Source: Candidatus Electrothrix yaqonensis
GTDB taxonomy: Bacteria; Desulfobacterota; Desulfobulbia; Desulfobulbales; Desulfobulbaceae
DNA: 32,000 bases
NCBI GenBank assembly: GCA_047651235.1
Contig: CP178758.1
Coordinates: 30,001-62,000 of the forward strand
Direction of reading: 5' to 3'
Part shown: positions 1 to 32,000 of the stretch, in pieces
How the letters are laid out: the number at the start of each line of letters is the position of its first letter
Position numbering within the stretch: the stretch's first letter is position 1
Program-made: the position numbers and the translations under genes
Notes under the pieces: generated by a model
The model's database searches: none
The model's input: the letters and a program-made list of their open reading frames with translations, nothing else
What the model was told of the DNA's origin: nothing

Positions 1-200
1 CGCAGCAGTGGTTCCCCGCCGGAGAGCACCACCACCGGATCGGCATAGGATTTGATATCGTCCAGAACGCGCTTGGCTTCGTCAAAAGAAAAATCAGGAT
101 GGCCTGCCGCTTCAAGCTCAGAGGAAGAACGGCAGTGGACACAGTTCAGATTGCAGCGCCGGGTGATTTCCCAGGCGATCCATTTCGGTTCAAAATCCAT
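1..200 (-). CDS. radical SAM protein, N-terminal part (gene runs off the window start)
   Basis: Reverse-strand ATG at 200-198 translates to MDFEPKWIAWEITRRCNLNCVHCRSSSELEAAGHPDFSFDEAKRVLDDIKSYADPVVVLSGGEPLL. CNLNCVHC is the CxxxCxxC 4Fe-4S/SAM motif and GGEPLL is also typical. It is absent from the ORF track because the window edge truncates it. Confidence 0.75.
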   Translation of the reverse strand, partial: MDFEPKWIAWEITRRCNLNCVHCRSSSELEAAGHPDFSFDEAKRVLDDIKSYADPVVVLSGGEPLL

Positions 201-396
201 GTATTTTTTTGGGATGAAAAATGTTTGCGGAAACGATATAAAACCCCAACTATATTCTTCCTGCAGAAAGGGGTCAACTGCTTTATTGGGGCAGCAGCTT
301 CCCTATGTGTATCAGCGCGAGCGTACAGAGTATCCGGGGGGGGGGCAGTCAGGCGGGATCAGCTGTTTTTGCAAAAAAATGGGGGTGACACGGATT

Positions 397-519
397 CAAA
401 TACTGTTGCCATGCATCAAAAAAACCGGGTAACGCGCTAAGCACGTACCCGGTAGACTGGCCATAAAAAGAAAGAAGGGAAAGAAGGGCGCCAGGTATAA
501 GCTGGCGGTCCTTTTTAAT
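397..519 (+). repeat. two-hairpin intergenic repeat, copy 1
   Basis: caaatactgttgccatgcatcaaaaaaaccgggtaacg aligns with caagtaccgttgccatacaccaaaaaaccgggtaacg at 3036. It is followed by hairpin ACCGGGTA(424-431)/TACCCGGT(446-453), then hairpin CGCCAG(489-494)/CTGGCG(502-507) with a T-run on + and a C/T-rich run on -. The second hairpin probably also acts as terminator for the minus gene 534-1151. Confidence 0.6.
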
Positions 520-533
520 CAGCAAGCCAACAT

Positions 534-1151
534 CTAATTACCAATAATTTTACAGCAAGTAGTGTAAAGCCATAGCTCCCCATACTCATCATTGTCTGAA
601 GAGCACCCGTTATTGTCTTGCTGGACATCTAAATCATCGTTTGTTGTCTCAATGTCACCGTCATTCCGCTGACTGCATCCGGTATTTATCCAACCATCGT
701 TACAGAACAATCCCCACGGATGATCATCGGCTCCCGGATTATCATATGTGGTAAAGACTTCAAAGGGATCACTTATCGAAATATTCATCTGGTTCGTAAT
801 CTCAGGAGCATTCATAGAACCACCAATAAACATTCCTGTAACGCAGGCCAGTTGAGGCTCCGGTATACGAAGATCATCTAACCGCTTTTTAAGAGCTTCA
901 ATCTCATCTTTGTTCTGCGCGATATCGTCTTTGTTTGCCTTGATATCACCTTCATGTCTGGCGGCTGTCTCCTCTAAAGCCTCAACACGCTTCTTAAGAC
1001 CTGGAAGGTCCCCAATCTGGGCTTTGATATCCGCAATATCAGCTATATTCTGGTCTACATCCTGTCTTACTCCAGATAACGCGTTGGAGCCCGAAAGAAT
1101 TAATACAGAGATGCCGATCAAGCCGCCTATAAAAAAATTTGCCTTTTTCAT
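534..1151 (-). CDS. hypothetical secreted protein (signal peptide, coiled-coil region, Cys-rich acidic C-terminal domain)
   Basis: ORF 534-1160. The second ATG (1151, MKKANFFIGGLIG...) has better spacing to GAAAGG. It has a hydrophobic N-terminal signal-like segment, heptad-like DIKA/KDDIAQNKDEIEALKKRLDDL repeats, and several Cys in the C-terminal third. The local sequence is AT-rich. Confidence 0.7.
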   Translation of the reverse strand: MKKANFFIGGLIGISVLILSGSNALSGVRQDVDQNIADIADIKAQIGDLPGLKKRVEALEETAARHEGDIKANKDDIAQNKDEIEALKKRLDDLRIPEPQLACVTGMFIGGSMNAPEITNQMNISISDPFEVFTTYDNPGADDHPWGLFCNDGWINTGCSQRNDGDIETTNDDLDVQQDNNGCSSDNDEYGELWLYTTCCKIIGN

Positions 1152-1421
1152 TTGCACCATCCTTTCTATGATAGCATTAATATTGAAGGGTTACTGACCA
1201 TTTTTAAGCAAAAAATAGGCCGGAATATAAAAAACAATACATATTGCGTTATCTTCCTGTTTTGCTGGAGAACAGGAGTGTTCTTATCTTGTTGATAACA
1301 ATAATCTTTCCTTGTAGCACAAATAGTGTGTATTTTTTTAACAACCCAACAGCCAAACTGTGAAAAAAGTAATCACGCCAGTATCATATACTGGGGGGGG
1401 AGGATATTCGAATCCAACGAG

Positions 1422-1865
1422 ATGACAACAAAGCAACCAGATGGAACTATTAGAATAATTCTCGCTGCCATCAGCATCTGCTGCGCCCTCCTCATCCTTT
1501 CCATTGCAGTCTTTCAGCGCCCGTATAATATGAATTTTATCGATCAGCTGACGGATTCCCTGCTTACAGCACCGGATGAACAACAGCTGGATCGGCTTTT
1601 ATCCTATCGACGGTACCATTCTGTTGATGCGGCCTTCTCCCTGCATTACCACGCCTGCCTCTGGGCGGTGTATACGAAATACCCCGAGTTTTTTCTCCGA
1701 TATACAAAGGGGCGATATGAAAATATCGTTCACGAAGTAATCACGCAGGGCGAGGAAATGTTTGCGGATTTTTATCCGGACGGCAGAGAGAGCAGGCAAA
1801 GGACAAAAAATATCGAGGCACAACGGCAGGAAAATGATACTCTATCTAATAGGAAAAACAGATAA
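1422..1865 (+). CDS. hypothetical membrane-anchored protein
   Basis: ORF 1326-1865. The internal ATG at 1422 gives MTTKQPDGTIRIILAAISICCALLILSIAVF, a single N-terminal TM helix. I recognise no family. Confidence 0.55.
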   Translation: MTTKQPDGTIRIILAAISICCALLILSIAVFQRPYNMNFIDQLTDSLLTAPDEQQLDRLLSYRRYHSVDAAFSLHYHACLWAVYTKYPEFFLRYTKGRYENIVHEVITQGEEMFADFYPDGRESRQRTKNIEAQRQENDTLSNRKNR

Positions 1866-1906
1866 AATTTAATCGAAAGGAACCCGCAAACAACAGGTTG
1901 CATTAT

Positions 1907-3004
1907 ATGCTCATTGGAATTCCTCGGGAAATCAAGAAGGACGAGTACAGGGTGGCAATGCTGCCGGTCGGGGTGGAACTGCTGAAAAAGGACGGCTGCA
2001 GCATTCTGTTCCAGAAAGGGGCCGGTCTGGGCAGCGGCTATGCGGATGATGCCTATGCTGCTGCCGGTGCGGAATTAGTGGACAGCGCCGATGAAATCTA
2101 TGCTCAGGCAGAGATGGTCGTCAAGGTGAAGGAGCCGCAGCCGGAGGAAATTGCCCGATTCCGGCCTGGCCTGCTTGTGTTCTGCTATTTTCATTTTGCC
2201 GGATCCCGTGACTTAACTGAAGCCTGCCTGAAAAAGCAGATCGCAGCTGTGGCGTATGAGACGCTGGCAGACAGGCAGGGACATCTTCCTCTCCTGACCC
2301 CGATGAGCGAGATCGCCGGTAAGATGTCGATCCAGGAAGGAGCCAAATGTCTGGAAAAGCCGATGATGGGCAGAGGCATCCTGCTGGGCGGCGTACCCGG
2401 AGTAGCACCGGCCAATGTCCTGATCATCGGCGGCGGGATCGTGGGTGCCAGTGCCGCGCGGGTGGCTGCCGGTCTTGGTGCAAATGTGGTGCTTATGGAT
2501 ATCAGTCTGGATCGGCTCCGCTATCTGGACAGTATCATGCCCCCGAATGTCACGACAGTCTTTTGCGATCCCTATACAATTCGGCAATGCGTGGCTCCTG
2601 CTGATCTGGTTGTCGGGGCAGCGCTTGTGCCGGGCGGCAAGACACCGGTGCTGATCGACCGTCAAACTCTGCGGACCATGAAAAAAGGCGCTGTGTTAGT
2701 GGATGTATCCATTGATCAGGGCGGATGTTTTGCAACAAGCCGTCCGACCACCCATAGCGATCCGGTCTTTATTGAAGAGGGCGTTGTGCATTATTGCGTA
2801 ACAAACATGCCCGGTGCTGTCGGGCGGACCAGCACCAAAGCCCTCTGCAATGCCACGCTGCCCTACTGCCGGGAACTTGCGCAGGCAGGATTGGACGTCT
2901 TTGTCAAACGGACTACGGGGCGTGCTGCTGCGCTTAATATGCGCGAAGGAAAACTGCTGCATCCTGCGGTAGCCAGGGCGTTTCCTGATCTGGTGCATGG
3001 ATAG
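1907..3004 (+). CDS. ald: alanine dehydrogenase
   Basis: MLIGIPREIKKDEYRVAMLPVGVELL... has the typical Ald N-terminus, the GGGIVGASAA Rossmann motif, and a length of about 365 aa. The ATG at 1907 is preferred over the TTG at 1898 used by the ORF track. Confidence 0.93.
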   Translation: MLIGIPREIKKDEYRVAMLPVGVELLKKDGCSILFQKGAGLGSGYADDAYAAAGAELVDSADEIYAQAEMVVKVKEPQPEEIARFRPGLLVFCYFHFAGSRDLTEACLKKQIAAVAYETLADRQGHLPLLTPMSEIAGKMSIQEGAKCLEKPMMGRGILLGGVPGVAPANVLIIGGGIVGASAARVAAGLGANVVLMDISLDRLRYLDSIMPPNVTTVFCDPYTIRQCVAPADLVVGAALVPGGKTPVLIDRQTLRTMKKGAVLVDVSIDQGGCFATSRPTTHSDPVFIEEGVVHYCVTNMPGAVGRTSTKALCNATLPYCRELAQAGLDVFVKRTTGRAAALNMREGKLLHPAVARAFPDLVHG

Positions 3005-3035
3005 GAAAATAGGACAGCCGGGCCGGACGCTGGCT

Positions 3036-3150
3036 CAAGTACCGTTGCCATACACCAAAAAACCGGGTAACGACAGGTATGCCACCCGGCAAACACCCGA
3101 TACAGAAAATACAGAAAGGCCGCGAGCAGGAGCTGGCGGCCATTTTATTA
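3036..3150 (+). repeat. two-hairpin intergenic repeat, copy 2
   Basis: Its 5' part of about 38 nt matches copy 1 (397-519) at roughly 85 percent, with the same architecture: a CCGGGT...ACCCGG hairpin followed by a GC-rich hairpin. Confidence 0.6.
3118..3150 (+). terminator. probable intrinsic terminator of ald
   Basis: GGCCGC(3118-3123), a 12 nt loop, GCGGCC(3136-3141), then ATTTTATTA. Confidence 0.5.
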
Positions 3151-3380
3151 CGATTTTTCAAGTTGTTTTAATGTTTCCTTTAAATTCTCTACATACATTG
3201 AATTTCTTACATAAAGACCCCTGTTTATCTTTTCATAATAATCACGTGATTTTTCAGCGTAATAAATCTTGTTTTTTAATTCAGCAACAAGGCATTTCTT
3301 TGTTTCCTTATTATTCATAACAACCCTCCCAATTGTTATACTGTACGATATTGTTTATCTTTTACATTACATCTGTATTA

Positions 3381-3902
3381 CTAATAGACACACTTGTAGT
3401 TTCCTCCTTTATAGTCCAATACTTTAGAATTTATTACATATAATTCCTGTTCTGGTACTCCGAATTTTTTTTCCACATAATCTGCACTTAACTTCTCGGT
3501 ATTTTGAGCGTATACAAATTTCATAAGCCCTTTTTGGTAAGTACAGTATATCCTGATCTCTTTATCTGTTGGCTCTATAACTTTTTGTTCAGGGACGGAC
3601 TGTTTGCCAACCTTTTTCTTTGTCGTTTTTGCAATCTTCTCCTCTTTCTTCTCGGTATTCAGATTGCATGTTAACGACTTTCTGCTCGTTTCAACAAAAT
3701 CAGCAACTTTTCTTCTGCCGGGTATCCACTCTATACAGCTCGGTTTTTCAGGCCACCAATCCGGCCTTTCTTCTGATGCGTTAAACACACCATTTTGATC
3801 TTGCCAGAGATACATCTCCCCATACGCATAATCGTTTACAGTTACAAAACTTAATAACACGAAAAAACCAAGAATTATATTACATCGAGAATATTTATAC
3901 AT
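3381..3902 (-). CDS. hypothetical secreted protein, N-terminal region DUF4124-like
   Basis: A strong RBS GGAGGAGG precedes the ATG at 3902 (MYKYSRCNIILGFFVLLSFV..., signal-like). MYLWQDQNGVFNASEE resembles the DUF4124 motif (Y-x-W-x-D-x-x-G-V), judged from memory only. The region is AT-rich. Confidence 0.65.
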   Translation of the reverse strand: MYKYSRCNIILGFFVLLSFVTVNDYAYGEMYLWQDQNGVFNASEERPDWWPEKPSCIEWIPGRRKVADFVETSRKSLTCNLNTEKKEEKIAKTTKKKVGKQSVPEQKVIEPTDKEIRIYCTYQKGLMKFVYAQNTEKLSADYVEKKFGVPEQELYVINSKVLDYKGGNYKCVY

Positions 3903-3929
3903 GAACCTCCTCCTTATCAATTATTTCAA

Positions 3930-4352
3930 TTATTTTGATTGACTCCTGCGGGATATCTTGTTTTTATGGATTTCTATTGCTCGACGATATTCTCTGACAA
4001 GTTCAAGTCGATATGAAACTTTCAGCTGAAAATAAATCGGACTGAGCATCAATATACGAATTACATCATGGAGACTCATCTGTTTATCACTTTCAGTGAT
4101 AGGAACAGGAGATGGAAATTTATTATCAGATGCTGAATTGTTATGACGGGGCAGGGTATTTCGGATGGTTAAACGAGTTCTGTTCGGTTCAGCCTTTTGT
4201 TCGGCTGTTGCATATCGGTAGTCGGTAAGTTCCGGATGATGGACGCGATGCTGCTTATGAGCAGTAGGGACTGAGACAGGACGGCGTAAAGCAGATTTGC
4301 TTATAAGGATAGCGGGATTATCCCGGCAGAATATTTTTTCCGTGGATATCAT
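3930..4352 (-). CDS. hypothetical protein (weakly supported ORF)
   Basis: A 140 aa ORF in the AT-rich insert with no recognisable motif. Its composition is atypical and it may not be expressed. Confidence 0.3.
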   Translation of the reverse strand: MISTEKIFCRDNPAILISKSALRRPVSVPTAHKQHRVHHPELTDYRYATAEQKAEPNRTRLTIRNTLPRHNNSASDNKFPSPVPITESDKQMSLHDVIRILMLSPIYFQLKVSYRLELVREYRRAIEIHKNKISRRSQSK

Positions 4353-4674
4353 AACACACTTCCCGGCGATTTATAAAAAAGCAGGTAACCCGGCGGTCTC
4401 CTTCTCTTCCGGGAGATCCGTGGCTTTCCGACACCGCCTCGCGACGGCTGTGGCTTTATCAGCTTTCCGGTATCGACCAGAAAGCGAAGTATATATTAAA
4501 ATCCATGCAAGTATTGTTCCTTTTTTAGTGTGTATTGTCAATATTGATTAGAAATGAATTCAACTACATTGAATTCTTCAGCTGAGATAGATGCTTTTTG
4601 TTTTTGCATTTTTTTTACCCGATTTCAATAAAAGATATTTTTTTACCTGACACCTATTATCAGAGGTCAAAAAT

Positions 4675-4879
4675 GTGTTGCTGTTGCTGATCTGGTCGTC
4701 GGGGCAGCGCTTGTTCCGGGCGGCAAGACACCGATATTGATCGGTCGTCAAATGCCGGGAATTCGCCCAGGCAGGATTAGATGTCTTTGTCAAACAGACT
4801 GCCGGACGTGCTGCTACGCTTAATATGCGCGAAGGGAAGCTGCTGCATCCTGTGGTAGCCAAGGCGTTTCCTGATCTGG
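4675..4879 (+). pseudogene. remnant of a second alanine dehydrogenase 3' end, with an internal deletion of about 200 bp
   Basis: 4685-4752 aligns with ald 2599-2666, and 4753-4879 aligns with ald 2867-2993 (ctgatctgg...caagacacc; tgccgggaa...gcgtttcctgatctgg). I estimate about 85-90 percent identity by eye. There is no start codon and the frame is broken. Confidence 0.85.
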
Positions 4880-5028
4880 CGGCGGCTGGCAGGGATATGA
4901 CCCGACACACGGCCTGGTCGTGACCGAGGAGCACATTCCCCTTGCAGCGAGCTTTACCTCTGCAGGGGCTGCTCCTGTAACCGGGAATTATCGCGGGACA
5001 GGTGCTTGGGCGGAGATGAAATTTTCTA

Positions 5029-5215
5029 TCACGATAAGAAACTGTTTACAAAAAACTGCTGATCCAGTCGTCTGACGAGAATACTGATCATGGAAATCTG
5101 AATCATCGCTTCACTGTTTTCCGTGAGCAGCTCATAATCATTTGAGTTTCTGCGGAAATTAAATATCCATACGAATAAGATCTGACGGATATACCTGCTC
5201 CTTCCGGGCTTCCAT
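5029..5215 (-). pseudogene. C-terminal remnant of an IS5/IS4-superfamily DDE transposase
   Basis: The minus-strand translation ...SRYIRQILFVWIFNFRRNSNDYELLTENSEAMIQISMISILVRRLDQQFFVNSFLS* resembles the conserved IS5-family tail (..ERxFxWLxxFRRLxxDYE..xExSEAMIxLAMIxLMLRRL). No upstream catalytic part is present. Confidence 0.6.
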
Positions 5216-5252
5216 TTTTTGCCTCCTGTCTCTATGATTCGTCGGATTGAGA

Positions 5253-6383
5253 TTAGAGGGTTATGCTGAACCGGGAGTTTTTTTTAAAACAGCTTGTCAG
5301 GTCGGAAGTCGCTAACGAACACTCAATCACCCCGTCCTCCGAGGTCACGAGATAAATATCCACCTGCAGGCCGGAGCACTGCTCCGCATACTCCCGGGCC
5401 CGCAGGCAAACCGCCCGGATCAGATCGGCCCTGCCTTGGGCCTGTAAAATCTGCAGAATCTCTCTGGCTGTGTTGGCTGCGGCCATGCGGGCGACGCTTT
5501 CCTGCTCCAGTCTCAGTTCACCGAGCAGACGGGCAGCCTGCTTCATCTCCAAGGCTCCGTTGCGCACATGGGTCTGGGGAATACACAAGGCGCACTTGAG
5601 GACTTTGGCCCACATACCGGCCAGGTGGATGCGGCGGAAGCCGTGCCGCTGCGCTGCAGTGAGGGCATAGGCCAGATAATCGCCCATCATCACCTGGGCC
5701 TCTTCCGGCAGATGCAGGATTTTCTGCACGGCCGCCTCCGAGGTGCGCCCCGTGGACAGGATGACCTGATCCAGTCCGGCAGCGCGGGCCACCTTCATGG
5801 AGGCGTCAACGGTATCGGTCCAGGCCTTGGCCGAGACCGGGCGGACAATGCCGGTGGTGCCGAGAATAGAAAGCCCGCCGAGAATGCCCAGCCGTTTGTT
5901 CAGCGTCTGTTCTGCCAGCTGCTCACCGTTGCGCACACTGACTGTGACAGCCAGCCGTACCGGCCTGTTCTGCCGCTCTGTCACTTCGGCCACGGCCTCC
6001 CGGATCATCCGCCGGGGACCGGGGTTGATGGCCGGTTCTCCCACGGCAACCGGCAGACCGGGCTTGGTCACGGTTCCCACCCCGGCACCGGCCCTGAGTA
6101 CAACCGTTTCTTCGCCTTCCTCCAGTTCCAGCTCTCTGACAGAAGCAAGGATCTCGGCCCCGTTGGTCACATCCGGATCATCTCCGGCATCCTTGATGAC
6201 GGACGCCATCGCGTTGCCTTCCTGCAGTTTGCAGGTATGCAGAAGAAAACTGTGCCGTTCCCCGTTGGGAAAAAGGATGTCTACCTGCTCAGGATGCTGC
6301 CCTGCAAGGAGCAGCAGGGTTGCCGCTTTCGCTGCAGCCGCTGCGCAGGCCCCGGTAGTAAAGCCGGATCGGAGGGTACTCAT
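5253..6383 (-). CDS. cbiD: cobalt-precorrin-5B (C1)-methyltransferase
   Basis: LRSGFTTGACAAAAAKAA is the typical CbiD N-terminus, and the length (376 aa) fits. Confidence 0.9.
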   Translation of the reverse strand: MSTLRSGFTTGACAAAAAKAATLLLLAGQHPEQVDILFPNGERHSFLLHTCKLQEGNAMASVIKDAGDDPDVTNGAEILASVRELELEEGEETVVLRAGAGVGTVTKPGLPVAVGEPAINPGPRRMIREAVAEVTERQNRPVRLAVTVSVRNGEQLAEQTLNKRLGILGGLSILGTTGIVRPVSAKAWTDTVDASMKVARAAGLDQVILSTGRTSEAAVQKILHLPEEAQVMMGDYLAYALTAAQRHGFRRIHLAGMWAKVLKCALCIPQTHVRNGALEMKQAARLLGELRLEQESVARMAAANTAREILQILQAQGRADLIRAVCLRAREYAEQCSGLQVDIYLVTSEDGVIECSLATSDLTSCFKKNSRFSITL

Positions 6384-6584
6384 GTCAGGTCATTGCCAGT
6401 CATTGATCTGGTCATTGAAAAAAAGGAAAACAGTCTGGCCAGCATCCTGTTCAGCGAGACGTGCTGCTTGTCCATTCTCCGGGACTGTGTTATTCTGAGT
6501 TATTCTGACTGCCGGATACATCTCCGGCACATACTTTCTTCTTATTATGCTCTACTTCTGCCACATTATTTCATAGATTTTCAT

Positions 6585-8051
6585 ATGAAGATATATAACA
6601 CGTTGACCGGAAAAAAGGAAACCTTCGTCCCTATTGAGGAGGGCCGCATCCGCCTCTATGTCTGCGGCATCACCTCGTACGACTACTGCCATATCGGCCA
6701 TGCCCGCTCGGCTCTGGTCTTTGACATGGTGGTGCGCTACCTGCGCTATCGGGGCTACGACGTCACCTTTGTCCGCAACTTTACCGATATTGACGACAAA
6801 ATCATTGTCCGGGCTGCTGAACAGGGCATTGATGCGGCCGAGCTTGCCGAACGGTTTATCGGCGAGTTCTACACCGATATGGATGCCTTGGGTGTGCTGC
6901 GGGCAGACCTTGAACCCAAGGCCACCGAGCATATTCAGGAGATGATCGAACTTGTCCAGGAACTTATCGACCAGGGGTTGGCCTATCCGTCCGGCGGGGA
7001 TGTCTATTACCGGGTACGGAAGTTCCCGGATTACGGCATGCTTTCCGGCCGTAATCTGGAAGATATGCAGGCTGGTGCCCGTATTGATGTCAATGAGCAG
7101 AAAGAAGACCCGATGGATTTTGTCCTCTGGAAGGGAGCCAAACCGGGCGAGCCGCACTGGCCTAGCCCCTGGGGAGAAGGGCGACCGGGCTGGCACATTG
7201 AGTGCTCGGCCATGAGCCGCAAATACTTGGGCGCCAATTTTGATATCCACGGCGGGGGCAAGGATCTGATTTTTCCCCATCATGAAAACGAATTGGCCCA
7301 GTCTGTGGGAGCGAACAACTGCCCCTTTGCCAACCTCTGGATGCACCACGGCTTTGTCACCATCAAAGAGGAAAAGATGTCCAAGTCTCTGGGCAACTTC
7401 CTCACCATCCGGGACGTTCTCCGGCAGTATCCAGCCGAGACCCTGCGCCTGTTCCTCTTTTCCACCCAGTACCGTAATCCTCTGGATTTCAGCGAGACTG
7501 CCCTGCAGGATGCCCAGACCGGTCTGGATCGGATGTATGACTGTCTGGCCGGAATCAACAGGACGGTCCGTTCTGTTGACAGTGCCGGGGAGGAGTCGCT
7601 GATCAGCCCTAAGTACCGCAAGAAGATTCTCTCCCTGCAGCAGCGCTTTGAGACGGCAATGGACAATGACTTCAACACGGCTCAGGCCATCGGCCATCTT
7701 TTTGATGGCGTCAAGGTGCTGAACAAAATATGCAGAATGCTGACTGCACAGGAAGGAGCGGCTGAGGACGTGGTTCTGCTGCACCAGGGCGGAGCAATTC
7801 TGCGCGAGCTGGCCGGGCTGCTCGGTGTGCTGCAGCAGAATCCGGAGCAGTACATGCAGGGTAAAAAAGAGGCTCTGCTGGCCAGGATCACTCTGTCCGA
7901 GGAGGAGATCACTGCCCTGATCGCCAAAAGAAATGCAGCACGGGCAGCAAAGGACTGGGCTGCCGGCGATGCGGTCCGCGACGAGCTGCTTAGCCATAAT
8001 ATTGAACTGCACGACGGCCCGGACGGCACGACCTGGGATGTGAAAGCATGA
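6585..8051 (+). CDS. cysS: cysteine--tRNA ligase
   Basis: The in-frame ATG at 6585 gives [42 protein letters not shown] (HIGH motif) and KMSKS is present. The long N-terminal extension in the ORF track (from 5568) is antisense to cbiD and spurious. Confidence 0.95.
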
Positions 8052-8105
8052 AGAAGGCCTGAGCAGATTCCCTGCTTCCTGCGGAAAAATAGGCGGAACA
8101 GATTT

Positions 8106-8960
8106 ATGGATATTCGCTACGTCGGGATCATTACCCGCCGGAATTCCCCTGATGTCCGCCAGGTGGGCCGGGGACTGGCTACCTGGTTTGCCCAGCGTTC
8201 CATAAAGGCGGAACTGGACCGGATTGATCCGGCAATGGACATGCTGACCATTTTGGGCGGTGACGGCACCCTGCTCCATGTTGCAGATCAGGCCTCCCGT
8301 TACGGTATCCCGGTGGTGGGCATCAATCTGGGCAATCTGGGCTTTCTCACCGAGGTGGCTGCCGGAGAGATGTACCAGGCCCTTGAGCAGATCCTGCACA
8401 GCGGGGTTACCATTGAAGAACGGATGATGCTCCGGGCCAAGCTGCTGGATGAAAACGGTGAACCGGCCGGGCCGTCCATGTTCGCCCTCAACGAGGTGGT
8501 GATCGTCAAGAGCAGCACGGAACCCATGATGCGCCTCCGCTGCTGGGCTGACCGGGAATACATCACCACCTACAAGGCGGACGGCCTGATCATCTCCACG
8601 CCCACCGGTTCCACAGCCTATAATCTCTCCGCAGGCGGCCCCATTGCCCATGCGGAACTCCGAACCCTGCTGGTCACCCCGATCTGCCCTTTTATGCTGG
8701 AATCCCGGCCGGTACTGCTTTCCCCCCGCACCCGGGTGACTGCCCAGCTGGCCCCGCCTTCAACCAATGTAAAAATCATGGTGGACGGCCGCCTGGGCTG
8801 GACCATGCACGCCAATGATTTTCTCACTGTTGAGGCTGCTGCCCGACCGCTGCGCCTGATCAGCTCGCCGCATAAGGGTTATTTCGCCATCCTGCGCAAC
8901 AAACTGAACTGGGGCGGACGTGATCCCGGTTACCCGCTGCCGGAGGTCATCATGGCATAG
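8106..8960 (+). CDS. nadK: NAD(+) kinase
   Basis: GGDGTLL, NLGNLGFL and STPTGSTAYNLSAGGP motifs are present; 284 aa. Confidence 0.92.
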   Translation: MDIRYVGIITRRNSPDVRQVGRGLATWFAQRSIKAELDRIDPAMDMLTILGGDGTLLHVADQASRYGIPVVGINLGNLGFLTEVAAGEMYQALEQILHSGVTIEERMMLRAKLLDENGEPAGPSMFALNEVVIVKSSTEPMMRLRCWADREYITTYKADGLIISTPTGSTAYNLSAGGPIAHAELRTLLVTPICPFMLESRPVLLSPRTRVTAQLAPPSTNVKIMVDGRLGWTMHANDFLTVEAAARPLRLISSPHKGYFAILRNKLNWGGRDPGYPLPEVIMA

Positions 8961-9073
8961 CACCCAGAGCACTTTCTTTCATCCTTTTCCGCTGATCCTT
9001 TGCTGCTGCACAGCAGTACCCGTCTCAATTTTATCCTCAAACTTTATCTTCAAATTCTTCAAGGAGGAACACG

Positions 9074-10348
9074 ATGACACGACCGACTCTTTCCGCAATT
9101 CGGGCAATGGAGATTCTTGACTCACGCGGTTTTCCCACTGTGCGGGTCTTTGTTGAACTGACCGACGGAACAAGAGCATCGGCTTCGGTTCCGTCCGGCG
9201 CCAGCACCGGAGAAAACGAAGCTGTGGAACTGCGGGATAAGGATGCCTCCCGCTATGGCGGCAAAGGTGTGCTTCAGGCAGTGGCTAATGTCCAGGAAAT
9301 TATAGCGCCTGCACTGCTCGGTATGGATTCTGCTGAACAGGCCCTGATTGACCGGCAGATGATTGCCCTGGACGGCACCAAAAACAAGTCAAAACTGGGG
9401 GCCAATGCCATCCTCGGCGTCTCTATGGCTGTTGCCCAAGCAGCAGCTCAATCTGCCCGGCTACCTCTGTACCGATACCTTGGCGGAGCCGGAGCACGGC
9501 GGCTGCCGGTGCCCTGCATGAACATCGTTAACGGTGGTGAACATGCTGACAACAGCGTGGATTTTCAGGAGTTCATGGCCGTCCCTGTCGGTGCGCCCAA
9601 TTTTCGCGAGGGACTGCGCTATGTAGCGGAAACCTTCCATGTGCTCAAGGGCATCCTGAACAAACGCGGGTTGTCCACAGGGATTGGGGACGAAGGCGGT
9701 TTTGCTCCGAATTTCTCCAGTAACGAAGATGCCATAGAAACGATCCTGCAGGCCGTTGAACAGACGGGATACAGGCCCGGAGAGGACATTGCCGTCGCCT
9801 TGGACAGTGCAGCAAGCTCTTTTGCTTTGGAGCAAAACGGAGAGTACGATCTGCACCGTTCCGGGACCGGCAAAATGGACCGCAGCAGGCTCATTGAGCT
9901 GGCCGGTACGTGGATCGGGAAATACCCGATTATCTCCTGGGAAGACCCCCTGGCAGAGAATGACTGGGAGGGCTTCCGGCAGTTTACCGCCAAATACGGC
10001 GACAGGATTGAAGTAGTCGGCGATGATATTTTTGTCACCAATACTGAGTACATCACCAAAGGTATCAAAGAAGGCGCAGCCAATTCCGTTCTGATCAAGC
10101 TCAATCAGATCGGTACGGTGACCGAGACCATTGAGGCGGTCCGGATGTGCCGGGAAGCCGGATGGCGGTATTTTCTTTCCCACCGTTCCGGCGAGACCGA
10201 AGATACCTTTCTGGCGGATTTTTCCGTGGCGATGGACGGCGGACATCTGAAGAGCGGCTCTGCCAGCCGCAGCGAGCGCATGGCCAAGTACAACCGCCTG
10301 CTGGAGATCGAGCAGGAGCTTGGCGAAACCACGCTGTATTATTGGTGA
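9074..10348 (+). CDS. eno: enolase (phosphopyruvate hydratase)
   Basis: ILDSRGFPTVRVFVELTDG...SVPSGASTGENEAVELRD and the SHRSGETED motif are present, and RBS AAGGAGG lies upstream. Confidence 0.96.
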   Translation: MTRPTLSAIRAMEILDSRGFPTVRVFVELTDGTRASASVPSGASTGENEAVELRDKDASRYGGKGVLQAVANVQEIIAPALLGMDSAEQALIDRQMIALDGTKNKSKLGANAILGVSMAVAQAAAQSARLPLYRYLGGAGARRLPVPCMNIVNGGEHADNSVDFQEFMAVPVGAPNFREGLRYVAETFHVLKGILNKRGLSTGIGDEGGFAPNFSSNEDAIETILQAVEQTGYRPGEDIAVALDSAASSFALEQNGEYDLHRSGTGKMDRSRLIELAGTWIGKYPIISWEDPLAENDWEGFRQFTAKYGDRIEVVGDDIFVTNTEYITKGIKEGAANSVLIKLNQIGTVTETIEAVRMCREAGWRYFLSHRSGETEDTFLADFSVAMDGGHLKSGSASRSERMAKYNRLLEIEQELGETTLYYW

Positions 10349-10514
10349 GGCAGTCCCGGAAAAACGCGATAAAACCTGTCTGCCGCGCTTTTCAGTTTTA
10401 GAAGCGGTGTTTTTAAACCGGCAGGCAGACTCCCGCCTGTACTTTCACTTTCTGCTGCACAAATATTTCCAACCGGGAAGTCACAAGCTGTAACGTGCTA
10501 AATAGAGGTAATAT

Positions 10515-11018
10515 ATGAAAAGAAAGGCTATTGCGGTACTGACAGCCCTGTTGCTGCTGGCAGCATCTGCCAACTCAGCAGAACCTGAGCCGGTCTACTT
10601 CCTGCACATCACCGACAACACCCTGAAGATGGGCTGCGTCAGGGAGGTCAGGGAAGAAGGGAATGCAGCTCCCCGGTATAGCTATACCTGTCCGGATGAG
10701 CAGGGAAAGGTGCAGCCTGTTCAGCCCGATGAAGAATGGCGGCTGATGGAGACGAAAAAAGTCTGTTTTCTGGACAGAGTGCGGGACAGCATCCGCGTTT
10801 GTACGGAAATCGGCGACCCGCAGGAACCGTCGCGGATCAGCTATGCCTGCACTGTCGGCGACGGGCCTCCCAAACTGTTCGAGCCGACCAGGAAATGGGA
10901 AAAACTCCGTGAGGACGACAGCCGCTGCACTCCCCGTCCGCAGTCTTTTATTGTACCCGACGGTACTGTTATTCCGACTATCCCTGATGTAAGAGGAGAG
11001 AATGGAACAGGAAAATAA
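10515..11018 (+). CDS. hypothetical secreted protein
   Basis: It has a signal peptide MKRKAIAVLTALLLLAASANSA and paired Cys-containing repeats (YSYTCPDE / ISYACTVGD). I recognise no family. Confidence 0.7.
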   Translation: MKRKAIAVLTALLLLAASANSAEPEPVYFLHITDNTLKMGCVREVREEGNAAPRYSYTCPDEQGKVQPVQPDEEWRLMETKKVCFLDRVRDSIRVCTEIGDPQEPSRISYACTVGDGPPKLFEPTRKWEKLREDDSRCTPRPQSFIVPDGTVIPTIPDVRGENGTGK

Positions 11019-11664
11019 TGCGTTTCCTTTGGACCGCTTTATGGATATCGGCGCGGTGACAAGCATCGCCGTAGGGTTGGTGTATACTGCGGGATGGTAT
11101 TACACCTCCAATTATTTCGGCCGGTTTCACCTGAATGTGGAGGATATGGGGTTTCAGTATGATACGTTTCTCCGCTATGGTCTGGTCTCTCTGAAAGACA
11201 ATCTGTATGCTGCCGGTGCCGGTGCCGGCTCGGTTGTCTACTATTTTTTCATCCGGTATCTCTGGCAGCGGACAGGGCAGGGCAACAGTGCGGGCACCAG
11301 GAGAAAATGGCGGACCATCTGCAGGCTGGTCATTCTTACCAGCATCCCGCTCTTTCTTTTTTTTCTGTTTGTTACTGTTCAGCGGCGGGCCACCTGGACT
11401 GCCTGGTCGAATTTCGAGAAACAGATCAGCAATGATTTCCCCGCGTACCCCCGCGTGCGGGTCTATCTGAACGGGGACCCCACCCTGCAGACTGAGGAAT
11501 GGGCCGGAGGCTGCTACCGCCTGCTGCTGCGCAATCAGGAGTATCTCTATATCTTTCCGGCAGACGGATTCAGCGAGAAAATCCCGACAGAGGTTATTCC
11601 CAACAGCAGGGTGGATGCGCTGCGGGTGCTGCCGCTGTATCAGAGTTCGGAGGAGTGTCAGTAG
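11002..11664 (+). CDS. hypothetical integral membrane protein
   Basis: A 220 aa ORF overlapping the previous gene by 17 nt, with several hydrophobic segments. No motif recognised. Confidence 0.65.
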   Translation: MEQENNAFPLDRFMDIGAVTSIAVGLVYTAGWYYTSNYFGRFHLNVEDMGFQYDTFLRYGLVSLKDNLYAAGAGAGSVVYYFFIRYLWQRTGQGNSAGTRRKWRTICRLVILTSIPLFLFFLFVTVQRRATWTAWSNFEKQISNDFPAYPRVRVYLNGDPTLQTEEWAGGCYRLLLRNQEYLYIFPADGFSEKIPTEVIPNSRVDALRVLPLYQSSEECQ

Positions 11665-11785
11665 GCAGGGAGGAGATGCAGGAACCTAATCCGGAAAGCC
11701 TTTGAGCAAAAATCATAAAAGAGGGGAAATCGTGTGGGTGACGGGAACAGAGGTGAGTTGCCGCAGCAGAAAAGTTGTTGGCGGG

Positions 11786-11857
11786 CTAATGCTGCAAATA
11801 ACCGGTGCAAATGGAGCGCAGCGGAATTTGCATCCGAGTTAATTTGCCTTGTTAGCG
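11786..11857 (-). repeat. attC site 1 (distal end of the array; R' box degenerate, ATTAGC)
   Basis: On the plus strand: gctaatgctgcaaataaccggtgcaaatggagcgcagcggaatttgcatccgagttaatttgccttgttagc. It shares the central atggagcgcagcggaat with attC 2. Confidence 0.7.
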
Positions 11858-11858
11858 C

Positions 11859-13592
11859 TTACATTGTTTCTATTATGCCTCTGAGTTCATCCAGTTTATA
11901 ATCTGAAATTTCACCATTTTGGTGCTTCACGATAATATTTAGCGGCTTTAAATCTTTTCTTTTTGGTTTTTCGATTCCCAAAAATGATTCGAAGTCATTC
12001 TCAAAAGCATAGATTGTTTTGGTAAAAGCTGTTCTCTTTTGTTCAATAAAAGAATTGATTATTCCGTGTATACCTGCATCTTCATCCGAATCAAGCATGA
12101 CAGAATGTTGTATGCCTAAGGCAGTCATCAATGTGATGCATCGATGTATATTGAATTTTCCTAATGTATCAAACAGATACATATGTTTTTCTCTGAGGTC
12201 AGGCCAATATTCATCAAGCAAGTAGTCTATAAATACTTTTTCTGATGTGCCCTCGCAAATAATAACCTTCTTAGCAAAGAACATTGCGGCTCTTTCAGAA
12301 TCTAACCACAAAAAATACTTAACAGCCTCTTCCTCTAATTTCGATGAATGACATGGATCATCTTCGCCGAGCTTGTCCTTTCGTATTCTTTTTTTTATGC
12401 CCTCGTCAATGTCATCCGAATTCAAACAATCACAAAATTTATTATAAAGGCCAAGGTTTGCATCAATCACCTTTGAAAAAATTTTATCTGTTATTTGAAA
12501 AGTTTCTGTTTTTCCGTTGTTTTTAGAAAGTCGTATTATTCCCGACAATTGAGATGCTTGCTTGCTTACAAAATGGGGAGAGTGACTTGAAATTAAGACT
12601 TGCTCAGGGCCTTTAGATGCAAGGGACCTTAGGCTTAGGTGAAGAGAGTTCTGTTGAGCAGGATGGAGAAATGCCTCAGGTTCTTCGAATAATATTAGTG
12701 TGAAATCGGGGTCGAAGTCTTTTTTCTTACCTGCTGTTGTTGCAGCATACTTAGCAGATAATTTAATCAGAGTGAAAATTAAATGTCGCTGAAGGCCTTG
12801 ACCAAATGAAGCAAGATTAATTTGTTTCCCACCAAGCCCAACATCCTCGATATAATGCGACAGAAGGTTTTTAACAATATCCTCAGGCTTTATCGTATTG
12901 ACTGATACGCCAAACTTAATGTTCCATAAATTTATTTCTGAATTAATGTCGTCAATAAGTGAATCAATAGAAAAGCCATCTTTGGATGATTCGGTTTTAA
13001 AATCAGTATTAAATGTGTCAAAAGCCGTCTTCAATCCGCCGAATGTAGGGCTCTCAAGGACGGCCCGTTTCATAACGAAATTGACCATTTCTCGAAATGG
13101 TGATGGCCCGGAGAGCTTTAGTGTTTCATCTGTTTTGCTAACAGCTGGAATGAATATAACCTTCCCCAACTTTGCTTGAGACACATTTTTTGCACCATAA
13201 AACAGATTAATTGACAAAACACCAGATTCATAAGCGTATATATTGCTCTGGGAAGATTTAACCAGTTCTTTGTTTGATGATTGAAAATATTTTCTAACCC
13301 TTAAGATTTTGTCAGAGGATTTATACTCATCTTTTAAGCTATCTTGTTCATCTTCTGTTGTTTCAAAGGCTAATTCAATCCAACTTTCTTCATCATCAAC
13401 CTCAAACTTTGGGAAATCAGTGTCTTGCTTATACTTAAGTCCTCCATCTTCATAAAAGAGCCTAAGTGCGGTAATGATATTTGTCTTTCCAGCATTGTTT
13501 TCACCTACCAACATTGAATAGTCAGATAGCTGGCACTCCACATCTTTGATAGATCGAATGTTATGAATGACTAGTTTTTTAAGTTTCATCAC
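11859..13592 (-). CDS. OLD-family ATP-dependent endonuclease (ABC-type ATPase fused to Toprim), stand-alone
   Basis: Walker A GENNAGKTN, Walker B/signature LILFEEPEAFLHP, SSHSPHFV, and C-terminal Toprim motifs VIICEGTSEKVF and DSDED. 577 aa. It is the only ORF in its cassette and no UvrD-like partner is nearby. Confidence 0.85.
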   Translation of the reverse strand: MMKLKKLVIHNIRSIKDVECQLSDYSMLVGENNAGKTNIITALRLFYEDGGLKYKQDTDFPKFEVDDEESWIELAFETTEDEQDSLKDEYKSSDKILRVRKYFQSSNKELVKSSQSNIYAYESGVLSINLFYGAKNVSQAKLGKVIFIPAVSKTDETLKLSGPSPFREMVNFVMKRAVLESPTFGGLKTAFDTFNTDFKTESSKDGFSIDSLIDDINSEINLWNIKFGVSVNTIKPEDIVKNLLSHYIEDVGLGGKQINLASFGQGLQRHLIFTLIKLSAKYAATTAGKKKDFDPDFTLILFEEPEAFLHPAQQNSLHLSLRSLASKGPEQVLISSHSPHFVSKQASQLSGIIRLSKNNGKTETFQITDKIFSKVIDANLGLYNKFCDCLNSDDIDEGIKKRIRKDKLGEDDPCHSSKLEEEAVKYFLWLDSERAAMFFAKKVIICEGTSEKVFIDYLLDEYWPDLREKHMYLFDTLGKFNIHRCITLMTALGIQHSVMLDSDEDAGIHGIINSFIEQKRTAFTKTIYAFENDFESFLGIEKPKRKDLKPLNIIVKHQNGEISDYKLDELRGIIETM

Positions 13593-13607
13593 AGTTCCCT
13601 ATCAGGC

Positions 13608-13678
13608 GCTAACGACTGAACTCACTGGTTTTTATGGAGCGCAGCGGAATAAAAATCCAGTGCAGTGATTTGTTATGT
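13608..13678 (-). repeat. attC site 2
   Basis: GCTAAC(13608-13613) gactgaactcactggtttttat ggagcgcagcgga ataaaaatccagtgcagtgattt GTTATG(13672-13677). The arms are imperfectly paired with bulged bases. Confidence 0.8.
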
Positions 13679-13712
13679 GTTCTTTTTTTATTCAGCAGTA
13701 TTCGAATCAATA

Positions 13713-14402
13713 CTAAACTGCTAATGCATTAACCAATTTATCGAAATAAGATACCAAAACACTCTTTATTTCATTTACGCAATTAAGATACCTTTTCAAA
13801 GTTTCTTCATCCTGTCCATCCGGCCATGGATTTGTAACGTCTCCACTAAGCCCAAAAAACTCTTTGAATAAATAAACTCTCTCGTTTCTTTGAGGAAATT
13901 TCAACTCAAGCATTTTGAGAACATCTTGCGACATTACTATAATCAAATCTGCGTTTTCAAATATATCCTTTGTGATTTGTCTACACTTATGATTAGACAA
14001 TAAATCTTTACCATATACTGACTTGATGGCATATTTAGCTCCATATGAAACTTTCAAATCAGAACTGTCACTCACTGCCATAGCTTTAATTTCTAATTTA
14101 AGGTTAAGCCCTTTTTTATTAAGAAGTTGTTCTGTAATTACCTTAGCAATTGGATCTCTACAAGTTCCACCAGTGCTTAGGTAAACAAGAACTTTTGATT
14201 TTTTAATTTTTCTTATTAATCTCGATATACCACCCCATAACAAAAGAAAACATGTTGGAATCAAAAGCAGACTAATCTTTGTCAACCAATTAATGTTTTG
14301 GAATTTAGGAGACAGCTCAAGATATAAGATTCCTAATACCCAAATCAAAGCAGCAGCTATAAGTTTGCTAAATACTGGATCTTTCCAAATTTTCTTTATC
14401 AC
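13713..14402 (-). CDS. membrane-anchored LMW-PTP/ArsC-fold protein with substituted catalytic residues
   Basis: The probable GTG start at 14402 avoids overlap with attC 3; the ORF-track start 14444 lies inside the attC. There are two N-terminal hydrophobic helices. VLVYLSTGGTCRDP aligns to the LMW-PTP P-loop V-C-x-G-N-x-C-R-S-P with Ser in place of the nucleophilic Cys. HKCRQITKDIFENADLIIVM matches, and VTNPW replaces the DPY acid-loop motif. Confidence 0.65.
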   Translation of the reverse strand: MIKKIWKDPVFSKLIAAALIWVLGILYLELSPKFQNINWLTKISLLLIPTCFLLLWGGISRLIRKIKKSKVLVYLSTGGTCRDPIAKVITEQLLNKKGLNLKLEIKAMAVSDSSDLKVSYGAKYAIKSVYGKDLLSNHKCRQITKDIFENADLIIVMSQDVLKMLELKFPQRNERVYLFKEFFGLSGDVTNPWPDGQDEETLKRYLNCVNEIKSVLVSYFDKLVNALAV

Positions 14403-14418
14403 ATTGTTCTCTCTTACA

Positions 14419-14489
14419 CATAACGACCAAGCTGTGCGGCGCAAACGAAGCGCAGCGTAGTTTGCGTCCGAACGAGCGCCTTGTTAGCT
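14419..14489 (-). repeat. attC site 3
   Basis: CATAAC(14419-14424)...gcgcaaac gaagcgcagcgta gtttgcg...GTTAGC(14483-14488). The TAA stop of the 222 aa ORF lies inside the core. Confidence 0.8.
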
Positions 14490-15152
14490 CTTTTCTGAAT
14501 CTTCTTCATCTGAAATATATGAAACCAGCATTCTACCAAGTGTAGTAAGGCTAGTTGTTTTACCCCGTTCCTCTGTCAAGCCGAGCCTTAAAAGCGTTGC
14601 TTTATAACTATCTTGCAATGCGGCCCTTTCATGCTGCTCTTGAGGTGCCCCCATTGTTCTGCTTATAGGATTAAGTATTTCCGGGTGTTTCTCTACCCAT
14701 TCAGAATGAGGCCCCTTACCAAGTACTGGGTTTAATGAATAGTAAATCAGCCAAACAATCTCTGGATCGGTGAGTTCTCTATACAAGTTGATTAGCTTCC
14801 GAGCCTCTTCATATTTCATCTCTTTTGCTGATAATGATTTTGCTACCAATCTAGCCAACCGCTCTTTTCTTTCCTTAGAAACAGATCTCGATGCTTGAAC
14901 TATTCCTTCCTCAAATATGTCGAGTCCCTCTTCAGCTTTGAGATGTTCTTTAAAGGAGGAAAATCGCTCATCTAAGTGAGCCACATTATTCTCAAGAGTC
15001 TTTAGGAAACTGACAACTCGCTCGAACCGCAGATTTGGCACTACTGCATCTAGCGTTTCCCCCACTAACGTTCCAATAAATGGGAGCGCGCCTGCCGCCG
15101 CTTTCGCAACACTAACCAATCTGTCCCTAGAGTTTGTTTCAAGCTGCTTCAT
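14484..15152 (-). CDS. hypothetical protein (single-gene cassette)
   Basis: A 222 aa, mostly helical ORF with RBS AAGGGG upstream and its stop codon embedded in attC 3. The N-terminal LPFIGTLVGETLDAVVPNLRFERV faintly recalls Abi_alpha/DUF4393-type proteins. This is unverified. Confidence 0.7.
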   Translation of the reverse strand: MKQLETNSRDRLVSVAKAAAGALPFIGTLVGETLDAVVPNLRFERVVSFLKTLENNVAHLDERFSSFKEHLKAEEGLDIFEEGIVQASRSVSKERKERLARLVAKSLSAKEMKYEEARKLINLYRELTDPEIVWLIYYSLNPVLGKGPHSEWVEKHPEILNPISRTMGAPQEQHERAALQDSYKATLLRLGLTEERGKTTSLTTLGRMLVSYISDEEDSEKS

Positions 15153-15169
15153 CCGAACCCCTTTTTAGA

Positions 15170-15260
15170 GCTAACGCATCACATCACCGGCAGCAAAAGG
15201 CAGAGCGACGAGGAACGAGGAGCGGCGCTTTTTGCTGTCCGAGTGCATGTGTTTGTTAGC
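15170..15260 (-). repeat. attC site 4
   Basis: GCTAAC(15170-15175) gcatcacatcaccggcagcaaaagg ... cgctttttgctgtccgagtgcatgtgttt GTTAGC(15255-15260). Its arms are closely related to those of attC 5. Confidence 0.85.
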
Positions 15261-15270
15261 ATTTTTATTG

Positions 15271-17262
15271 TCATATATCACATTTTAGCGACTGCATTCT
15301 GACAAGCTTTCCCCAACGCTCCCCTAGCAATGATATGCCATAAAGTGATGGATTTACTTCAAGATACCGATCAATAAGTGTCCGTGTTTTTTCTGTTATC
15401 TTATTTGTGGCACCATTAGCAGTATTGATTAGATAATAATCAAAAGTTTCTTTATTCCTTAAAGGAATTATTGCAATGACTTTTTTTGCCTCGACCATGT
15501 CCGGTATGCCGTTCAACCTATATAATTTTCTGGTTTCATGTTCATACGACATTCCATATCTCTTTAATAAAGGCAATAAATGTTCTCGCTGGGAAAATAC
15601 TGAAGAGGCATAGCTTTCTAGCTTATGTGCGTCAATGGTAAGTTTCTTACTCCACTCTTCTGCATCACTGCTACTTATGCCAGATGATAAAGAATATTTG
15701 TGCCATATCGACAAACAGCCTTTAGTTGCGACATCTATTGAAACGCCATGTTTATCAGGATTATAGAATACTGGCGAGCCATATTCTAATAAGAAACTTC
15801 CTGTGCCAAACGAACCAATATGCTTTGAGTTATTAATTACAAAATCGTATGTCTCTTTAGCGTCTTCATGTGTTTCACCTGGAAAACCAAAGAAAGTAAA
15901 GCAGTTTATAAAAATCCCACTGTCAGCTGCGGCAATCAGATTCTTTTTTATCGTATCTTTTGATGGGAAATTGGTTTTATTCATCAACCCCAAGACGCGC
16001 TCGGATGCTGATTCTAAACCAACATACATTACCAGAAAGCCTTTTTCATACAAATTACTAAATATCTCTTTTGAAAAAGACTCTTCAAAACGCATGATTC
16101 CAGAAAACGACCAACCACTTTGCTTTTTAGTTGGAAAAACGCGACCAATATCGCGTAATAAACGAGGTGGCATGGCCTCGTCATTAAAGCAAAAGTTGCT
16201 TACTCTATATTTGTTACTCAGCCTTTCTATTCTTTCCAAAAGCTGTCTTGTTTTTACATAATTAAACTTTCCGCCATAAACTTCGCTGTGTGTACAAAAT
16301 TCACACTTACCCCAATAACAACCTCGATATGATAATATTGGAAGTGTAACTTCAGAAGTAAAATATTTTTCGAAATCTATATCAGAAAAATCTGGATCAA
16401 CATCTACGCTAATATTGCGATAATCGTGAGAAAATTCACCATTAAAAACAGTGTTTCCAGACTCCATAAAATAGATATTGGGAACATCTTCAGTAAGGGC
16501 CTTGCCAGCACAATTGTTATTTAAAATAGCAGAACAAGGAATTTCCCCCTCTCTTTTGACGACTATATCAAAATAGATAGTAAACCATCTTGAAGGAATA
16601 GACGTTCGATCAAGCAATCTATATAGCACCGTACCGCCAACAACCACAGTTTTTTTTGTATTCTCTTTTAGTGCTTTTCCCATCATTAAAGTCATCAACA
16701 ATTGACTATAGCCAACACATGAAATCCCGATTATTGATGCGTTATGGACGTCAGGACTATCAAGGAAGCTCTCCACAAACCGTTGAAGGAGGCTATTTTT
16801 CTTTGATAGAATTTTTTCTAATTCGTCAACATAAAATCCTGATTTTGAATGCATTTCCATGCCGAATGGCGAAATAGAAACCGGTTTGGTAAGTAATGAA
16901 ATTGTTTCCAGGTATGAAGTCAATATTCGCGTTGCAATATAGCTGTTCTGTAAATACTTGTTATTATCAGATTCTCCGCCCTTTAATAATTCATGAATCG
17001 AGGTTCTTATATGGCGTATATTAGATATAGTCGCTCTAATTGCTTCTTTTTTTTGACAGTCAAAGCCATGATTATCCTTTAGCTCTTCCAACAGAATGTT
17101 TGCCGCTTCATCTGATAGTAAATAGTGATAAAAGTCTATGTTTGCATCAATACAACCAACGCGGTAGCCTTCATTTCGTAACCAGCCTGCAAGTGTGGAA
17201 ATAGTTAGCGCGGGTTGAAATGGACTCCATTGTGGAGGGAAAATTAGCGTTATATCATGCAT
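15271..17262 (-). CDS. B12-binding-domain radical SAM enzyme (putative peptide-modifying enzyme)
   Basis: The N-terminal MHDITLIFPPQWSPFQPALTISTLAGWLRNEGYRV and VVVGG are typical of the cobalamin-binding Rossmann-like domain of class B radical SAM enzymes. The cluster motif is RGCYWGKCEFC. The start at 17262 is preferred because the hairpin at 17289-17326 overlaps the longer ORF-track start. Confidence 0.8.
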   Translation of the reverse strand: MHDITLIFPPQWSPFQPALTISTLAGWLRNEGYRVGCIDANIDFYHYLLSDEAANILLEELKDNHGFDCQKKEAIRATISNIRHIRTSIHELLKGGESDNNKYLQNSYIATRILTSYLETISLLTKPVSISPFGMEMHSKSGFYVDELEKILSKKNSLLQRFVESFLDSPDVHNASIIGISCVGYSQLLMTLMMGKALKENTKKTVVVGGTVLYRLLDRTSIPSRWFTIYFDIVVKREGEIPCSAILNNNCAGKALTEDVPNIYFMESGNTVFNGEFSHDYRNISVDVDPDFSDIDFEKYFTSEVTLPILSYRGCYWGKCEFCTHSEVYGGKFNYVKTRQLLERIERLSNKYRVSNFCFNDEAMPPRLLRDIGRVFPTKKQSGWSFSGIMRFEESFSKEIFSNLYEKGFLVMYVGLESASERVLGLMNKTNFPSKDTIKKNLIAAADSGIFINCFTFFGFPGETHEDAKETYDFVINNSKHIGSFGTGSFLLEYGSPVFYNPDKHGVSIDVATKGCLSIWHKYSLSSGISSSDAEEWSKKLTIDAHKLESYASSVFSQREHLLPLLKRYGMSYEHETRKLYRLNGIPDMVEAKKVIAIIPLRNKETFDYYLINTANGATNKITEKTRTLIDRYLEVNPSLYGISLLGERWGKLVRMQSLKCDI

Positions 17263-17271
17263 TCTTGTTTT

Positions 17272-17326
17272 CCAAACAAAGATAAATACCATGAGCATCT
17301 CGATCTTAATACCAAGACGCTCATGG
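17272..17326 (-). terminator. attenuator/terminator-like hairpin between the peptide genes and the radical SAM gene
   Basis: Minus-strand CCATGAGC(17326-17319), a 22 nt loop, GCTCATGG(17296-17289), followed by TATTTATCTTTGTTT. Confidence 0.45.
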
Positions 17327-17346
17327 TAAAGATGGCTATCTTCATT

Positions 17347-17505
17347 TTAGTTATTGTTATTGTTTTGATACGTATCCGTCATTCTTAGAACTGAGTTTGA
17401 GGCTGAAAGCACTTCAAGCATATCCTCTTCGGGTAATTCTCGAAGTTTCTCCACAATTTCTTTCTGAAATGCTAAGGACGCCGAATCGGGTTGCTCATTA
17501 TCCAT
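17347..17505 (-). CDS. putative RiPP precursor peptide 2 (52 aa)
   Basis: Not in the ORF track. RBS GGAGGA lies 6 nt upstream of the ATG at 17505. Sequence: MDNEQPDSASLAFQKEIVEKLRELPEEDMLEVLSASNSVLRMTDTYQNNNNN*. It is a paralogue of the adjacent peptide. Confidence 0.65.
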   Translation of the reverse strand: MDNEQPDSASLAFQKEIVEKLRELPEEDMLEVLSASNSVLRMTDTYQNNNNN

Positions 17506-17507
17506 AG

Positions 17508-17675
17508 CTAATCCTCCGCAACAATTGCCTTATTATTGTTGTTTTGGTATTCAACCGCCATTTTTAAAATGGAATTATTAGCTTGAAGTACTTCTAGCAT
17601 GTCCTCGTCACTGAGGGTTTTTAGTTTCGCTACGATCTCTTTGTTAAAAGCAGCAGCTTTTTCTTCATTAGACAT
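17508..17675 (-). CDS. putative RiPP precursor peptide 1 (55 aa)
   Basis: RBS AAGGAG lies upstream of the ATG at 17675. Sequence: MSNEEKAAAFNKEIVAKLKTLSDEDMLEVLQANNSILKMAVEYQNNNNKAIVAED*. It shares F-x-KEIV-x-KL..L..EDMLEVL...NS-x-L-x-M...YQNNNN with peptide 2. Confidence 0.7.
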   Translation of the reverse strand: MSNEEKAAAFNKEIVAKLKTLSDEDMLEVLQANNSILKMAVEYQNNNNKAIVAED

Positions 17676-17777
17676 AGTTCGTCTCCTTATTAAGGCTTTT
17701 GGAAAGTGATTAAACAAATGCTCTCGATGTGAAAACTAAATAGTATGCATAGGCCTCACCTCCTTTTCTTTATTGAT

Positions 17778-17960
17778 GCTAATGCCGAGTTGACCGTAAT
17801 TTTCCTGGTATAATGGCCGCTTGCGGTTGATTATACCAGGAAAATTTCGAGTCCAACGTTTGGTTCCGAAGGCGCGCAGCGCCGCAGGAATCAAATGTTG
17901 GGCCGGTACGGTCAACTCGGCATTCCAAAGGCGTGGCCCGAAGGGGCGCGCCTTTGGAAC
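17778..17960 (-). repeat. 183 bp structured ORF-less element, copy 1, inserted in attC 5
   Basis: I found no differences from 20306-20488 when comparing by eye. It splits GCTAA|C of attC 5. It contains a 16 bp long-range stem (aatgccgagttgaccg / cggtcaactcggcatt), a perfect 17 bp AT-rich hairpin, a 15 bp hairpin and a 9 bp GC hairpin. Confidence 0.9.
17830..17856 (-). promoter_or_regulatory. candidate extended -10 promoter inside element copy 1, facing the peptide/rSAM cassette
   Basis: On the minus strand: TTGGAC(17856-17851), a 15 nt spacer, then TGGTATAAT(17838-17830). A mirror TGGTATAAT lies on the plus strand at 17806-17814. Confidence 0.35.
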
Positions 17961-18051
17961 GCCACACATCACCGGCAGCAAAAAGTAGTGTGGCTGTAGC
18001 GAAGCGTAAGCCGCGCTGCTTTTTGCTGTCCGAGTGAATGTGATTGTTAGC
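17960..18051 (-). repeat. attC site 5 (its GCTAA half-core is displaced to 17778-17782 by the 183 bp element)
   Basis: c gccacacatcaccggcagcaaaaag ... gctgctttttgctgtccgagtgaatgtgatt GTTAGC(18046-18051). The TAA stop of the 115 aa ORF lies inside the core. Confidence 0.8.
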
Positions 18052-18394
18052 TTTTATCTTTCTCAACTACAGCTATATGTGCAGGTGGGCGAGTTCTTGA
18101 CATAGGCTGTAACGTTGGTTGTGTAGGTTGTGGCGTTCCAGGAGCCGCTCCGCCTCCAACCAGAATTACTACAGATGGAGTAAACCCGGGTATTTGAACA
18201 GGTGTACCTTGTTGTGGGACAAACGCAGAAGCATCATAGCTTTGAACTGATGGTTGTGTTCCTCCAATTTCCACTTCTACATCTTTTCTTGAACCATCAT
18301 CCAGCTCTAATTGAGTTCGAATTACTTCTCCAGTTTGATTATCAACCGTCAATACATATGTTGTCACATTCGATTTTTCTTCTTTCTTGCTCAT
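18047..18394 (-). CDS. hypothetical 115 aa protein with a Pro/Gln/Thr/Gly-rich C-terminal half (possible large precursor or substrate protein)
   Basis: RBS GGAGG precedes the ATG at 18394 (MSKKEEKSNVTTYVLTVDNQTGEVIRTQLELDDGSRKDVEVEIGGTQPSVQSYDASAFVPQQGTPVQIPGFTPSVVILVGGGAAPGTPQPTQPTLQPM...). The stop is embedded in the attC 5 core. The gene overlaps the upstream rSAM gene by 53 nt. Confidence 0.6.
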   Translation of the reverse strand: MSKKEEKSNVTTYVLTVDNQTGEVIRTQLELDDGSRKDVEVEIGGTQPSVQSYDASAFVPQQGTPVQIPGFTPSVVILVGGGAAPGTPQPTQPTLQPMSRTRPPAHIAVVEKDKS

Positions 18395-20282
18395 TGCAAA
18401 CCTCCATTTGGATTGTGGGGAAATTAGAAAATATTTTGGATAGAATTGCGTCCCCAATTATGAGCAAACCTATCCACTTTGAACCTGCTTCTATTACCAA
18501 GTTGGATTCTTTTAGCTGTTTTAAAAACCTATTCAAATGAAACTGCTGTATGTTTCTTTTATTTAATTCTTTAGCCAGAGAACTAAGGCTGATAGGCTTG
18601 TCTAGAAGCGCTAAGATAATAGACTCCTCATCACTAAAGTAATGATATCTCTTTTTTGAAATAATTCTTTCATCTACAACAATAGAGGTAGAATCCTTAT
18701 AAGTAAGGAACTCAAGCCTTGGCCTTTTATGTGAGTAATGTTTCCATTGCTGACAAGCGCTTACTAATGACTTGCTTTTTCGGTTTAGATTAAACCCTTC
18801 GCTGTAATCAAACTCAAAATAATAAGCAATATTATTGATTTCTTCTTCCGTTAACCTGTATACCTCTTTATATGTTTTCATAGGGCGAATATTTAGAAAT
18901 CCATGCTGATCAGGGCTGGTAAAGTTTGGACTAAAACGATCAAGACGAACTGCCGCGGTAGCTTGCGGTGGTTCTAAGTGATGAATATTCCAGACAACAT
19001 CCGTTTGAAATTGATAACTACTCTCATTTTCATTAGGAAATCCAAATAATAAGTTCCAAGCAATACCAACACCGTATTGTTTTGCCCATTTCAACAATGC
19101 AATATTTTGCGCTCCAGACACTCCCTTCCCAATCAATTTTAATGTGTCATCAGAGAAACTCTCGATCCCTGGTTGAATTGAAATTACCCCTGCTTCTTTA
19201 AGTTTTTTAACGTCACTTCGCTTGATATTAGACTTAGTTTCAAAGAAGATTTGTATATCATGTGGGATGTGGGATAATTCCTTGATAAAAGTTTTAAAAT
19301 ACTGATGATCAATAATGTTATCCGTAAAGTCTATTTTTTTTACATCATATTTTTTCGATAGAGCAAGTAACTCATAAAGCGCTCTATTTGGCGACTTTCT
19401 CCTATAGGACATAGTCCTTCCGTTTAGGCCACAAAATGTACAGTGACTTTTCTGGCCCCACCAACAACCTCGGGATGATTCAATAAATATTCCTTTTCGA
19501 CCTGACAAAGAATAATTTAGGTTTTTTACATAGTTAAAATAATCATCAAAATCTGGATAAGGAAGGCTGTCTAAATTCTCAGTTAAGTCATATGGTGAAT
19601 TGATAAAAATCTTCCCATTCTTTCGTATGGAAAAACCATTAGTTTCTTCTTCACAGTTATGTATTTTTCTTCTAAGGAGCTCTGGAAAAGAAGAGTCGGC
19701 CTCACAGGTCGATACGTAATCGATATGGTTAAAGCTCTTCAATAGTTGGCTCCCCATTTCCGATTCACAATTTGCACCACCAAAACATATCGAAATAGAG
19801 GGGAAATTATTTTTTATCTCTCTCGATAAGTAGAGACTAGGAAATGTTTGTTCGAAAGTATTTGTAAAACCTACCACGCCATATTTAAACCACGGCGCCG
19901 ACTTTAGACATAGCGAGATAAAATGATTAACTACCCCTCGAATGTCAATAACTGCGTCAAGAAGATGCTTAGGCATAGGCCAGCCACTTTCTAAAAGAAA
20001 GTTGTCGATATATGAAAAATCCGACTTGGAGAGCTCATAATATTCTGATGAGAAGACCCACTCTCCTAGTAACAGGTCATTTGGCACTACAAACCCATCA
20101 ATTTCCAAAGTGCCACACATGAATTCATAACGTTCCGAAGATATTAATTTGGCAAACAGAACATTGAAGTCAAAAATGTCAACATTATGACCTTCATTTT
20201 CCAGAATTGATTTTAGAAGCCCCAAGGCCAGAGATGGTCTTTCAGCTGAAGAGAACGGCATATTTATTAATGCAACATTCAT
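18342..20282 (-). CDS. B12-binding radical SAM enzyme of the RiPP-maturation type (TIGR03975-like), with a C-terminal winged-helix/RRE-like region
   Basis: MNVALINMPFSSAERPSLALGLLKSILENEGHNV..., GEWVFS and SSRGCWWGQKSHCTFCGLNG (C-x7-C-x2-C) match my memory of the rSAM_ocin_1 family. The C-terminal FSDEESIILALLDKPISLSSLAKELNK...FLKQLKESNLVIE looks like a PqqD/RRE-type wHTH. Confidence 0.8.
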   Translation of the reverse strand: MNVALINMPFSSAERPSLALGLLKSILENEGHNVDIFDFNVLFAKLISSERYEFMCGTLEIDGFVVPNDLLLGEWVFSSEYYELSKSDFSYIDNFLLESGWPMPKHLLDAVIDIRGVVNHFISLCLKSAPWFKYGVVGFTNTFEQTFPSLYLSREIKNNFPSISICFGGANCESEMGSQLLKSFNHIDYVSTCEADSSFPELLRRKIHNCEEETNGFSIRKNGKIFINSPYDLTENLDSLPYPDFDDYFNYVKNLNYSLSGRKGIFIESSRGCWWGQKSHCTFCGLNGRTMSYRRKSPNRALYELLALSKKYDVKKIDFTDNIIDHQYFKTFIKELSHIPHDIQIFFETKSNIKRSDVKKLKEAGVISIQPGIESFSDDTLKLIGKGVSGAQNIALLKWAKQYGVGIAWNLLFGFPNENESSYQFQTDVVWNIHHLEPPQATAAVRLDRFSPNFTSPDQHGFLNIRPMKTYKEVYRLTEEEINNIAYYFEFDYSEGFNLNRKSKSLVSACQQWKHYSHKRPRLEFLTYKDSTSIVVDERIISKKRYHYFSDEESIILALLDKPISLSSLAKELNKRNIQQFHLNRFLKQLKESNLVIEAGSKWIGLLIIGDAILSKIFSNFPTIQMEVCNEQERRKIECDNICIDG

Positions 20283-20305
20283 TTATGGCTCCTGTCTCAT
20301 TTAAA

Positions 20306-20488
20306 GCTAATGCCGAGTTGACCGTAATTTTCCTGGTATAATGGCCGCTTGCGGTTGATTATACCAGGAAAATTTCGAGTCCAACGTTTGGTTCCGAAGG
20401 CGCGCAGCGCCGCAGGAATCAAATGTTGGGCCGGTACGGTCAACTCGGCATTCCAAAGGCGTGGCCCGAAGGGGCGCGCCTTTGGAAC
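20306..20488 (-). repeat. 183 bp structured ORF-less element, copy 2, at the promoter-proximal end of the array
   Basis: No differences from 17778-17960 by eye. It is flanked by GCTAA| and |C, so removing it restores GCTAAC (GGTTAGC on the cassette strand). Confidence 0.9.
20358..20384 (-). promoter_or_regulatory. candidate extended -10 promoter inside element copy 2, facing the rSAM gene at 20282
   Basis: Same sequence as 17830-17856. TGGTATAAT lies about 75 nt upstream of the ATG at 20282. Confidence 0.35.
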
Positions 20489-20765
20489 CATTGATTATCA
20501 GAGAATCAGTCCTTATAGTCACCGAAACCTGATATTCTCAGGGAGAAATACCCTGAGATTCGACTTATCAGTATATTTTCCCAGATAACTTGAATTCTTT
20601 ACTGTTATCTGATAATATATTCCTGAATAATTTATTATCAGAGCACCATTATCTGTCTCTAAACGCATCTTTCAGATATGTCAAGAGAAAACACAAGAGG
20701 AATGAAATATCGGGAAAAGATGGGAAAAATGAGCTGATCATACGTTACTGATTTTAATTTCCGTC

Positions 20766-21395
20766 TCATCCTTTCTTTTCATCAATTCCCCGGTTCGCCA
20801 GTTCGTCCGCCCGTTTGTTCTGTTCCCTGGGCACATGGGCGACGGACCAGTCCTGCAGCCCGGCAAGCAGCTGCTTCACTTCCAGAAACAGGGGCTTGAG
20901 GGCTGCGTTCTTGACTTTGTACTGCCCCTGAATCTGCCGGACAATGAGCTGGGAATCAAGAAAGATTTCCAGGTGGCTGCAGCCCAGTTCCAGTGCGGAC
21001 TGCAGGCCGAGGCGCAGGGCCTTGTACTCGGCCACATTATTTGTGCATTGGCCGAGATAGAGCGACCGGACGGCCAGTTCCTGTCCTGCGGTATCCAGCA
21101 GTACAGACCCGGCTCCGGCCTCTCCGGGATTGCCTCTGGAAGCACCATCGGTGAACAGCCTGCAGGAAAGCGCGGAACCGGTGGAAATGCCGCTGAGTTT
21201 TTTCTGCTGTGCCTGTGCAGGCTCGATTTGTTCGATTAATTTCTCTTTTCCGTACAGAACAGCCCGCACGTTAGCCGGGGAATACGCAGGAAAGAGCTGC
21301 TCCAGAGTGCTGTCCGGCAGCTGCTCCGCCAGCACAGCCAGGACAGCGGCCCTGTTCATGCTGTTCATGCCGCGCTCATGCTTCTGCTTCATCAT
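20766..21395 (-). CDS. RNase HI-family (RNase H type 1 / RVT_3-like) protein with an N-terminal extension
   Basis: LFTDGASRGNPGEAGAGSVL...NNVAEYKALRLGL...LDSQLIV...REQNKRADELAN carries the RNase H DEDD-type motifs. The exact start is uncertain, since the ORF overlaps the upstream gene. Confidence 0.85.
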   Translation of the reverse strand: MMKQKHERGMNSMNRAAVLAVLAEQLPDSTLEQLFPAYSPANVRAVLYGKEKLIEQIEPAQAQQKKLSGISTGSALSCRLFTDGASRGNPGEAGAGSVLLDTAGQELAVRSLYLGQCTNNVAEYKALRLGLQSALELGCSHLEIFLDSQLIVRQIQGQYKVKNAALKPLFLEVKQLLAGLQDWSVAHVPREQNKRADELANRGIDEKKG

Positions 21396-22104
21396 CTTCC
21401 GGCGGCAGATAATACAGGGTGCGCTGGCAGGTCGGGCAGGTATGTATCTGCTCGCCCAGGCGGATCTCGTTGTATTGCTGCGGCGGAATGGTCATAAAAC
21501 ATCCCTGACAGACAGCATCAATCACCTGGACAACCGCAAGGCCGTTGCGCCGCTGCAGCACCTTGTTATACCGTTTCATCCTGGAGGCCGGAACCTCTCC
21601 GGCAAGTTTCTCGCGTTTTCCCTGCACTGCCAGACGTCGGCCGTTGAGTTTTTCAATCTCCTTCTCAACCTCGGTAGTTGCCTCGGCCAGCAGTTTCTTT
21701 TCTCCGGTGCAGAGATTCTCCAGCTCAGCTGCTTTGATCTCTTCCGCCTCCACCTGCTCCATAGCCTGGAGCAACTGTTCCTCGCTCTCCTTGATCACCT
21801 TTTTGGCGTCTTCGATCTCTTTGAGTAAAGCCTGGTGCTCCCGACTGGTCTGCACCTGCATCATCTTGCCCTGACGCTCTTTAATCCGTTCTGCAGCATC
21901 TTCACTGGCCGCCTTGATATCACGCTGGCTCTGCTCAAGTTCCGTTGCTTTTTCCCTGCACTGAGCAGCAAGCGTTTCCTTTTCGGCAATCGCCTGCTCG
22001 CGTTCTGTCAGTTCCTGCCGTTTCTGTTCGATCTTCCGATCAAATTCGGCAAGTTCCGTATCGAATTCCTGCAGGGTGATAAGCACGCTGATATCTTCTT
22101 TCAA
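21376..22104 (-). CDS. COG1579-type coiled-coil protein with a C4 zinc ribbon
   Basis: A long coiled coil is followed by CQGCFMTIPPQ...HTCPTCQRTLYY. Its position between Nif3 and RNase H genes is a commonly seen arrangement. Confidence 0.85.
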   Translation of the reverse strand: MKEDISVLITLQEFDTELAEFDRKIEQKRQELTEREQAIAEKETLAAQCREKATELEQSQRDIKAASEDAAERIKERQGKMMQVQTSREHQALLKEIEDAKKVIKESEEQLLQAMEQVEAEEIKAAELENLCTGEKKLLAEATTEVEKEIEKLNGRRLAVQGKREKLAGEVPASRMKRYNKVLQRRNGLAVVQVIDAVCQGCFMTIPPQQYNEIRLGEQIHTCPTCQRTLYYLPPEDDEAEA

Positions 22105-22245
22105 TGTATACTCCTCATCTTGTTGATCAACTGTCTTTTTTGGGGCCGAGATGCATTCGGCGTGTCAACTCGCTTCTTCTTTTTTGTTCGGGATAAAAAA
22201 TACCCTTTTGCACAATGTCTGCATAATTCGACTGACTCCTTCCTG

Positions 22246-23064
22246 TCAGTTTCTTTTTCCTGCCAATCTGAGGGGAGGTTCTTGGCAGGCGCAGTGCACT
22301 GCCACCTCCATGTCCACCTGCTGCAGTCTGTTGCTAAGCAGCCGGGCCAGTCCCTGGACCGCAGGATATTCCGTGGCAAAATGGCCGCCGTCGATGAGCC
22401 AGAACCCGGCCTCTTCTGCCCAGCAGGCAATGTTATGTTTGATCTCGGCGGTAAGAAACACATCTGCTCCGGCTGTCAAGGCGGTCTCCGAAATATCGGA
22501 ACAGGAGCCGCCGCAGACAGCAACCCTGGTTACCTGCTCAGGATGCGGCCCGGCCTCCAGCAGCCAGGGCGGTGAAAGAACTTCGTGAACTTTGGCAAGA
22601 AAATCCTCCGGCAGGACAGGGTCCGGCAGAACGCCTATCCGTCCCAGACCGCACGGCGCTGCACAGCTCTCCGACTTTTCCGGCAGCAGGGGCGTGGTAT
22701 TCTGCAGTCCGAGCAGCTCTGCCAGCACATCATTGACCCCGCCGCAGGCAGCATCAAAATTGGTGTGGCAGCCGACCACATTGATCCCGGCCCGGACAGC
22801 GGCAGCAAGAAACCTGCCATCAGGGCGGTCAGTGCGCAGGCTTTTCAGAGGACGGAAAATGGCGGGGTGATGGGTGATGATCAGTTCGGCACCGCAACGC
22901 TGTGCCTCGGCAAGCAGAGGCACAAGGGGATCAAGGGCAAGCAGCACCGAAGAGATCCGGTCATCCGGATTGCCGACAAGCAGACCGACATTGTCCCATG
23001 TCTCAGCGAGGCCATCCGGTGCGATATTCTGAAGAATGTTAAGCAGATCCTGAATTTTTGCCAC
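22246..23064 (-). CDS. Nif3-like dinuclear metal centre protein (YbgI/GTP cyclohydrolase 1 type 2 homologue)
   Basis: IQDLLNILQNIAPDGLAETWDNVGLLVG, ITHHP and GHFATE motifs are present. The probable GTG start is at 23064; the ORF-track start is 23094. Confidence 0.88.
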   Translation of the reverse strand: MAKIQDLLNILQNIAPDGLAETWDNVGLLVGNPDDRISSVLLALDPLVPLLAEAQRCGAELIITHHPAIFRPLKSLRTDRPDGRFLAAAVRAGINVVGCHTNFDAACGGVNDVLAELLGLQNTTPLLPEKSESCAAPCGLGRIGVLPDPVLPEDFLAKVHEVLSPPWLLEAGPHPEQVTRVAVCGGSCSDISETALTAGADVFLTAEIKHNIACWAEEAGFWLIDGGHFATEYPAVQGLARLLSNRLQQVDMEVAVHCACQEPPLRLAGKRN

Positions 23065-23290
23065 AATACAAAGAAAAAGAGGCACAACCCGCAAAGGGTG
23101 TACCTCTTGTCCTAACGTTTAGTCTATACCGCTCTGCCGCAGAAACTTACGGTGCAGGCGGGCATTTTCGCGCAATGTATTCGGAGTCAACAGACGGCTG
23201 TACACAAATTATTTAATCAAAATACAACGCAGGCAGAAACCTCCGCTGCACAGTTATCCGGCACGTCAAAGAAATAGAGAAATAAAAAAT

Positions 23291-23367
23291 TGGTGGGCCT
23301 ACTTGGACTCGAACCAAGGACCTACCGGTTATGAGCCGGTGGCTCTAGCCAGCTGAGCTATAGGCCC
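23291..23367 (-). tRNA. tRNA-Met (anticodon CAT); a lysidine-modified tRNA-Ile2 cannot be excluded
   Basis: Minus strand: GGGCCTATAGCTCAGCTGGCTAGAGCCACCGGCTCATAACCGGTAGGTCCTTGGTTCGAGTCCAAGTAGGCCCACCA. It is a 77 nt cloverleaf with a 7 bp acceptor stem, GTTCGAGTC T-loop and encoded CCA. The anticodon stem is not of the initiator type. Confidence 0.93.
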
Positions 23368-23492
23368 CCAATTTTCTCGAACCATATATTATTACAAGCA
23401 ACGCTGTTTTGGTCAATAAAAAACGACAGCATTCCGGAAAAAGCCCCCTGCAGCAATCCGGTCAGTTCTGACCGCTTCTGATATACGCGGAG

Positions 23493-24248
23493 TTACAGCA
23501 CCAGCTTCAGCACCACAAAACCACCAACCAGCAGGACAATAAAGGCTATAGAGAGCAGATTGAAATATCGGTCGATAAAACGCCGGGCAGGATCGCCCCA
23601 TTTATACAGCAGCCAGGCCACAATAAAAAAACGGAAGGCTCTGGACAGCACTGAGGCGAGCAGAAAAACAGGCAGGTTGACACGGGCCACCCCGGCGGTG
23701 ATGGTCACCAGCTTATAGGGCAGGGGGGTCAGGCCGAAAATAAAGACAATCCAGGCATTCCAGTGATCGTAGACCTGAAACAGATATTCACCGCCCAGCG
23801 AACTGCCCATGCCCTTGATAAGATAGGCCGGAAGCGCGATATCCATGCGCCCGTTGACTTCCGTCAGCGACATATGGGCGATATGTTCAACTATCCACTG
23901 TCCGACTGTTTCCCAGCCGAACACCCCGATTCCGTACCCGGCCAGCCCGCCGACCACTGAAGCTGCAGTGCACCAGAAGGCAAATTTGTACCAGCGGCCT
24001 GTTGCTCCCAGCACTAGGGCGACAAGCAGGACATCCGGCGGAATAGGGAAAAAACTTGATTCAGCAAAGGAGATAAGGACAAGAGCATGCAGACCGTAGG
24101 GGCTGTCTGCCCAGCCGAGCATCCAGTCGTACAAGCGGCGCATCAGGCCGGGCTTCTTTTTTCCGCTGCCGGACTGTCTATAATGCTCGGAGTGCTGCTC
24201 CGACACCTCTTTTTCTTCTTCCTGTATAGTATTTTCTGTATTTCCCAT
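23493..24248 (-). CDS. YqaA/DedA-family (SNARE-associated) membrane protein
   Basis: YGLHALVLISFAESSFFPIPPDVLLVAL is a typical YqaA motif, and there are multiple TM segments. Confidence 0.8.
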   Translation of the reverse strand: MGNTENTIQEEEKEVSEQHSEHYRQSGSGKKKPGLMRRLYDWMLGWADSPYGLHALVLISFAESSFFPIPPDVLLVALVLGATGRWYKFAFWCTAASVVGGLAGYGIGVFGWETVGQWIVEHIAHMSLTEVNGRMDIALPAYLIKGMGSSLGGEYLFQVYDHWNAWIVFIFGLTPLPYKLVTITAGVARVNLPVFLLASVLSRAFRFFIVAWLLYKWGDPARRFIDRYFNLLSIAFIVLLVGGFVVLKLVL

Positions 24249-24251
24249 ATG

Positions 24252-24908
24252 CTATTCGTTCCACCCATACGCGCCGATCAGATTCACAAAACGTACCTGA
24301 CCGATAGAATGCACCTGAATTTTTCCGTCCCGTTTGAGCAGAAGCTGCAGCTCCTGTTCCTCCTGATTTCCCACCGGAATGACCAGTCTTCCTGGGTCGG
24401 CCAATTGTTCAATCAATGGTTGAGGAATTTCCGGCCCGCCTGCGGTGACCAGAACGGCATCAAAAGGAGCCTCGTCAGGCCAGCCAACAGTGCCGTCATC
24501 AATGCAGGAGATAATATTATGATAACGCAGCCGGTCAAAAACCTTTCGAGCCCTGCCGAGCAGGGAATGGATGCGTTCCACCGTATAGACCCGCTCACAG
24601 AGCCGGGAAAGCACCGCAGCCTGATACCCGGATCCGGTACCGATCTCCAGCACCCGTTCATGCCCTCTGAGCTGCATGGCCTGGGTCATCAGGGCGACGA
24701 TATAGGGCTGGGAGATGGTCTGATTGAAACCGATGGGCAGGGGATGATCGCCATAGGCTTTTGCCTGCATGGCATCTTCAACAAATTTATGCCTCGGTAT
24801 CTCACTCATAGCCTGCAGGGTCACGGGATCCTGAATTCCCTGCCGGACAAGCAGTTCCACCATCCGCTGCCGATGGATGACAAAGGAAGAATGCGCTGCC
24901 GAATTCAC
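24252..24908 (-). CDS. pcm: protein-L-isoaspartate O-methyltransferase
   Basis: [21 protein letters not shown] and [15 protein letters not shown] motifs are present; 218 aa. Confidence 0.92.
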
Positions 24909-25282
24909 TGCAGATCATCCCCGGTAATATCCTCGGCCCAGTCCATATCGTCTTCTTTCCGGATGAGAAAATCACAGCCGGTGACCACGCCGTCATCCAG
25001 GGTAACCCGGATCATCTCATAGCTCTCCGGATCAATCCATTTGCCGACCAGCGGCATATTTCCGAATGTTCCCTTTCGTTCCTGATAATAGATATATTCC
25101 TCCGCACCGGGAGAAAGAGTACGACGGCTGTCGGGTGGGCCCAGATAACGCAGCACCTCCTGGCGGGTGGACTCACCCGTTTTGATCAGCGCCGCATCCG
25201 ACGCCAGATGGCGGACCGGTTTGGACGAGCAGCCGGCAATGAAGCAAAGCACAGCAAGCATTAAAACGATCATGCGCTGCAT
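24905..25282 (-). CDS. lipoprotein, BamE/SmpA-OmlA-like
   Basis: It has a lipobox (LCFIAGC-SS), and [16 protein letters not shown] resembles the BamE motif. 125 aa. Confidence 0.6.
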
Positions 25283-25562
25283 GAATAATACCCTCCGCAG
25301 GAAAAATCTCAGTACTTCAGTATAATAGAAAGCAGAAAGAAAAAAGTAACAGTCAACAGCAGGGCTATTCTACACGCTGCAGCACAAACCTTCAACCTGA
25401 AGCTGGCTCGACAGTCTGTGCGGGTCTGTGCCACCTGATGACTTCATTGACCGCCGGATCGAAAGCACAAAGAATGATAATGCAGTCAATGATCGATACC
25501 TCCGAGATTGCGGATGGTCCGGCGCTGTCGCCTCTGGTTTTAATACAAAACGCATGATAATA

Positions 25563-26600
25563 TTATCTTGGGCAAGGTGTCTGCTTTTTCTGAATTTTTT
25601 CAAATTCCTTCTTGAAGCAGCCCCACTCCTGCCGGTCCATTTCCCACCCGCAGTAAATCGCGACACCAGCGTAGTTCTTTGGCAGGGACCTGTATCTGCT
25701 CAGTCCTGCATGAATTCCCGACAGGGCATTCTGCAGGTTCTCTGCTTTTGGAAAATGGTAGCCGACTCCGGCATCGTCGTAAACGGGGATACCAAGGAGA
25801 ACTTGCGTGTCTCCGGACCACTCCAGAACATCCGAGGTCCAGGAGGACATAAGATGTCGATAGAACTTCGCCCACCTGATGGCCGTGTCGTACATCATTG
25901 GAGCAAGCTGATCGACTCGACGGGCAACTTGCCGGAAGTAATCCTCATCCCAGTGAACATCGGGGATGGGATGCCACCGCGTAGGTGGCGGGTATGCCGC
26001 CACAGAGATGATCTTCCCGGCAGGAATTGCCTGCCGGAGTTCATCCAGAAGAATCAGGAAGTCAGCGTTACCTGTCGGCATCGGCTCGATATTGATCTGA
26101 ACTCCGGCGAGGCGCGGGTGGGACTGCAGGAGATCAACCACTGAGGAAACAAAGTTGGTTCTCCACTGAGGGGATTCCGGGGCGCACTGGATGTCGAGAA
26201 CCCCGCCGATCCACGGGATAACCTGAAAGTCTGCAAAGTGATCAAGGAATCGTTCTGTCTGCACCGGATCAACAGGAGCAATGCTCCCTCCGGGATTACA
26301 GGGGCAGACATGCGGAAAGACGTACTTCACGCCGTGGCCTTCAAGGAGATCGGCAAGATTCTGCATCCTCTGGTCGTTCCGAAAGAGAGCTTTGTCTTTC
26401 CGATTGTGCTTGAACCACAGATCATCACCGAGCCAGCCATGCTGAAGCCAGATTCCGTTGGAACGGAGATCATGTCTGCCGTCACGAACGGTCTTGCCCG
26501 GAGACCAGAGATGATAGCCCGGCACTGTCACGCCAAGGACGGCGATCAATAAAACGAGTGTGCGCCACGGCGGACGCTTGAGGTGTTGCCATATTTTCAT
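25563..26600 (-). CDS. hypothetical membrane-anchored protein (possibly a glycoside-hydrolase-like TIM-barrel fold)
   Basis: A 345 aa ORF with an N-terminal TM segment and GC-typical codon usage. The functional guess is weak. Confidence 0.7.
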   Translation of the reverse strand: MKIWQHLKRPPWRTLVLLIAVLGVTVPGYHLWSPGKTVRDGRHDLRSNGIWLQHGWLGDDLWFKHNRKDKALFRNDQRMQNLADLLEGHGVKYVFPHVCPCNPGGSIAPVDPVQTERFLDHFADFQVIPWIGGVLDIQCAPESPQWRTNFVSSVVDLLQSHPRLAGVQINIEPMPTGNADFLILLDELRQAIPAGKIISVAAYPPPTRWHPIPDVHWDEDYFRQVARRVDQLAPMMYDTAIRWAKFYRHLMSSWTSDVLEWSGDTQVLLGIPVYDDAGVGYHFPKAENLQNALSGIHAGLSRYRSLPKNYAGVAIYCGWEMDRQEWGCFKKEFEKIQKKQTPCPR

Positions 26601-26658
26601 TTATTCCTATCCGCCTGTCAAGTATTGCCGGGTCGTCGGGAAGCGGATTCTCTCCTTT

Positions 26659-27243
26659 TCAAGAAGGCAGGCCAAGACGGCTTTTCGCTTCAGATTCCGT
26701 CATCCCGGAATCGACCAAGGTCTGGATTGCCTTGGACAATGCCTTATCCTTTTCCGCTAAAACTTTGCTTTGTTCCTCAATAATCTTTTCTTTCTTTAAG
26801 ACGGCCCGTTCCAAGGATTCCAGTTCATCAAGGATATCGTCTTCCAGATCCATTGTCTCGCAGATATCCTCTTCCACCGCAGCCTTGAGCAGGCGGCGGA
26901 TGACGATACGAAACTCTTCGGGATAAGTCTCCTCATTCAGGTCGAGGAAATGTCGGTTATTGGGCGTCTGCTGGCTTTGGTCAAAGATGCTGAGGAGGAT
27001 CTCCAATTCCTCCTGGGTGACGGCATCGATATAGCTGCGCTGCACCTTGACCACCGGGCTTTCGGTATGCTGCAGAGGGTGTCCGGTGAGGTTCAGGCCG
27101 ATCTTTTTCCGGAACTCGGTGGGCTTGAACTCCAGGGTTTCGATTTCCTGATCAAGGATTTTGGAGAGGATCAGTTTGGCGATACGCATATCGCCCATCA
27201 GGAACTTGAAAACAACGTCGTATATGGGGTTGGCTACTCGCAT
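26659..27243 (-). CDS. Rpn/PD-(D/E)XK-family putative transposase-like protein, shortened (nuclease core apparently missing)
   Basis: The N-terminal NPIYDVVFKFLMGD..AKLILSKIL and the C-terminal ...TLVDSGMTESEAKSRLGL match the family ends. At 194 aa it is short for the family, and I see no D..E.Q core. Confidence 0.5.
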   Translation of the reverse strand: MRVANPIYDVVFKFLMGDMRIAKLILSKILDQEIETLEFKPTEFRKKIGLNLTGHPLQHTESPVVKVQRSYIDAVTQEELEILLSIFDQSQQTPNNRHFLDLNEETYPEEFRIVIRRLLKAAVEEDICETMDLEDDILDELESLERAVLKKEKIIEEQSKVLAEKDKALSKAIQTLVDSGMTESEAKSRLGLPS

Positions 27244-27534
27244 GATCGACCGGATTGTCTGGTGTGTCTTTGGGAGTTGGAGGATGGTATTGGTTGACGA
27301 ACCATCAGGCAGATGCAGTATACTCTGTAATCAGGGAGGGTTCAATTGGGAGTTGCTTACTTCTACTTTGTCAACCATAACCTTTTGATCTATTTGTAAA
27401 AACTTCTTGCAATATCCGGATAAAGTTGTATCTTTCATTAGGAAGATTTTATCGCTTTTTGATCAAGCTAGCACCTGATAACAGCTATCAAAAAAATACC
27501 CGTCAATCGCCCTGATTATAACTTTATTCTTTTT

Positions 27535-28346
27535 ATGAACGCTCCCAGCCCCGAAAAAAGAAGTCCCCATGACAAATTCTTTGAGTTGACCGGCATCGCC
27601 CGGCAACTTACGTCTTTTCACGAAAGATATCATCATTTTTTTAAGAGACATACGGTAAGTTTGTCAGATAAAGCATTCCAATACTTGAAAGGTTTATTCC
27701 AGTCTGACAAAAAAACATGGAACGTATGGAGGAAAAGGTTCCGGGCGTTAAATATGAGCCCCTCCAGTATTTTCTTTCCGAATCGAACTGGGATTGGCGT
27801 CCTGTAAACAACCACGTAGCTAAAGATGCGGATAACATTTTTGGAGGAAAGGAAGATAGCGCTCTTTTAATTGATGAATCCGGGATACCCAAAAAGGGTA
27901 AAATGTCTGTTGGGGTTTCTCGTCAATGGTGCGGGCAGCTTGGTAAAACCGACAACTGTCAAGTAGTAGTGTTTGCAACTTTGGGATATGGTCGCTTTTC
28001 AACGCCGATCGACTGTCGGCTGTATTTACCGAAAAGCTGGACGGATGACAAGGAACGTTGTCTTAAGGCTAAGGCTCGGGGATGGCTGGCTTGGCATCAT
28101 CATATGACTATGGTCATGATGGCCATGTTGTTTATGGTCGAGCAACGATTATACCATCAAGTCGGTGTCCCGTTATTGAGTTGCGCTGATATAACAACAT
28201 TACTCAAGTCAATTCTTCCACGTCGAGATGTAAACGAAGATGAAGTTATAAGACAGCTTTGTCAACGGCATGAAAAGAGGCAAGCTTCGATTGATTTCGC
28301 ATATGAGAAACAACGGAATTGCAAATTATTACCACAGCCTTTGTGA
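27535..28346 (+). pseudogene. IS701-type (IS4-superfamily DDE) transposase pseudogene
   Basis: FHERYHHFFKRHTVSLSDKAFQYLKGLFQSDKK is in one frame. NMERMEEKVPGVKYEPLQYFLSESNWDW...LLIDESGIPKKGKMSVGVSRQWCGQLGKTDNCQV is in another, with the shift at an A7 run (27708-27714). After ...ERCLKAKA the sequence jumps to the C-terminal WHHHMTMVMMAMLFM region, which indicates an internal deletion. Confidence 0.75.
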
Positions 28347-29311
28347 GTGCCAAAGTAGAAATATAAAACTTCTGCGTTCTATTTGCCAGTATTTTTTAAG
28401 AAACAGGTAGGGAAAATATCACGTAGTGCCTCTATGTAGTAATAAATAATATATACTGAGTGTTTGAATCTTTTTCAGGAAATCTATCGGAGGGAAGGGG
28501 GACACGGTTGTGCGTGTCAGAAACAGAATAACCGTCATCTCCTCCGAACCGGGTGATGAGTTTGAAGAAAATGAAGGTTATTTCTGGAGGGGGAGGCGGA
28601 TTGCGCTTACTTGCTGGCCGCCCTATGATGAAAATCTTCCAGAATTCCCAGTTGCTTCTCTAAGAAGCTGTTTTAAAAACCTCGCCGGAACTGCGGCCCC
28701 TCGCGGGATGTCTCTCGGCGGGCATTTCTGCAGATAGTTGATTTCAGATGGGATCATCCGCTTCAGAAGCTGTTTGAAAAACATGCTTCTAACTTTTCCA
28801 CTGAAGCAAGAACGATCACAGGCAGAGCGGCTTATTTTCACAATATTCTCTACGTACAATCTGAGTTTATCAATCCATGCCACCTACTTGTCCCCAAAAT
28901 CTGGTTGATAGCGGCTTGAGCTCGCTCAACATCTCTCTTGTACCCTGTGCCGATCCAGTTCCCAACATCAGTTGGGAAAAAAAAGTTTATCGAGAATCAG
29001 TACAGGAATCACAGCCGGAAAAAAAGGACTCCTGGTAGGCAACTGGCTGTTATCTCTGAAACCGGACGAAATCATTGTTCCAGAGGAAAGTACAGGGACT
29101 GCTGTTGTACTGCTGCGGGAAGCAGGGGTGGAAATCCGTTCCGCAGCAGCATGATACGGAATACAGTGTTGATTCCTGCTTGTCTTTAGGCACGGGACAT
29201 GATATTTTAGTCTATATCTATATCCTTAGACATTAGAATTTTTAGCCGGTTCCGTTCACAGAGCACCATAGCACTCCGTTCACCAGCTTACACAGACAGG
29301 ACCTGTACAGT

Positions 29312-30532
29312 ATGACCGACGTTACCCCGAACAGAAAGGGTCGACATACATCGTCAAGAAAAGAATTTTTCTTTACAAAATCACAGATTGTAGCAGGTCA
29401 GGTCCCGTATGAGAAAAGTTCGCCCATCTATTCTCTGCTGAACGAGCAGAAGTTCGGCCATATTCCTATAGACGAACATAGGGAGATTGACCGGGAAGAG
29501 CTGCTGGGCTACCGGAGAACCGTAGCCGGTCTGGAATGGCTGCTCCTGCTTCTGGTTCTTCTCTGTACCAACCTGCCCTGGGTGAATGTTCCGGACCCTA
29601 TGCTGCTGCATGCAGCGATGGCGGCTTTCTCCGCCTTTATCTGCGTTGTTCATTACATCTGGCGCAGCCATGACGGGGAACGCTGGAAGCTCAGCCTGAA
29701 TATGTGGGGCATGATCCTGTTCATTACCATCGTCGTCCGGGAAACCGGCTCCTTGGCCAGTCCGCTGCTGCCCCTATATTTTATCGTTATTATGTTCGCA
29801 GGTACAACCCTGGGAACCCTGTCAACCGTGCTGGCAGCATCGCTGACAACTGTCTGTTATTGTTTTCTCGGTGCTGCGGAAACCGGCTTTTTTCTTGATG
29901 AAGAGAATAAATTTCAGCTCCGGCATCTGTCCGGGCCGATTATCCAGCTCTTTCTGGTCTGGCTGCTTGCCTATTTTGTCTCGCTTATTGCCAGAGAGAC
30001 AGACAGAACCAAGGATAAAATCCGGCAGTTGTCCCGGACAGACCAGCTGACCGGTCTGTGGAACATGAAGATGCTGCTGATTTTCATGCAGCGGGAATAT
30101 CAGCGGATCCTTGCCAAGACCGGAAAATTTTCTGTTTTAATGATTGATGCCGACAGCCTCAAAGCGGTCAATGATGCCTACGGCCATCATGCCGGGACCA
30201 TGCTGATCGTTTTTATCTCTGAGACCATGCGTACAGAGCTGCGGGAGGAGGATATGCTGGCCAGATTCGGGGGTGATGAGTTCGTGGCCTTTCTCCCTGA
30301 CACTGACTGTCAGAAAGCCTGGAAAATTGCTGAAAAAATGCGGCTCAAGATAGCGGAAGCACCGCTGAACTATGAAGGACACCCGGTCAGCATAACCGTG
30401 AGCTGCGGTATCGCCTGCTTCCCGCAGCATGGCCGGAACCTGACCCAGATTATGAAAATGGCGGATAAAGCACTGTACACCAGCAAGGGATACGGAAAAA
30501 ACCGCTGCACCATTTATGAGCCGACGGAATAA
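29312..30532 (+). CDS. membrane-bound diguanylate cyclase (GGDEF domain)
   Basis: An N-terminal multi-TM region is followed by DQLTGLWN...MIDADSLKAVNDAYGHHAG...RFGGDEFVAFL (GGDEF). Confidence 0.9.
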   Translation: MTDVTPNRKGRHTSSRKEFFFTKSQIVAGQVPYEKSSPIYSLLNEQKFGHIPIDEHREIDREELLGYRRTVAGLEWLLLLLVLLCTNLPWVNVPDPMLLHAAMAAFSAFICVVHYIWRSHDGERWKLSLNMWGMILFITIVVRETGSLASPLLPLYFIVIMFAGTTLGTLSTVLAASLTTVCYCFLGAAETGFFLDEENKFQLRHLSGPIIQLFLVWLLAYFVSLIARETDRTKDKIRQLSRTDQLTGLWNMKMLLIFMQREYQRILAKTGKFSVLMIDADSLKAVNDAYGHHAGTMLIVFISETMRTELREEDMLARFGGDEFVAFLPDTDCQKAWKIAEKMRLKIAEAPLNYEGHPVSITVSCGIACFPQHGRNLTQIMKMADKALYTSKGYGKNRCTIYEPTE

Positions 30533-30556
30533 TATATGAAAATTGTTTTGAAAAAA

Positions 30557-31693
30557 TCACGCATTAATGAATATTCTGGGAACCCGTGCGCTGATATTGG
30601 TCAGTACCTCGTAACTGATTGTTCCAAGCTGTTCAGCAAGATCATCCGCAGTGATCTGCTCTTCTCCCTGCCGACCGATGAGCACGGCCTCATCCCCGTT
30701 ATACGCTTCTCCATCACCGATGCAGATCATGACCTGATCCATGCATACCGTACCGACAACCGGATATCTCCTGCCGTGCAGCAGCACGTGACCTTTATTG
30801 GATAACCCGCGCGGGTAGCCGTCACCGTAGCCGACCGGCAGGGTAACAACTCTGCAGTTACGGGGTGCTGTCCAGGTTCTGCCGTATCCCACGGAATTTC
30901 CCTCCAGTACGACTTTAAAGTACATTACCTTTGCCCGAAAAGACAAAGCAGGCAGCAGGTGCGCTGCTGATGCGGAGTATCTGGAAGGGTGATAGCCGTA
31001 GAGCATGATGCCCGGTCTGACCATATCCAGATGACTTTCTTTCATCCGGAGAATTGCTGCGGAATTGGCAATCTGCAGCAGCGGTTTGGGGATTTGGTGC
31101 TGATCGTAGAAATGGACGGCCTCAAAGAAGCGTTCCAGCTGCAGCCGGGAAAAATGGAGGTATTCACTGTCGGCTGCTGCAAAATGGGAAAAAATCGAGA
31201 CCACATGGACATATTTTTCCGCTTTTGCGGCGGCGGCAAAGAGTTTATGGGCGTTTGCAGAGCGGATTCCTATCCGCATCATACCGGTATCAATTTTCAG
31301 ATGGATATTGACCTTTTTTTTATAAAACGAGGCAGCTTCAGAGATATACTGCAGGGCATCAAGCGAAGAAACAGTCAGATCGATATTGTTTTCTATGAAC
31401 AATCCTATCTGGAATTTTGAAAAAGGCCCGGACGTGATGATGGGCGTCGTAATCCCTGCTTTTCTCAGCTCCAATGCCTCCTCAACAAAGGCGGTGCCCA
31501 GATAATCCACTCCTTCTGCAGCCAGAAAAGCGCCGACCCGGACAAGACCGTGCCCGTAGGCATTGGCTTTGATCATAGCGACAATTTTCCTGCCCGGCGC
31601 TTTTTCCCTGACAATCCGGAGGTTATGGCGCATACAGTCCAGATCGATCACAACAGCGGAACGATGATATAAATTTCCAATGGTCGGGTGCAT
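30557..31693 (-). CDS. alr: alanine racemase
   Basis: AMIKANAYGHG is the PLP-lysine motif and VGYGDGYPR is present. The ATG at 31693 (MHPTIGNLYH...) is preferred to the ORF-track start 31825. Confidence 0.92.
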   Translation of the reverse strand: MHPTIGNLYHRSAVVIDLDCMRHNLRIVREKAPGRKIVAMIKANAYGHGLVRVGAFLAAEGVDYLGTAFVEEALELRKAGITTPIITSGPFSKFQIGLFIENNIDLTVSSLDALQYISEAASFYKKKVNIHLKIDTGMMRIGIRSANAHKLFAAAAKAEKYVHVVSIFSHFAAADSEYLHFSRLQLERFFEAVHFYDQHQIPKPLLQIANSAAILRMKESHLDMVRPGIMLYGYHPSRYSASAAHLLPALSFRAKVMYFKVVLEGNSVGYGRTWTAPRNCRVVTLPVGYGDGYPRGLSNKGHVLLHGRRYPVVGTVCMDQVMICIGDGEAYNGDEAVLIGRQGEEQITADDLAEQLGTISYEVLTNISARVPRIFINA

Positions 31694-31851
31694 AGTGTTT
31701 TTGGATTTTTTGTTCAGAAGAACGCTCTGAGTAAGGCCCTTGCACTTTGGCGGATCAGGGGTGAAGCAGGGGGAAAGGCAAATGCGTTGTCTTTTCCCTG
31801 TTACGATGGTACGTTCACGAAGCACCTTTTTAAGAAGAGCAAGGAGAACCT

Positions 31852-32000
31852 ATGGAAACCGTCATAACCTACGGCATTGTTTATCTGCTGGTCTTCAGGC
31901 TGGCCGTGCTTCTGCTGGGCGGCTTATGTATCTTTTACGGCTACCGTCTCTTTCTGGTCAGAGGGCGGGAGTCAGGTAGCGGCCCTGAACAGGGCAGTGA
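31852..32000 (+). CDS. hypothetical small membrane protein, N-terminal part (runs off the window end)
   Basis: AAGGAG lies 6 nt upstream of the ATG at 31852. METVITYGIVYLLVFRLAVLLLGGLCIFYGYRLFLV... is a hydrophobic helix. The frame stays open to the window end. Confidence 0.45.
   Translation, partial: METVITYGIVYLLVFRLAVLLLGGLCIFYGYRLFLVRGRESGSGPEQGS

Follow-up and report, generated by a model that had tools for sequence, protein, structure and literature searches.

The window analyzed here, a 32-kb stretch of the 3.74-Mb genome of Candidatus Electrothrix sp. YB6, contains a cassette array of ~8.7 kb at positions 11785 to 20488, within the chromosome. The array comprises five gene cassettes, each ending in an attC site, and two copies of a gene-less 177-nt unit located at cassette junctions. 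All of its genes lie on the minus strand, as the first-pass annotation had claimed. From the proximal to the distal end, the cassettes encode rSAM646 and p115; two small peptides and rSAM675; p222; a protein with a transmembrane segment and a low-molecular-weight (LMW) phosphatase domain; and an OLD-family nuclease. The GC content of the cassettes ranges from 33% to 45%, compared with 55–56% in the flanks. On the proximal side, the array is separated from an RNase H-like core gene (20766 to 21395, minus strand; Pfam RVT_3 and RNase_H) by 277 bp of AT-rich DNA (20489 to 20765; 34% GC), a gap noted earlier, which contains five TTATC(A/T)G repeats. The neighbors on the left are p220, p167, and enolase.

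Although the cargo had been described as largely uncharacterized, most of it could be assigned to families, and only p222 and p115 are ORFans. The distal cassette (11790 to 13612) carries a single gene (11859 to 13592, minus strand) encoding a 576/577-aa OLD-family ATPase with a TOPRIM nuclease domain (Pfam AAA_15 and OLD-like_TOPRIM; best PADLOC model "Old," E = 5e-57). This cassette is shared horizontally: it has 92.3% nucleotide identity over 1,763 nt to a gene in Ca. Magnetomoraceae gMMP-15, a magnetotactic Desulfobacterota genome, and the homology runs from window position 13612, the exact cassette boundary (|TTAGC), to 11850, just past GCTAACA. Unlike the cassette copy, the near-identical Ca. 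Magnetomoraceae gene has no attC. Low cassette GC, this match, and the absence of the island from relatives together indicate a foreign origin. The protein resembles P2 Old and the class 1 OLD anti-phage nucleases in being a single-gene ATPase-TOPRIM protein, and a role in defense is predicted from its sequence. Defense genes are already described as integron cassette cargo in a recent preprint (bioRxiv 10.1101/2024.07.02.601719).

The next cassette (13613 to 14422) encodes the LMW phosphatase domain (Pfam LMWPc, E = 2e-14) preceded by an N-terminal transmembrane segment read from the sequence (13713 to 14444, minus strand). The maximal open reading frame extends back into attC 3, and the true start is probably the GTG at 14401. 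The 222-aa p222 (14484 to 15152, minus strand; cassette 14423 to 15174) had no match in Pfam, NCBIfam, PADLOC, PHROG, or PDB and was a singleton in clustering. The remaining cargo comprises two B12-radical-SAM RiPP modules. In the first (cassette 15175 to 17782), rSAM675 (15271 to 17298, minus strand; Pfam Radical_SAM and B12-binding) probably starts at 17262 and scores 90 bits against TIGR03975, under the cut-off. Upstream of it, two small minus-strand open reading frames (17347 to 17675) encode peptides of 52 aa (17347 to 17505) and 55 aa (17508 to 17675). The peptides matched no family in Pfam or NCBIfam, and they have in common a leader-like motif and the sequence YQNNNN, which ends the 52-aa peptide but has seven residues after it in the 55-aa peptide. 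Given their position beside the radical SAM gene, they are probably RiPP precursors. In the second module (cassette 17960 to 20310), the 646-aa rSAM646 (18342 to 20282, minus strand; Pfam Radical_SAM) is a RiPP-maturation radical SAM C-methyltransferase, with a TIGR03975 score of 599 bits (cut-off, 282). It shares its cassette with the 115-aa p115 (18047 to 18394, minus strand), which had no match in Pfam, NCBIfam, or a further database search and is annotated as a gene on Logan contig L001. These two cassettes are atypical in being large (2.35 and 2.6 kb) and multi-gene.

Five palindromes had been proposed as attC sites, and all are present at the coordinates given for them. DNA folding confirmed that every site forms an imperfect hairpin that has end boxes of the YTAAC/GTTRR type, plus two or three bulged bases on the plus-strand 3' arm. 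At all five, the plus-strand fold is more stable than the minus-strand fold. Because the genes are all on the minus strand, the plus strand of the window corresponds to the attC bottom strand. The distal site, attC 1 (11785 to 11857, minus strand), has an R'' box of GCTAAC, three bulges on the plus-strand 3' arm, and a 17-nt center in common with attC 2 (13607 to 13678, minus strand); a repeat comparison confirmed that these two sites share ATGGAGCGCAGCGGAAT. Its R' box, A|TTAGC, carries a G-to-A core change, and it has only partial matches among metagenome attC sites, in keeping with its earlier description as degenerate. The layout of attC 2 is that of the estX attC of class 1 integrons. In order of window position, attC 3 (14418 to 14489, minus strand) is followed by attC 4 (15169 to 15261, minus strand) and attC 5 (17960 to 18051, minus strand), both of the type B family, whose near-identical arms have 18–19 nt in common. 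The R' box of attC 5 reads G|TTCCAA due to the inserted 177-nt unit; when the unit is removed, it reads GTTAGC, complementary to the R'' box GCTAAC.

The genes are spaced relative to these boxes as in cassettes. The p222 and p115 genes end within GCTAAC, their stop codons lying in the R'' boxes of attC 3 and attC 5, respectively, and the OLD stop codon abuts GCTAAC. The proposal that genes start 15–25 nt past each junction holds for most cassettes, with starts ~20–28 nt after G|TTAGC or G|TTATG, but not for the peptide/rSAM675 cassette, in which the first start is ~100 nt downstream.

To examine attC identity independently, we scanned the window, with filters off, using a covariance model (R1) trained solely on 13 attC sites from plasmid class 1 integrons. 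This model served as a surrogate for that of IntegronFinder; it misses sites 1 and 5 because their R' boxes are ATTAGC and GTTCCAA, and it sees site 3 weakly. The first-pass annotation had named failure of an attC model on all five sites as an outcome that would count against its proposal. Instead, R1 matched attC 2 (31.2 bits, E = 7e-6), attC 4 (20.7 bits, E = 3e-3), and, weakly, attC 3 (9.7 bits, E = 1.9), all on the gene strand. Elsewhere in the 32 kb, a score with E < 1 was reached only by a hairpin within both copies of a 183-nt repeat (24.1 bits each), and the best score in 1.22 Mb of related genomes was 16.8 bits.

The sites also have close relatives in environmental arrays: attC 3 matches the first-cassette attC next to the 5' end of intI on contig L098 without a difference over 66 nt (100% identity), attC 4 is 94–96% identical over 81–90 nt (including 94% over 89 nt to an attC adjoining intI in L119), and attC 5 and an attC in L122 have 93% identity across 86 nt. 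The arms of sites 4 and 5 are present in at least 120 metagenome contigs, and R1 finds 115 attC sites, including one-strand arrays of 9–11 sites, across the 309 kb of metagenome loci that this arm pattern retrieved. Within this family, 94% of outer-arm pairs are paired, compared with 14–52% when the partner is shifted; compensatory changes (A-T/G-C/C-G) occur, and one base is always bulged. The alternative of an ordinary genomic island, with terminators or REP-like repeats as its palindromes, which the position of every palindrome at a gene end and the atypical GC content of the island might suggest, is effectively refuted by the matches to the independent model, the attC counts in metagenome arrays, and the 93–100% identity to attC in integrase-linked arrays, and it also conflicts with the conserved bulges and R boxes, the absence of T-tracts, and a terminator scan that performed no better than chance.

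Domain searches detected no integrase in any open reading frame of the window, and a six-frame search detected no intI pseudogene. Within the window, intI is therefore absent over 11.3 kb on the proximal side of the array (20489 to 32000) and 11.8 kb on the distal side. Sediment Desulfobacterota integrons (contigs L098, L119, L154, and L213) carry the same attC families, on the same bottom strand relative to their cassette genes, and in addition have a divergent intI as well as an attI containing the motif GGAAAATTTCCACTTATTGA…G|TTA, both of which are absent from the window. The 277-bp spacer likewise has no recognizable attI and no similarity to the attI regions of L098, L119, and L154. In L119 and L154, the attC sites adjoin IntI homologs with 45–48% identity to IntI1, and L098 has the 5' end of intI; the closest named relatives of the integrases on these three contigs are Desulfobulbales/Desulfobacterota enzymes. 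Annotated integron integrases from Desulfurivibrio, Desulfobulbus, and Desulfobacterales share 70–74% identity with the L119 IntI, among whose best 120 relatives there is no Electrothrix protein. An intI elsewhere in the YB6 genome is quite possible.

Collectively, these data make it very probable that positions 11785 to 20488 are a CALIN in the YB6 chromosome, consisting of five gene cassettes and two gene-less 177-nt units at junctions. The designation, which had already been suggested, follows from the lack of intI, an intI pseudogene, or a matching attI in the window. It is upheld by at least three attC sites supported independently of the window, on one strand and <4 kb apart, and by gene orientation and stop/start spacing typical of cassettes. 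The array is a fairly ordinary example of a class already described (PMC4889954; IntegronFinder 2). Like other CALINs, it has two or more attC sites that lie on a single strand and are spaced <4 kb apart, its cassettes are promoterless and co-oriented, neither intI nor an intI pseudogene occurs within ~10 kb, and its cargo is not related to resistance cassettes; about five attC sites is a typical size. It differs in its host, a cable bacterium; in its two 2.35–2.6 kb multi-gene RiPP modules; and in the unusual addition of a hyper-structured, gene-less hairpin unit at two junctions. In the library searched, no paper connects Electrothrix with integrons.

How the array reached this locus can be considered by comparison with six relatives. 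All six lack the island and have rnpB after the RNase H-like gene. In YB6, the array marks the exact point at which this conserved linkage is interrupted, rnpB does not occur anywhere in the 32-kb window, and p220, p167, and enolase, the left neighbors of the array, are not close to the RNase H-like gene in any relative. These observations favor, as a credible though tentative explanation, a complete YB6 integron that was split by inversion or translocation, with the intI-attI platform, rnpB, and other cassettes now elsewhere and the cassettes still mobilized in trans. Splitting of complete integrons is a listed route to CALINs (Cury et al. 2016, PMC4889954). A third copy of the 177-nt unit elsewhere in the genome, with an upstream flank resembling an attC 3' arm, is consistent with this explanation, as is the 100% identity of the two window copies, which implies recent activity. 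However, no intI from the YB6 genome was recovered, including among the best 120 relatives of the L119 IntI, and the other breakpoint lies outside the data seen.

It is rather unlikely, but conceivable, that a multi-cassette circle was inserted by an integrase at a non-att secondary site (attG-type, GWT) 3' of the RNase H-like gene. Integrases are documented to drive insertion at GWT sites (bioRxiv 10.1101/2022.09.11.507474), the proximal junction (...CAATGG|TT...) fits a G|TT crossover without attI, and in E. marina and E. laxa the same 3' flank has received other inserts that are small and low in GC. Those inserts, however, have no attC; the 277-nt AT-rich leader is left unexplained; and after a simple insertion rnpB would be expected beyond the array, where an unrelated inverted gene block is found instead. 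The suggestion that a sedentary chromosomal integron lost intI and attI by deletion and decayed at this site fares worst. Cassette orientation does predict a platform on the RNase H side, and the AT-rich DNA with its repeats could be a remnant, but no intI pseudogene is present, the attI motif of the linked integrase clade is absent, the six relatives have rnpB and no integron at the locus, and no space is left between the array and the conserved operon, which makes such decay very improbable.

Taking these points together, we propose that the cassettes owe their assembly to an integron integrase of a type common in Desulfobacterota, which would exchange the folded bottom strand (the window plus strand) at AA|C, equivalent to G|TT on the gene strand. 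The array, which now has neither intI nor attI and occupies the place where the RNase H-like gene adjoins rnpB in relatives, would most likely have arrived by rearrangement or an integrase-mediated split from its platform, or alternatively by insertion at a secondary site. Transcription would have to rely either on read-through of the NIF3/Zn-ribbon/RNase H operon, which has the same orientation, and of the AT-rich leader or on a TGGTATAAT box in each gene-less unit, pointing at the downstream rSAM cassette.

The array had been delimited at 20488, and this limit stands, but a 183-nt perfect repeat (17778 to 17960 and 20306 to 20488) had been overlooked. The repeat explains both the odd core of attC 5 and the apparent end of the array. 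It contains the 177-nt unit, of which copy 1 (17783 to 17959, minus strand) lies at the attC 5 crossover point (G|unit|TTAGC) and copy 2 (20311 to 20487, minus strand) lies at the proximal array end (ATGG|unit|TTAGCT). Both copies thus stand between a G and a TTAGC, and removal of the unit restores the canonical GTTAGC. The unit folds almost wholly into one three-way-junction hairpin plus a terminal hairpin. Its DNA fold is 8.4 kcal/mol better on the plus strand (-73.4 versus -65.0 kcal/mol), the polarity of all five attC sites, and the 196-nt stretch containing copy 2 (20300 to 20495) has a fold z-score of -12.6. An attC-like 53-nt inner hairpin (GCCCAAC…GTTGGAC; minus strand, 17851 to 17903 in copy 1 and 20379 to 20431 in copy 2) is the additional R1 match described above, with E = 4e-4 on the minus strand and a score of 17.9 bits on the plus strand. 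The third copy (P0001, 94% amino acid identity) has an upstream flank that back-translates to an attC-like 3' arm and is followed by ...GGCATTAGC and novel sequence.

The likeliest reading of the unit is a cassette that lacks a gene and has a non-canonical core. Its boundary box, TTTGGAAT/ATTCCAAA, has AAT/ATT in place of AAC/GTT, and its main stem has no unpaired spacer and no bulged bases, so it is only a candidate for integrase recognition. If mobilized by an integrase, it would form a circle with the junction GGCA|TTCCAAAGG. Gene-less promoter cassettes are found in Vibrio superintegrons (Blanco et al., bioRxiv 10.1101/2023.11.21.568050). The unit resembles these in being short, ORF-less, multi-copy, and located between gene cassettes with a sense promoter-like box toward the next cassette, and it differs in its near-total hairpin fold, junction box, and stem; its promoter is putative. 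The perfect TGGTATAAT box in each unit is extended -10-like, and a -35/-10 spacing of 15 nt explains why the promoter scan lists no promoter there.

A somewhat doubtful alternative is that the unit is not a cassette but either a mini non-autonomous transposable element targeting GCTAA| on single-stranded DNA (IS200/IS605-PATE-like) or a 5' leader or regulatory element of both rSAM modules, copied by recombination. All three copies lie at GCTAA|C, the box found at just 19% of junctions in the attC family, which hints at target specificity or at TTAGC being part of the unit, and target duplication is absent. R1 does not recognize the unit as a whole, and the perfect, unbulged stems also fit an element other than a cassette. 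Since both window copies directly precede B12-rSAM cassettes, with the TGGTATAAT box pointing at the genes, the unit could be a regulatory leader. On the other hand, there is no transposase nearby and no match to any Rfam family, including riboswitches and IS605-type RNAs, and the junctions match the integrase crossover point to the base, with the strand asymmetry of attC sites. Two inferred non-synonymous changes in copy 3 have no visible compensation, which argues against a selected RNA fold. Finally, the window units are identical while the adjacent rSAM genes are 28% identical over the sole aligning 212-aa stretch, excluding simple co-descent.

As a candidate cassette, the unit can also be compared with IS1111-attC insertion sequences and group IIC-attC introns, which share its site-specific insertion into attC. 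The IS1111-attC elements encode a transposase, and their insertion point inside attC follows AACAAnTCAT, whereas the unit lies at AA|C and is ORF-less. Group IIC-attC introns insert at TTGT| and are >0.6 kb in size; the unit matches no Rfam intron model. Such attC-targeting elements are present in the metagenome contigs, as insertion sequences in two (L084 and L088) and probably as an intron in three others (L110, L140, and L160).

Each of the five sites described as attC-like in the first-pass annotation (sites 1 to 5 at 11785-11857, 13607-13678, 14418-14489, 15169-15261, and 17960-18051) folded into an imperfect hairpin with YTAAC…GTTRR end boxes. In all five, two or three single bases bulge from the 3' arm of the window's + strand, and the + strand folds more stably than the minus strand. 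With the cassette genes encoded by the minus strand, the bottom strand here is the + one, and it is on the bottom strand that the extrahelical bases of attC sites sit. The same polarity is seen in intI-linked contigs. Sites 2, 3, and 4 have canonical, mutually pairing terminal boxes R'' (RYYYAAC) and R' (G|TTRRRY). As previously suspected, site 1 is a degenerate distal site, since its R' box (ATTAGC) has A instead of G at the crossover; its center and layout are those of site 2. The odd R' of site 5 (GTTCCAA) is explained by the insertion of a 177-nt gene-less unit at that point.

Rfam has no attC family, and searching it at the gathering threshold and at E ≤ 5 returned no family for either the attC sites or the 183-nt repeat of the island. 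We therefore built a surrogate covariance model from 13 attC sites of annotated plasmid class 1 integrons, aligned with canonical R-box and L-box pairing imposed. The source cassettes were estX, psp, aadA2, cmlA1, aadA1, qacL, a gcu, catB11, aac(6')-Ib, a toxin-antitoxin cassette, catB3, blaVIM-4, and aac(6')-Il. When the whole window was scanned with filters off, this model scored site 2 at 31.2 bits (E = 7e-6) and site 4 at 20.7 bits (E = 3e-3), with a weak score for site 3 (9.7 bits, E = 1.9); sites 1 and 5 were not matched by this model of class 1 sites only. All attC matches in the window were on the minus strand, and the only further matches with E < 1 were a single pair inside the two copies of the 177-nt unit. 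As background, 1.22 Mb of loci from Desulfobulbaceae and elsewhere gave a top score of 16.8 bits. A crude scan combining regular expressions with folding was too strict and recovered site 4 alone.

The wider family gives stronger evidence for attC identity than the model does. At least 120 JGI metagenome contigs contain the conserved arm sequences of sites 4 and 5, ACCGGCAGCAAAA…TTTTGCTGTCCGAG, which places the attC types of the window in a very large environmental family on the strength of this one arm pattern. We aligned 79 members, comprising 77 distinct environmental copies and the two window sites. The end boxes are near-uniform among the 77 environmental copies read; a 5-nt box ending in AAC is found in 72 of the 79 sequences, and GTTRRR dominates on the opposite side. 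The outer arms show compensatory changes (e.g., CACATC/ATGTG, CAAATC/ATTTG, and CGCATC/ATGCG). Across six outer-arm pair positions in the 79 sequences, 94% of cells are paired, and shifting the partner lowers this to 14-52%. Every member keeps one bulged position, at which the base varies. The class 1-based model found 115 attC sites in 309 kb of these metagenome loci, including one-strand arrays of 9-11 sites.

These metagenome contigs also tie the family to integrases. Proteins sharing 45-48% identity with IntI1 are encoded on two of them (L119 and L154), and L098 carries the 5' end of an intI. In all three, intI and attI are divergently arranged in the canonical way, the attI ends in G|TTA, and the linked attI regions share GGAAAATTTCCACTTATTGA upstream of this G|TTA. 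The window's own sites have close counterparts in these arrays: the first-cassette attC of L098 matches site 3 at 100% identity over 66 nt, that of L119 matches site 4 at 94% over 89 nt, and an attC in another metagenome contig (L122) matches site 5 at 93% over 86 nt. Annotated integron integrases from Desulfurivibrio, Desulfobulbus, Desulfobacterales, Syntrophales, and others share 70-74% identity with the L119 enzyme. Among the matches listed, the closest named relatives of the integrases tied to this attC family are from Desulfobacterota. In three further contigs of the set (L110, L140, and L160), attC sites of the site 4/5 type are broken at …ATTGT|GTGTGCCCGGCATGGGC or …ATTGT|GTACGCCC; from their sequence, these interruptions look like the 5' end of group IIC-attC introns, one base off the integrase crossover.

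A CALIN is defined by two or more attC sites that share a strand, lie less than 4 kb from each other, and lack an integron integrase (PMC4889954). The start-to-start spacings of the five sites are 1.8, 0.8, 0.75, and 2.8 kb, with all sites on the minus strand. A Pfam scan of the main ORFs revealed no integrase domain in the window, and tblastn with three integron integrases detected no intI pseudogene within it (best E = 0.19). The 277 bp said to separate the array from the RNase H-like gene (20766-21395, minus strand) were confirmed, with a conserved operon beyond. This leader shows no similarity to three real attI regions taken from the linked integrases and has no clade motif. Because the array corresponds to the published definition, it is a CALIN; both the original observation and its interpretation are right. 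The hallmarks of a complete or sedentary integron, an intI with an adjacent attI and a Pc upstream of the first cassette, are absent from the window. Presence at the same locus in relatives, a further hallmark of sedentary integrons, is likewise lacking, as all six relatives compared show the RNase H-like gene followed by rnpB, the RNase P RNA gene. CALINs are a known class, and this array is a well-supported example in an unexplored host; the literature searched held no paper linking Electrothrix with integrons. Integron cassettes are now placed in a cable bacterium.

The motif TTATC(A/T)G, which gives GATAA on the gene strand, occurs five times in the leader (20489-20765), and one pair of these copies lies in a 24-nt direct repeat (20485-20508 and 20625-20648). 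This region could be an operator or promoter region.

The cassettes have a GC content of 33-45% (11.8-20.5 kb), compared with 55-56% in the flanks, and all sizeable ORFs of the island are on the minus strand, in agreement with the first-pass annotation. Genes start about 20-28 nt past the crossover. The cassette at 11790-13612 encodes an OLD-family ATPase-TOPRIM nuclease (Pfam; PADLOC 'Old', E = 5e-57), and that at 13613-14422 encodes a membrane-anchored LMW-phosphatase-like protein (Pfam). A 222-aa ORFan occupies 14423-15174. The cassette at 15175-17782 carries two precursor-like peptides and a B12-radical-SAM protein, and that at 17960-20310 carries a TIGR03975 RiPP-maturation radical SAM C-methyltransferase (599 bits; cut-off, 282) together with a 115-aa ORFan. 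Whole RiPP modules, consisting of putative precursors and a B12-radical-SAM methyltransferase, can thus travel as cassettes. The stop codons of both ORFans fall inside the R'' box. Neither ORFan matched Pfam, NCBIfam, PADLOC, or PHROGs, the 222-aa protein had no match in PDB sequences either, and both form singleton clusters. Exact look-ups of the window's proteins returned a sole match, a 2.4-kb Logan contig ending inside the repeats.

The two small adjacent ORFs at 17347-17675 share the motif EIVxKLxxLxxEDMLEVLxAxNSxLxM. A YQNNNN motif is C-terminal in the 52-aa peptide and lies 7 residues from the end in the 55-aa peptide. Neither peptide matched a known precursor family, so they may be a new type of RiPP precursor for the B12-radical-SAM enzyme. 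At 17736-17765, directly past the first copy of the 177-nt unit and some 60 nt ahead of the first precursor-like peptide, a strong Shine-Dalgarno sequence (AAGGAGGTGA) precedes a four-codon mini-ORF (MHTI, stop).

The OLD cassette has a close counterpart in Candidatus Magnetomoraceae gMMP-15, with 92.3% nucleotide identity over 1763 nt (gene at 9978-11740 of contig L090). The homology begins exactly at |TTAGC, the first base of the cassette, and ends just past GCTAACA. The comparison is direct evidence for a true recombination joint at the cassette boundary and for movement of the OLD gene between families. The cassette represents a clean case of cassette-borne horizontal transfer between a cable bacterium and a multicellular magnetotactic bacterium. 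The gMMP-15 copy is without an attC, and the DNA around it is low in GC and native-looking. In the stretch at 9869-9977 of L090, a remnant resembling group II intron domains V/VI lies 37 nt upstream of the start of homology (RF00029, 31 bits, below threshold). This remnant may bear on how cassettes are made or lost.

We then considered how the array came to its present position. The left flank (NAD kinase, enolase, and 167-aa and 220-aa proteins) and the right flank (the RNase H-like protein, a CT398-type zinc ribbon protein, NIF3, a tRNA, a VTT-domain protein, and PCMT) consist of ordinary core genes. The closest genomes by the flanking RNase H-like gene are Electrothrix species (66-72% identity). 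The RNase H-like gene is followed by rnpB in six of the six closest relatives, including the nearest (72% identical), and the two genes are within 40 nt of each other in four (L002, L004, L005, and L007). E. marina (L003) and E. laxa (L006) have a 0.7-0.9-kb low-GC insert with a small ORF between them, and no attC was found in these inserts. Since both carry inserts at the same spot, the intergenic site downstream of the RNase H-like gene is a recurrent insertion point. rnpB is absent from the whole window, and in no relative compared do the genes beyond the array lie close to the RNase H-like gene; the array therefore sits at a synteny break. A simple empty site, running from the 220-aa gene to the RNase H-like gene, was sought in the relatives and is not there, because synteny is broken at that point.

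The position at a synteny break favors separation of the array from its platform, in which a rearrangement or an integrase-mediated event would have split the two (route iv of Cury et al.). Simple insertion of the array at a secondary site is less compatible with this position. The decayed sedentary integron that had been offered as an alternative to a CALIN fares worst, as decay in situ is least compatible with an array at a synteny break. The radical SAM genes beside the two 100%-identical copies of the 177-nt unit can be aligned over just 212 aa, and their identity there is only 28%. Identical units beside such dissimilar genes argue for recent recombination activity, and hence for an integrase that would act in trans.

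The unit itself, overlooked in the first-pass annotation, lies at 17783-17959 and 20311-20487, within a direct repeat (17778-17960 and 20306-20488) reported as 188 nt at 99% identity, with a perfectly identical core of 183 nt. Folded as DNA, the repeat reaches −73 kcal/mol (z = −12.6); two long hairpins are enclosed by a 16-bp stem, and an independent 11-bp hairpin comes after it. The gene-strand sequence of each copy is G|TTCCAAAGG…CTCGGCA|TTAGC, so both are bounded on each side by integrase crossover points at cassette junctions (G|unit|TTAGC). Removing the 177 nt of copy 1 gives GTTAGC as the R' of site 5, perfectly complementary to its R'' GCTAAC, and removing those of copy 2 leaves ATGG|TTAGCT heading the first cassette. 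A third copy is found elsewhere in the same genome, that of Candidatus Electrothrix sp. YB6 (P0001, XOF33598.1; 94% amino acid identity), and again leads into …GGCATTAGC and, past that, into unrelated AT-rich sequence; the boundary is compatible at the protein level. Its upstream flank, tentatively back-translated, gives a sequence resembling an attC 3' arm. Translated-frame queries of protein sets of 5.8 billion and 1.84 billion sequences returned only this extra YB6 copy. No further copies were found by exact patterns in JGI metagenomes and IMG/VR or by blastn against 80 metagenome loci.

As at the attC sites, the + strand of the unit is the more stable of the two, here by 8.4 kcal/mol. The inner 53-nt hairpin (GCCCAAC…GTTGGAC) scored 24.1 bits with the class 1-based model, and the whole unit was undetected by it in the window scan. 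The unit lacks a canonical attC of its own: the junction box ATTCCAAA is paired with TTTGGAAT (AAT/ATT, not AAC/GTT), and the main stem is perfect, with no spacer bubble and no bulges. If circularized, the unit would have the junction A|TTCCAAA, predicted to pair with TTTGGAAT at a distance of 25 nt; it would then resemble an attC of 158 nt whose 'cargo' is only some 25 nt long. Each copy also contains a palindromic TGGTATAAT box, matching the extended -10 consensus and facing the downstream radical SAM cassette. This box is absent from the promoter scan because the -35/-10 spacing is 15 nt.

We tentatively read the unit as a gene-less cassette mobilized by the integrase, a reading to which we give slightly less than an even chance. 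It may instead be another junction-targeting miniature element or a shared regulatory leader, which is possible but rather doubtful. Two observations speak against the cassette interpretation: the box at the insertion point of all three copies is GCTAA|C, which occurs at 19% of family junctions, and radical SAM cassettes lie downstream of both window copies. If the unit is integrase-mobilized as we tentatively propose, it would widen the sequence and structure range of functional attC sites and provide an instance outside Vibrio of gene-less cassettes that bear promoters; Vibrio superintegrons are known to contain such cassettes, with promoters in the sense orientation (bioRxiv 10.1101/2023.11.21.568050). 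A more specific proposal, which we consider unlikely, is that the unit is a new cargo-less 'selfish' cassette. Here, a giant three-way-junction site would ride the integron integrase through its AAT/ATT box and home to G|TTAGC junctions, and its outward extended -10 promoter would switch on silent cassettes (two RiPP radical SAM modules) in an array without a platform promoter.

Known elements were considered and rejected. IS110-family elements of the IS1111-attC type in two plasmid class 1 integrons (4600-6090 of L084 and 6380-8040 of L088) are inserted in attC after AACAAnTCAT; the insertion point of the unit differs from these examples, and the unit has no ORF. A group IIC-attC intron was dismissed because the unit has no ORF and no Rfam intron match. 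Reasoning on anatomy, we also set aside a bridge RNA (IS110) or retron ncRNA, since the stems are near-perfect without internal loops and no recombinase or RT gene is nearby.

Two features lie elsewhere in the window. A truncated DDE_5 transposase fragment (27717-28346), in a lower-GC stretch (27-29 kb), is evidence of other mobile-element activity near the locus. A c-di-GMP-I riboswitch (4381-4464, minus strand; 49.9 bits) lies upstream of two unannotated ORFs (3930-4352 and 3381-3920), which sit in a second low-GC patch (37-41% GC).

Follow-up and report, generated by a model that had tools for sequence, protein, structure and literature searches.

The integron cassette analysed here, from the uncultured cable bacterium Candidatus Electrothrix sp. 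YB6, carries two paralogous peptide genes, pepA and pepB, an RNA hairpin and a radical SAM enzyme gene within one attC-bounded unit. In our judgement, it is likely that the peptide genes and the enzyme form a minimal, mobile, RiPP-like pathway of precursor plus modifying enzyme. The cassette is apparently the local version of a widespread and apparently undescribed peptide-modification system that targets an Asn/Gln run, and this system is probably a real and new RiPP family. With less assurance, though still leaning in its favor, we regard the cassette as the earliest example to be noticed of a RiPP family that is undescribed and spans phyla, in which an Asn/Gln core (N4-7, Q9-13, or NQNQNQ, in some cases with triple repeats or a signal peptide) would be paired with a dedicated clade of CX4CX2C B12-radical SAM enzymes bearing a fused C-terminal leader-binding domain, with chemistry new to peptide natural products. 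For this peptide/enzyme pairing, no description was found in any Pfam, NCBIfam, or PADLOC model, database name, or paper, in agreement with a preliminary description of this DNA in which a poly-Asn/Tyr core with a class B enzyme was not recognized as a known RiPP class. All features lie on the minus strand of the window, the 32-kb stretch of DNA that was analyzed.

15171..15260, minus strand: closing attC, with boxes GCTAAC / GTTAGC and crossover G|TT at 15175|15174
15271..17262, minus strand: radical SAM enzyme gene, 663 aa, predicted cobalamin-type (class B), stop codon included
15274..15510, minus strand: enzyme C-terminal domain (residues ~585-663), three beta strands then three helices, candidate leader-binding (RRE-like) domain
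16294..16320, minus strand: codons of the [4Fe-4S] motif C315-x4-C320-x2-C323 (CYWGKCEFC)
17287..17328, minus strand: conserved RNA hairpin after pepB and ahead of the radical SAM gene, an imperfect stem of 18 pairs
17347..17505, minus strand: pepB, 52-aa paralogous precursor-like peptide, C-terminus TDTYQNNNNN, stop codon included
17508..17675, minus strand: pepA, 55-aa precursor-like peptide, ...EYQNNNNKAIVAED, stop codon included
17683..17782, minus strand: cassette 5' end, beginning TTAGCATCAA, with a conserved AAGGAGGTGA box ~100 nt 5' of pepA
17773..17960, minus strand: 188-nt structured repeat, exactly at the attC G|TT junction preceding the cassette
17958..18060, minus strand: upstream boundary, an attC belonging to the cassette before this one; the 188-nt element interrupts its R' box

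The two peptides share 61% identity, which bears out their earlier description as paralogous precursor-like products, and each gene has the ribosome-binding site then attributed to it: AAGGAGA for pepA and GGAGGA for pepB, the latter lying within the last pepA codons, with the pepA TAG between that box and the pepB ATG. In PepA, annotated in strain YB6 as hypothetical only, a helical leader is followed by the core YQNNNN and then by KAIVAED, a follower of 7 residues. The leader is an amphipathic helix of ~40 residues (F-N-x-x-I-V-x-K-L-K...D-M-L-E-V-L...S-I-L-K-M), and the positions invariant between the two peptides, in PepA numbering, are F10, K12-E13, K17-L18, E24-D-M-L-E-V-L30, and Y43-Q-N-N-N-N48. 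Neither peptide matched a known non-RiPP family, such as a regulator or antitoxin, in Pfam, NCBIfam, or PADLOC. The pepA-pepB-enzyme cassette recurs on three other metagenomic contigs (L001, L002, and L003); pepA orthologues are present in all three (85-87% identical) and pepB orthologues in L001 and L002. Because each peptide is more similar to its orthologues at other loci than to its paralogue at the same locus, the duplication is old, with both copies kept. Strong purifying selection acts on both peptide genes: in comparisons with three other loci, pN/pS of diverged pairs (pS 0.65-1.0) was 0.06-0.10 for pepA and 0.20-0.23 for pepB, the near-identical pair L001/L003 being uninformative (pS 0.03, pN/pS 0.9). 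The YQNNNN codons vary synonymously (TAC/TAT, CAA/CAG, AAC/AAT), and the residues are unchanged.

The enzyme, previously described as a 663-aa B12-type radical SAM protein, scored 45.4 bits against Pfam Radical_SAM (PF04055; gathering threshold 29.5, 1.3e-11) and is a member of that superfamily. The Pfam B12-binding model gave 20.8 bits, below its threshold of 32.1 (3.5e-4), and the B12-type assignment follows from the predicted fold. Its start was set at the ATG matching the N-termini of homologues; another ATG lies upstream at 17298, inside the hairpin. The closest PDB folds of the AF2 model (pLDDT 89, pTM 0.90) are MgmA, TsrM, OxsB, AprD4, TokK, and CysS, among which MgmA (9ccb) is the top solved fold (E 4.4e-15), and both domains match cobalamin-dependent radical SAM structures (MgmA, TsrM, OxsB, TokK, and CysS; E 1e-12 to 1e-15). 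The model thereby places the enzyme in class B, with predicted cobalamin binding; CbiD of cobalamin biosynthesis is encoded within the host window. C315, C320, and C323 are invariant across 26 aligned homologues, and G179, S181, G184, G209, and G210 are also invariant. The resulting CX4CX2C cluster motif contrasts with CX3CX2C and with the CX7CX2C of PoyC and MpcB (PMC10849626, PMC11285071).

The nearest HMMs are all of B12-radical SAM methyltransferases, namely TIGR03975 (RiPP C-methyltransferase), PhpK, ApyD, and TIGR04014 (MCR glutamine C-methyltransferase), and every match to characterized methyltransferases falls far under the family cutoff. The best NCBIfam match, TIGR03975, reached 90.5 bits in two partial stretches of a 606-position model with a cutoff of 281.85, so the enzyme is not a member; distant members of its own family score 89-116 bits against the same model. 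TIGR04014 gave 49 bits against a cutoff of 360 (4e-13), which excludes membership, and on the predicted structure the resemblance is limited to the fold.

The C-terminal domain may share the topology of a RiPP recognition element, since both models place three strands (596-600, 609-613, and 618-622) before three helices (624-635, 640-644, and 648-654), and its VNRxNGxV strand is conserved in the family alignment. Sequence searches of this domain found no PqqD or PDB hit, and the best RREs by Foldseek, those of the lasso-peptide proteins TbiB1 (5v1v) and 6jx3, were not significant (E ~1.3-2.1). The earlier statement that the cassette has no separate RRE gene is correct to the letter, but perhaps not in spirit, given a fused domain with RRE-like predicted topology.

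Between pepB and the enzyme gene, the conserved hairpin is followed by UAUUUAUCUUUGUUU, with a U-rich tract at ~17271-17286. The 101-nt intergenic window 17255-17355 has an MFE of -34.5 kcal/mol (z = -5.7), and 0/200 shuffles fold as well; a pattern scan identified the 17287-17328 hairpin as the only strong terminator-like site of the cassette. Compensatory double changes occur at 7/18 pairs, in a comparison of three loci only. Stem-loop, U tract, and covariation together have the characteristics of an intrinsic terminator/attenuator by sequence and predicted folding, and we regard the hairpin as a candidate partial terminator or mRNA-stabilizing structure. A hairpin with a U-rich tract had been proposed at this site and is present, but with a stem of 18 pairs, not 8.

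The cassette is ~2.6 kb long, contains three genes, and is mobile. Its attC boxes are of the RYYYAAC/GTTRRRY type with an imperfect hairpin, and the G|TT junction is found across different arrays. As single-stranded DNA, the bottom strand of the closing attC forms a hairpin that is imperfect and contains bulged bases (z = -5.5); in L001, the start of an identical attC follows the radical SAM stop codon, and the cassette copy there ends in it. At the other end, L001, L002, and L003 share the cassette start G|TTAGCAT[C/A]AA...AGG[A/G]AGGT[G/A]A behind an upstream sequence or attC that differs in each, as expected from the preliminary description of a single mobile integron cassette. That description also listed no protease or transporter, and indeed only pepA, pepB, and the enzyme are encoded, with no leader peptidase or exporter among them. 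The array spans ~11.8-20.5 kb at 35-41% GC, between an enolase gene and RNase H/NIF3 genes. Scanning the larger ORFs of the window against Pfam revealed no intI, so the array is CALIN-like there. The 188-nt repeat (-102.8 kcal/mol, z = -10.7) matched no Rfam family; a second copy at 20301-20488 precedes the neighboring B12-radical SAM cassette (18345-20282), which encodes a true TIGR03975 member (599 bits). Two different B12-radical SAM cassettes thus adjoin each other in this array, which also carries an OLD-family nuclease cassette (11859-13592).

Remote homologues of the enzyme (30-42% identity) occur in Streptomyces, Kitasatospora, Parafrankia, Myxococcus, Devosia, Afifella, Bryobacterales, and others. 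At 28/33 loci from several phyla (26/31 genome loci and 2/2 metagenome contigs), a small ORF upstream of the enzyme gene encodes a homologous leader helix and an N/Q-run core, so that homologous peptides do co-occur with this radical SAM clade; of the 5/33 loci where no clear N/Q ORF was seen, one is truncated on its upstream side and in two the N-rich tails are ambiguous. Leader homology is supported by hhalign (probability 96%, E 2e-9), and a search of 5.8 billion proteins with a joint leader profile retrieved peptides of both kinds (E 1e-8 to 1e-14). Cores among the relatives include N7, Q9-13, NQNQNQ, and N4HN4. Core type (N-run, Q-run, NQNQNQ x3, or YQNNNN x2) tracks enzyme clade, and N/Q-associated enzymes cluster together, separate from peptide-less relatives. 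Some precursors contain multi-core repeats (L018, L020-L022, L024, and L103) or signal-peptide-like N-termini. The YQNNNN motif, earlier called invariant, is so in Electrothrix-type peptides; across the family, its Tyr is absent from almost all other members, and the Asn/Gln run is the shared feature. No conserved neighboring genes besides peptide and enzyme were found in the lineages examined. Several general hallmarks of a RiPP locus are present: a small precursor-like gene adjoining the candidate modifying enzyme, a conserved leader with a distinct core, and co-occurrence and co-variation across genomes.

On the reading we favor, PepA and PepB would be ribosomal precursors whose helical leader is recognized by the adjacent class B enzyme (cobalamin plus [4Fe-4S]), probably through its fused C-terminal domain, and the enzyme would modify the C-terminal Asn run, or the Asn/Gln/His-interspersed run of relatives. 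Most likely, it would iteratively methylate the carboxamide residues at unactivated carbons of the side chain or backbone, with hydrogen abstraction by a 5'-deoxyadenosyl radical and a methyl group from methylcobalamin. The hairpin and U-tract would probably end or stabilize most transcripts after the peptides, yielding an excess of precursor over enzyme. The whole unit moves as a single integron cassette; its products may be bioactive or exported. C-methylation specifically is close to an even call, and it is a prior rather than a result, because MgmA leads TsrM, OxsB, and AprD4, which are non-canonical or non-methylating, by only a small margin.

The same precursor-enzyme pair may instead perform non-methylating radical chemistry on the Asn/Gln run, such as C-C/C-N crosslinks between neighboring carboxamides, crosslinks to the Electrothrix-type Tyr, cyclization, or dehydrogenation; we consider this unlikely, yet the most serious competitor. 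Most characterized class B enzymes, and all those known to be RiPP-associated, are methyltransferases (PMC11285071, PMC12931638), as are the best HMM matches here. Nevertheless, the folds of OxsB (ring contraction), AprD4 (dehydratase), and TsrM (non-radical transfer) match almost as well as that of MgmA, and the family, which has its own CX4CX2C motif, lies far from all curated methyltransferase models. The invariant Tyr before the run in all Electrothrix-type peptides points the same way, although it cannot be the common target because almost all other family members lack it.

An improbable alternative is that the peptide serves as a scaffold for a small cofactor or metabolite, as in PqqA/PqqE and MftA/MftC, and is processed by host enzymes encoded elsewhere. 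The cores of PqqA and MftA also lie at or near the C-terminus, as here, and the two-gene unit, the missing protease and exporter, and the unconserved neighbors in any lineage would suit such a role. However, known cofactor pathways require several dedicated co-localized enzymes, none of which is conserved here, and the location of the unit in an integron array speaks for an accessory role and against a core one. Moreover, the cores vary widely (from N4 to Q13, some as triple repeats), and certain precursors have signal-peptide-like N-termini, which is easier to reconcile with peptide products than with one defined cofactor. Less probable still, the small proteins could have a regulatory, antitoxin-like, or accessory-subunit role beside an enzyme that acts on an unrelated substrate. 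Integron arrays are rich in toxin-antitoxin and defense cassettes, and this one includes the OLD-family nuclease; yet peptides and enzyme had no regulator, antitoxin, or defense match in Pfam, NCBIfam, or PADLOC, and a leader with a low-complexity core, multi-core precursors, and core/clade co-variation are predicted by a substrate role and hard to explain for a regulator. The low GC of the cassette (35-41%) and the low complexity of AAC/AAT runs could suggest that the peptide ORFs are chance frames in AT-rich DNA, but this was rejected, with a negligible probability, since every informative comparison, with synonymous divergence near saturation, gave a pN/pS of 0.06-0.23. The residues do not vary despite synonymous changes, ribosome-binding sites are conserved, and homologues occur in GC-rich actinobacteria, where base composition cannot yield Asn runs.

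Polyasparagine and polyglutamine tracts are normally tied to disorder and aggregation, not to enzymatic tailoring. If the precursor-plus-enzyme reading is true, such a tract would be the substrate of a new RiPP family, and a B12-radical SAM enzyme iterating on carboxamide residues would represent both new chemistry and a tool for peptide engineering. A precursor and one enzyme would suffice, about as minimal as radical SAM RiPP systems get, and such a two-gene pathway can therefore travel as one integron cassette. Integron cassettes are known best for resistance genes and, lately, defense genes; here they would mobilize complete peptide-modification pathways. Dozens of family members in cultured Streptomyces, Kitasatospora, Myxococcus, Devosia, Afifella, and Phaeobacter offer experimental access independent of the uncultured cable bacterium.

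Among known systems, the PoyB/PoyC proteusin-type enzymes (TIGR03975) resemble the present one in having B12-binding and radical SAM domains, a length of ~650 aa, and a leader-bearing ribosomal peptide substrate, putative here. They differ in their CX7CX2C motif (PMC11285071), as opposed to CX4CX2C, and in their Val/Ile/Thr-rich cores, as opposed to Asn/Gln homopolymers; the precursors here lack an NHLP or Nif11 leader, and there are no epimerase, dehydratase, or N-methyltransferase partners. MgmA/QCMT, a cobalamin-dependent radical SAM enzyme, methylates a glutamine carbon within a polypeptide (PMC13469106). Its identity to our enzyme is 17% over 459 aligned columns with a TM of just 0.37-0.56, it has 417 aa without the C-terminal domain, and it acts on one Gln in a folded enzyme subunit rather than on what we infer to be a leader-guided Asn/Gln run.

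Clavusporin (MpcA/MpcB/MpcC, Streptomyces) derives from a short leader-core-acidic follower precursor that is hyper-methylated at unactivated carbons by a B12-radical SAM enzyme, in a pathway widespread in actinobacteria and established by co-expression in the presence of helper plasmids for Fe-S and btuCEDFB (PMC10849626). The short precursor with leader, core, and acidic follower and the B12-radical SAM enzyme are the shared elements. However, MpcB has a CX7CX2C motif, requires the DUF5825 partner MpcC, and has an S9 peptidase and an MFS exporter nearby, partners that are absent here, and its cores are hydrophobic and Val/Ile/Thr/Pro-rich, whereas ours are polar carboxamides. ApyD (aminopyruvatide, NF050148), a RiPP-associated B12-radical SAM C-methyltransferase, is the third-best HMM match, but at 51.6 bits against a cutoff of 750, and Apy clusters depend in addition on an MNIO enzyme and a P450 (PMC11117315), neither of which is present here. 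As regards its carrier, the array shares with sedentary chromosomal integrons and CALINs the GCTAAC...GTTAGC attC sites with imperfect hairpins, the G|TT boundary with different neighbors, and a low-GC island of ORFs of mostly unknown function, a defense cassette included. It differs from them in the intI gene not found among the larger ORFs of the 32-kb window, in the 188-nt structured element at the junction, and in an unusually large cassette whose ~2.6 kb and three genes would amount to a whole pathway.

The preliminary description placed two tandem paralogous peptide genes, each with a ribosome-binding site and a YQNNNN motif, next to a radical SAM gene in one integron cassette, and this arrangement is borne out by the comparison of related loci. 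The components are positioned as follows.

Features of the three-gene cassette (window positions)
18060–17958, minus strand: upstream attC with inverse-core and core boxes
17683–17782 (L001, 131–232; L002, 281–378; L003, 372–470): 5′ region with an AAGG(A/G)AGGT(G/A)A box
17675–17508, minus strand: pepA, ORF of 55 aa
17505–17347, minus strand: pepB, ORF of 52 aa
17328–17287, minus strand: hairpin with an 18-pair stem, then a U-rich tail
17262–15271, minus strand: radical SAM enzyme, ORF of 663 aa
15260–15171, minus strand: attC closing the cassette, a 90-nt palindromic site directly after the enzyme gene, beginning GCTAAC and ending GTTAGC

The two peptides are 61% identical in the window and share F-[NQ]-K-E-I-V-x-K-L, E-D-M-L-E-V-L, N-S-x-L-x-M, and an invariant Y-Q-N-N-N-N, after which pepA runs on as KAIVAED and pepB closes with a fifth Asn. 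Shine-Dalgarno boxes precede both genes, that of pepB lying within the final pepA codons. In databases, both peptides are labelled hypothetical proteins, and the enzyme is a "B12-binding domain-containing radical SAM protein." A search of 5.8 billion proteins yielded three further loci with the peptide pair, namely L001 (a JGI contig of 2,683 bp), L002 (a Logan contig), and L003 (an ENA contig). In each, pepA-type and pepB-type genes of 55 and 54 codons' worth of residues (aa), respectively, stand in that order, and the radical SAM gene comes next wherever the contig extends; the L001 enzyme is 61% identical to that of the window. Between the window and these loci, synonymous sites are near saturation (pS 0.65–1.0), and pN/pS is 0.06–0.10 for pepA and 0.20–0.23 for pepB; the L001/L003 pair is near-identical (pS 0.03) and hence uninformative for this ratio. 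Within YQNNNN, codons differ synonymously among loci and the residues are constant. Both peptide genes are real and under selection. Given that pepA orthologues are 85–87% identical across loci and pepA and pepB about 60% identical inside one locus, the duplication is old and both copies have been kept. The AAGG(A/G)AGGT(G/A)A box, directly past the cassette boundary and some 100 nt ahead of pepA, is kept in all four loci, the 5′ region having otherwise diverged; in the window, a 4-codon mini-ORF (MHTI*) comes after the box. This box may serve as a signal for transcribing or translating the cassette.

The 84-nt spacer between pepB and the enzyme gene had been credited with an 8-bp hairpin and a U-rich tract. 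The structure is present and conserved, and its stem comprises 18 pairs rather than 8. The 101-nt intergenic window (17255–17355) folds at −34.5 kcal/mol (z = −5.7), with 0 of 200 shuffles folding as well, and compensatory double substitutions occur in 7 of the 18 stem pairs across three loci. Fold strength and compensatory substitutions together indicate that the structure is selected. A pattern scan classes the hairpin as terminator-like, and by analogy with other RiPP operons it could reasonably set the precursor-to-enzyme ratio. An ATG at 17298 was rejected as the enzyme start on two grounds, namely its position within the conserved hairpin and the homologues, whose alignment begins with MHD at 17262. 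The start is therefore placed at 17262.

The single mobile cassette proposed at the outset is supported by its boundaries. Both attC single strands fold as imperfect hairpins with bulged bases. The cassette start is identical in L001, L002, and L003 (G|TTAGCAT[C/A]AA), and the sequence before it consists of two different well-folding attC sites in L002 and L003 and of unrelated sequence in L001, where the cassette end shows the same attC start as in the window. These shared boundaries behind differing upstream sequences show the three-gene unit (17782–15175, about 2.6 kb) to be a genuine mobile cassette.

For the enzyme, the assignment to the B12-type radical SAM proteins is supported at the level of the fold. 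Pfam reports Radical_SAM above threshold and B12-binding below threshold. The best NCBIfam match, the RiPP maturation C-methyltransferase model TIGR03975, reaches 90.5 bits against a cutoff of 281.85, followed by PhpK, ApyD, and the MCR glutamine C-methyltransferase, each far under cutoff; by these scores, the enzyme lies outside every curated family. An AlphaFold model built from 26 homologues (pLDDT 89, pTM 0.90) finds its best solved-structure matches among cobalamin-dependent radical SAM enzymes, with the MCR glutamine C-methylase MgmA first (E 4.4e-15), then TsrM, OxsB, AprD4, TokK, and CysS. A PDB sequence search gave no informative match for the enzyme or its C-terminal domain. The cluster motif CYWGKCEFC (CX4CX2C) and the Gly/Ser residues of the N-terminal Rossmann domain are invariant family-wide. 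As modeled, the radical SAM fold of the enzyme is of the class-B type, and its cluster motif is intact. Residues ~585–660 are predicted to form three strands, including a conserved VNRxNGxV strand, and then three helices, which is the topology of a RiPP recognition element (RRE). Comparison of this domain with RREs gave no significant match by Pfam (E up to 10) or by Foldseek against the PDB, in which lasso RREs appeared at E ~1.3–2.1 only.

Whether homologous peptides accompany this enzyme clade elsewhere, a check set by the preliminary description, was answered through genomic context. More than 260 enzyme homologues are 30–42% identical to that of the window, and the region upstream of the enzyme gene was scanned for small ORFs in 80 fetched loci. 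Among the 31 loci with an enzyme identity of ~30% or more, 26 have a small same-strand upstream ORF with an Asn and/or Gln run in its C-terminal part. The cores are listed below; two further metagenome contigs encode a Q10 precursor and a triple VNNNNINQ precursor (L103, 2358–2693), respectively.

Asn/Gln-run precursors upstream of remote enzyme homologues
Streptomyces (L004): core INQNNNNN
Kitasatospora purpeofusca ZZ-48 (L006): core TNNNNNNNTKKK
Parafrankia (L007): core NNNNHNNNN
Acidimicrobiales, Paractinoplanes, and Kitasatospora (L005, L008, L013): core Q9–10
Bryobacterales (L010, L012): cores DNQNQNQG and DNNNQNQG
Devosia (L016): core HNNQNQNG
Sorangium (L086): core HNNHNNQH
Afifella, Phaeobacter, and Reyranella (L018, 3539–3907; L020–L022; L024): three tandem units, each ending DNQNQNQG
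Myxococcus (L023, L026–L030, L033): Q10–12 behind a signal-peptide-like N-terminus; L030 is from Myxococcus xanthus AM003
Allosphingosinicella (L025): Q13 core, signal-peptide-like type as in Myxococcus

These remote precursors were reached only through enzyme context and profile–profile comparison; HMMER with the Electrothrix-type peptide profile against 1.84 billion representative proteins returned pepA-type and pepB-type clusters, three spurious long proteins, and nothing else. The segment before the run can be aligned to leaders of the Electrothrix type (F-N-x-[KR]-I-A-x-L-[VIL]-K-x-A-x-P-x-[DE]-[IL]-V-x-[IV]-L...S-L-L), and profile–profile comparison of remote and Electrothrix leaders gives a probability of 96% (E 2e-9). 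A joint leader profile searched against 5.8 billion proteins retrieves both peptide kinds at E 1e-8 to 1e-14, all matches being unnamed or "hypothetical protein." In a neighbour-joining tree, the enzymes form clades by core type (N-run actinobacteria, Q-run actinobacteria, Q-run Myxococcus, triple-NQNQNQ alphaproteobacteria, and the doubled YQNNNN type), apart from remoter relatives without such an ORF (Nitrospinota, Roseiflexus, Gastranaerophilales). Enzyme clade and core type are genetically coupled family-wide. Tyr is restricted to the Electrothrix type, and the carboxamide run is common to the whole family, with His, Ile, or Thr allowed inside. When the ORFs of 33 loci were clustered all against all, no accessory gene other than the peptide proved conserved, apart from a ~815-aa gene that is lineage-specific and occurs in Myxococcus and at one further locus; what the loci share is the peptide–enzyme pair. 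The window cassette is not a single-cassette oddity; it represents the mobile form, with a duplicated precursor, of a two-gene system that is widespread.

Several variants of this system were observed. In the triple-unit precursors (L018, L020, L021, L022, L024, L103), a short helical recognition-like segment and an N/Q core are present in every unit. The precursors of L023, L025–L030, and L033 combine a signal-peptide-like N-terminus, Q10–13 in mid-sequence, and a conserved C-terminal segment; the ~815-aa gene conserved near these loci is convergent and downstream of the enzyme gene in Myxococcus; in L025 it lies upstream, in the orientation of the enzyme gene. Together, these sequence features suggest a secreted variant of the system. 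In L034–L083 (Nitrospinota and others), the enzyme is 28–30% identical, no N/Q-run ORF occurs, and tandem B12-radical SAM gene pairs are frequent; these enzymes probably constitute a functionally different subfamily.

In the proposed mechanism, the leader would dock on the enzyme, possibly at its C-terminal domain, and the enzyme would then work along the Asn run, with leader removal and export, if any, left to host functions. Characterised RiPP-associated class-B enzymes have so far all been methyltransferases (PMC11285071), and MgmA methylates a glutamine carbon in MCR (PMC13469106). Given these precedents, nearest HMMs that are methyltransferases, and MgmA as the nearest structure, methylation of unactivated carbons would be the leading candidate chemistry, with close to an even chance of being correct. 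Radical chemistry of another kind is a realistic alternative for an enzyme family remote from everything characterised. For methylation and alternatives alike, cobalamin supply is plausible, since the chromosomal flank in the window encodes CbiD:

5253–6383: CbiD gene (cobalamin biosynthesis)

This gene is consistent with a host that makes the cofactor needed by both B12-radical SAM cassettes of the island, the second of which is included below.

Further features of the cassette island
11859–13592: OLD-family ATPase/TOPRIM nuclease (PADLOC Old, 5e-57)
13713–14444: low-molecular-weight phosphatase-like protein (Pfam LMWPc, residues 88–221 only)
14484–15152: 222-aa protein without family, downstream of the three-gene cassette
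18050–20282, minus strand: neighbouring cassette, encoding a true TIGR03975 member, a RiPP C-methyltransferase (646 aa, 599 bits, CX7CX2C)
18394–18050, minus strand: 115-aa ORF overlapping the 3′ end of the TIGR03975 gene, with a Val/Gly/Pro-rich C-terminal half

The neighbouring cassette is a candidate second RiPP cassette of proteusin-like type, in which the precursor would lie downstream of the enzyme. The island has a GC content of 35–41% against 54–59% in its flanks, which carry enolase on one side and RNase H, NIF3, and tRNA genes on the other. A scan of larger ORFs in the 32-kb window turned up no integrase, intI included, so within this window the island looks like an attC cluster without an integrase. 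The array ends about 280 bp from the RNase H gene (20766–21395), and several promoter-like hexamer pairs in the AT-rich gap at 20489–20765 are directed into the cassettes. A second attC sequence type (11785–11827, 13608–13650, and 14419–14461) occurs in the further cassettes of the 11785–14461 region, which carry the OLD-family nuclease, the phosphatase-like protein, and the 222-aa protein.

One copy of a 188-nt element precedes each of the two B12-radical SAM cassettes (17773–17960 and 20301–20488; 99–100% identical). The element is made up of inverted repeats nested within one another (−102.8 kcal/mol, z = −10.7). At the upstream attC, the first copy falls precisely on the G|TT crossover and splits the GTTAGC box (GGCG|TTCCAAAGG...CGGCA|TTAGC); the second, which is without an attC of this type upstream, also ends ...CGGCA|TTAGC shortly before the gene. 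No Rfam family reached its gathering score, the best being P35 sRNA (34.5 bits against 70), and a metagenome scan with the 18-nt terminal arm gave single-arm chance matches only. Candidate identities for the element are a cassette without an ORF, a miniature element that targets attC, and a regulatory RNA.

Elsewhere in the window, a c-di-GMP-I riboswitch (4381–4464, minus strand; 49.9 bits against a gathering score of 35) lies upstream of a 140-aa ORF (4352–3930) with no Pfam match. About 200 nt of the 3′ part of the alanine dehydrogenase gene (81 nt and 127 nt, 86–89% identical) recur about 2 kb downstream and look like a gene fragment or relic.

Alanine dehydrogenase and its repeat
1898–3004: alanine dehydrogenase gene
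2586–2993 and 4672–4879: repeated stretches

The RiPP-like reading of the cassette has been both supported and broadened, to a widespread two-gene system, by the N/Q-run ORFs and the leader homology. The possibility that the peptides belong to a known non-RiPP family gained nothing from scans of Pfam, NCBIfam, and PADLOC, which returned no match for pepA, pepB, or five distant precursors; no model in these collections covers either the peptide or the enzyme family. Literature searches, with subscription journals mostly outside coverage, found no description of B12-radical SAM enzymes paired with Asn/Gln-run precursors or of RiPP pathways as integron cassettes. Candidate RiPP families turn up fairly often. 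On the sequence evidence, a new RiPP family is probable here, with its chemistry as a proposal; the presumed Asn/Gln-run substrate is of an unusual type, and a two-gene system is simple to test. The clavusporin system and the systems covered by two reviews were excluded as different. By analogy, the cassette system would work in like manner to the class-B radical SAM pathways of proteusins, bottromycin, clavusporins, and aminopyruvatides, and it is set apart from the curated families of those pathways by an enzyme that falls outside each of them and by precursors that match no curated leader family.

Follow-up and report, generated by a model that had tools for sequence, protein, structure and literature searches.

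Integron recombination is understood through the structure of the attC site, with its bulged bases, unpaired spacer and simple apical stem. For the activity of the integron integrase (IntI) and for strand choice, importance is attached to the extrahelical bases and to the central spacer being unpaired, attC sites range from 57 to 141 bp, and the bottom strand is reportedly the one that IntI recombines. Group IIC-attC introns, which are ~2 kb ribozymes with reverse transcriptase, share with the element described here a location in the bottom strand of attC and an orientation antisense to the cassettes. They differ in that they are reported to insert near the 5' end of attC (PMC3001079), the opposite end from the element. 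Members of the IS1111-attC group (ISPa21, ISPst6 and ISKpn4) likewise reside inside attC in one orientation and have a subterminal inverted repeat and a circular form, but they code for a DEDD transposase together with a seekRNA, their insertion point lies close to the 5' end of attC, between its L and R boxes, and their ends bear no relation to the element. Multi-copy conserved non-coding cassettes are also a known class (PMC1382264, PMC11014356). The conserved gene-less cassettes of Vibrio resemble the element in lacking a gene, in occurring as several paralogous copies per array and in being highly conserved between related hosts, and the hypotheses published for them (selfishness, promoter or RNA) are those that arise here. 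The Vibrio cassettes tested are 491-666 bp in length, of which 335-515 bp is non-attC sequence (PMC11014356), whereas the element has no non-attC sequence, and the Vibrio families are reported to be absent outside vibrios, whereas the family of the element spans Electrothrix and GC-rich metagenome integrons.

The element was encountered in a cassette array of Candidatus Electrothrix yaqonensis, within a stretch of 32,000 nt that is referred to here as the window (Table 1). Its two copies (17778-17960 and 20306-20488) are identical at 183/183 bases (100%), in agreement with the preliminary description, which had seen no differences by eye, and the sequence flanking both copies diverges immediately. 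Each copy is an exact 177-bp insertion at GCTAA|C, where the bar marks the crossover. The intact attC 4, which served as comparator, has GCTAAC at 15170-15175 and reads GAGCTAAC|GCATCACATCACCGG, whereas copy 1 with its flanks reads GATGCTAA[177 bp]CGCCACACATCACCGG; removal of 17783-17959 therefore gives back a normal attC, as had been proposed, although the exact cut is uncertain by 2 nt because AA is shared at both ends. The right flank of copy 2, CCATTGATTATCAG, is homologous to the intI-adjacent attI junction in loci L008, L025, L026, L029 and L030, so that its earlier assignment to the first junction of the array is correct. Empty attI junctions are visible in L025-L030. The window holds an attI remnant but no intI, which was sought throughout the 32,000 nt, and no DEDD or other transposase gene was found in it either. 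The + strand of the element is the bottom strand of the array, the cassette genes being on the - strand, and the neighbouring attC sites do carry bulges. As noted before, the element has no conserved ORF; its open frames are incidental and differ between lineages, and protein-database matches to it are read-through "hypothetical proteins". A real small protein was rejected as a candidate, since the copies use different start codons, the reading frames are not kept from one lineage to the next and substitutions are compensated as nucleotides.

Table 1. Coordinates of the element, its structural parts and the surrounding array (positions in the window)
Feature	Position	Strand	Remarks
Element copy 1	17783..17959	+	At R' crossover of attC 5; 177 bp
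Element copy 2	20311..20487	+	Same sequence as copy 1; attI junction, first cassette
GCTAA, left half of split R' box of attC 5 (bottom strand)	17778..17782	+	Remaining C = 17960; cf. attC 4
Long-range stem	17783-17797 with 17908-17922		15 bp
Arm a of long-range stem	17783..17797	+	Spacer GCCGA (5 nt), L' box GTTGACC (17789-17795)
Hairpin A	17798..17846	+	17+4 bp; like apical part of ordinary attC
Hairpin B ("rod 2")	17848..17905	+	20+5 bp; GTCCAAC-GTTTG-GTTCCGA...GGAAT-CAAAT-GTTGGGC
Arm a'	17908..17922	+	L'' box GGTCAAC (17910-17916), spacer TCGGC, into R'' box ATTCCAA (17922-17928)
Hairpin C (b, loop, b')	17923..17959	+	16 bp
Low-GC cassette array	11785..20310	-	Genes all on - strand
Other attC sites of array	11785-11856, 13608-13677, ~14419-14488, 15170-15260
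Body of attC 5	17960..18051	+	Ordinary attC with bulged bases, GTTAGC end at 18046-18051; repeat families D2, D4 match attC 4
attI remnant	20488..20600	+	CCATTGATTATCAGAG... with TTATCAG repeats; expected following intI absent

When both strands were folded, the + strand gave the better fold with RNA parameters (-124.2 kcal/mol, z = -16.9, against -101.8, z = -11.4, for the - strand) and with DNA parameters (-73.4 against -65.0), and the fold comprises 77 pairs, or 154/177 nt. The joined ends, CGCCTTTGGAA+TGCCGAGTTGACCG, are the exact reverse complement of 17908-17933, which confirms the 25-bp inverted repeat that had been predicted to arise on joining them. The helix lengths of the preliminary description are corrected to 15, 17+4, 20+5 and 16 bp. 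The "9 bp GC hairpin" that it listed separately is only the inner part of hairpin C, and of its two apical CUUCGG loops just one is apical, the second being part of an internal loop within hairpin B. Arm b of hairpin C, TTCCAAAGGCG, extends the R'' box, whose first base A is 17922, and arm b', CGCCTTTGGAA, is the R' box and ends at the right crossover GGAA|C. Hairpin B and the main recombination stem are paralogous, with ~40/57 matching positions. The cells paired in the consensus structure, which was derived on the + strand, hold 25 G·T, a pairing available on the + strand only, versus 2 A·C, and the G·T wobbles cluster in hairpin B. This bias and the fold energies favour the + (bottom) strand, which is the folding strand, and supersede the earlier view that the functional strand is ambiguous.

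Comparison with sequences from elsewhere indicates that the element is a member of a previously unnoticed family, with a fold that is conserved across cable bacteria and integrons from soil and sediment metagenomes. Seven relatives came from metagenomes, and Ca. Electrothrix sp. YB6 contributed two more; about ten copies of the family are known. A search with the gapped pattern CCGAGTTGACC-N(100-130)-GGTCAACTCGG returned L007, L008, L011, L012 and L014, the other 10/15 matches being chance matches or fold-back palindromes, and a search with the spurious translations of the element returned L022, L023 and, as translations, the two YB6 copies, which lie 13 genes apart in the region of locus tags ACL93V_16635 to ACL93V_16700. 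The window array and YB6 each carry two paralogous copies. Other searches yielded nothing further: BLASTN gave no match for the window element among plasmids or phages, nor for one relative among plasmids, a 20-mer from hairpin B was not found in metagenomes, an exact 19-mer across the crossover had four matches in the genome contigs, all by chance in unrelated sequence, and a scan of viral contigs gave one palindrome outside the family. A covariance model run on 18 loci around related intI genes, where most contigs hold little array, detected no more copies.

The metagenome relatives are about 48% identical to the window copy (45-52%), yet a covariance model built from them alone, which could be used for annotating the element, matches copy 1 with 60.1 bits (E = 2.9e-9) and copy 2 with 54.9 bits (E = 3e-8). 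Across the family 98.6% of pair cells hold standard pairs, versus 29-41% when the partners are slid, and 34 pairs have changed on both sides. In hairpin A 16/23 pairs are altered on both sides, and 12/16 pairs of the long-range stem are invariant; the apparent conservation of the inverted repeat is inflated, however, because the pattern that found five of the relatives required that repeat. Intact relatives measure 170-172 bp (177 bp in the window), and in L022 the hairpin C module is deleted and the R'' box lost together with it.

Where the DNA sequence of the flanks is available, 10/10 junctions coincide with a cassette boundary, in one orientation, and fall at the xxAA|C crossover of attC or attI (G|TT, or AA|C on the bottom strand). 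The right flank of the copies is attC body or the attI sequence CCAYTGATTAAC, and in every case with DNA the cassette genes run on the strand opposite the folding one. Locus L008 has the element as its first cassette, at a distance of 107 bp from a gene whose product, an integron integrase, matches TIGR02249 with 433 bits (cut-off 265), and altogether 3/10 of these junctions involve a first cassette that immediately precedes attI and intI when read in the intI sense; most copies are mid-array, away from intI. The IntI clade of the relatives includes MAGs of Anaerolineales, Methylomirabilota and Nitrospirota.

The family has several features in common with attC sites, which also have a G|TT crossover, AA|C when read from the bottom strand, consist of R and L boxes as inverted AAC/GTT half-sites 5-6 nt apart, form an imperfect palindrome with a folding bottom strand, and are located at cassette boundaries and at the attI beside intI. 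The crossovers of the relatives read ...CTCGGGCG|TTCGCACC... and ...GGTGCGAA|C, with the L boxes GTTGACC/GGTCAAC 6 nt off (5 nt in the window). The L''/L' boxes are invariant in all copies and inverted relative to the R boxes, and the AAC/GTT triplets of the R''/R' boxes are present in 6/7 relatives as GCGAA|C and G|TTCGCA. The window and YB6 copies instead have GGAA|T and A|TTCCAA, in which C:G has been replaced by T:A in a compensated manner. The previous observation that AAT/ATT stands in place of AAC/GTT is thus correct for the window but describes a lineage-specific change and no family trait. The element nevertheless departs from attC in several respects. Its 25-27-bp stem is perfectly paired in every copy, spacer included, so that the lack of bulged bases in the paired core, already pointed out for the window, extends to all copies; the apex is branched into two conserved hairpins, whereas that of attC is a simple, variable stem-loop; and the "cargo" is a loop of 3-15 nt. 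At ~150 nt the site itself is longer than the range given above for attC, and the AAT/ATT of the window replaces otherwise invariant triplets in an array that has no intI.

We consider that the element is probably a gene-less integron cassette, consisting of essentially nothing but its own recombination site, cargo-free and moved by IntI. Among the alternatives in the preliminary description this corresponds to the "atypical long attC" or ORF-less cassette, and it draws on the position at cassette boundaries, the single orientation, the intI-adjacent first cassette and the G|TT / AA|C crossovers with L boxes in the relatives. In the mechanism that we propose, the ends of the element would join in a circle junction and create the perfect 25-27-bp stem. 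One arm of this stem carries on the bottom strand the R' box (..GAA|C; ..GAA|T in the window), a spacer of 5-6 nt and the L' box (GTTGACC), and the opposite arm carries the L'' box (GGTCAAC), a spacer and the R'' box (G|TTCGCA; A|TTCCAA in the window). The R-box end is closed by the loop of 3-15 nt, the sole "cargo", and the L-box end opens into the branched apex, made up of hairpin A, which looks like the apex of ordinary attC in the same arrays, and hairpin B, which is a degenerate duplicate of the main stem. IntI would then cut the folded bottom strand at AA|C and exchange it with attI or another attC, which would lead to the junctions target-AA|element and element-AA|C-target, exactly as observed. 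The identical window copies would represent recent insertions, or one insertion and one duplication, with the IntI responsible either encoded elsewhere or since lost, and the element would most likely persist as a self-propagating cassette.

A bolder version of this scheme, which on balance we think unlikely, holds that the family makes up an IntI substrate class of its own: a cargo-free, self-propagating "naked attC" able to recombine although it has neither the bulges nor the unpaired spacer presumed to be necessary. Its two paralogous R/L rods would offer up to four integrase-binding half-site pairs in ~175 nt, and it could self-synapse, titrate or regulate the integrase, or be an attC or cassette building block, having spread between phyla with one environmental integron lineage.

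The same insertion points might be produced by a MITE-like element, of IS110/IS1111 type with a bridge or seek RNA or served by another enzyme, that homes to the attC core independently of IntI. It is true that there is an AA dinucleotide at both junctions, as would result from IS110-type core duplication, that one of the inverted repeats is at the very end and its partner is set back by 37 bp from the right end, an arrangement resembling the subterminal repeats of IS1111 (PMC11187229), and that identical copies are expected of a recently active transposable element. However, the ten targets have only YAA|C in common, far too little for RNA-guided recognition, and the element has almost no internal loops free to pair with a target. 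The insertion point of ISKpn4 is a different one, with GGCTTGAA| on one side and |TGAATTGTTAGAT on the other, its repeats (GGACTCTCCCC/GGGGAGAGTCC) bear no relation to the element, and the inverted repeat of the element is absent from the sequences in the supplementary files of PMC11187229. An inverted GCTAAC is present at the other end of every local attC, yet no copy is found there, the window holds no transposase gene, and the relatives have the exact IntI-type box layout. We therefore regard such an origin as very improbable, and the novel non-autonomous attC-targeting element suggested in the preliminary description is disfavoured and unneeded, since there are no target-site duplications and neither the ends nor the position resemble those of ISKpn4. 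Several specific candidates were rejected along the way: a bridge-RNA MITE of IS110/IS1111 on account of target diversity, scarce internal loops and the ISKpn4 comparison; a classical MITE because the right repeat lies inside the end and nothing is duplicated beyond the shared AA; an IS1111-attC derivative for want of a transposase and of ISKpn4-like ends and position; an IS200/IS605-type palindrome-associated element because the hairpins at the left and right show no relationship and the right one reaches precisely to the end of the element; and a retron ncRNA, a group II intron remnant and a Xer/dif module on grounds of size, motifs and context.

That the element is chiefly a structured nucleic acid with a function of its own, for which the cassette is only a vehicle, is quite unlikely in our judgement. 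One form would be an RNA from the bottom strand, running antisense to the cassettes and in the intI sense; another would be folded single-stranded DNA that binds, titrates or regulates IntI, with up to four IntI binding sites because there are two attC-like rods. Strong covariation together with a one-strand G·U bias is a classic mark of functional RNA or a single-stranded fold, and the first-cassette copies upstream of attI and intI would suit such a role, but the strand bias is equally predicted by bottom-strand DNA recombination and the majority of copies are not beside intI. Rfam searches with the window and the relatives, at gathering score and at permissive thresholds, matched no family and gave no group II signal; the best match was P35, with 34.5 bits against a gathering score of 70. 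The RNA-bearing cassette considered earlier thus finds no support in Rfam, and the group II intron match that the preliminary description had named as a refuting outcome did not appear there. Nor is there a family-wide promoter or terminator. Arm a/a' and the base of hairpin B are nevertheless conserved in sequence beyond the needs of pairing, and hairpins B and C change in concert between lineages (GTTCGCRCCGCC versus TTCCRAAGGCG). This conservation also exceeds what an apical spacer would need, and hints at an extra function.

A possible added function, compatible with a cargo-free cassette, is that of a promoter in Electrothrix. The arms of hairpin A hold TGGTATAAT, which fits the extended -10 consensus TGnTATAAT, on both strands (17806-17814, +; 17830-17838, -), and on the cassette strand, where it is the complement of 17830-17838 and 20358-20366, it might fire into the downstream cassette. 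Hairpin A would in this case have been remodelled in Electrothrix to this consensus, and this change, in an array that has lost intI and the cassette promoter Pc, makes a promoter role possible. The YB6 copies keep the motif as TGCTATAAT despite a substitution (inferred from NFPAII versus NFPGII), a gene starts ~12-60 nt downstream in the same orientation in 3/3 Electrothrix cases with a readable flank, and sense-strand promoters have been shown in gene-less cassettes of Vibrio (PMC11014356) and Treponema (PMC6557892). On the other hand, a simple sigma-70 scan found no -35/-10 promoter, and the closest TTGACC stands just 13 nt away from the -10. Promoter rules in cable bacteria may differ, and such promoters are stated to be unpredictable in silico (PMC11014356). 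TGnTATAAT is missing from all seven metagenome relatives, which have TTGCTAAC...GTTAGCAA at the position of hairpin A. This replacement of TGGTATAAT by TTGCTAAC led us to reject a family-wide promoter, and the promoter-bearing cassette of the preliminary description survives for the Electrothrix variant only, where we regard it as a tentative possibility, somewhat doubtful. If true, it would show how an array without intI and Pc still expresses its cassettes.

A conserved multi-copy cassette that keeps the R/L layout without the irregularities and without a gene offers a test of which attC features are needed. It is also a candidate selfish cassette outside Vibrio, the genus from whose arrays conserved multi-copy non-coding families have so far been described, and it connects the cassette array of a cable bacterium with an environmental IntI/attI lineage that is very widespread. 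The element further accounts for spurious "hypothetical proteins" in Ca. Electrothrix sp. YB6 and for assembly breaks in short-read assemblies.

The element, a gene-less repeat of 177 bp, lies within a low-GC island (36-41% GC, against about 55% for the host) whose genes are all on the minus strand and are spaced by bulged GCTAAC...GTTAGC palindromes, the attC sites of a cassette array. The 183-bp stretch that contains it occurs twice in the window and is identical at every base, as the preliminary description had judged by eye, and the flanks differ at once beyond the ends of the repeat. An uninterrupted comparison site is provided by attC 4, which is homologous to attC 5 (repeat families D2 and D4) and reads GAGCTAAC|GCATCACATCACC, whereas copy 1 with its flanks reads GATGCTAA[177 bp]CGCCACACATCACC. 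Comparison of the two reveals a precise insertion of 177 bp at AA|C in the bottom-strand R' box, with the exact cut ambiguous by 2 nt owing to the shared AA, and bears out the claim that the insertion lies exactly at the attC crossover point. Since the ordinary attC sites carry their bulged bases on the 3' arm of the plus strand and the genes are all on the minus strand, the plus strand is the bottom strand of the array.

Coordinates of the element, the cassette array and other features in the window and in retrieved DNA loci
Feature	Sequence	Coordinates	Strand
c-di-GMP-I riboswitch aptamer	window	4381-4464	-
attC site (last of array)	window	11785-11856	
Last cassette, OLD-family gene	window	11859-13592	
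attC site	window	13608-13677	
attC site	window	~14419-14488	
attC 4	window	15170-15260	
Large radical-SAM cassette	window	15271-17717	
183-bp stretch, first occurrence	window	17778-17960	
Element, copy 1 (at attC 5)	window	17783-17959	
Hairpin A, copy 1	window	17798-17846	+
Hairpin B, copy 1	window	17848-17905	+
P35-like match	window	17919-17976	-
Hairpin C, copy 1	window	17923-17959	+
attC 5	window	17960-18051	
Large radical-SAM cassette	window	18047-20282	
183-bp stretch, second occurrence	window	20306-20488	
Element, copy 2 (at attI)	window	20311-20487	
attI remnant	window	20488-20765	
tRNA gene	window	23294-23367	-
Contig stop in element, attI side	L001	2820-2837	
Element copy lacking hairpin C	L022	766-1000	
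IS91- and IS110-type transposase genes	L033	3011-5937	

Searches with the element gave no match in Rfam or in plasmid and phage collections; an exact 19-mer taken from it found chance matches only in the genome collection, and a 20-mer found no match in metagenomes. Relatives were obtained by two routes. Translation of the element in its open frames, followed by a search of protein databases for spurious ORFs, yielded two "hypothetical proteins" of Candidatus Electrothrix sp. YB6 (XOF33609.1 and XOF33598.1), whose genes are 13 apart. Both protein sequences run straight through the element, the read-through forming their N-terminal or central 45-61 residues, and the annotated proteins are artefacts. 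In one of them the translation passes from an attC-like stretch through the element into GGCATTAGC (with the same TTAGC flank), and two substitutions relative to the window element are common to both YB6 copies. By the other route, a gapped pattern that required only 11 nt of each inverted-repeat arm matched 15 metagenome loci, five of which (L007, L008, L011, L012 and L014) truly belong to the family and show its architecture in a GC-rich form; their translations led to two further relatives (L022 and L023). When trained on these first five relatives alone, a covariance model matches both window copies (60 and 55 bits, E ~1e-9 to 1e-8). In the Logan assembly SRR31704081 (same strain) the cassette contig breaks off 30 nt into the element at either end, as a collapsed repeat would. 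The Logan contig L001 stops 4 nt into the element on the attI side (...AATGG|TTCC) and the cassette contig L006 30 nt in, a difference that may reflect heterogeneity at attI in that sample.

RNA folding of the element yields -124 kcal/mol (z = -17) for the plus strand and -102 (z = -11) for the minus strand, and folding with DNA parameters yields -73 and -65, respectively. Pairing involves 154 of the 177 nucleotides and the ends, once joined, form a perfect 25-bp stem, so that the structure first described stands in general (25-bp stem, strong fold) and needs correction in minor details of helix length and loops. The window copy is 45-52% identical to its relatives. Standard pairs occupy 98.6% of the pair cells in the family alignment, against 85% in shuffles and 29-41% with slid partners, and both sides have changed in 34 of 72 pairs; these statistics come from a model-fitted alignment and so lean towards structure, but the margin is large. 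G·T cells, which pair on the plus strand only, outnumber A·C cells, which pair on the minus strand only, by 25 to 2. The folding strand is the bottom strand of the array, which is the strand that IntI recombines, and it lies opposite the cassette genes in every case, the orientation of the element being constant. Hairpin B is a paralogue of the unit formed by the main stem and hairpin C (matching at about 40 of 57 positions) and in the window reads GTCCAAC-GTTTG-GTTCCGA...GGAAT-CAAAT-GTTGGGC, and hairpin A, with the loop GCGMAGCG, is akin to the apex of ordinary attC sites in these arrays. Hairpin C and the beginning of attC 5 together give a weak Rfam match to the Pseudomonas sRNA P35; at 34.5 bits, where the gathering score is 70, it probably reflects no more than a likeness between hairpins.

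The element carries crossover boxes of its own. In six of the seven relatives, L022 having lost the R'' box with hairpin C, one arm reads ...GGTCAAC TCGGGC G|TTCGCACC... and the other ...GGTGCGAA|C GCCCGA GTTGACC..., with canonical AAC/GTT triplets in the R boxes and a second, inverted AAC/GTT pair (L boxes) 6 nt off, a layout reported for the pair of "simple sites" in a 59-base element. In the window and in YB6 the L boxes are retained but the R boxes show AAT/ATT; this C:G to T:A change is compensated and recurs in hairpin A (GCTAAC/GTTAGC in the relatives, ATAAT/ATTAT in the window). The last attC of the array reads GCTAAT...GTTAGC, where AAT, G·T against its partner, replaces AAC; the R box of the element itself shows the same substitution.

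Each of the ten junctions for which there is DNA sequence has YAA at the end of the left flank (GCTAA, GCCTAA, GCATAA, GCCCAA or GGCTAA) and a C directly after the element. The right flank is an ordinary attC body or CCAYTGATTAAC...CCCTGATAAT, the attI of one integron lineage, which is located directly upstream of intI in L008, L025, L026, L029 and L030; in the last four, the same xxAA|CC point is where ordinary cassettes meet attI. The first cassette of L008 is the element itself, with an integron integrase gene 107 bp away (TIGR02249, 433 bits against a cut-off of 265). By this homology, copy 2 in the window sits at an attI that has lost its intI, no trace of which was found in the window by tblastn or Pfam, which makes the array an attC cluster that lacks an integrase. 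The attI remnant (CCATTGATTATCAGAG, with TTATCAG repeats) has its homologue in the attI of an integron lineage widespread in the environment and is followed by an RNase H gene, intI being completely missing. Past genes for NIF3, zinc-ribbon and RNase H proteins, at a distance of about 2.8 kb from the attI end, there is a tRNA gene. In L022, where the element adjoins attI, a deletion of 23 nt between GCG repeats has removed hairpin C. The neighbouring intI appears truncated, its reading frame diverging some 8 codons in; probably the integron has decayed and this copy can no longer move.

On the simplest account the element would be a true cassette, which the integron integrase would cut out and insert by exchanging bottom strands at AA|C, and the recombination site would be the whole cassette: in the circle, a tiny loop closing the R-box end would be the sole "cargo", and the L-box end would bear the branched apical region with hairpins A and B. 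Exchange with a target xxAA|C would produce two junctions, target-AA|T(C)GCC... and ...GGAA|C-target, and these predicted junctions are exactly those observed. IntI prefers attI x attC insertion, which fits the first-cassette position of three of the ten copies. Copies that are identical within genomes and different between them indicate recent intragenomic movement or homogenisation. The sequences establish the position, orientation, box layout, conserved fold and strand bias, and we infer that IntI catalyses the movement and that the element persists because it is self-propagating. The preliminary description is thus confirmed as an observation and in part as an interpretation: of the readings it offered, the atypical long attC or ORF-less cassette is upheld, while a novel attC-targeting element becomes unnecessary.

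The shared AA and the subterminal repeat would also suggest a bridge-RNA or seekRNA MITE of the IS110/IS1111 type. This is argued against by the targets, which have only YAA|C in common, by a fold without loops able to pair with a target and by the lack of a transposase; moreover, ISKpn4 (plasmid NZ_CP044204.1) inserts between GGCTTGAA| and |TGAATTGTTAGAT and has repeats unrelated to those of the element. IS1111-attC elements and group IIC-attC introns have been reported near the 5' end of attC, in antisense (PMC3001079), whereas the element is at the 3' crossover.

A less likely reading is that the element serves as a functional RNA or as IntI-binding single-stranded DNA; in its favour, sequence conservation in arm a/a' and at the base of hairpin B goes beyond pairing, and hairpins B and C co-vary between lineages. 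However, neither a matching Rfam family nor a family-wide promoter was found, and the strand bias is predicted by DNA recombination anyway. A promoter role, also raised in the preliminary description, is plausible for the Electrothrix lineage only, where TGGTATAAT (TGCTATAAT in YB6) is present on the cassette strand and genes start 12-60 nt beyond the element, although a simple sigma-70 scan was negative. Gene-less promoter cassettes are documented (PMC11014356, PMC6557892).

Read as a non-coding cassette, the element is a kind of object already known. Paralogous, conserved non-coding cassettes of Vibrio have been proposed to be selfish or regulatory (PMC1382264), and the cassettes tested in PMC11014356 are 491-666 bp long with several hundred bp of non-attC sequence. 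Unlike the Vibrio cassettes, the element has no sequence outside the recombination site; it differs from known non-coding cassettes in its stem without unpaired spacer or bulges, in a branched apical region that holds a duplicate of the main stem, and in a fold conserved between GC-rich environmental integrons and a cable bacterium. The IntI clade of these integrons occurs in MAGs labelled Anaerolineales, Deltaproteobacteria, Methylomirabilota and Nitrospirota. We found no description of this family in the searchable literature or Rfam. As a natural case that departs cleanly from the structural rules accepted for attC sites, and as a candidate selfish cassette, it lends itself directly to standard integron assays.

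Two unusually large cassettes in the window (about 2.3 and 2.6 kb) each encode a radical-SAM enzyme (646 or 675 aa), one with a weak match to a B12-binding domain, and also bear small ORFs (136 aa and 69 aa); a role in peptide modification (RiPP-like) is possible for both. The cargo of the last cassette is of defence type, a gene for an OLD-family ATPase/TOPRIM nuclease. In Methylomirabilota-labelled MAGs with related intI (L033, also L034-L040), IS91-type (Y2) and IS110-type (DEDD) transposase genes are found in the cassette array adjoining intI. Elsewhere in the window there is a c-di-GMP-I riboswitch aptamer, with 49.9 bits (gathering score 35).

Follow-up and report, generated by a model that had tools for sequence, protein, structure and literature searches.

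Here we describe a two-gene unit of Candidatus Electrothrix yaqonensis, which lies in a stretch of 32,000 nucleotides of contig CP178758.1 (referred to as the window). Both genes are on the minus strand. The first encodes a predicted cobalamin-dependent (class B) radical SAM enzyme of 646 aa (18342..20282), the second a partner protein of 115 aa (18047..18394), which is a putative ribosomal substrate or precursor. The partner gene starts with an ATG 53 nt before the end of the enzyme gene (18394 to 18342), the overlap is out of frame, and a GGAGG motif is located 6 nt 5' of the ATG. A preliminary description had predicted both ORFs, together with the overlap and the ribosome-binding site, and all of these were recovered at the same positions.

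The enzyme belongs to the family TIGR03975, which is named 'RiPP maturation radical SAM C-methyltransferase' at NCBI. The match had a score of 599.3 bits (curated cutoff 281.85 bits), spanned model positions 1-604 of 606, and is far beyond chance. The Pfam model Radical_SAM scored 65.3 bits, and an identical protein is present in Candidatus Electrothrix sp. YB6, where it carries the same NCBI name as the family. The earlier assignment to a TIGR03975-like B12 radical SAM enzyme is thereby confirmed; the motifs that had been singled out (INMPF..RPSLALGLLKS, GEWVFS and CWWGQKSHCTFCGLNG) were all found, and the HMM scores, which might have placed the enzyme outside the RiPP-associated radical SAM families, put it inside them with a full-length match to the model. 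The iron-sulfur cluster motif CWWGQKSHCTFC (19431..19466, minus strand), identified in the translation, has the form Cx7Cx2C, and its cysteines (C273, C281 and C284) are invariant across 41 aligned sequences. PoyB/PoyC and the methyltransferases of bottromycin are reported to carry this unconventional motif as well (PMC5682303). A cobalamin-binding-like region (residues 132-202; 19677..19889, minus strand) was matched by the Pfam model B12-binding with 18.9 bits, which is under the cutoff of 32.1 bits; the model matched all 41 aligned homologues at E ≤ 0.1, and the enzyme aligns colinearly with them. The host cobalamin biosynthesis gene CbiD is also located within the window. A sequence search of the PDB with the enzyme as query yielded no match. 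More than 7,880 TIGR03975-type homologues were detected at E ≤ 1e-50 among the 8,000 candidates scored.

The C-terminal part of the enzyme (residues 523-606; 18465..18716, minus strand) is predicted by AlphaFold2 to form a winged-helix, RRE-like domain. In the model, three strands (54-58, 64-68 and 77-80) are followed by three helices (82-90, 97-106 and 114-123) and a beta-hairpin wing, with mean pLDDT values of 82-97 for blocks of 10 residues (fragment residues 51-150); as modelled, three strands followed by three helices is the winged-helix topology of an RRE (PqqD-like) domain. The Pfam model for PqqD (PF05402) did not match the enzyme even at E ≤ 1; its threshold of 23.4 bits was passed by two of the 41 homologues (P0052 and P0063, at 25.8 and 26.5 bits), in which the matching stretch is colinear with the winged-helix region of the enzyme. 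A Foldseek search of the PDB with the domain returned mostly generic winged-helix proteins, all at E > 0.03. The winged-helix recognition element that had been suspected at this position is thus supported by the predicted fold and by its colinearity with the PqqD matches. It is not a special feature, since the RRE-like domain is part of the TIGR03975 model itself and therefore no peculiarity of the 646-aa enzyme.

Read from a TTG at 18457, the partner ORF would encode 136 aa; the ATG start, which gives 115 aa, was confirmed because the N-termini of homologues read MSKKE, MVKKQ or MAKKK. The relatives of the partner form 15 sequence clusters, to which one profile-level relative can be added. 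No match to the partner was obtained in Pfam, NCBIfam (E ≤ 0.01) or PADLOC, and no relatives were found in GTDB representative genomes, in viral contigs or in plasmids. The preliminary description had considered a proteusin-like precursor and proposed profile searches against the NHLP and Nif11 leader families. Such searches with the NCBIfam models contradicted this idea: neither NHLP (TIGR03793) nor Nif11 (TIGR03798) nor any other NCBIfam model matched any of 10 members of the partner family at E ≤ 10.

The partner contains the low-complexity segment described previously, lacks a database family and overlaps the enzyme gene out of frame, all of which would also be seen in a chance or non-functional ORF over the 3' end of that gene. 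Such an origin is hardly credible in view of 15 homologous clusters with conserved blocks, a position after the enzyme gene that is kept even where the genes do not overlap, and dN/dS values of 0.07 (window versus locus L009) and 0.06 (L002 versus L003) at a synonymous divergence of 0.52-0.67. The partner gene is truly protein-coding and under strong purifying selection; dN/dS, synteny and homologous clusters effectively refute a spurious ORF.

In every relative with readable upstream DNA, a partner homologue is located directly 3' of a TIGR03975-type enzyme (loci L002, L003-L008, L009/L010, L011, L012/L018, L013, L015, L016, L017 and L022), and this linkage persists where the enzymes are only 37-40% identical. 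Enzyme and partner form a conserved two-gene unit, and the conservation next to homologous enzymes on which the earlier interpretation depended is present throughout these relatives. The genes either overlap (by 53, 8 or 4 nt) or are separated by gaps of 1 to 54 nt, a spacing that suggests translational coupling. No protease, exporter or immunity gene is located beside the pair in any locus examined. A TIR-WD40 protein of 1021-1048 aa adjoins some of the distant pairs, on the same strand with a gap of 13 nt in L011 and L017 and in divergent orientation in L022, which hints at a role other than that of an exported natural product; a gene of this kind is absent from the window cassette and from L002, L003 and L016.

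The unit is part of a low-GC island (11784-20488) that forms an array whose five attC sites are all oriented alike (minus strand). Sites were accepted as attC when they had inverse core sites R'' (RYYYAAC-like) and R' (GTTRRRY-like), formed an imperfect palindrome with extrahelical bases and were located 3' of an ORF. The site attC_1 (17954..18052, minus strand), which closes the enzyme-partner cassette, was recognized by its fold and by alignment; it has the core sites AGCTAAC (R'') and G|TTCCAA (R'), and its R'' contains the TAA stop codon of the partner ORF. Its bottom strand folds with -28.1 kcal/mol (z = -6.4) and three single-base bulges on one arm, and the site can be aligned with the remaining four and with the one that closes the homologous cassette of L003. 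The others, all on the minus strand, are attC_2 after the radical SAM gene of the first cassette (15169..15261; 76.2 bits), attC_3 after an ORF of 222 aa (14418..14489; 73 bits), attC_4 after an ORF resembling a low-molecular-weight phosphatase (13607..13678; 63.3 bits), and attC_5 after the ORF of an OLD-family nuclease (PADLOC Old, 191.9 bits), where the array ends (11784..11857; 78.8 bits). The core sites of the five are GCTAAC or CATAAC, paired with GTTAGC, GTTATG or ATTAGC; the bottom strands fold with one to three single-base bulges on one arm, and stop codons of the ORFs lie within R''. The sites are spaced 0.8-2.9 kb from start to start, and an array was defined as two or more attC of the same orientation within 4 kb.

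A covariance model was built from the five sites, for which a structure of 15 pairs drawn by hand replaced the 5 pairs given by RNAalifold (Rfam has no family for attC sites). In the window it recovered only the five sites, and elsewhere it detected the attC that belongs to the homologous cassette of L004-L007. The homologous pair of L003 is closed by a closely similar attC, and L002 has retained half an attC. An explanation of the sites as terminators or REP elements was rejected in view of the conserved inverse core sites, the stop codons in R'' and the one-sided bulges, and because a homologous cassette from another metagenome ends in the same site. No Phage_integrase domain was detected among the 38 ORFs of the window that were scanned (nearly all of those of at least 100 aa outside spurious overlaps), so the array is integrase-less within the 32-kb window.

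The enzyme and partner genes together make up an integron gene cassette of approximately 2.35 kb without a promoter of its own, which extends from 20310 down to 17960 and is bounded by cassette junctions, and as such it can be moved, or was once moved, as one piece. The preliminary description had spoken of two radical SAM 'cassettes' that might be independent systems. Their independence is borne out by an identity of 22% and by the attC between them. Their integron nature had been overlooked: since they are part of an array of five attC, they are separate integron gene cassettes in the literal sense. Literature searches, which included full texts, turned up no description of integron cassettes with RiPP or radical SAM genes and no account of integrons from cable bacteria.

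The partner protein has two conserved segments. No other part of the family is conserved as widely as the N-terminal motif VTTYVLTVDNQTGEVIRTQLELDDGSRKDVEVE (18269..18367, minus strand), which is predicted to form a beta-hairpin and is proposed to serve as the recognition sequence. According to AlphaFold2, this hairpin is the only ordered part of the protein (strands 12-17, 24-30 and 36-38; pLDDT of about 80), and the remainder is disordered; such an architecture would have the look expected of a substrate that consists of leader and core. The second segment, the block PGFTPSVVILVGGG (18149..18190, minus strand), is located in the predicted disordered region and is the proposed modification site. 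It is invariant in four close homologues and occurs as P-S-[VIA]-[VI]-I-[LVY]-V-G-G in 12 of the 15 members; its counterpart in L022 is PSIVVYVNG. The tail is proline-rich and variable, and the C-terminal motifs conserved in the partners are RTRPPAHIA in the window and PPKV in another subgroup.

Because of the family membership of the enzyme and the linkage of the two genes, we infer that the partner is most likely a ribosomal substrate, docked by its hairpin and C-methylated in its disordered part. The enzyme would act as a PoyB/PoyC-type radical SAM C-methyltransferase that depends on cobalamin, and its winged-helix (RRE-like) domain would dock the N-terminal beta-hairpin of the co-translated partner; the catalytic core might then methylate unactivated carbons in the disordered remainder. 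The likeliest target would be the beta-branched block P-S-V-V-I-L-V-G-G (PoyC is reported to methylate valine; PMC5682303), and the Pro/Gln/Thr-rich tail would be a less likely one. Counted against this model are the lack of a match of the partner to any known precursor family (Pfam, NCBIfam), the lack of a protease, exporter or immunity gene, and the small fraction of homologues (2/41) that pass the PqqD threshold. On balance, we consider it probable that the pair is a self-contained two-gene module, borne as an integron cassette, for C-methylation of the PoyB/PoyC type on the 115-aa partner via RRE-like docking.

A different division of the partner would have the N-terminal 82 residues, up to V-G-G-G, as the leader and the Pro/Gln/Thr-rich tail as the modified core, which would be freed by a protease encoded elsewhere. 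Conservation falls sharply after V-G-G in 12 of the 15 members and the tails differ in both length and sequence, which is a classic leader/core pattern, and methylation of Gln, Thr, Val, Ile and Pro has been reported for the PoyB/PoyC and bottromycin enzymes (PMC5682303). However, the GG is not a family-wide feature: it is kept in 12 of 15 members and replaced by NG, GD, GN or TK elsewhere (VNGD in L022; FGD, FGN or FTK in the Nevskiaceae group). Moreover, neither a peptidase-domain transporter nor another protease is linked to the pair in the loci examined, and it is the hydrophobic block itself that is kept family-wide. We regard this division as unlikely. For the same reasons, namely the deviating residues in distant members and the lack of a linked gene for a peptidase-transporter, the GGG motif is not upheld as the double-glycine leader end of which it had been reminiscent.

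The gene neighbourhoods are also compatible with an intracellular partner protein, modified or not, that acts in a conflict or defence module together with TIR-WD40-type proteins or other effectors; the presence of such a pair in an integron would be explained by the accumulation of defence genes in integron arrays. The TIR-WD40 gene adjoins the pairs in two arrangements (same strand in L011/L017, divergent in L022), an OLD-family nuclease cassette is present in the same array, no exporter or protease is linked, and phage defence systems are among the reported cargo of integron cassettes (bioRxiv 10.1101/2024.07.02.601719). On the other hand, neither protein of the pair matches a PADLOC model, the window cassette, L002, L003 and L016 are devoid of a TIR-WD40 gene, relatives are absent from the viral contigs searched, and RiPP maturation is the annotated role of the enzyme family, all of which make a defence function improbable. 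As a long shot, the mobile, self-sufficient module might yield a methylated, largely disordered product that is not an exported antibiotic but acts within the cell, as a ligand or partner for conflict proteins of the TIR-WD40 type; if true, RiPP-type chemistry would have been recruited to bacterial immunity or self/non-self conflict and spread in the form of integron cassettes.

The pair is close to several known systems. With PoyB/PoyC of the polytheonamide proteusin pathways, which are probably members of TIGR03975, as the NCBI family name suggests, it shares the full-length match to this model, the Cx7Cx2C motif, the putative region of the cobalamin domain and a linked small protein that is made ribosomally. 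It differs in that the partner is not a precursor of the NHLP or Nif11 type, that an epimerase, a dehydratase, a protease and a transporter are lacking, and that there are only two genes, which are integron-borne. The combination of a small peptide, a PqqD-like winged-helix domain (predicted in the present case) and a radical SAM enzyme is also found in PqqA/PqqD/PqqE and in mycofactocin MftA/B/C. Here, however, the putative recognition domain is a C-terminal fusion to an enzyme of class B (cobalamin) and not to a SPASM enzyme, Pfam PqqD matches only two of the 41 homologues and not the enzyme itself, and the peptide has 115 aa with a predicted structured beta-hairpin. Arrays of attC sites without an integrase form the CALIN class of IntegronFinder, with which the present array shares five attC of the same orientation, inverse core sites, bulged imperfect palindromes, stop codons in R'' and the absence of an integrase (in the 32-kb window). 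A typical integron cassette contains one short ORF, whereas the present one comprises two coupled genes in 2.35 kb, an enzyme and its likely substrate.

The enzyme family is already known; the partner family is without a database model, and the mobile context is unusual. The partner would represent a family of precursors or substrates, not covered by Pfam or NCBIfam models, for a very large enzyme family, and the minimal format of one enzyme and one putative substrate without tailoring genes makes the chemistry directly testable. One integron cassette would be enough to transfer a complete peptide-modification unit, and two such cassettes are adjacent in a cable bacterium; RiPP-like biosynthesis would thereby be added to resistance, toxin-antitoxin and defence functions as known integron cargo. 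That distant relatives repeatedly have a TIR-WD40 neighbour provides a testable lead for an intracellular action of modified small proteins.

Each of the two radical SAM cassettes is preceded by a copy of a structured element of 183 nt. Copy A (20306..20488, minus strand) extends from G|TT to A|TTAGC immediately upstream of the enzyme gene, and copy B (17778..17960, minus strand) is flanked by attC_1 and the adjacent YQNNNN cassette. The copies are 100% identical, have a G + C content of 55% (island, 38%), and fold as RNA with -102.8 kcal/mol (z = -11). Nothing was found in Rfam, in exact-pattern scans of genome contigs and metagenome contigs or by blastn against plasmids, and the three matches to a looser hairpin pattern were all unrelated chance hairpins. 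If the partner were indeed a ligand of TIR-WD40-type proteins, the element would be dedicated to the expression or mobility of cassettes of this kind. Within the element, a promoter scan detected no canonical site for sigma-70; by eye, the extended -10 TGGTATAAT is visible on both strands of one hairpin. Upstream of copy A, an AT-rich spacer (34% G + C; 20489..20765, minus strand) extends from the host RNase H gene to the first G|TT junction. The attC model detected no site in this spacer, which contains several sigma-70-like matches on the minus strand and may be a promoter region or the remnant of an attI.

The 115 aa partner of the 646 aa radical SAM enzyme is encoded on the minus strand (18047-18394). 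As the preliminary description had stated, its start overlaps the enzyme gene by 53 nt; the ATG has a GGAGG ribosome-binding site 6 nt upstream. A single-sequence search returned three homologues (86%, 55% and 54% identity), a profile search yielded only four more among 1.84 billion cluster representatives, and a further profile search brought the family to 15 clusters. Conservation beside homologous enzymes was confirmed wherever upstream DNA was available (loci L002, L003-L008, L009/L010, L013, L015, L016 and L017/L018), the partner gene directly following that of a TIGR03975-type enzyme in each case. In the reverse direction, enzymes of the clade P0008/P0009 (40% identity) are followed by an ORF of 101-104 aa with the same N-terminal motif, and the ORF downstream of the enzyme homologue in locus L022 (37% identity) matches the partner profile (95.4% probability, E = 1.7e-8). 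The gene junctions vary (overlaps of 53, 8 and 4 nt, gaps of 1 to 54 nt) and the gene order is constant. The dN/dS of the partner was 0.07 between the window and L009 and 0.06 between L002 and L003, at a synonymous divergence of 0.52-0.67. Judged from these sequence comparisons, the partner is a real, conserved gene, and a spurious ORF is excluded. Another TIGR03975 homologue (L023, 37% identity) is followed by an unrelated 127 aa ORF (7917-8300), which overlaps the 3' end of the enzyme gene by 4 nt, so a small ORF coupled to the enzyme gene on its downstream side may recur more generally, with partners from more than one family.

The enzyme (18342-20282, minus strand) is of a known kind and already annotated as such. 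Its proposed assignment to the TIGR03975-type B12-dependent radical SAM enzymes was borne out by a score of 599.3 bits against the NCBIfam model (cutoff 281.85; model positions 1-604 of 606), with the second-best NCBIfam family at 72 bits, and all sequence strings quoted in the preliminary description are present. The Pfam Radical_SAM core scored 65.3 bits; Pfam B12-binding gave a sub-threshold match and matched all 41 aligned homologues. The cluster motif is CWWGQKSHCTFC (Cx7Cx2C), with cysteines invariant in the alignment of homologues. An unconventional Cx7Cx2C motif and action on C-beta atoms are common to PoyB/PoyC and the bottromycin methyltransferases, and PoyC methylates valine in vitro (review, PMC5682303). 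The family comprises at least 7,880 proteins at E ≤ 1e-50 (8,000 candidates scored); among the matches listed, only P0006 (52% identity) and P0007 (50%) are close homologues, the rest reaching 41% at most, and a sequence search found no relative with a solved structure. Identical copies of both proteins are on record from a 3.74 Mb contig in the metagenome-assembled genome of the cable bacterium Candidatus Electrothrix sp. YB6; their NCBI names are 'RiPP maturation radical SAM C-methyltransferase' for the enzyme and 'hypothetical protein' for the partner. Cobalamin synthesis is encoded near the enzyme, as the host CbiD gene in the window (5253-6383) shows.

A winged-helix peptide recognition element (RRE) had been proposed for the C-terminal segment of the enzyme. 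Residues 470-646 were modelled with 41 homologues in the alignment (mean pLDDT 79.6), and residues 523-605 were predicted to form three beta-strands, three helices and a beta-hairpin wing (ten-residue block means of pLDDT 82-97). PqqD-like RREs are described with this same succession of elements. Two homologues (P0052 and P0063, 38% identity) matched Pfam PqqD above threshold over residues 545-598, a stretch that BLASTP placed colinear with enzyme residues 546-594. Modelled fold and colinearity support the proposal; the enzyme itself has no Pfam PqqD match, and only 2 of the 41 homologues have one. Foldseek searches of the PDB with the domain returned mostly generic winged-helix proteins (E > 0.03). 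Since the domain lies inside the TIGR03975 model, it is a family trait and no peculiarity of this enzyme.

The partner begins with a lysine-rich N-terminus and the motif V-T-T-Y-V-L-T-V-D-x-x-T-G-E-V-L-R-T-x-x-E, the most widely conserved segment of the family, followed by a variable linker, a conserved block and a proline-rich tail of variable length. The block P-G-F-T-P-S-V-V-I-L-V-G-G-G does not vary among the four close members and is retained in 12 of the 15, with PSIVVYVNG (L022) and VPTVVLFGD (Nevskiaceae group) as equivalents; C-terminal motifs are subgroup-specific (RTRPPAHIA in the window protein, PPKV elsewhere). AlphaFold2 predicted order only for residues 12-38, a beta-hairpin with pLDDT of about 80, and disorder for the remainder. 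No Pfam, NCBIfam or PADLOC model matched, and the family is therefore covered by no Pfam or NCBIfam model. The idea of a 'proteusin-like' precursor fails at the sequence level: with the limit relaxed to E ≤ 10, NHLP and Nif11 still matched none of ten members. A core in the partner tail after the GG appears unlikely: the GGG, earlier likened to a double-glycine leader end, has its GG replaced in some members (FGD in the Nevskiaceae group, VNG in L022), and a peptidase-transporter gene is linked to the pair in none of the loci examined. The two proteins are probably an enzyme-substrate pair, in which the winged-helix domain would dock the partner through its N-terminal hairpin, leaving residues of the disordered part to be C-methylated, as we infer, by the catalytic core. 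The likeliest target would be the Val/Ile/Leu block, as the second of the elements that the whole family shares.

Enzyme and partner are a literal integron gene cassette, which extends from TTAGC at 20310 down to G at 17960 and contains only the two genes and attC_1. It belongs to an island (11784-20488) of 38% GC versus 54-56% in host DNA of the window, with five minus-strand attC sites, two copies of a 183-nt element and four further cassettes. These encode two YQNNNN peptides with a second B12-dependent radical SAM enzyme, an uncharacterised 222 aa protein, a protein similar to a low-molecular-weight phosphatase, and a nuclease of the OLD family (PADLOC Old, 191.9 bits). The enzyme of the YQNNNN cassette is 22% identical to the 646 aa enzyme and falls below the TIGR03975 cutoff; the two radical SAM cassettes are separate units, in agreement with their suggested independence. 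Downstream of each gene or gene set lies an imperfect palindrome whose inverse core sites are GCTAAC or CATAAC at the start and GTTAGC, GTTATG or ATTAGC at the end; in two cases the first core site includes an ORF stop codon. Bottom-strand DNA folds better than shuffled controls in four of the five sites (z from -2.2 to -6.4) and not better in attC_3 (z = -0.9). As in attC sites, the folds have one to three bulged single bases, all on one arm. All five can be aligned, together with the site that closes the homologous L003 cassette; a covariance model based on these six found only the same five places in 32 kb and the same site in four other samples, which is by construction a consistency check and no independent test. 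None of 38 scanned window ORFs has an integrase domain, so within the window the array is of the integrase-less kind. In L002 only the distal half of the attC site is present (GCTGCCGGTTATGGCGAACGTTAGGC), with an IS3 transposase upstream. In L009, a cassette from another metagenome 86% identical to that of the window, a group II intron (1546-1909; Rfam RF02005, 88.3 bits) lies on the ORF strand directly after the first core site of attC.

Full-text literature searches found no earlier description of the partner family, the minimal two-gene format or the integron carriage; these three, the last in a cable bacterium, are new. Distant radical SAM and small-protein pairs are repeatedly adjoined by a TIR-WD40 protein of 1021-1048 aa (L011 5741-8812; L017 6320-9385; L012 7262-9157; L022 2740-5886), whose gene shares the strand of the pair in Nevskiaceae-type loci, 13 nt away, and is divergently oriented in L022. 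This adjacency suggests a functional link. This neighbour and the OLD nuclease cassette of the same array would favour an intracellular or defence role of the pair, which we nevertheless consider quite improbable.

The 183-nt element precedes both radical SAM cassettes (17778-17960 and 20306-20488) in 100% identical copies of 55% GC, which run from the very G|TT crossover point to A|TTAGC, at cassette junctions. Its RNA fold (-102.8 kcal/mol, z = -11) comprises one hairpin and a long stem enclosing two hairpins, with TGGTATAAT on both strands of one hairpin. Read as a circle, it would have complementary core sites (TTGGAAT and ATTCCAA) free of bulges and may therefore be a gene-less cassette; it could also be a promoter carrier or a structured RNA. 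A promoter scan gave no canonical site in it, and searches for relatives in Rfam, representative genomes, metagenome contigs and plasmids were negative. A 2402-nt contig (L001) from an independent assembly of SRR31704081 breaks within the element at both ends (1-30 and 2376-2402), consistent with the element being genuinely repeated in the source DNA rather than mis-assembled. A four-codon mini-ORF (ATG CAT ACT ATT TAG; 17735-17752, minus strand) with a strong AGGAGG site lies between the copy at 17778-17960 and the first YQNNNN peptide gene.

Elsewhere in the window, a second low-GC patch (37% GC) carries a c-di-GMP-I riboswitch (4381-4464, minus strand; 49.9 bits, gathering score 35) and, downstream of it, two ORFs that match no Pfam family (3930-4352 and 3381-3920). 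Downstream of the array, a region of lower GC content contains a DDE_5 transposase fragment (27717-28346, plus strand; 114.8 bits) that covers only model positions 31-150 of 272.
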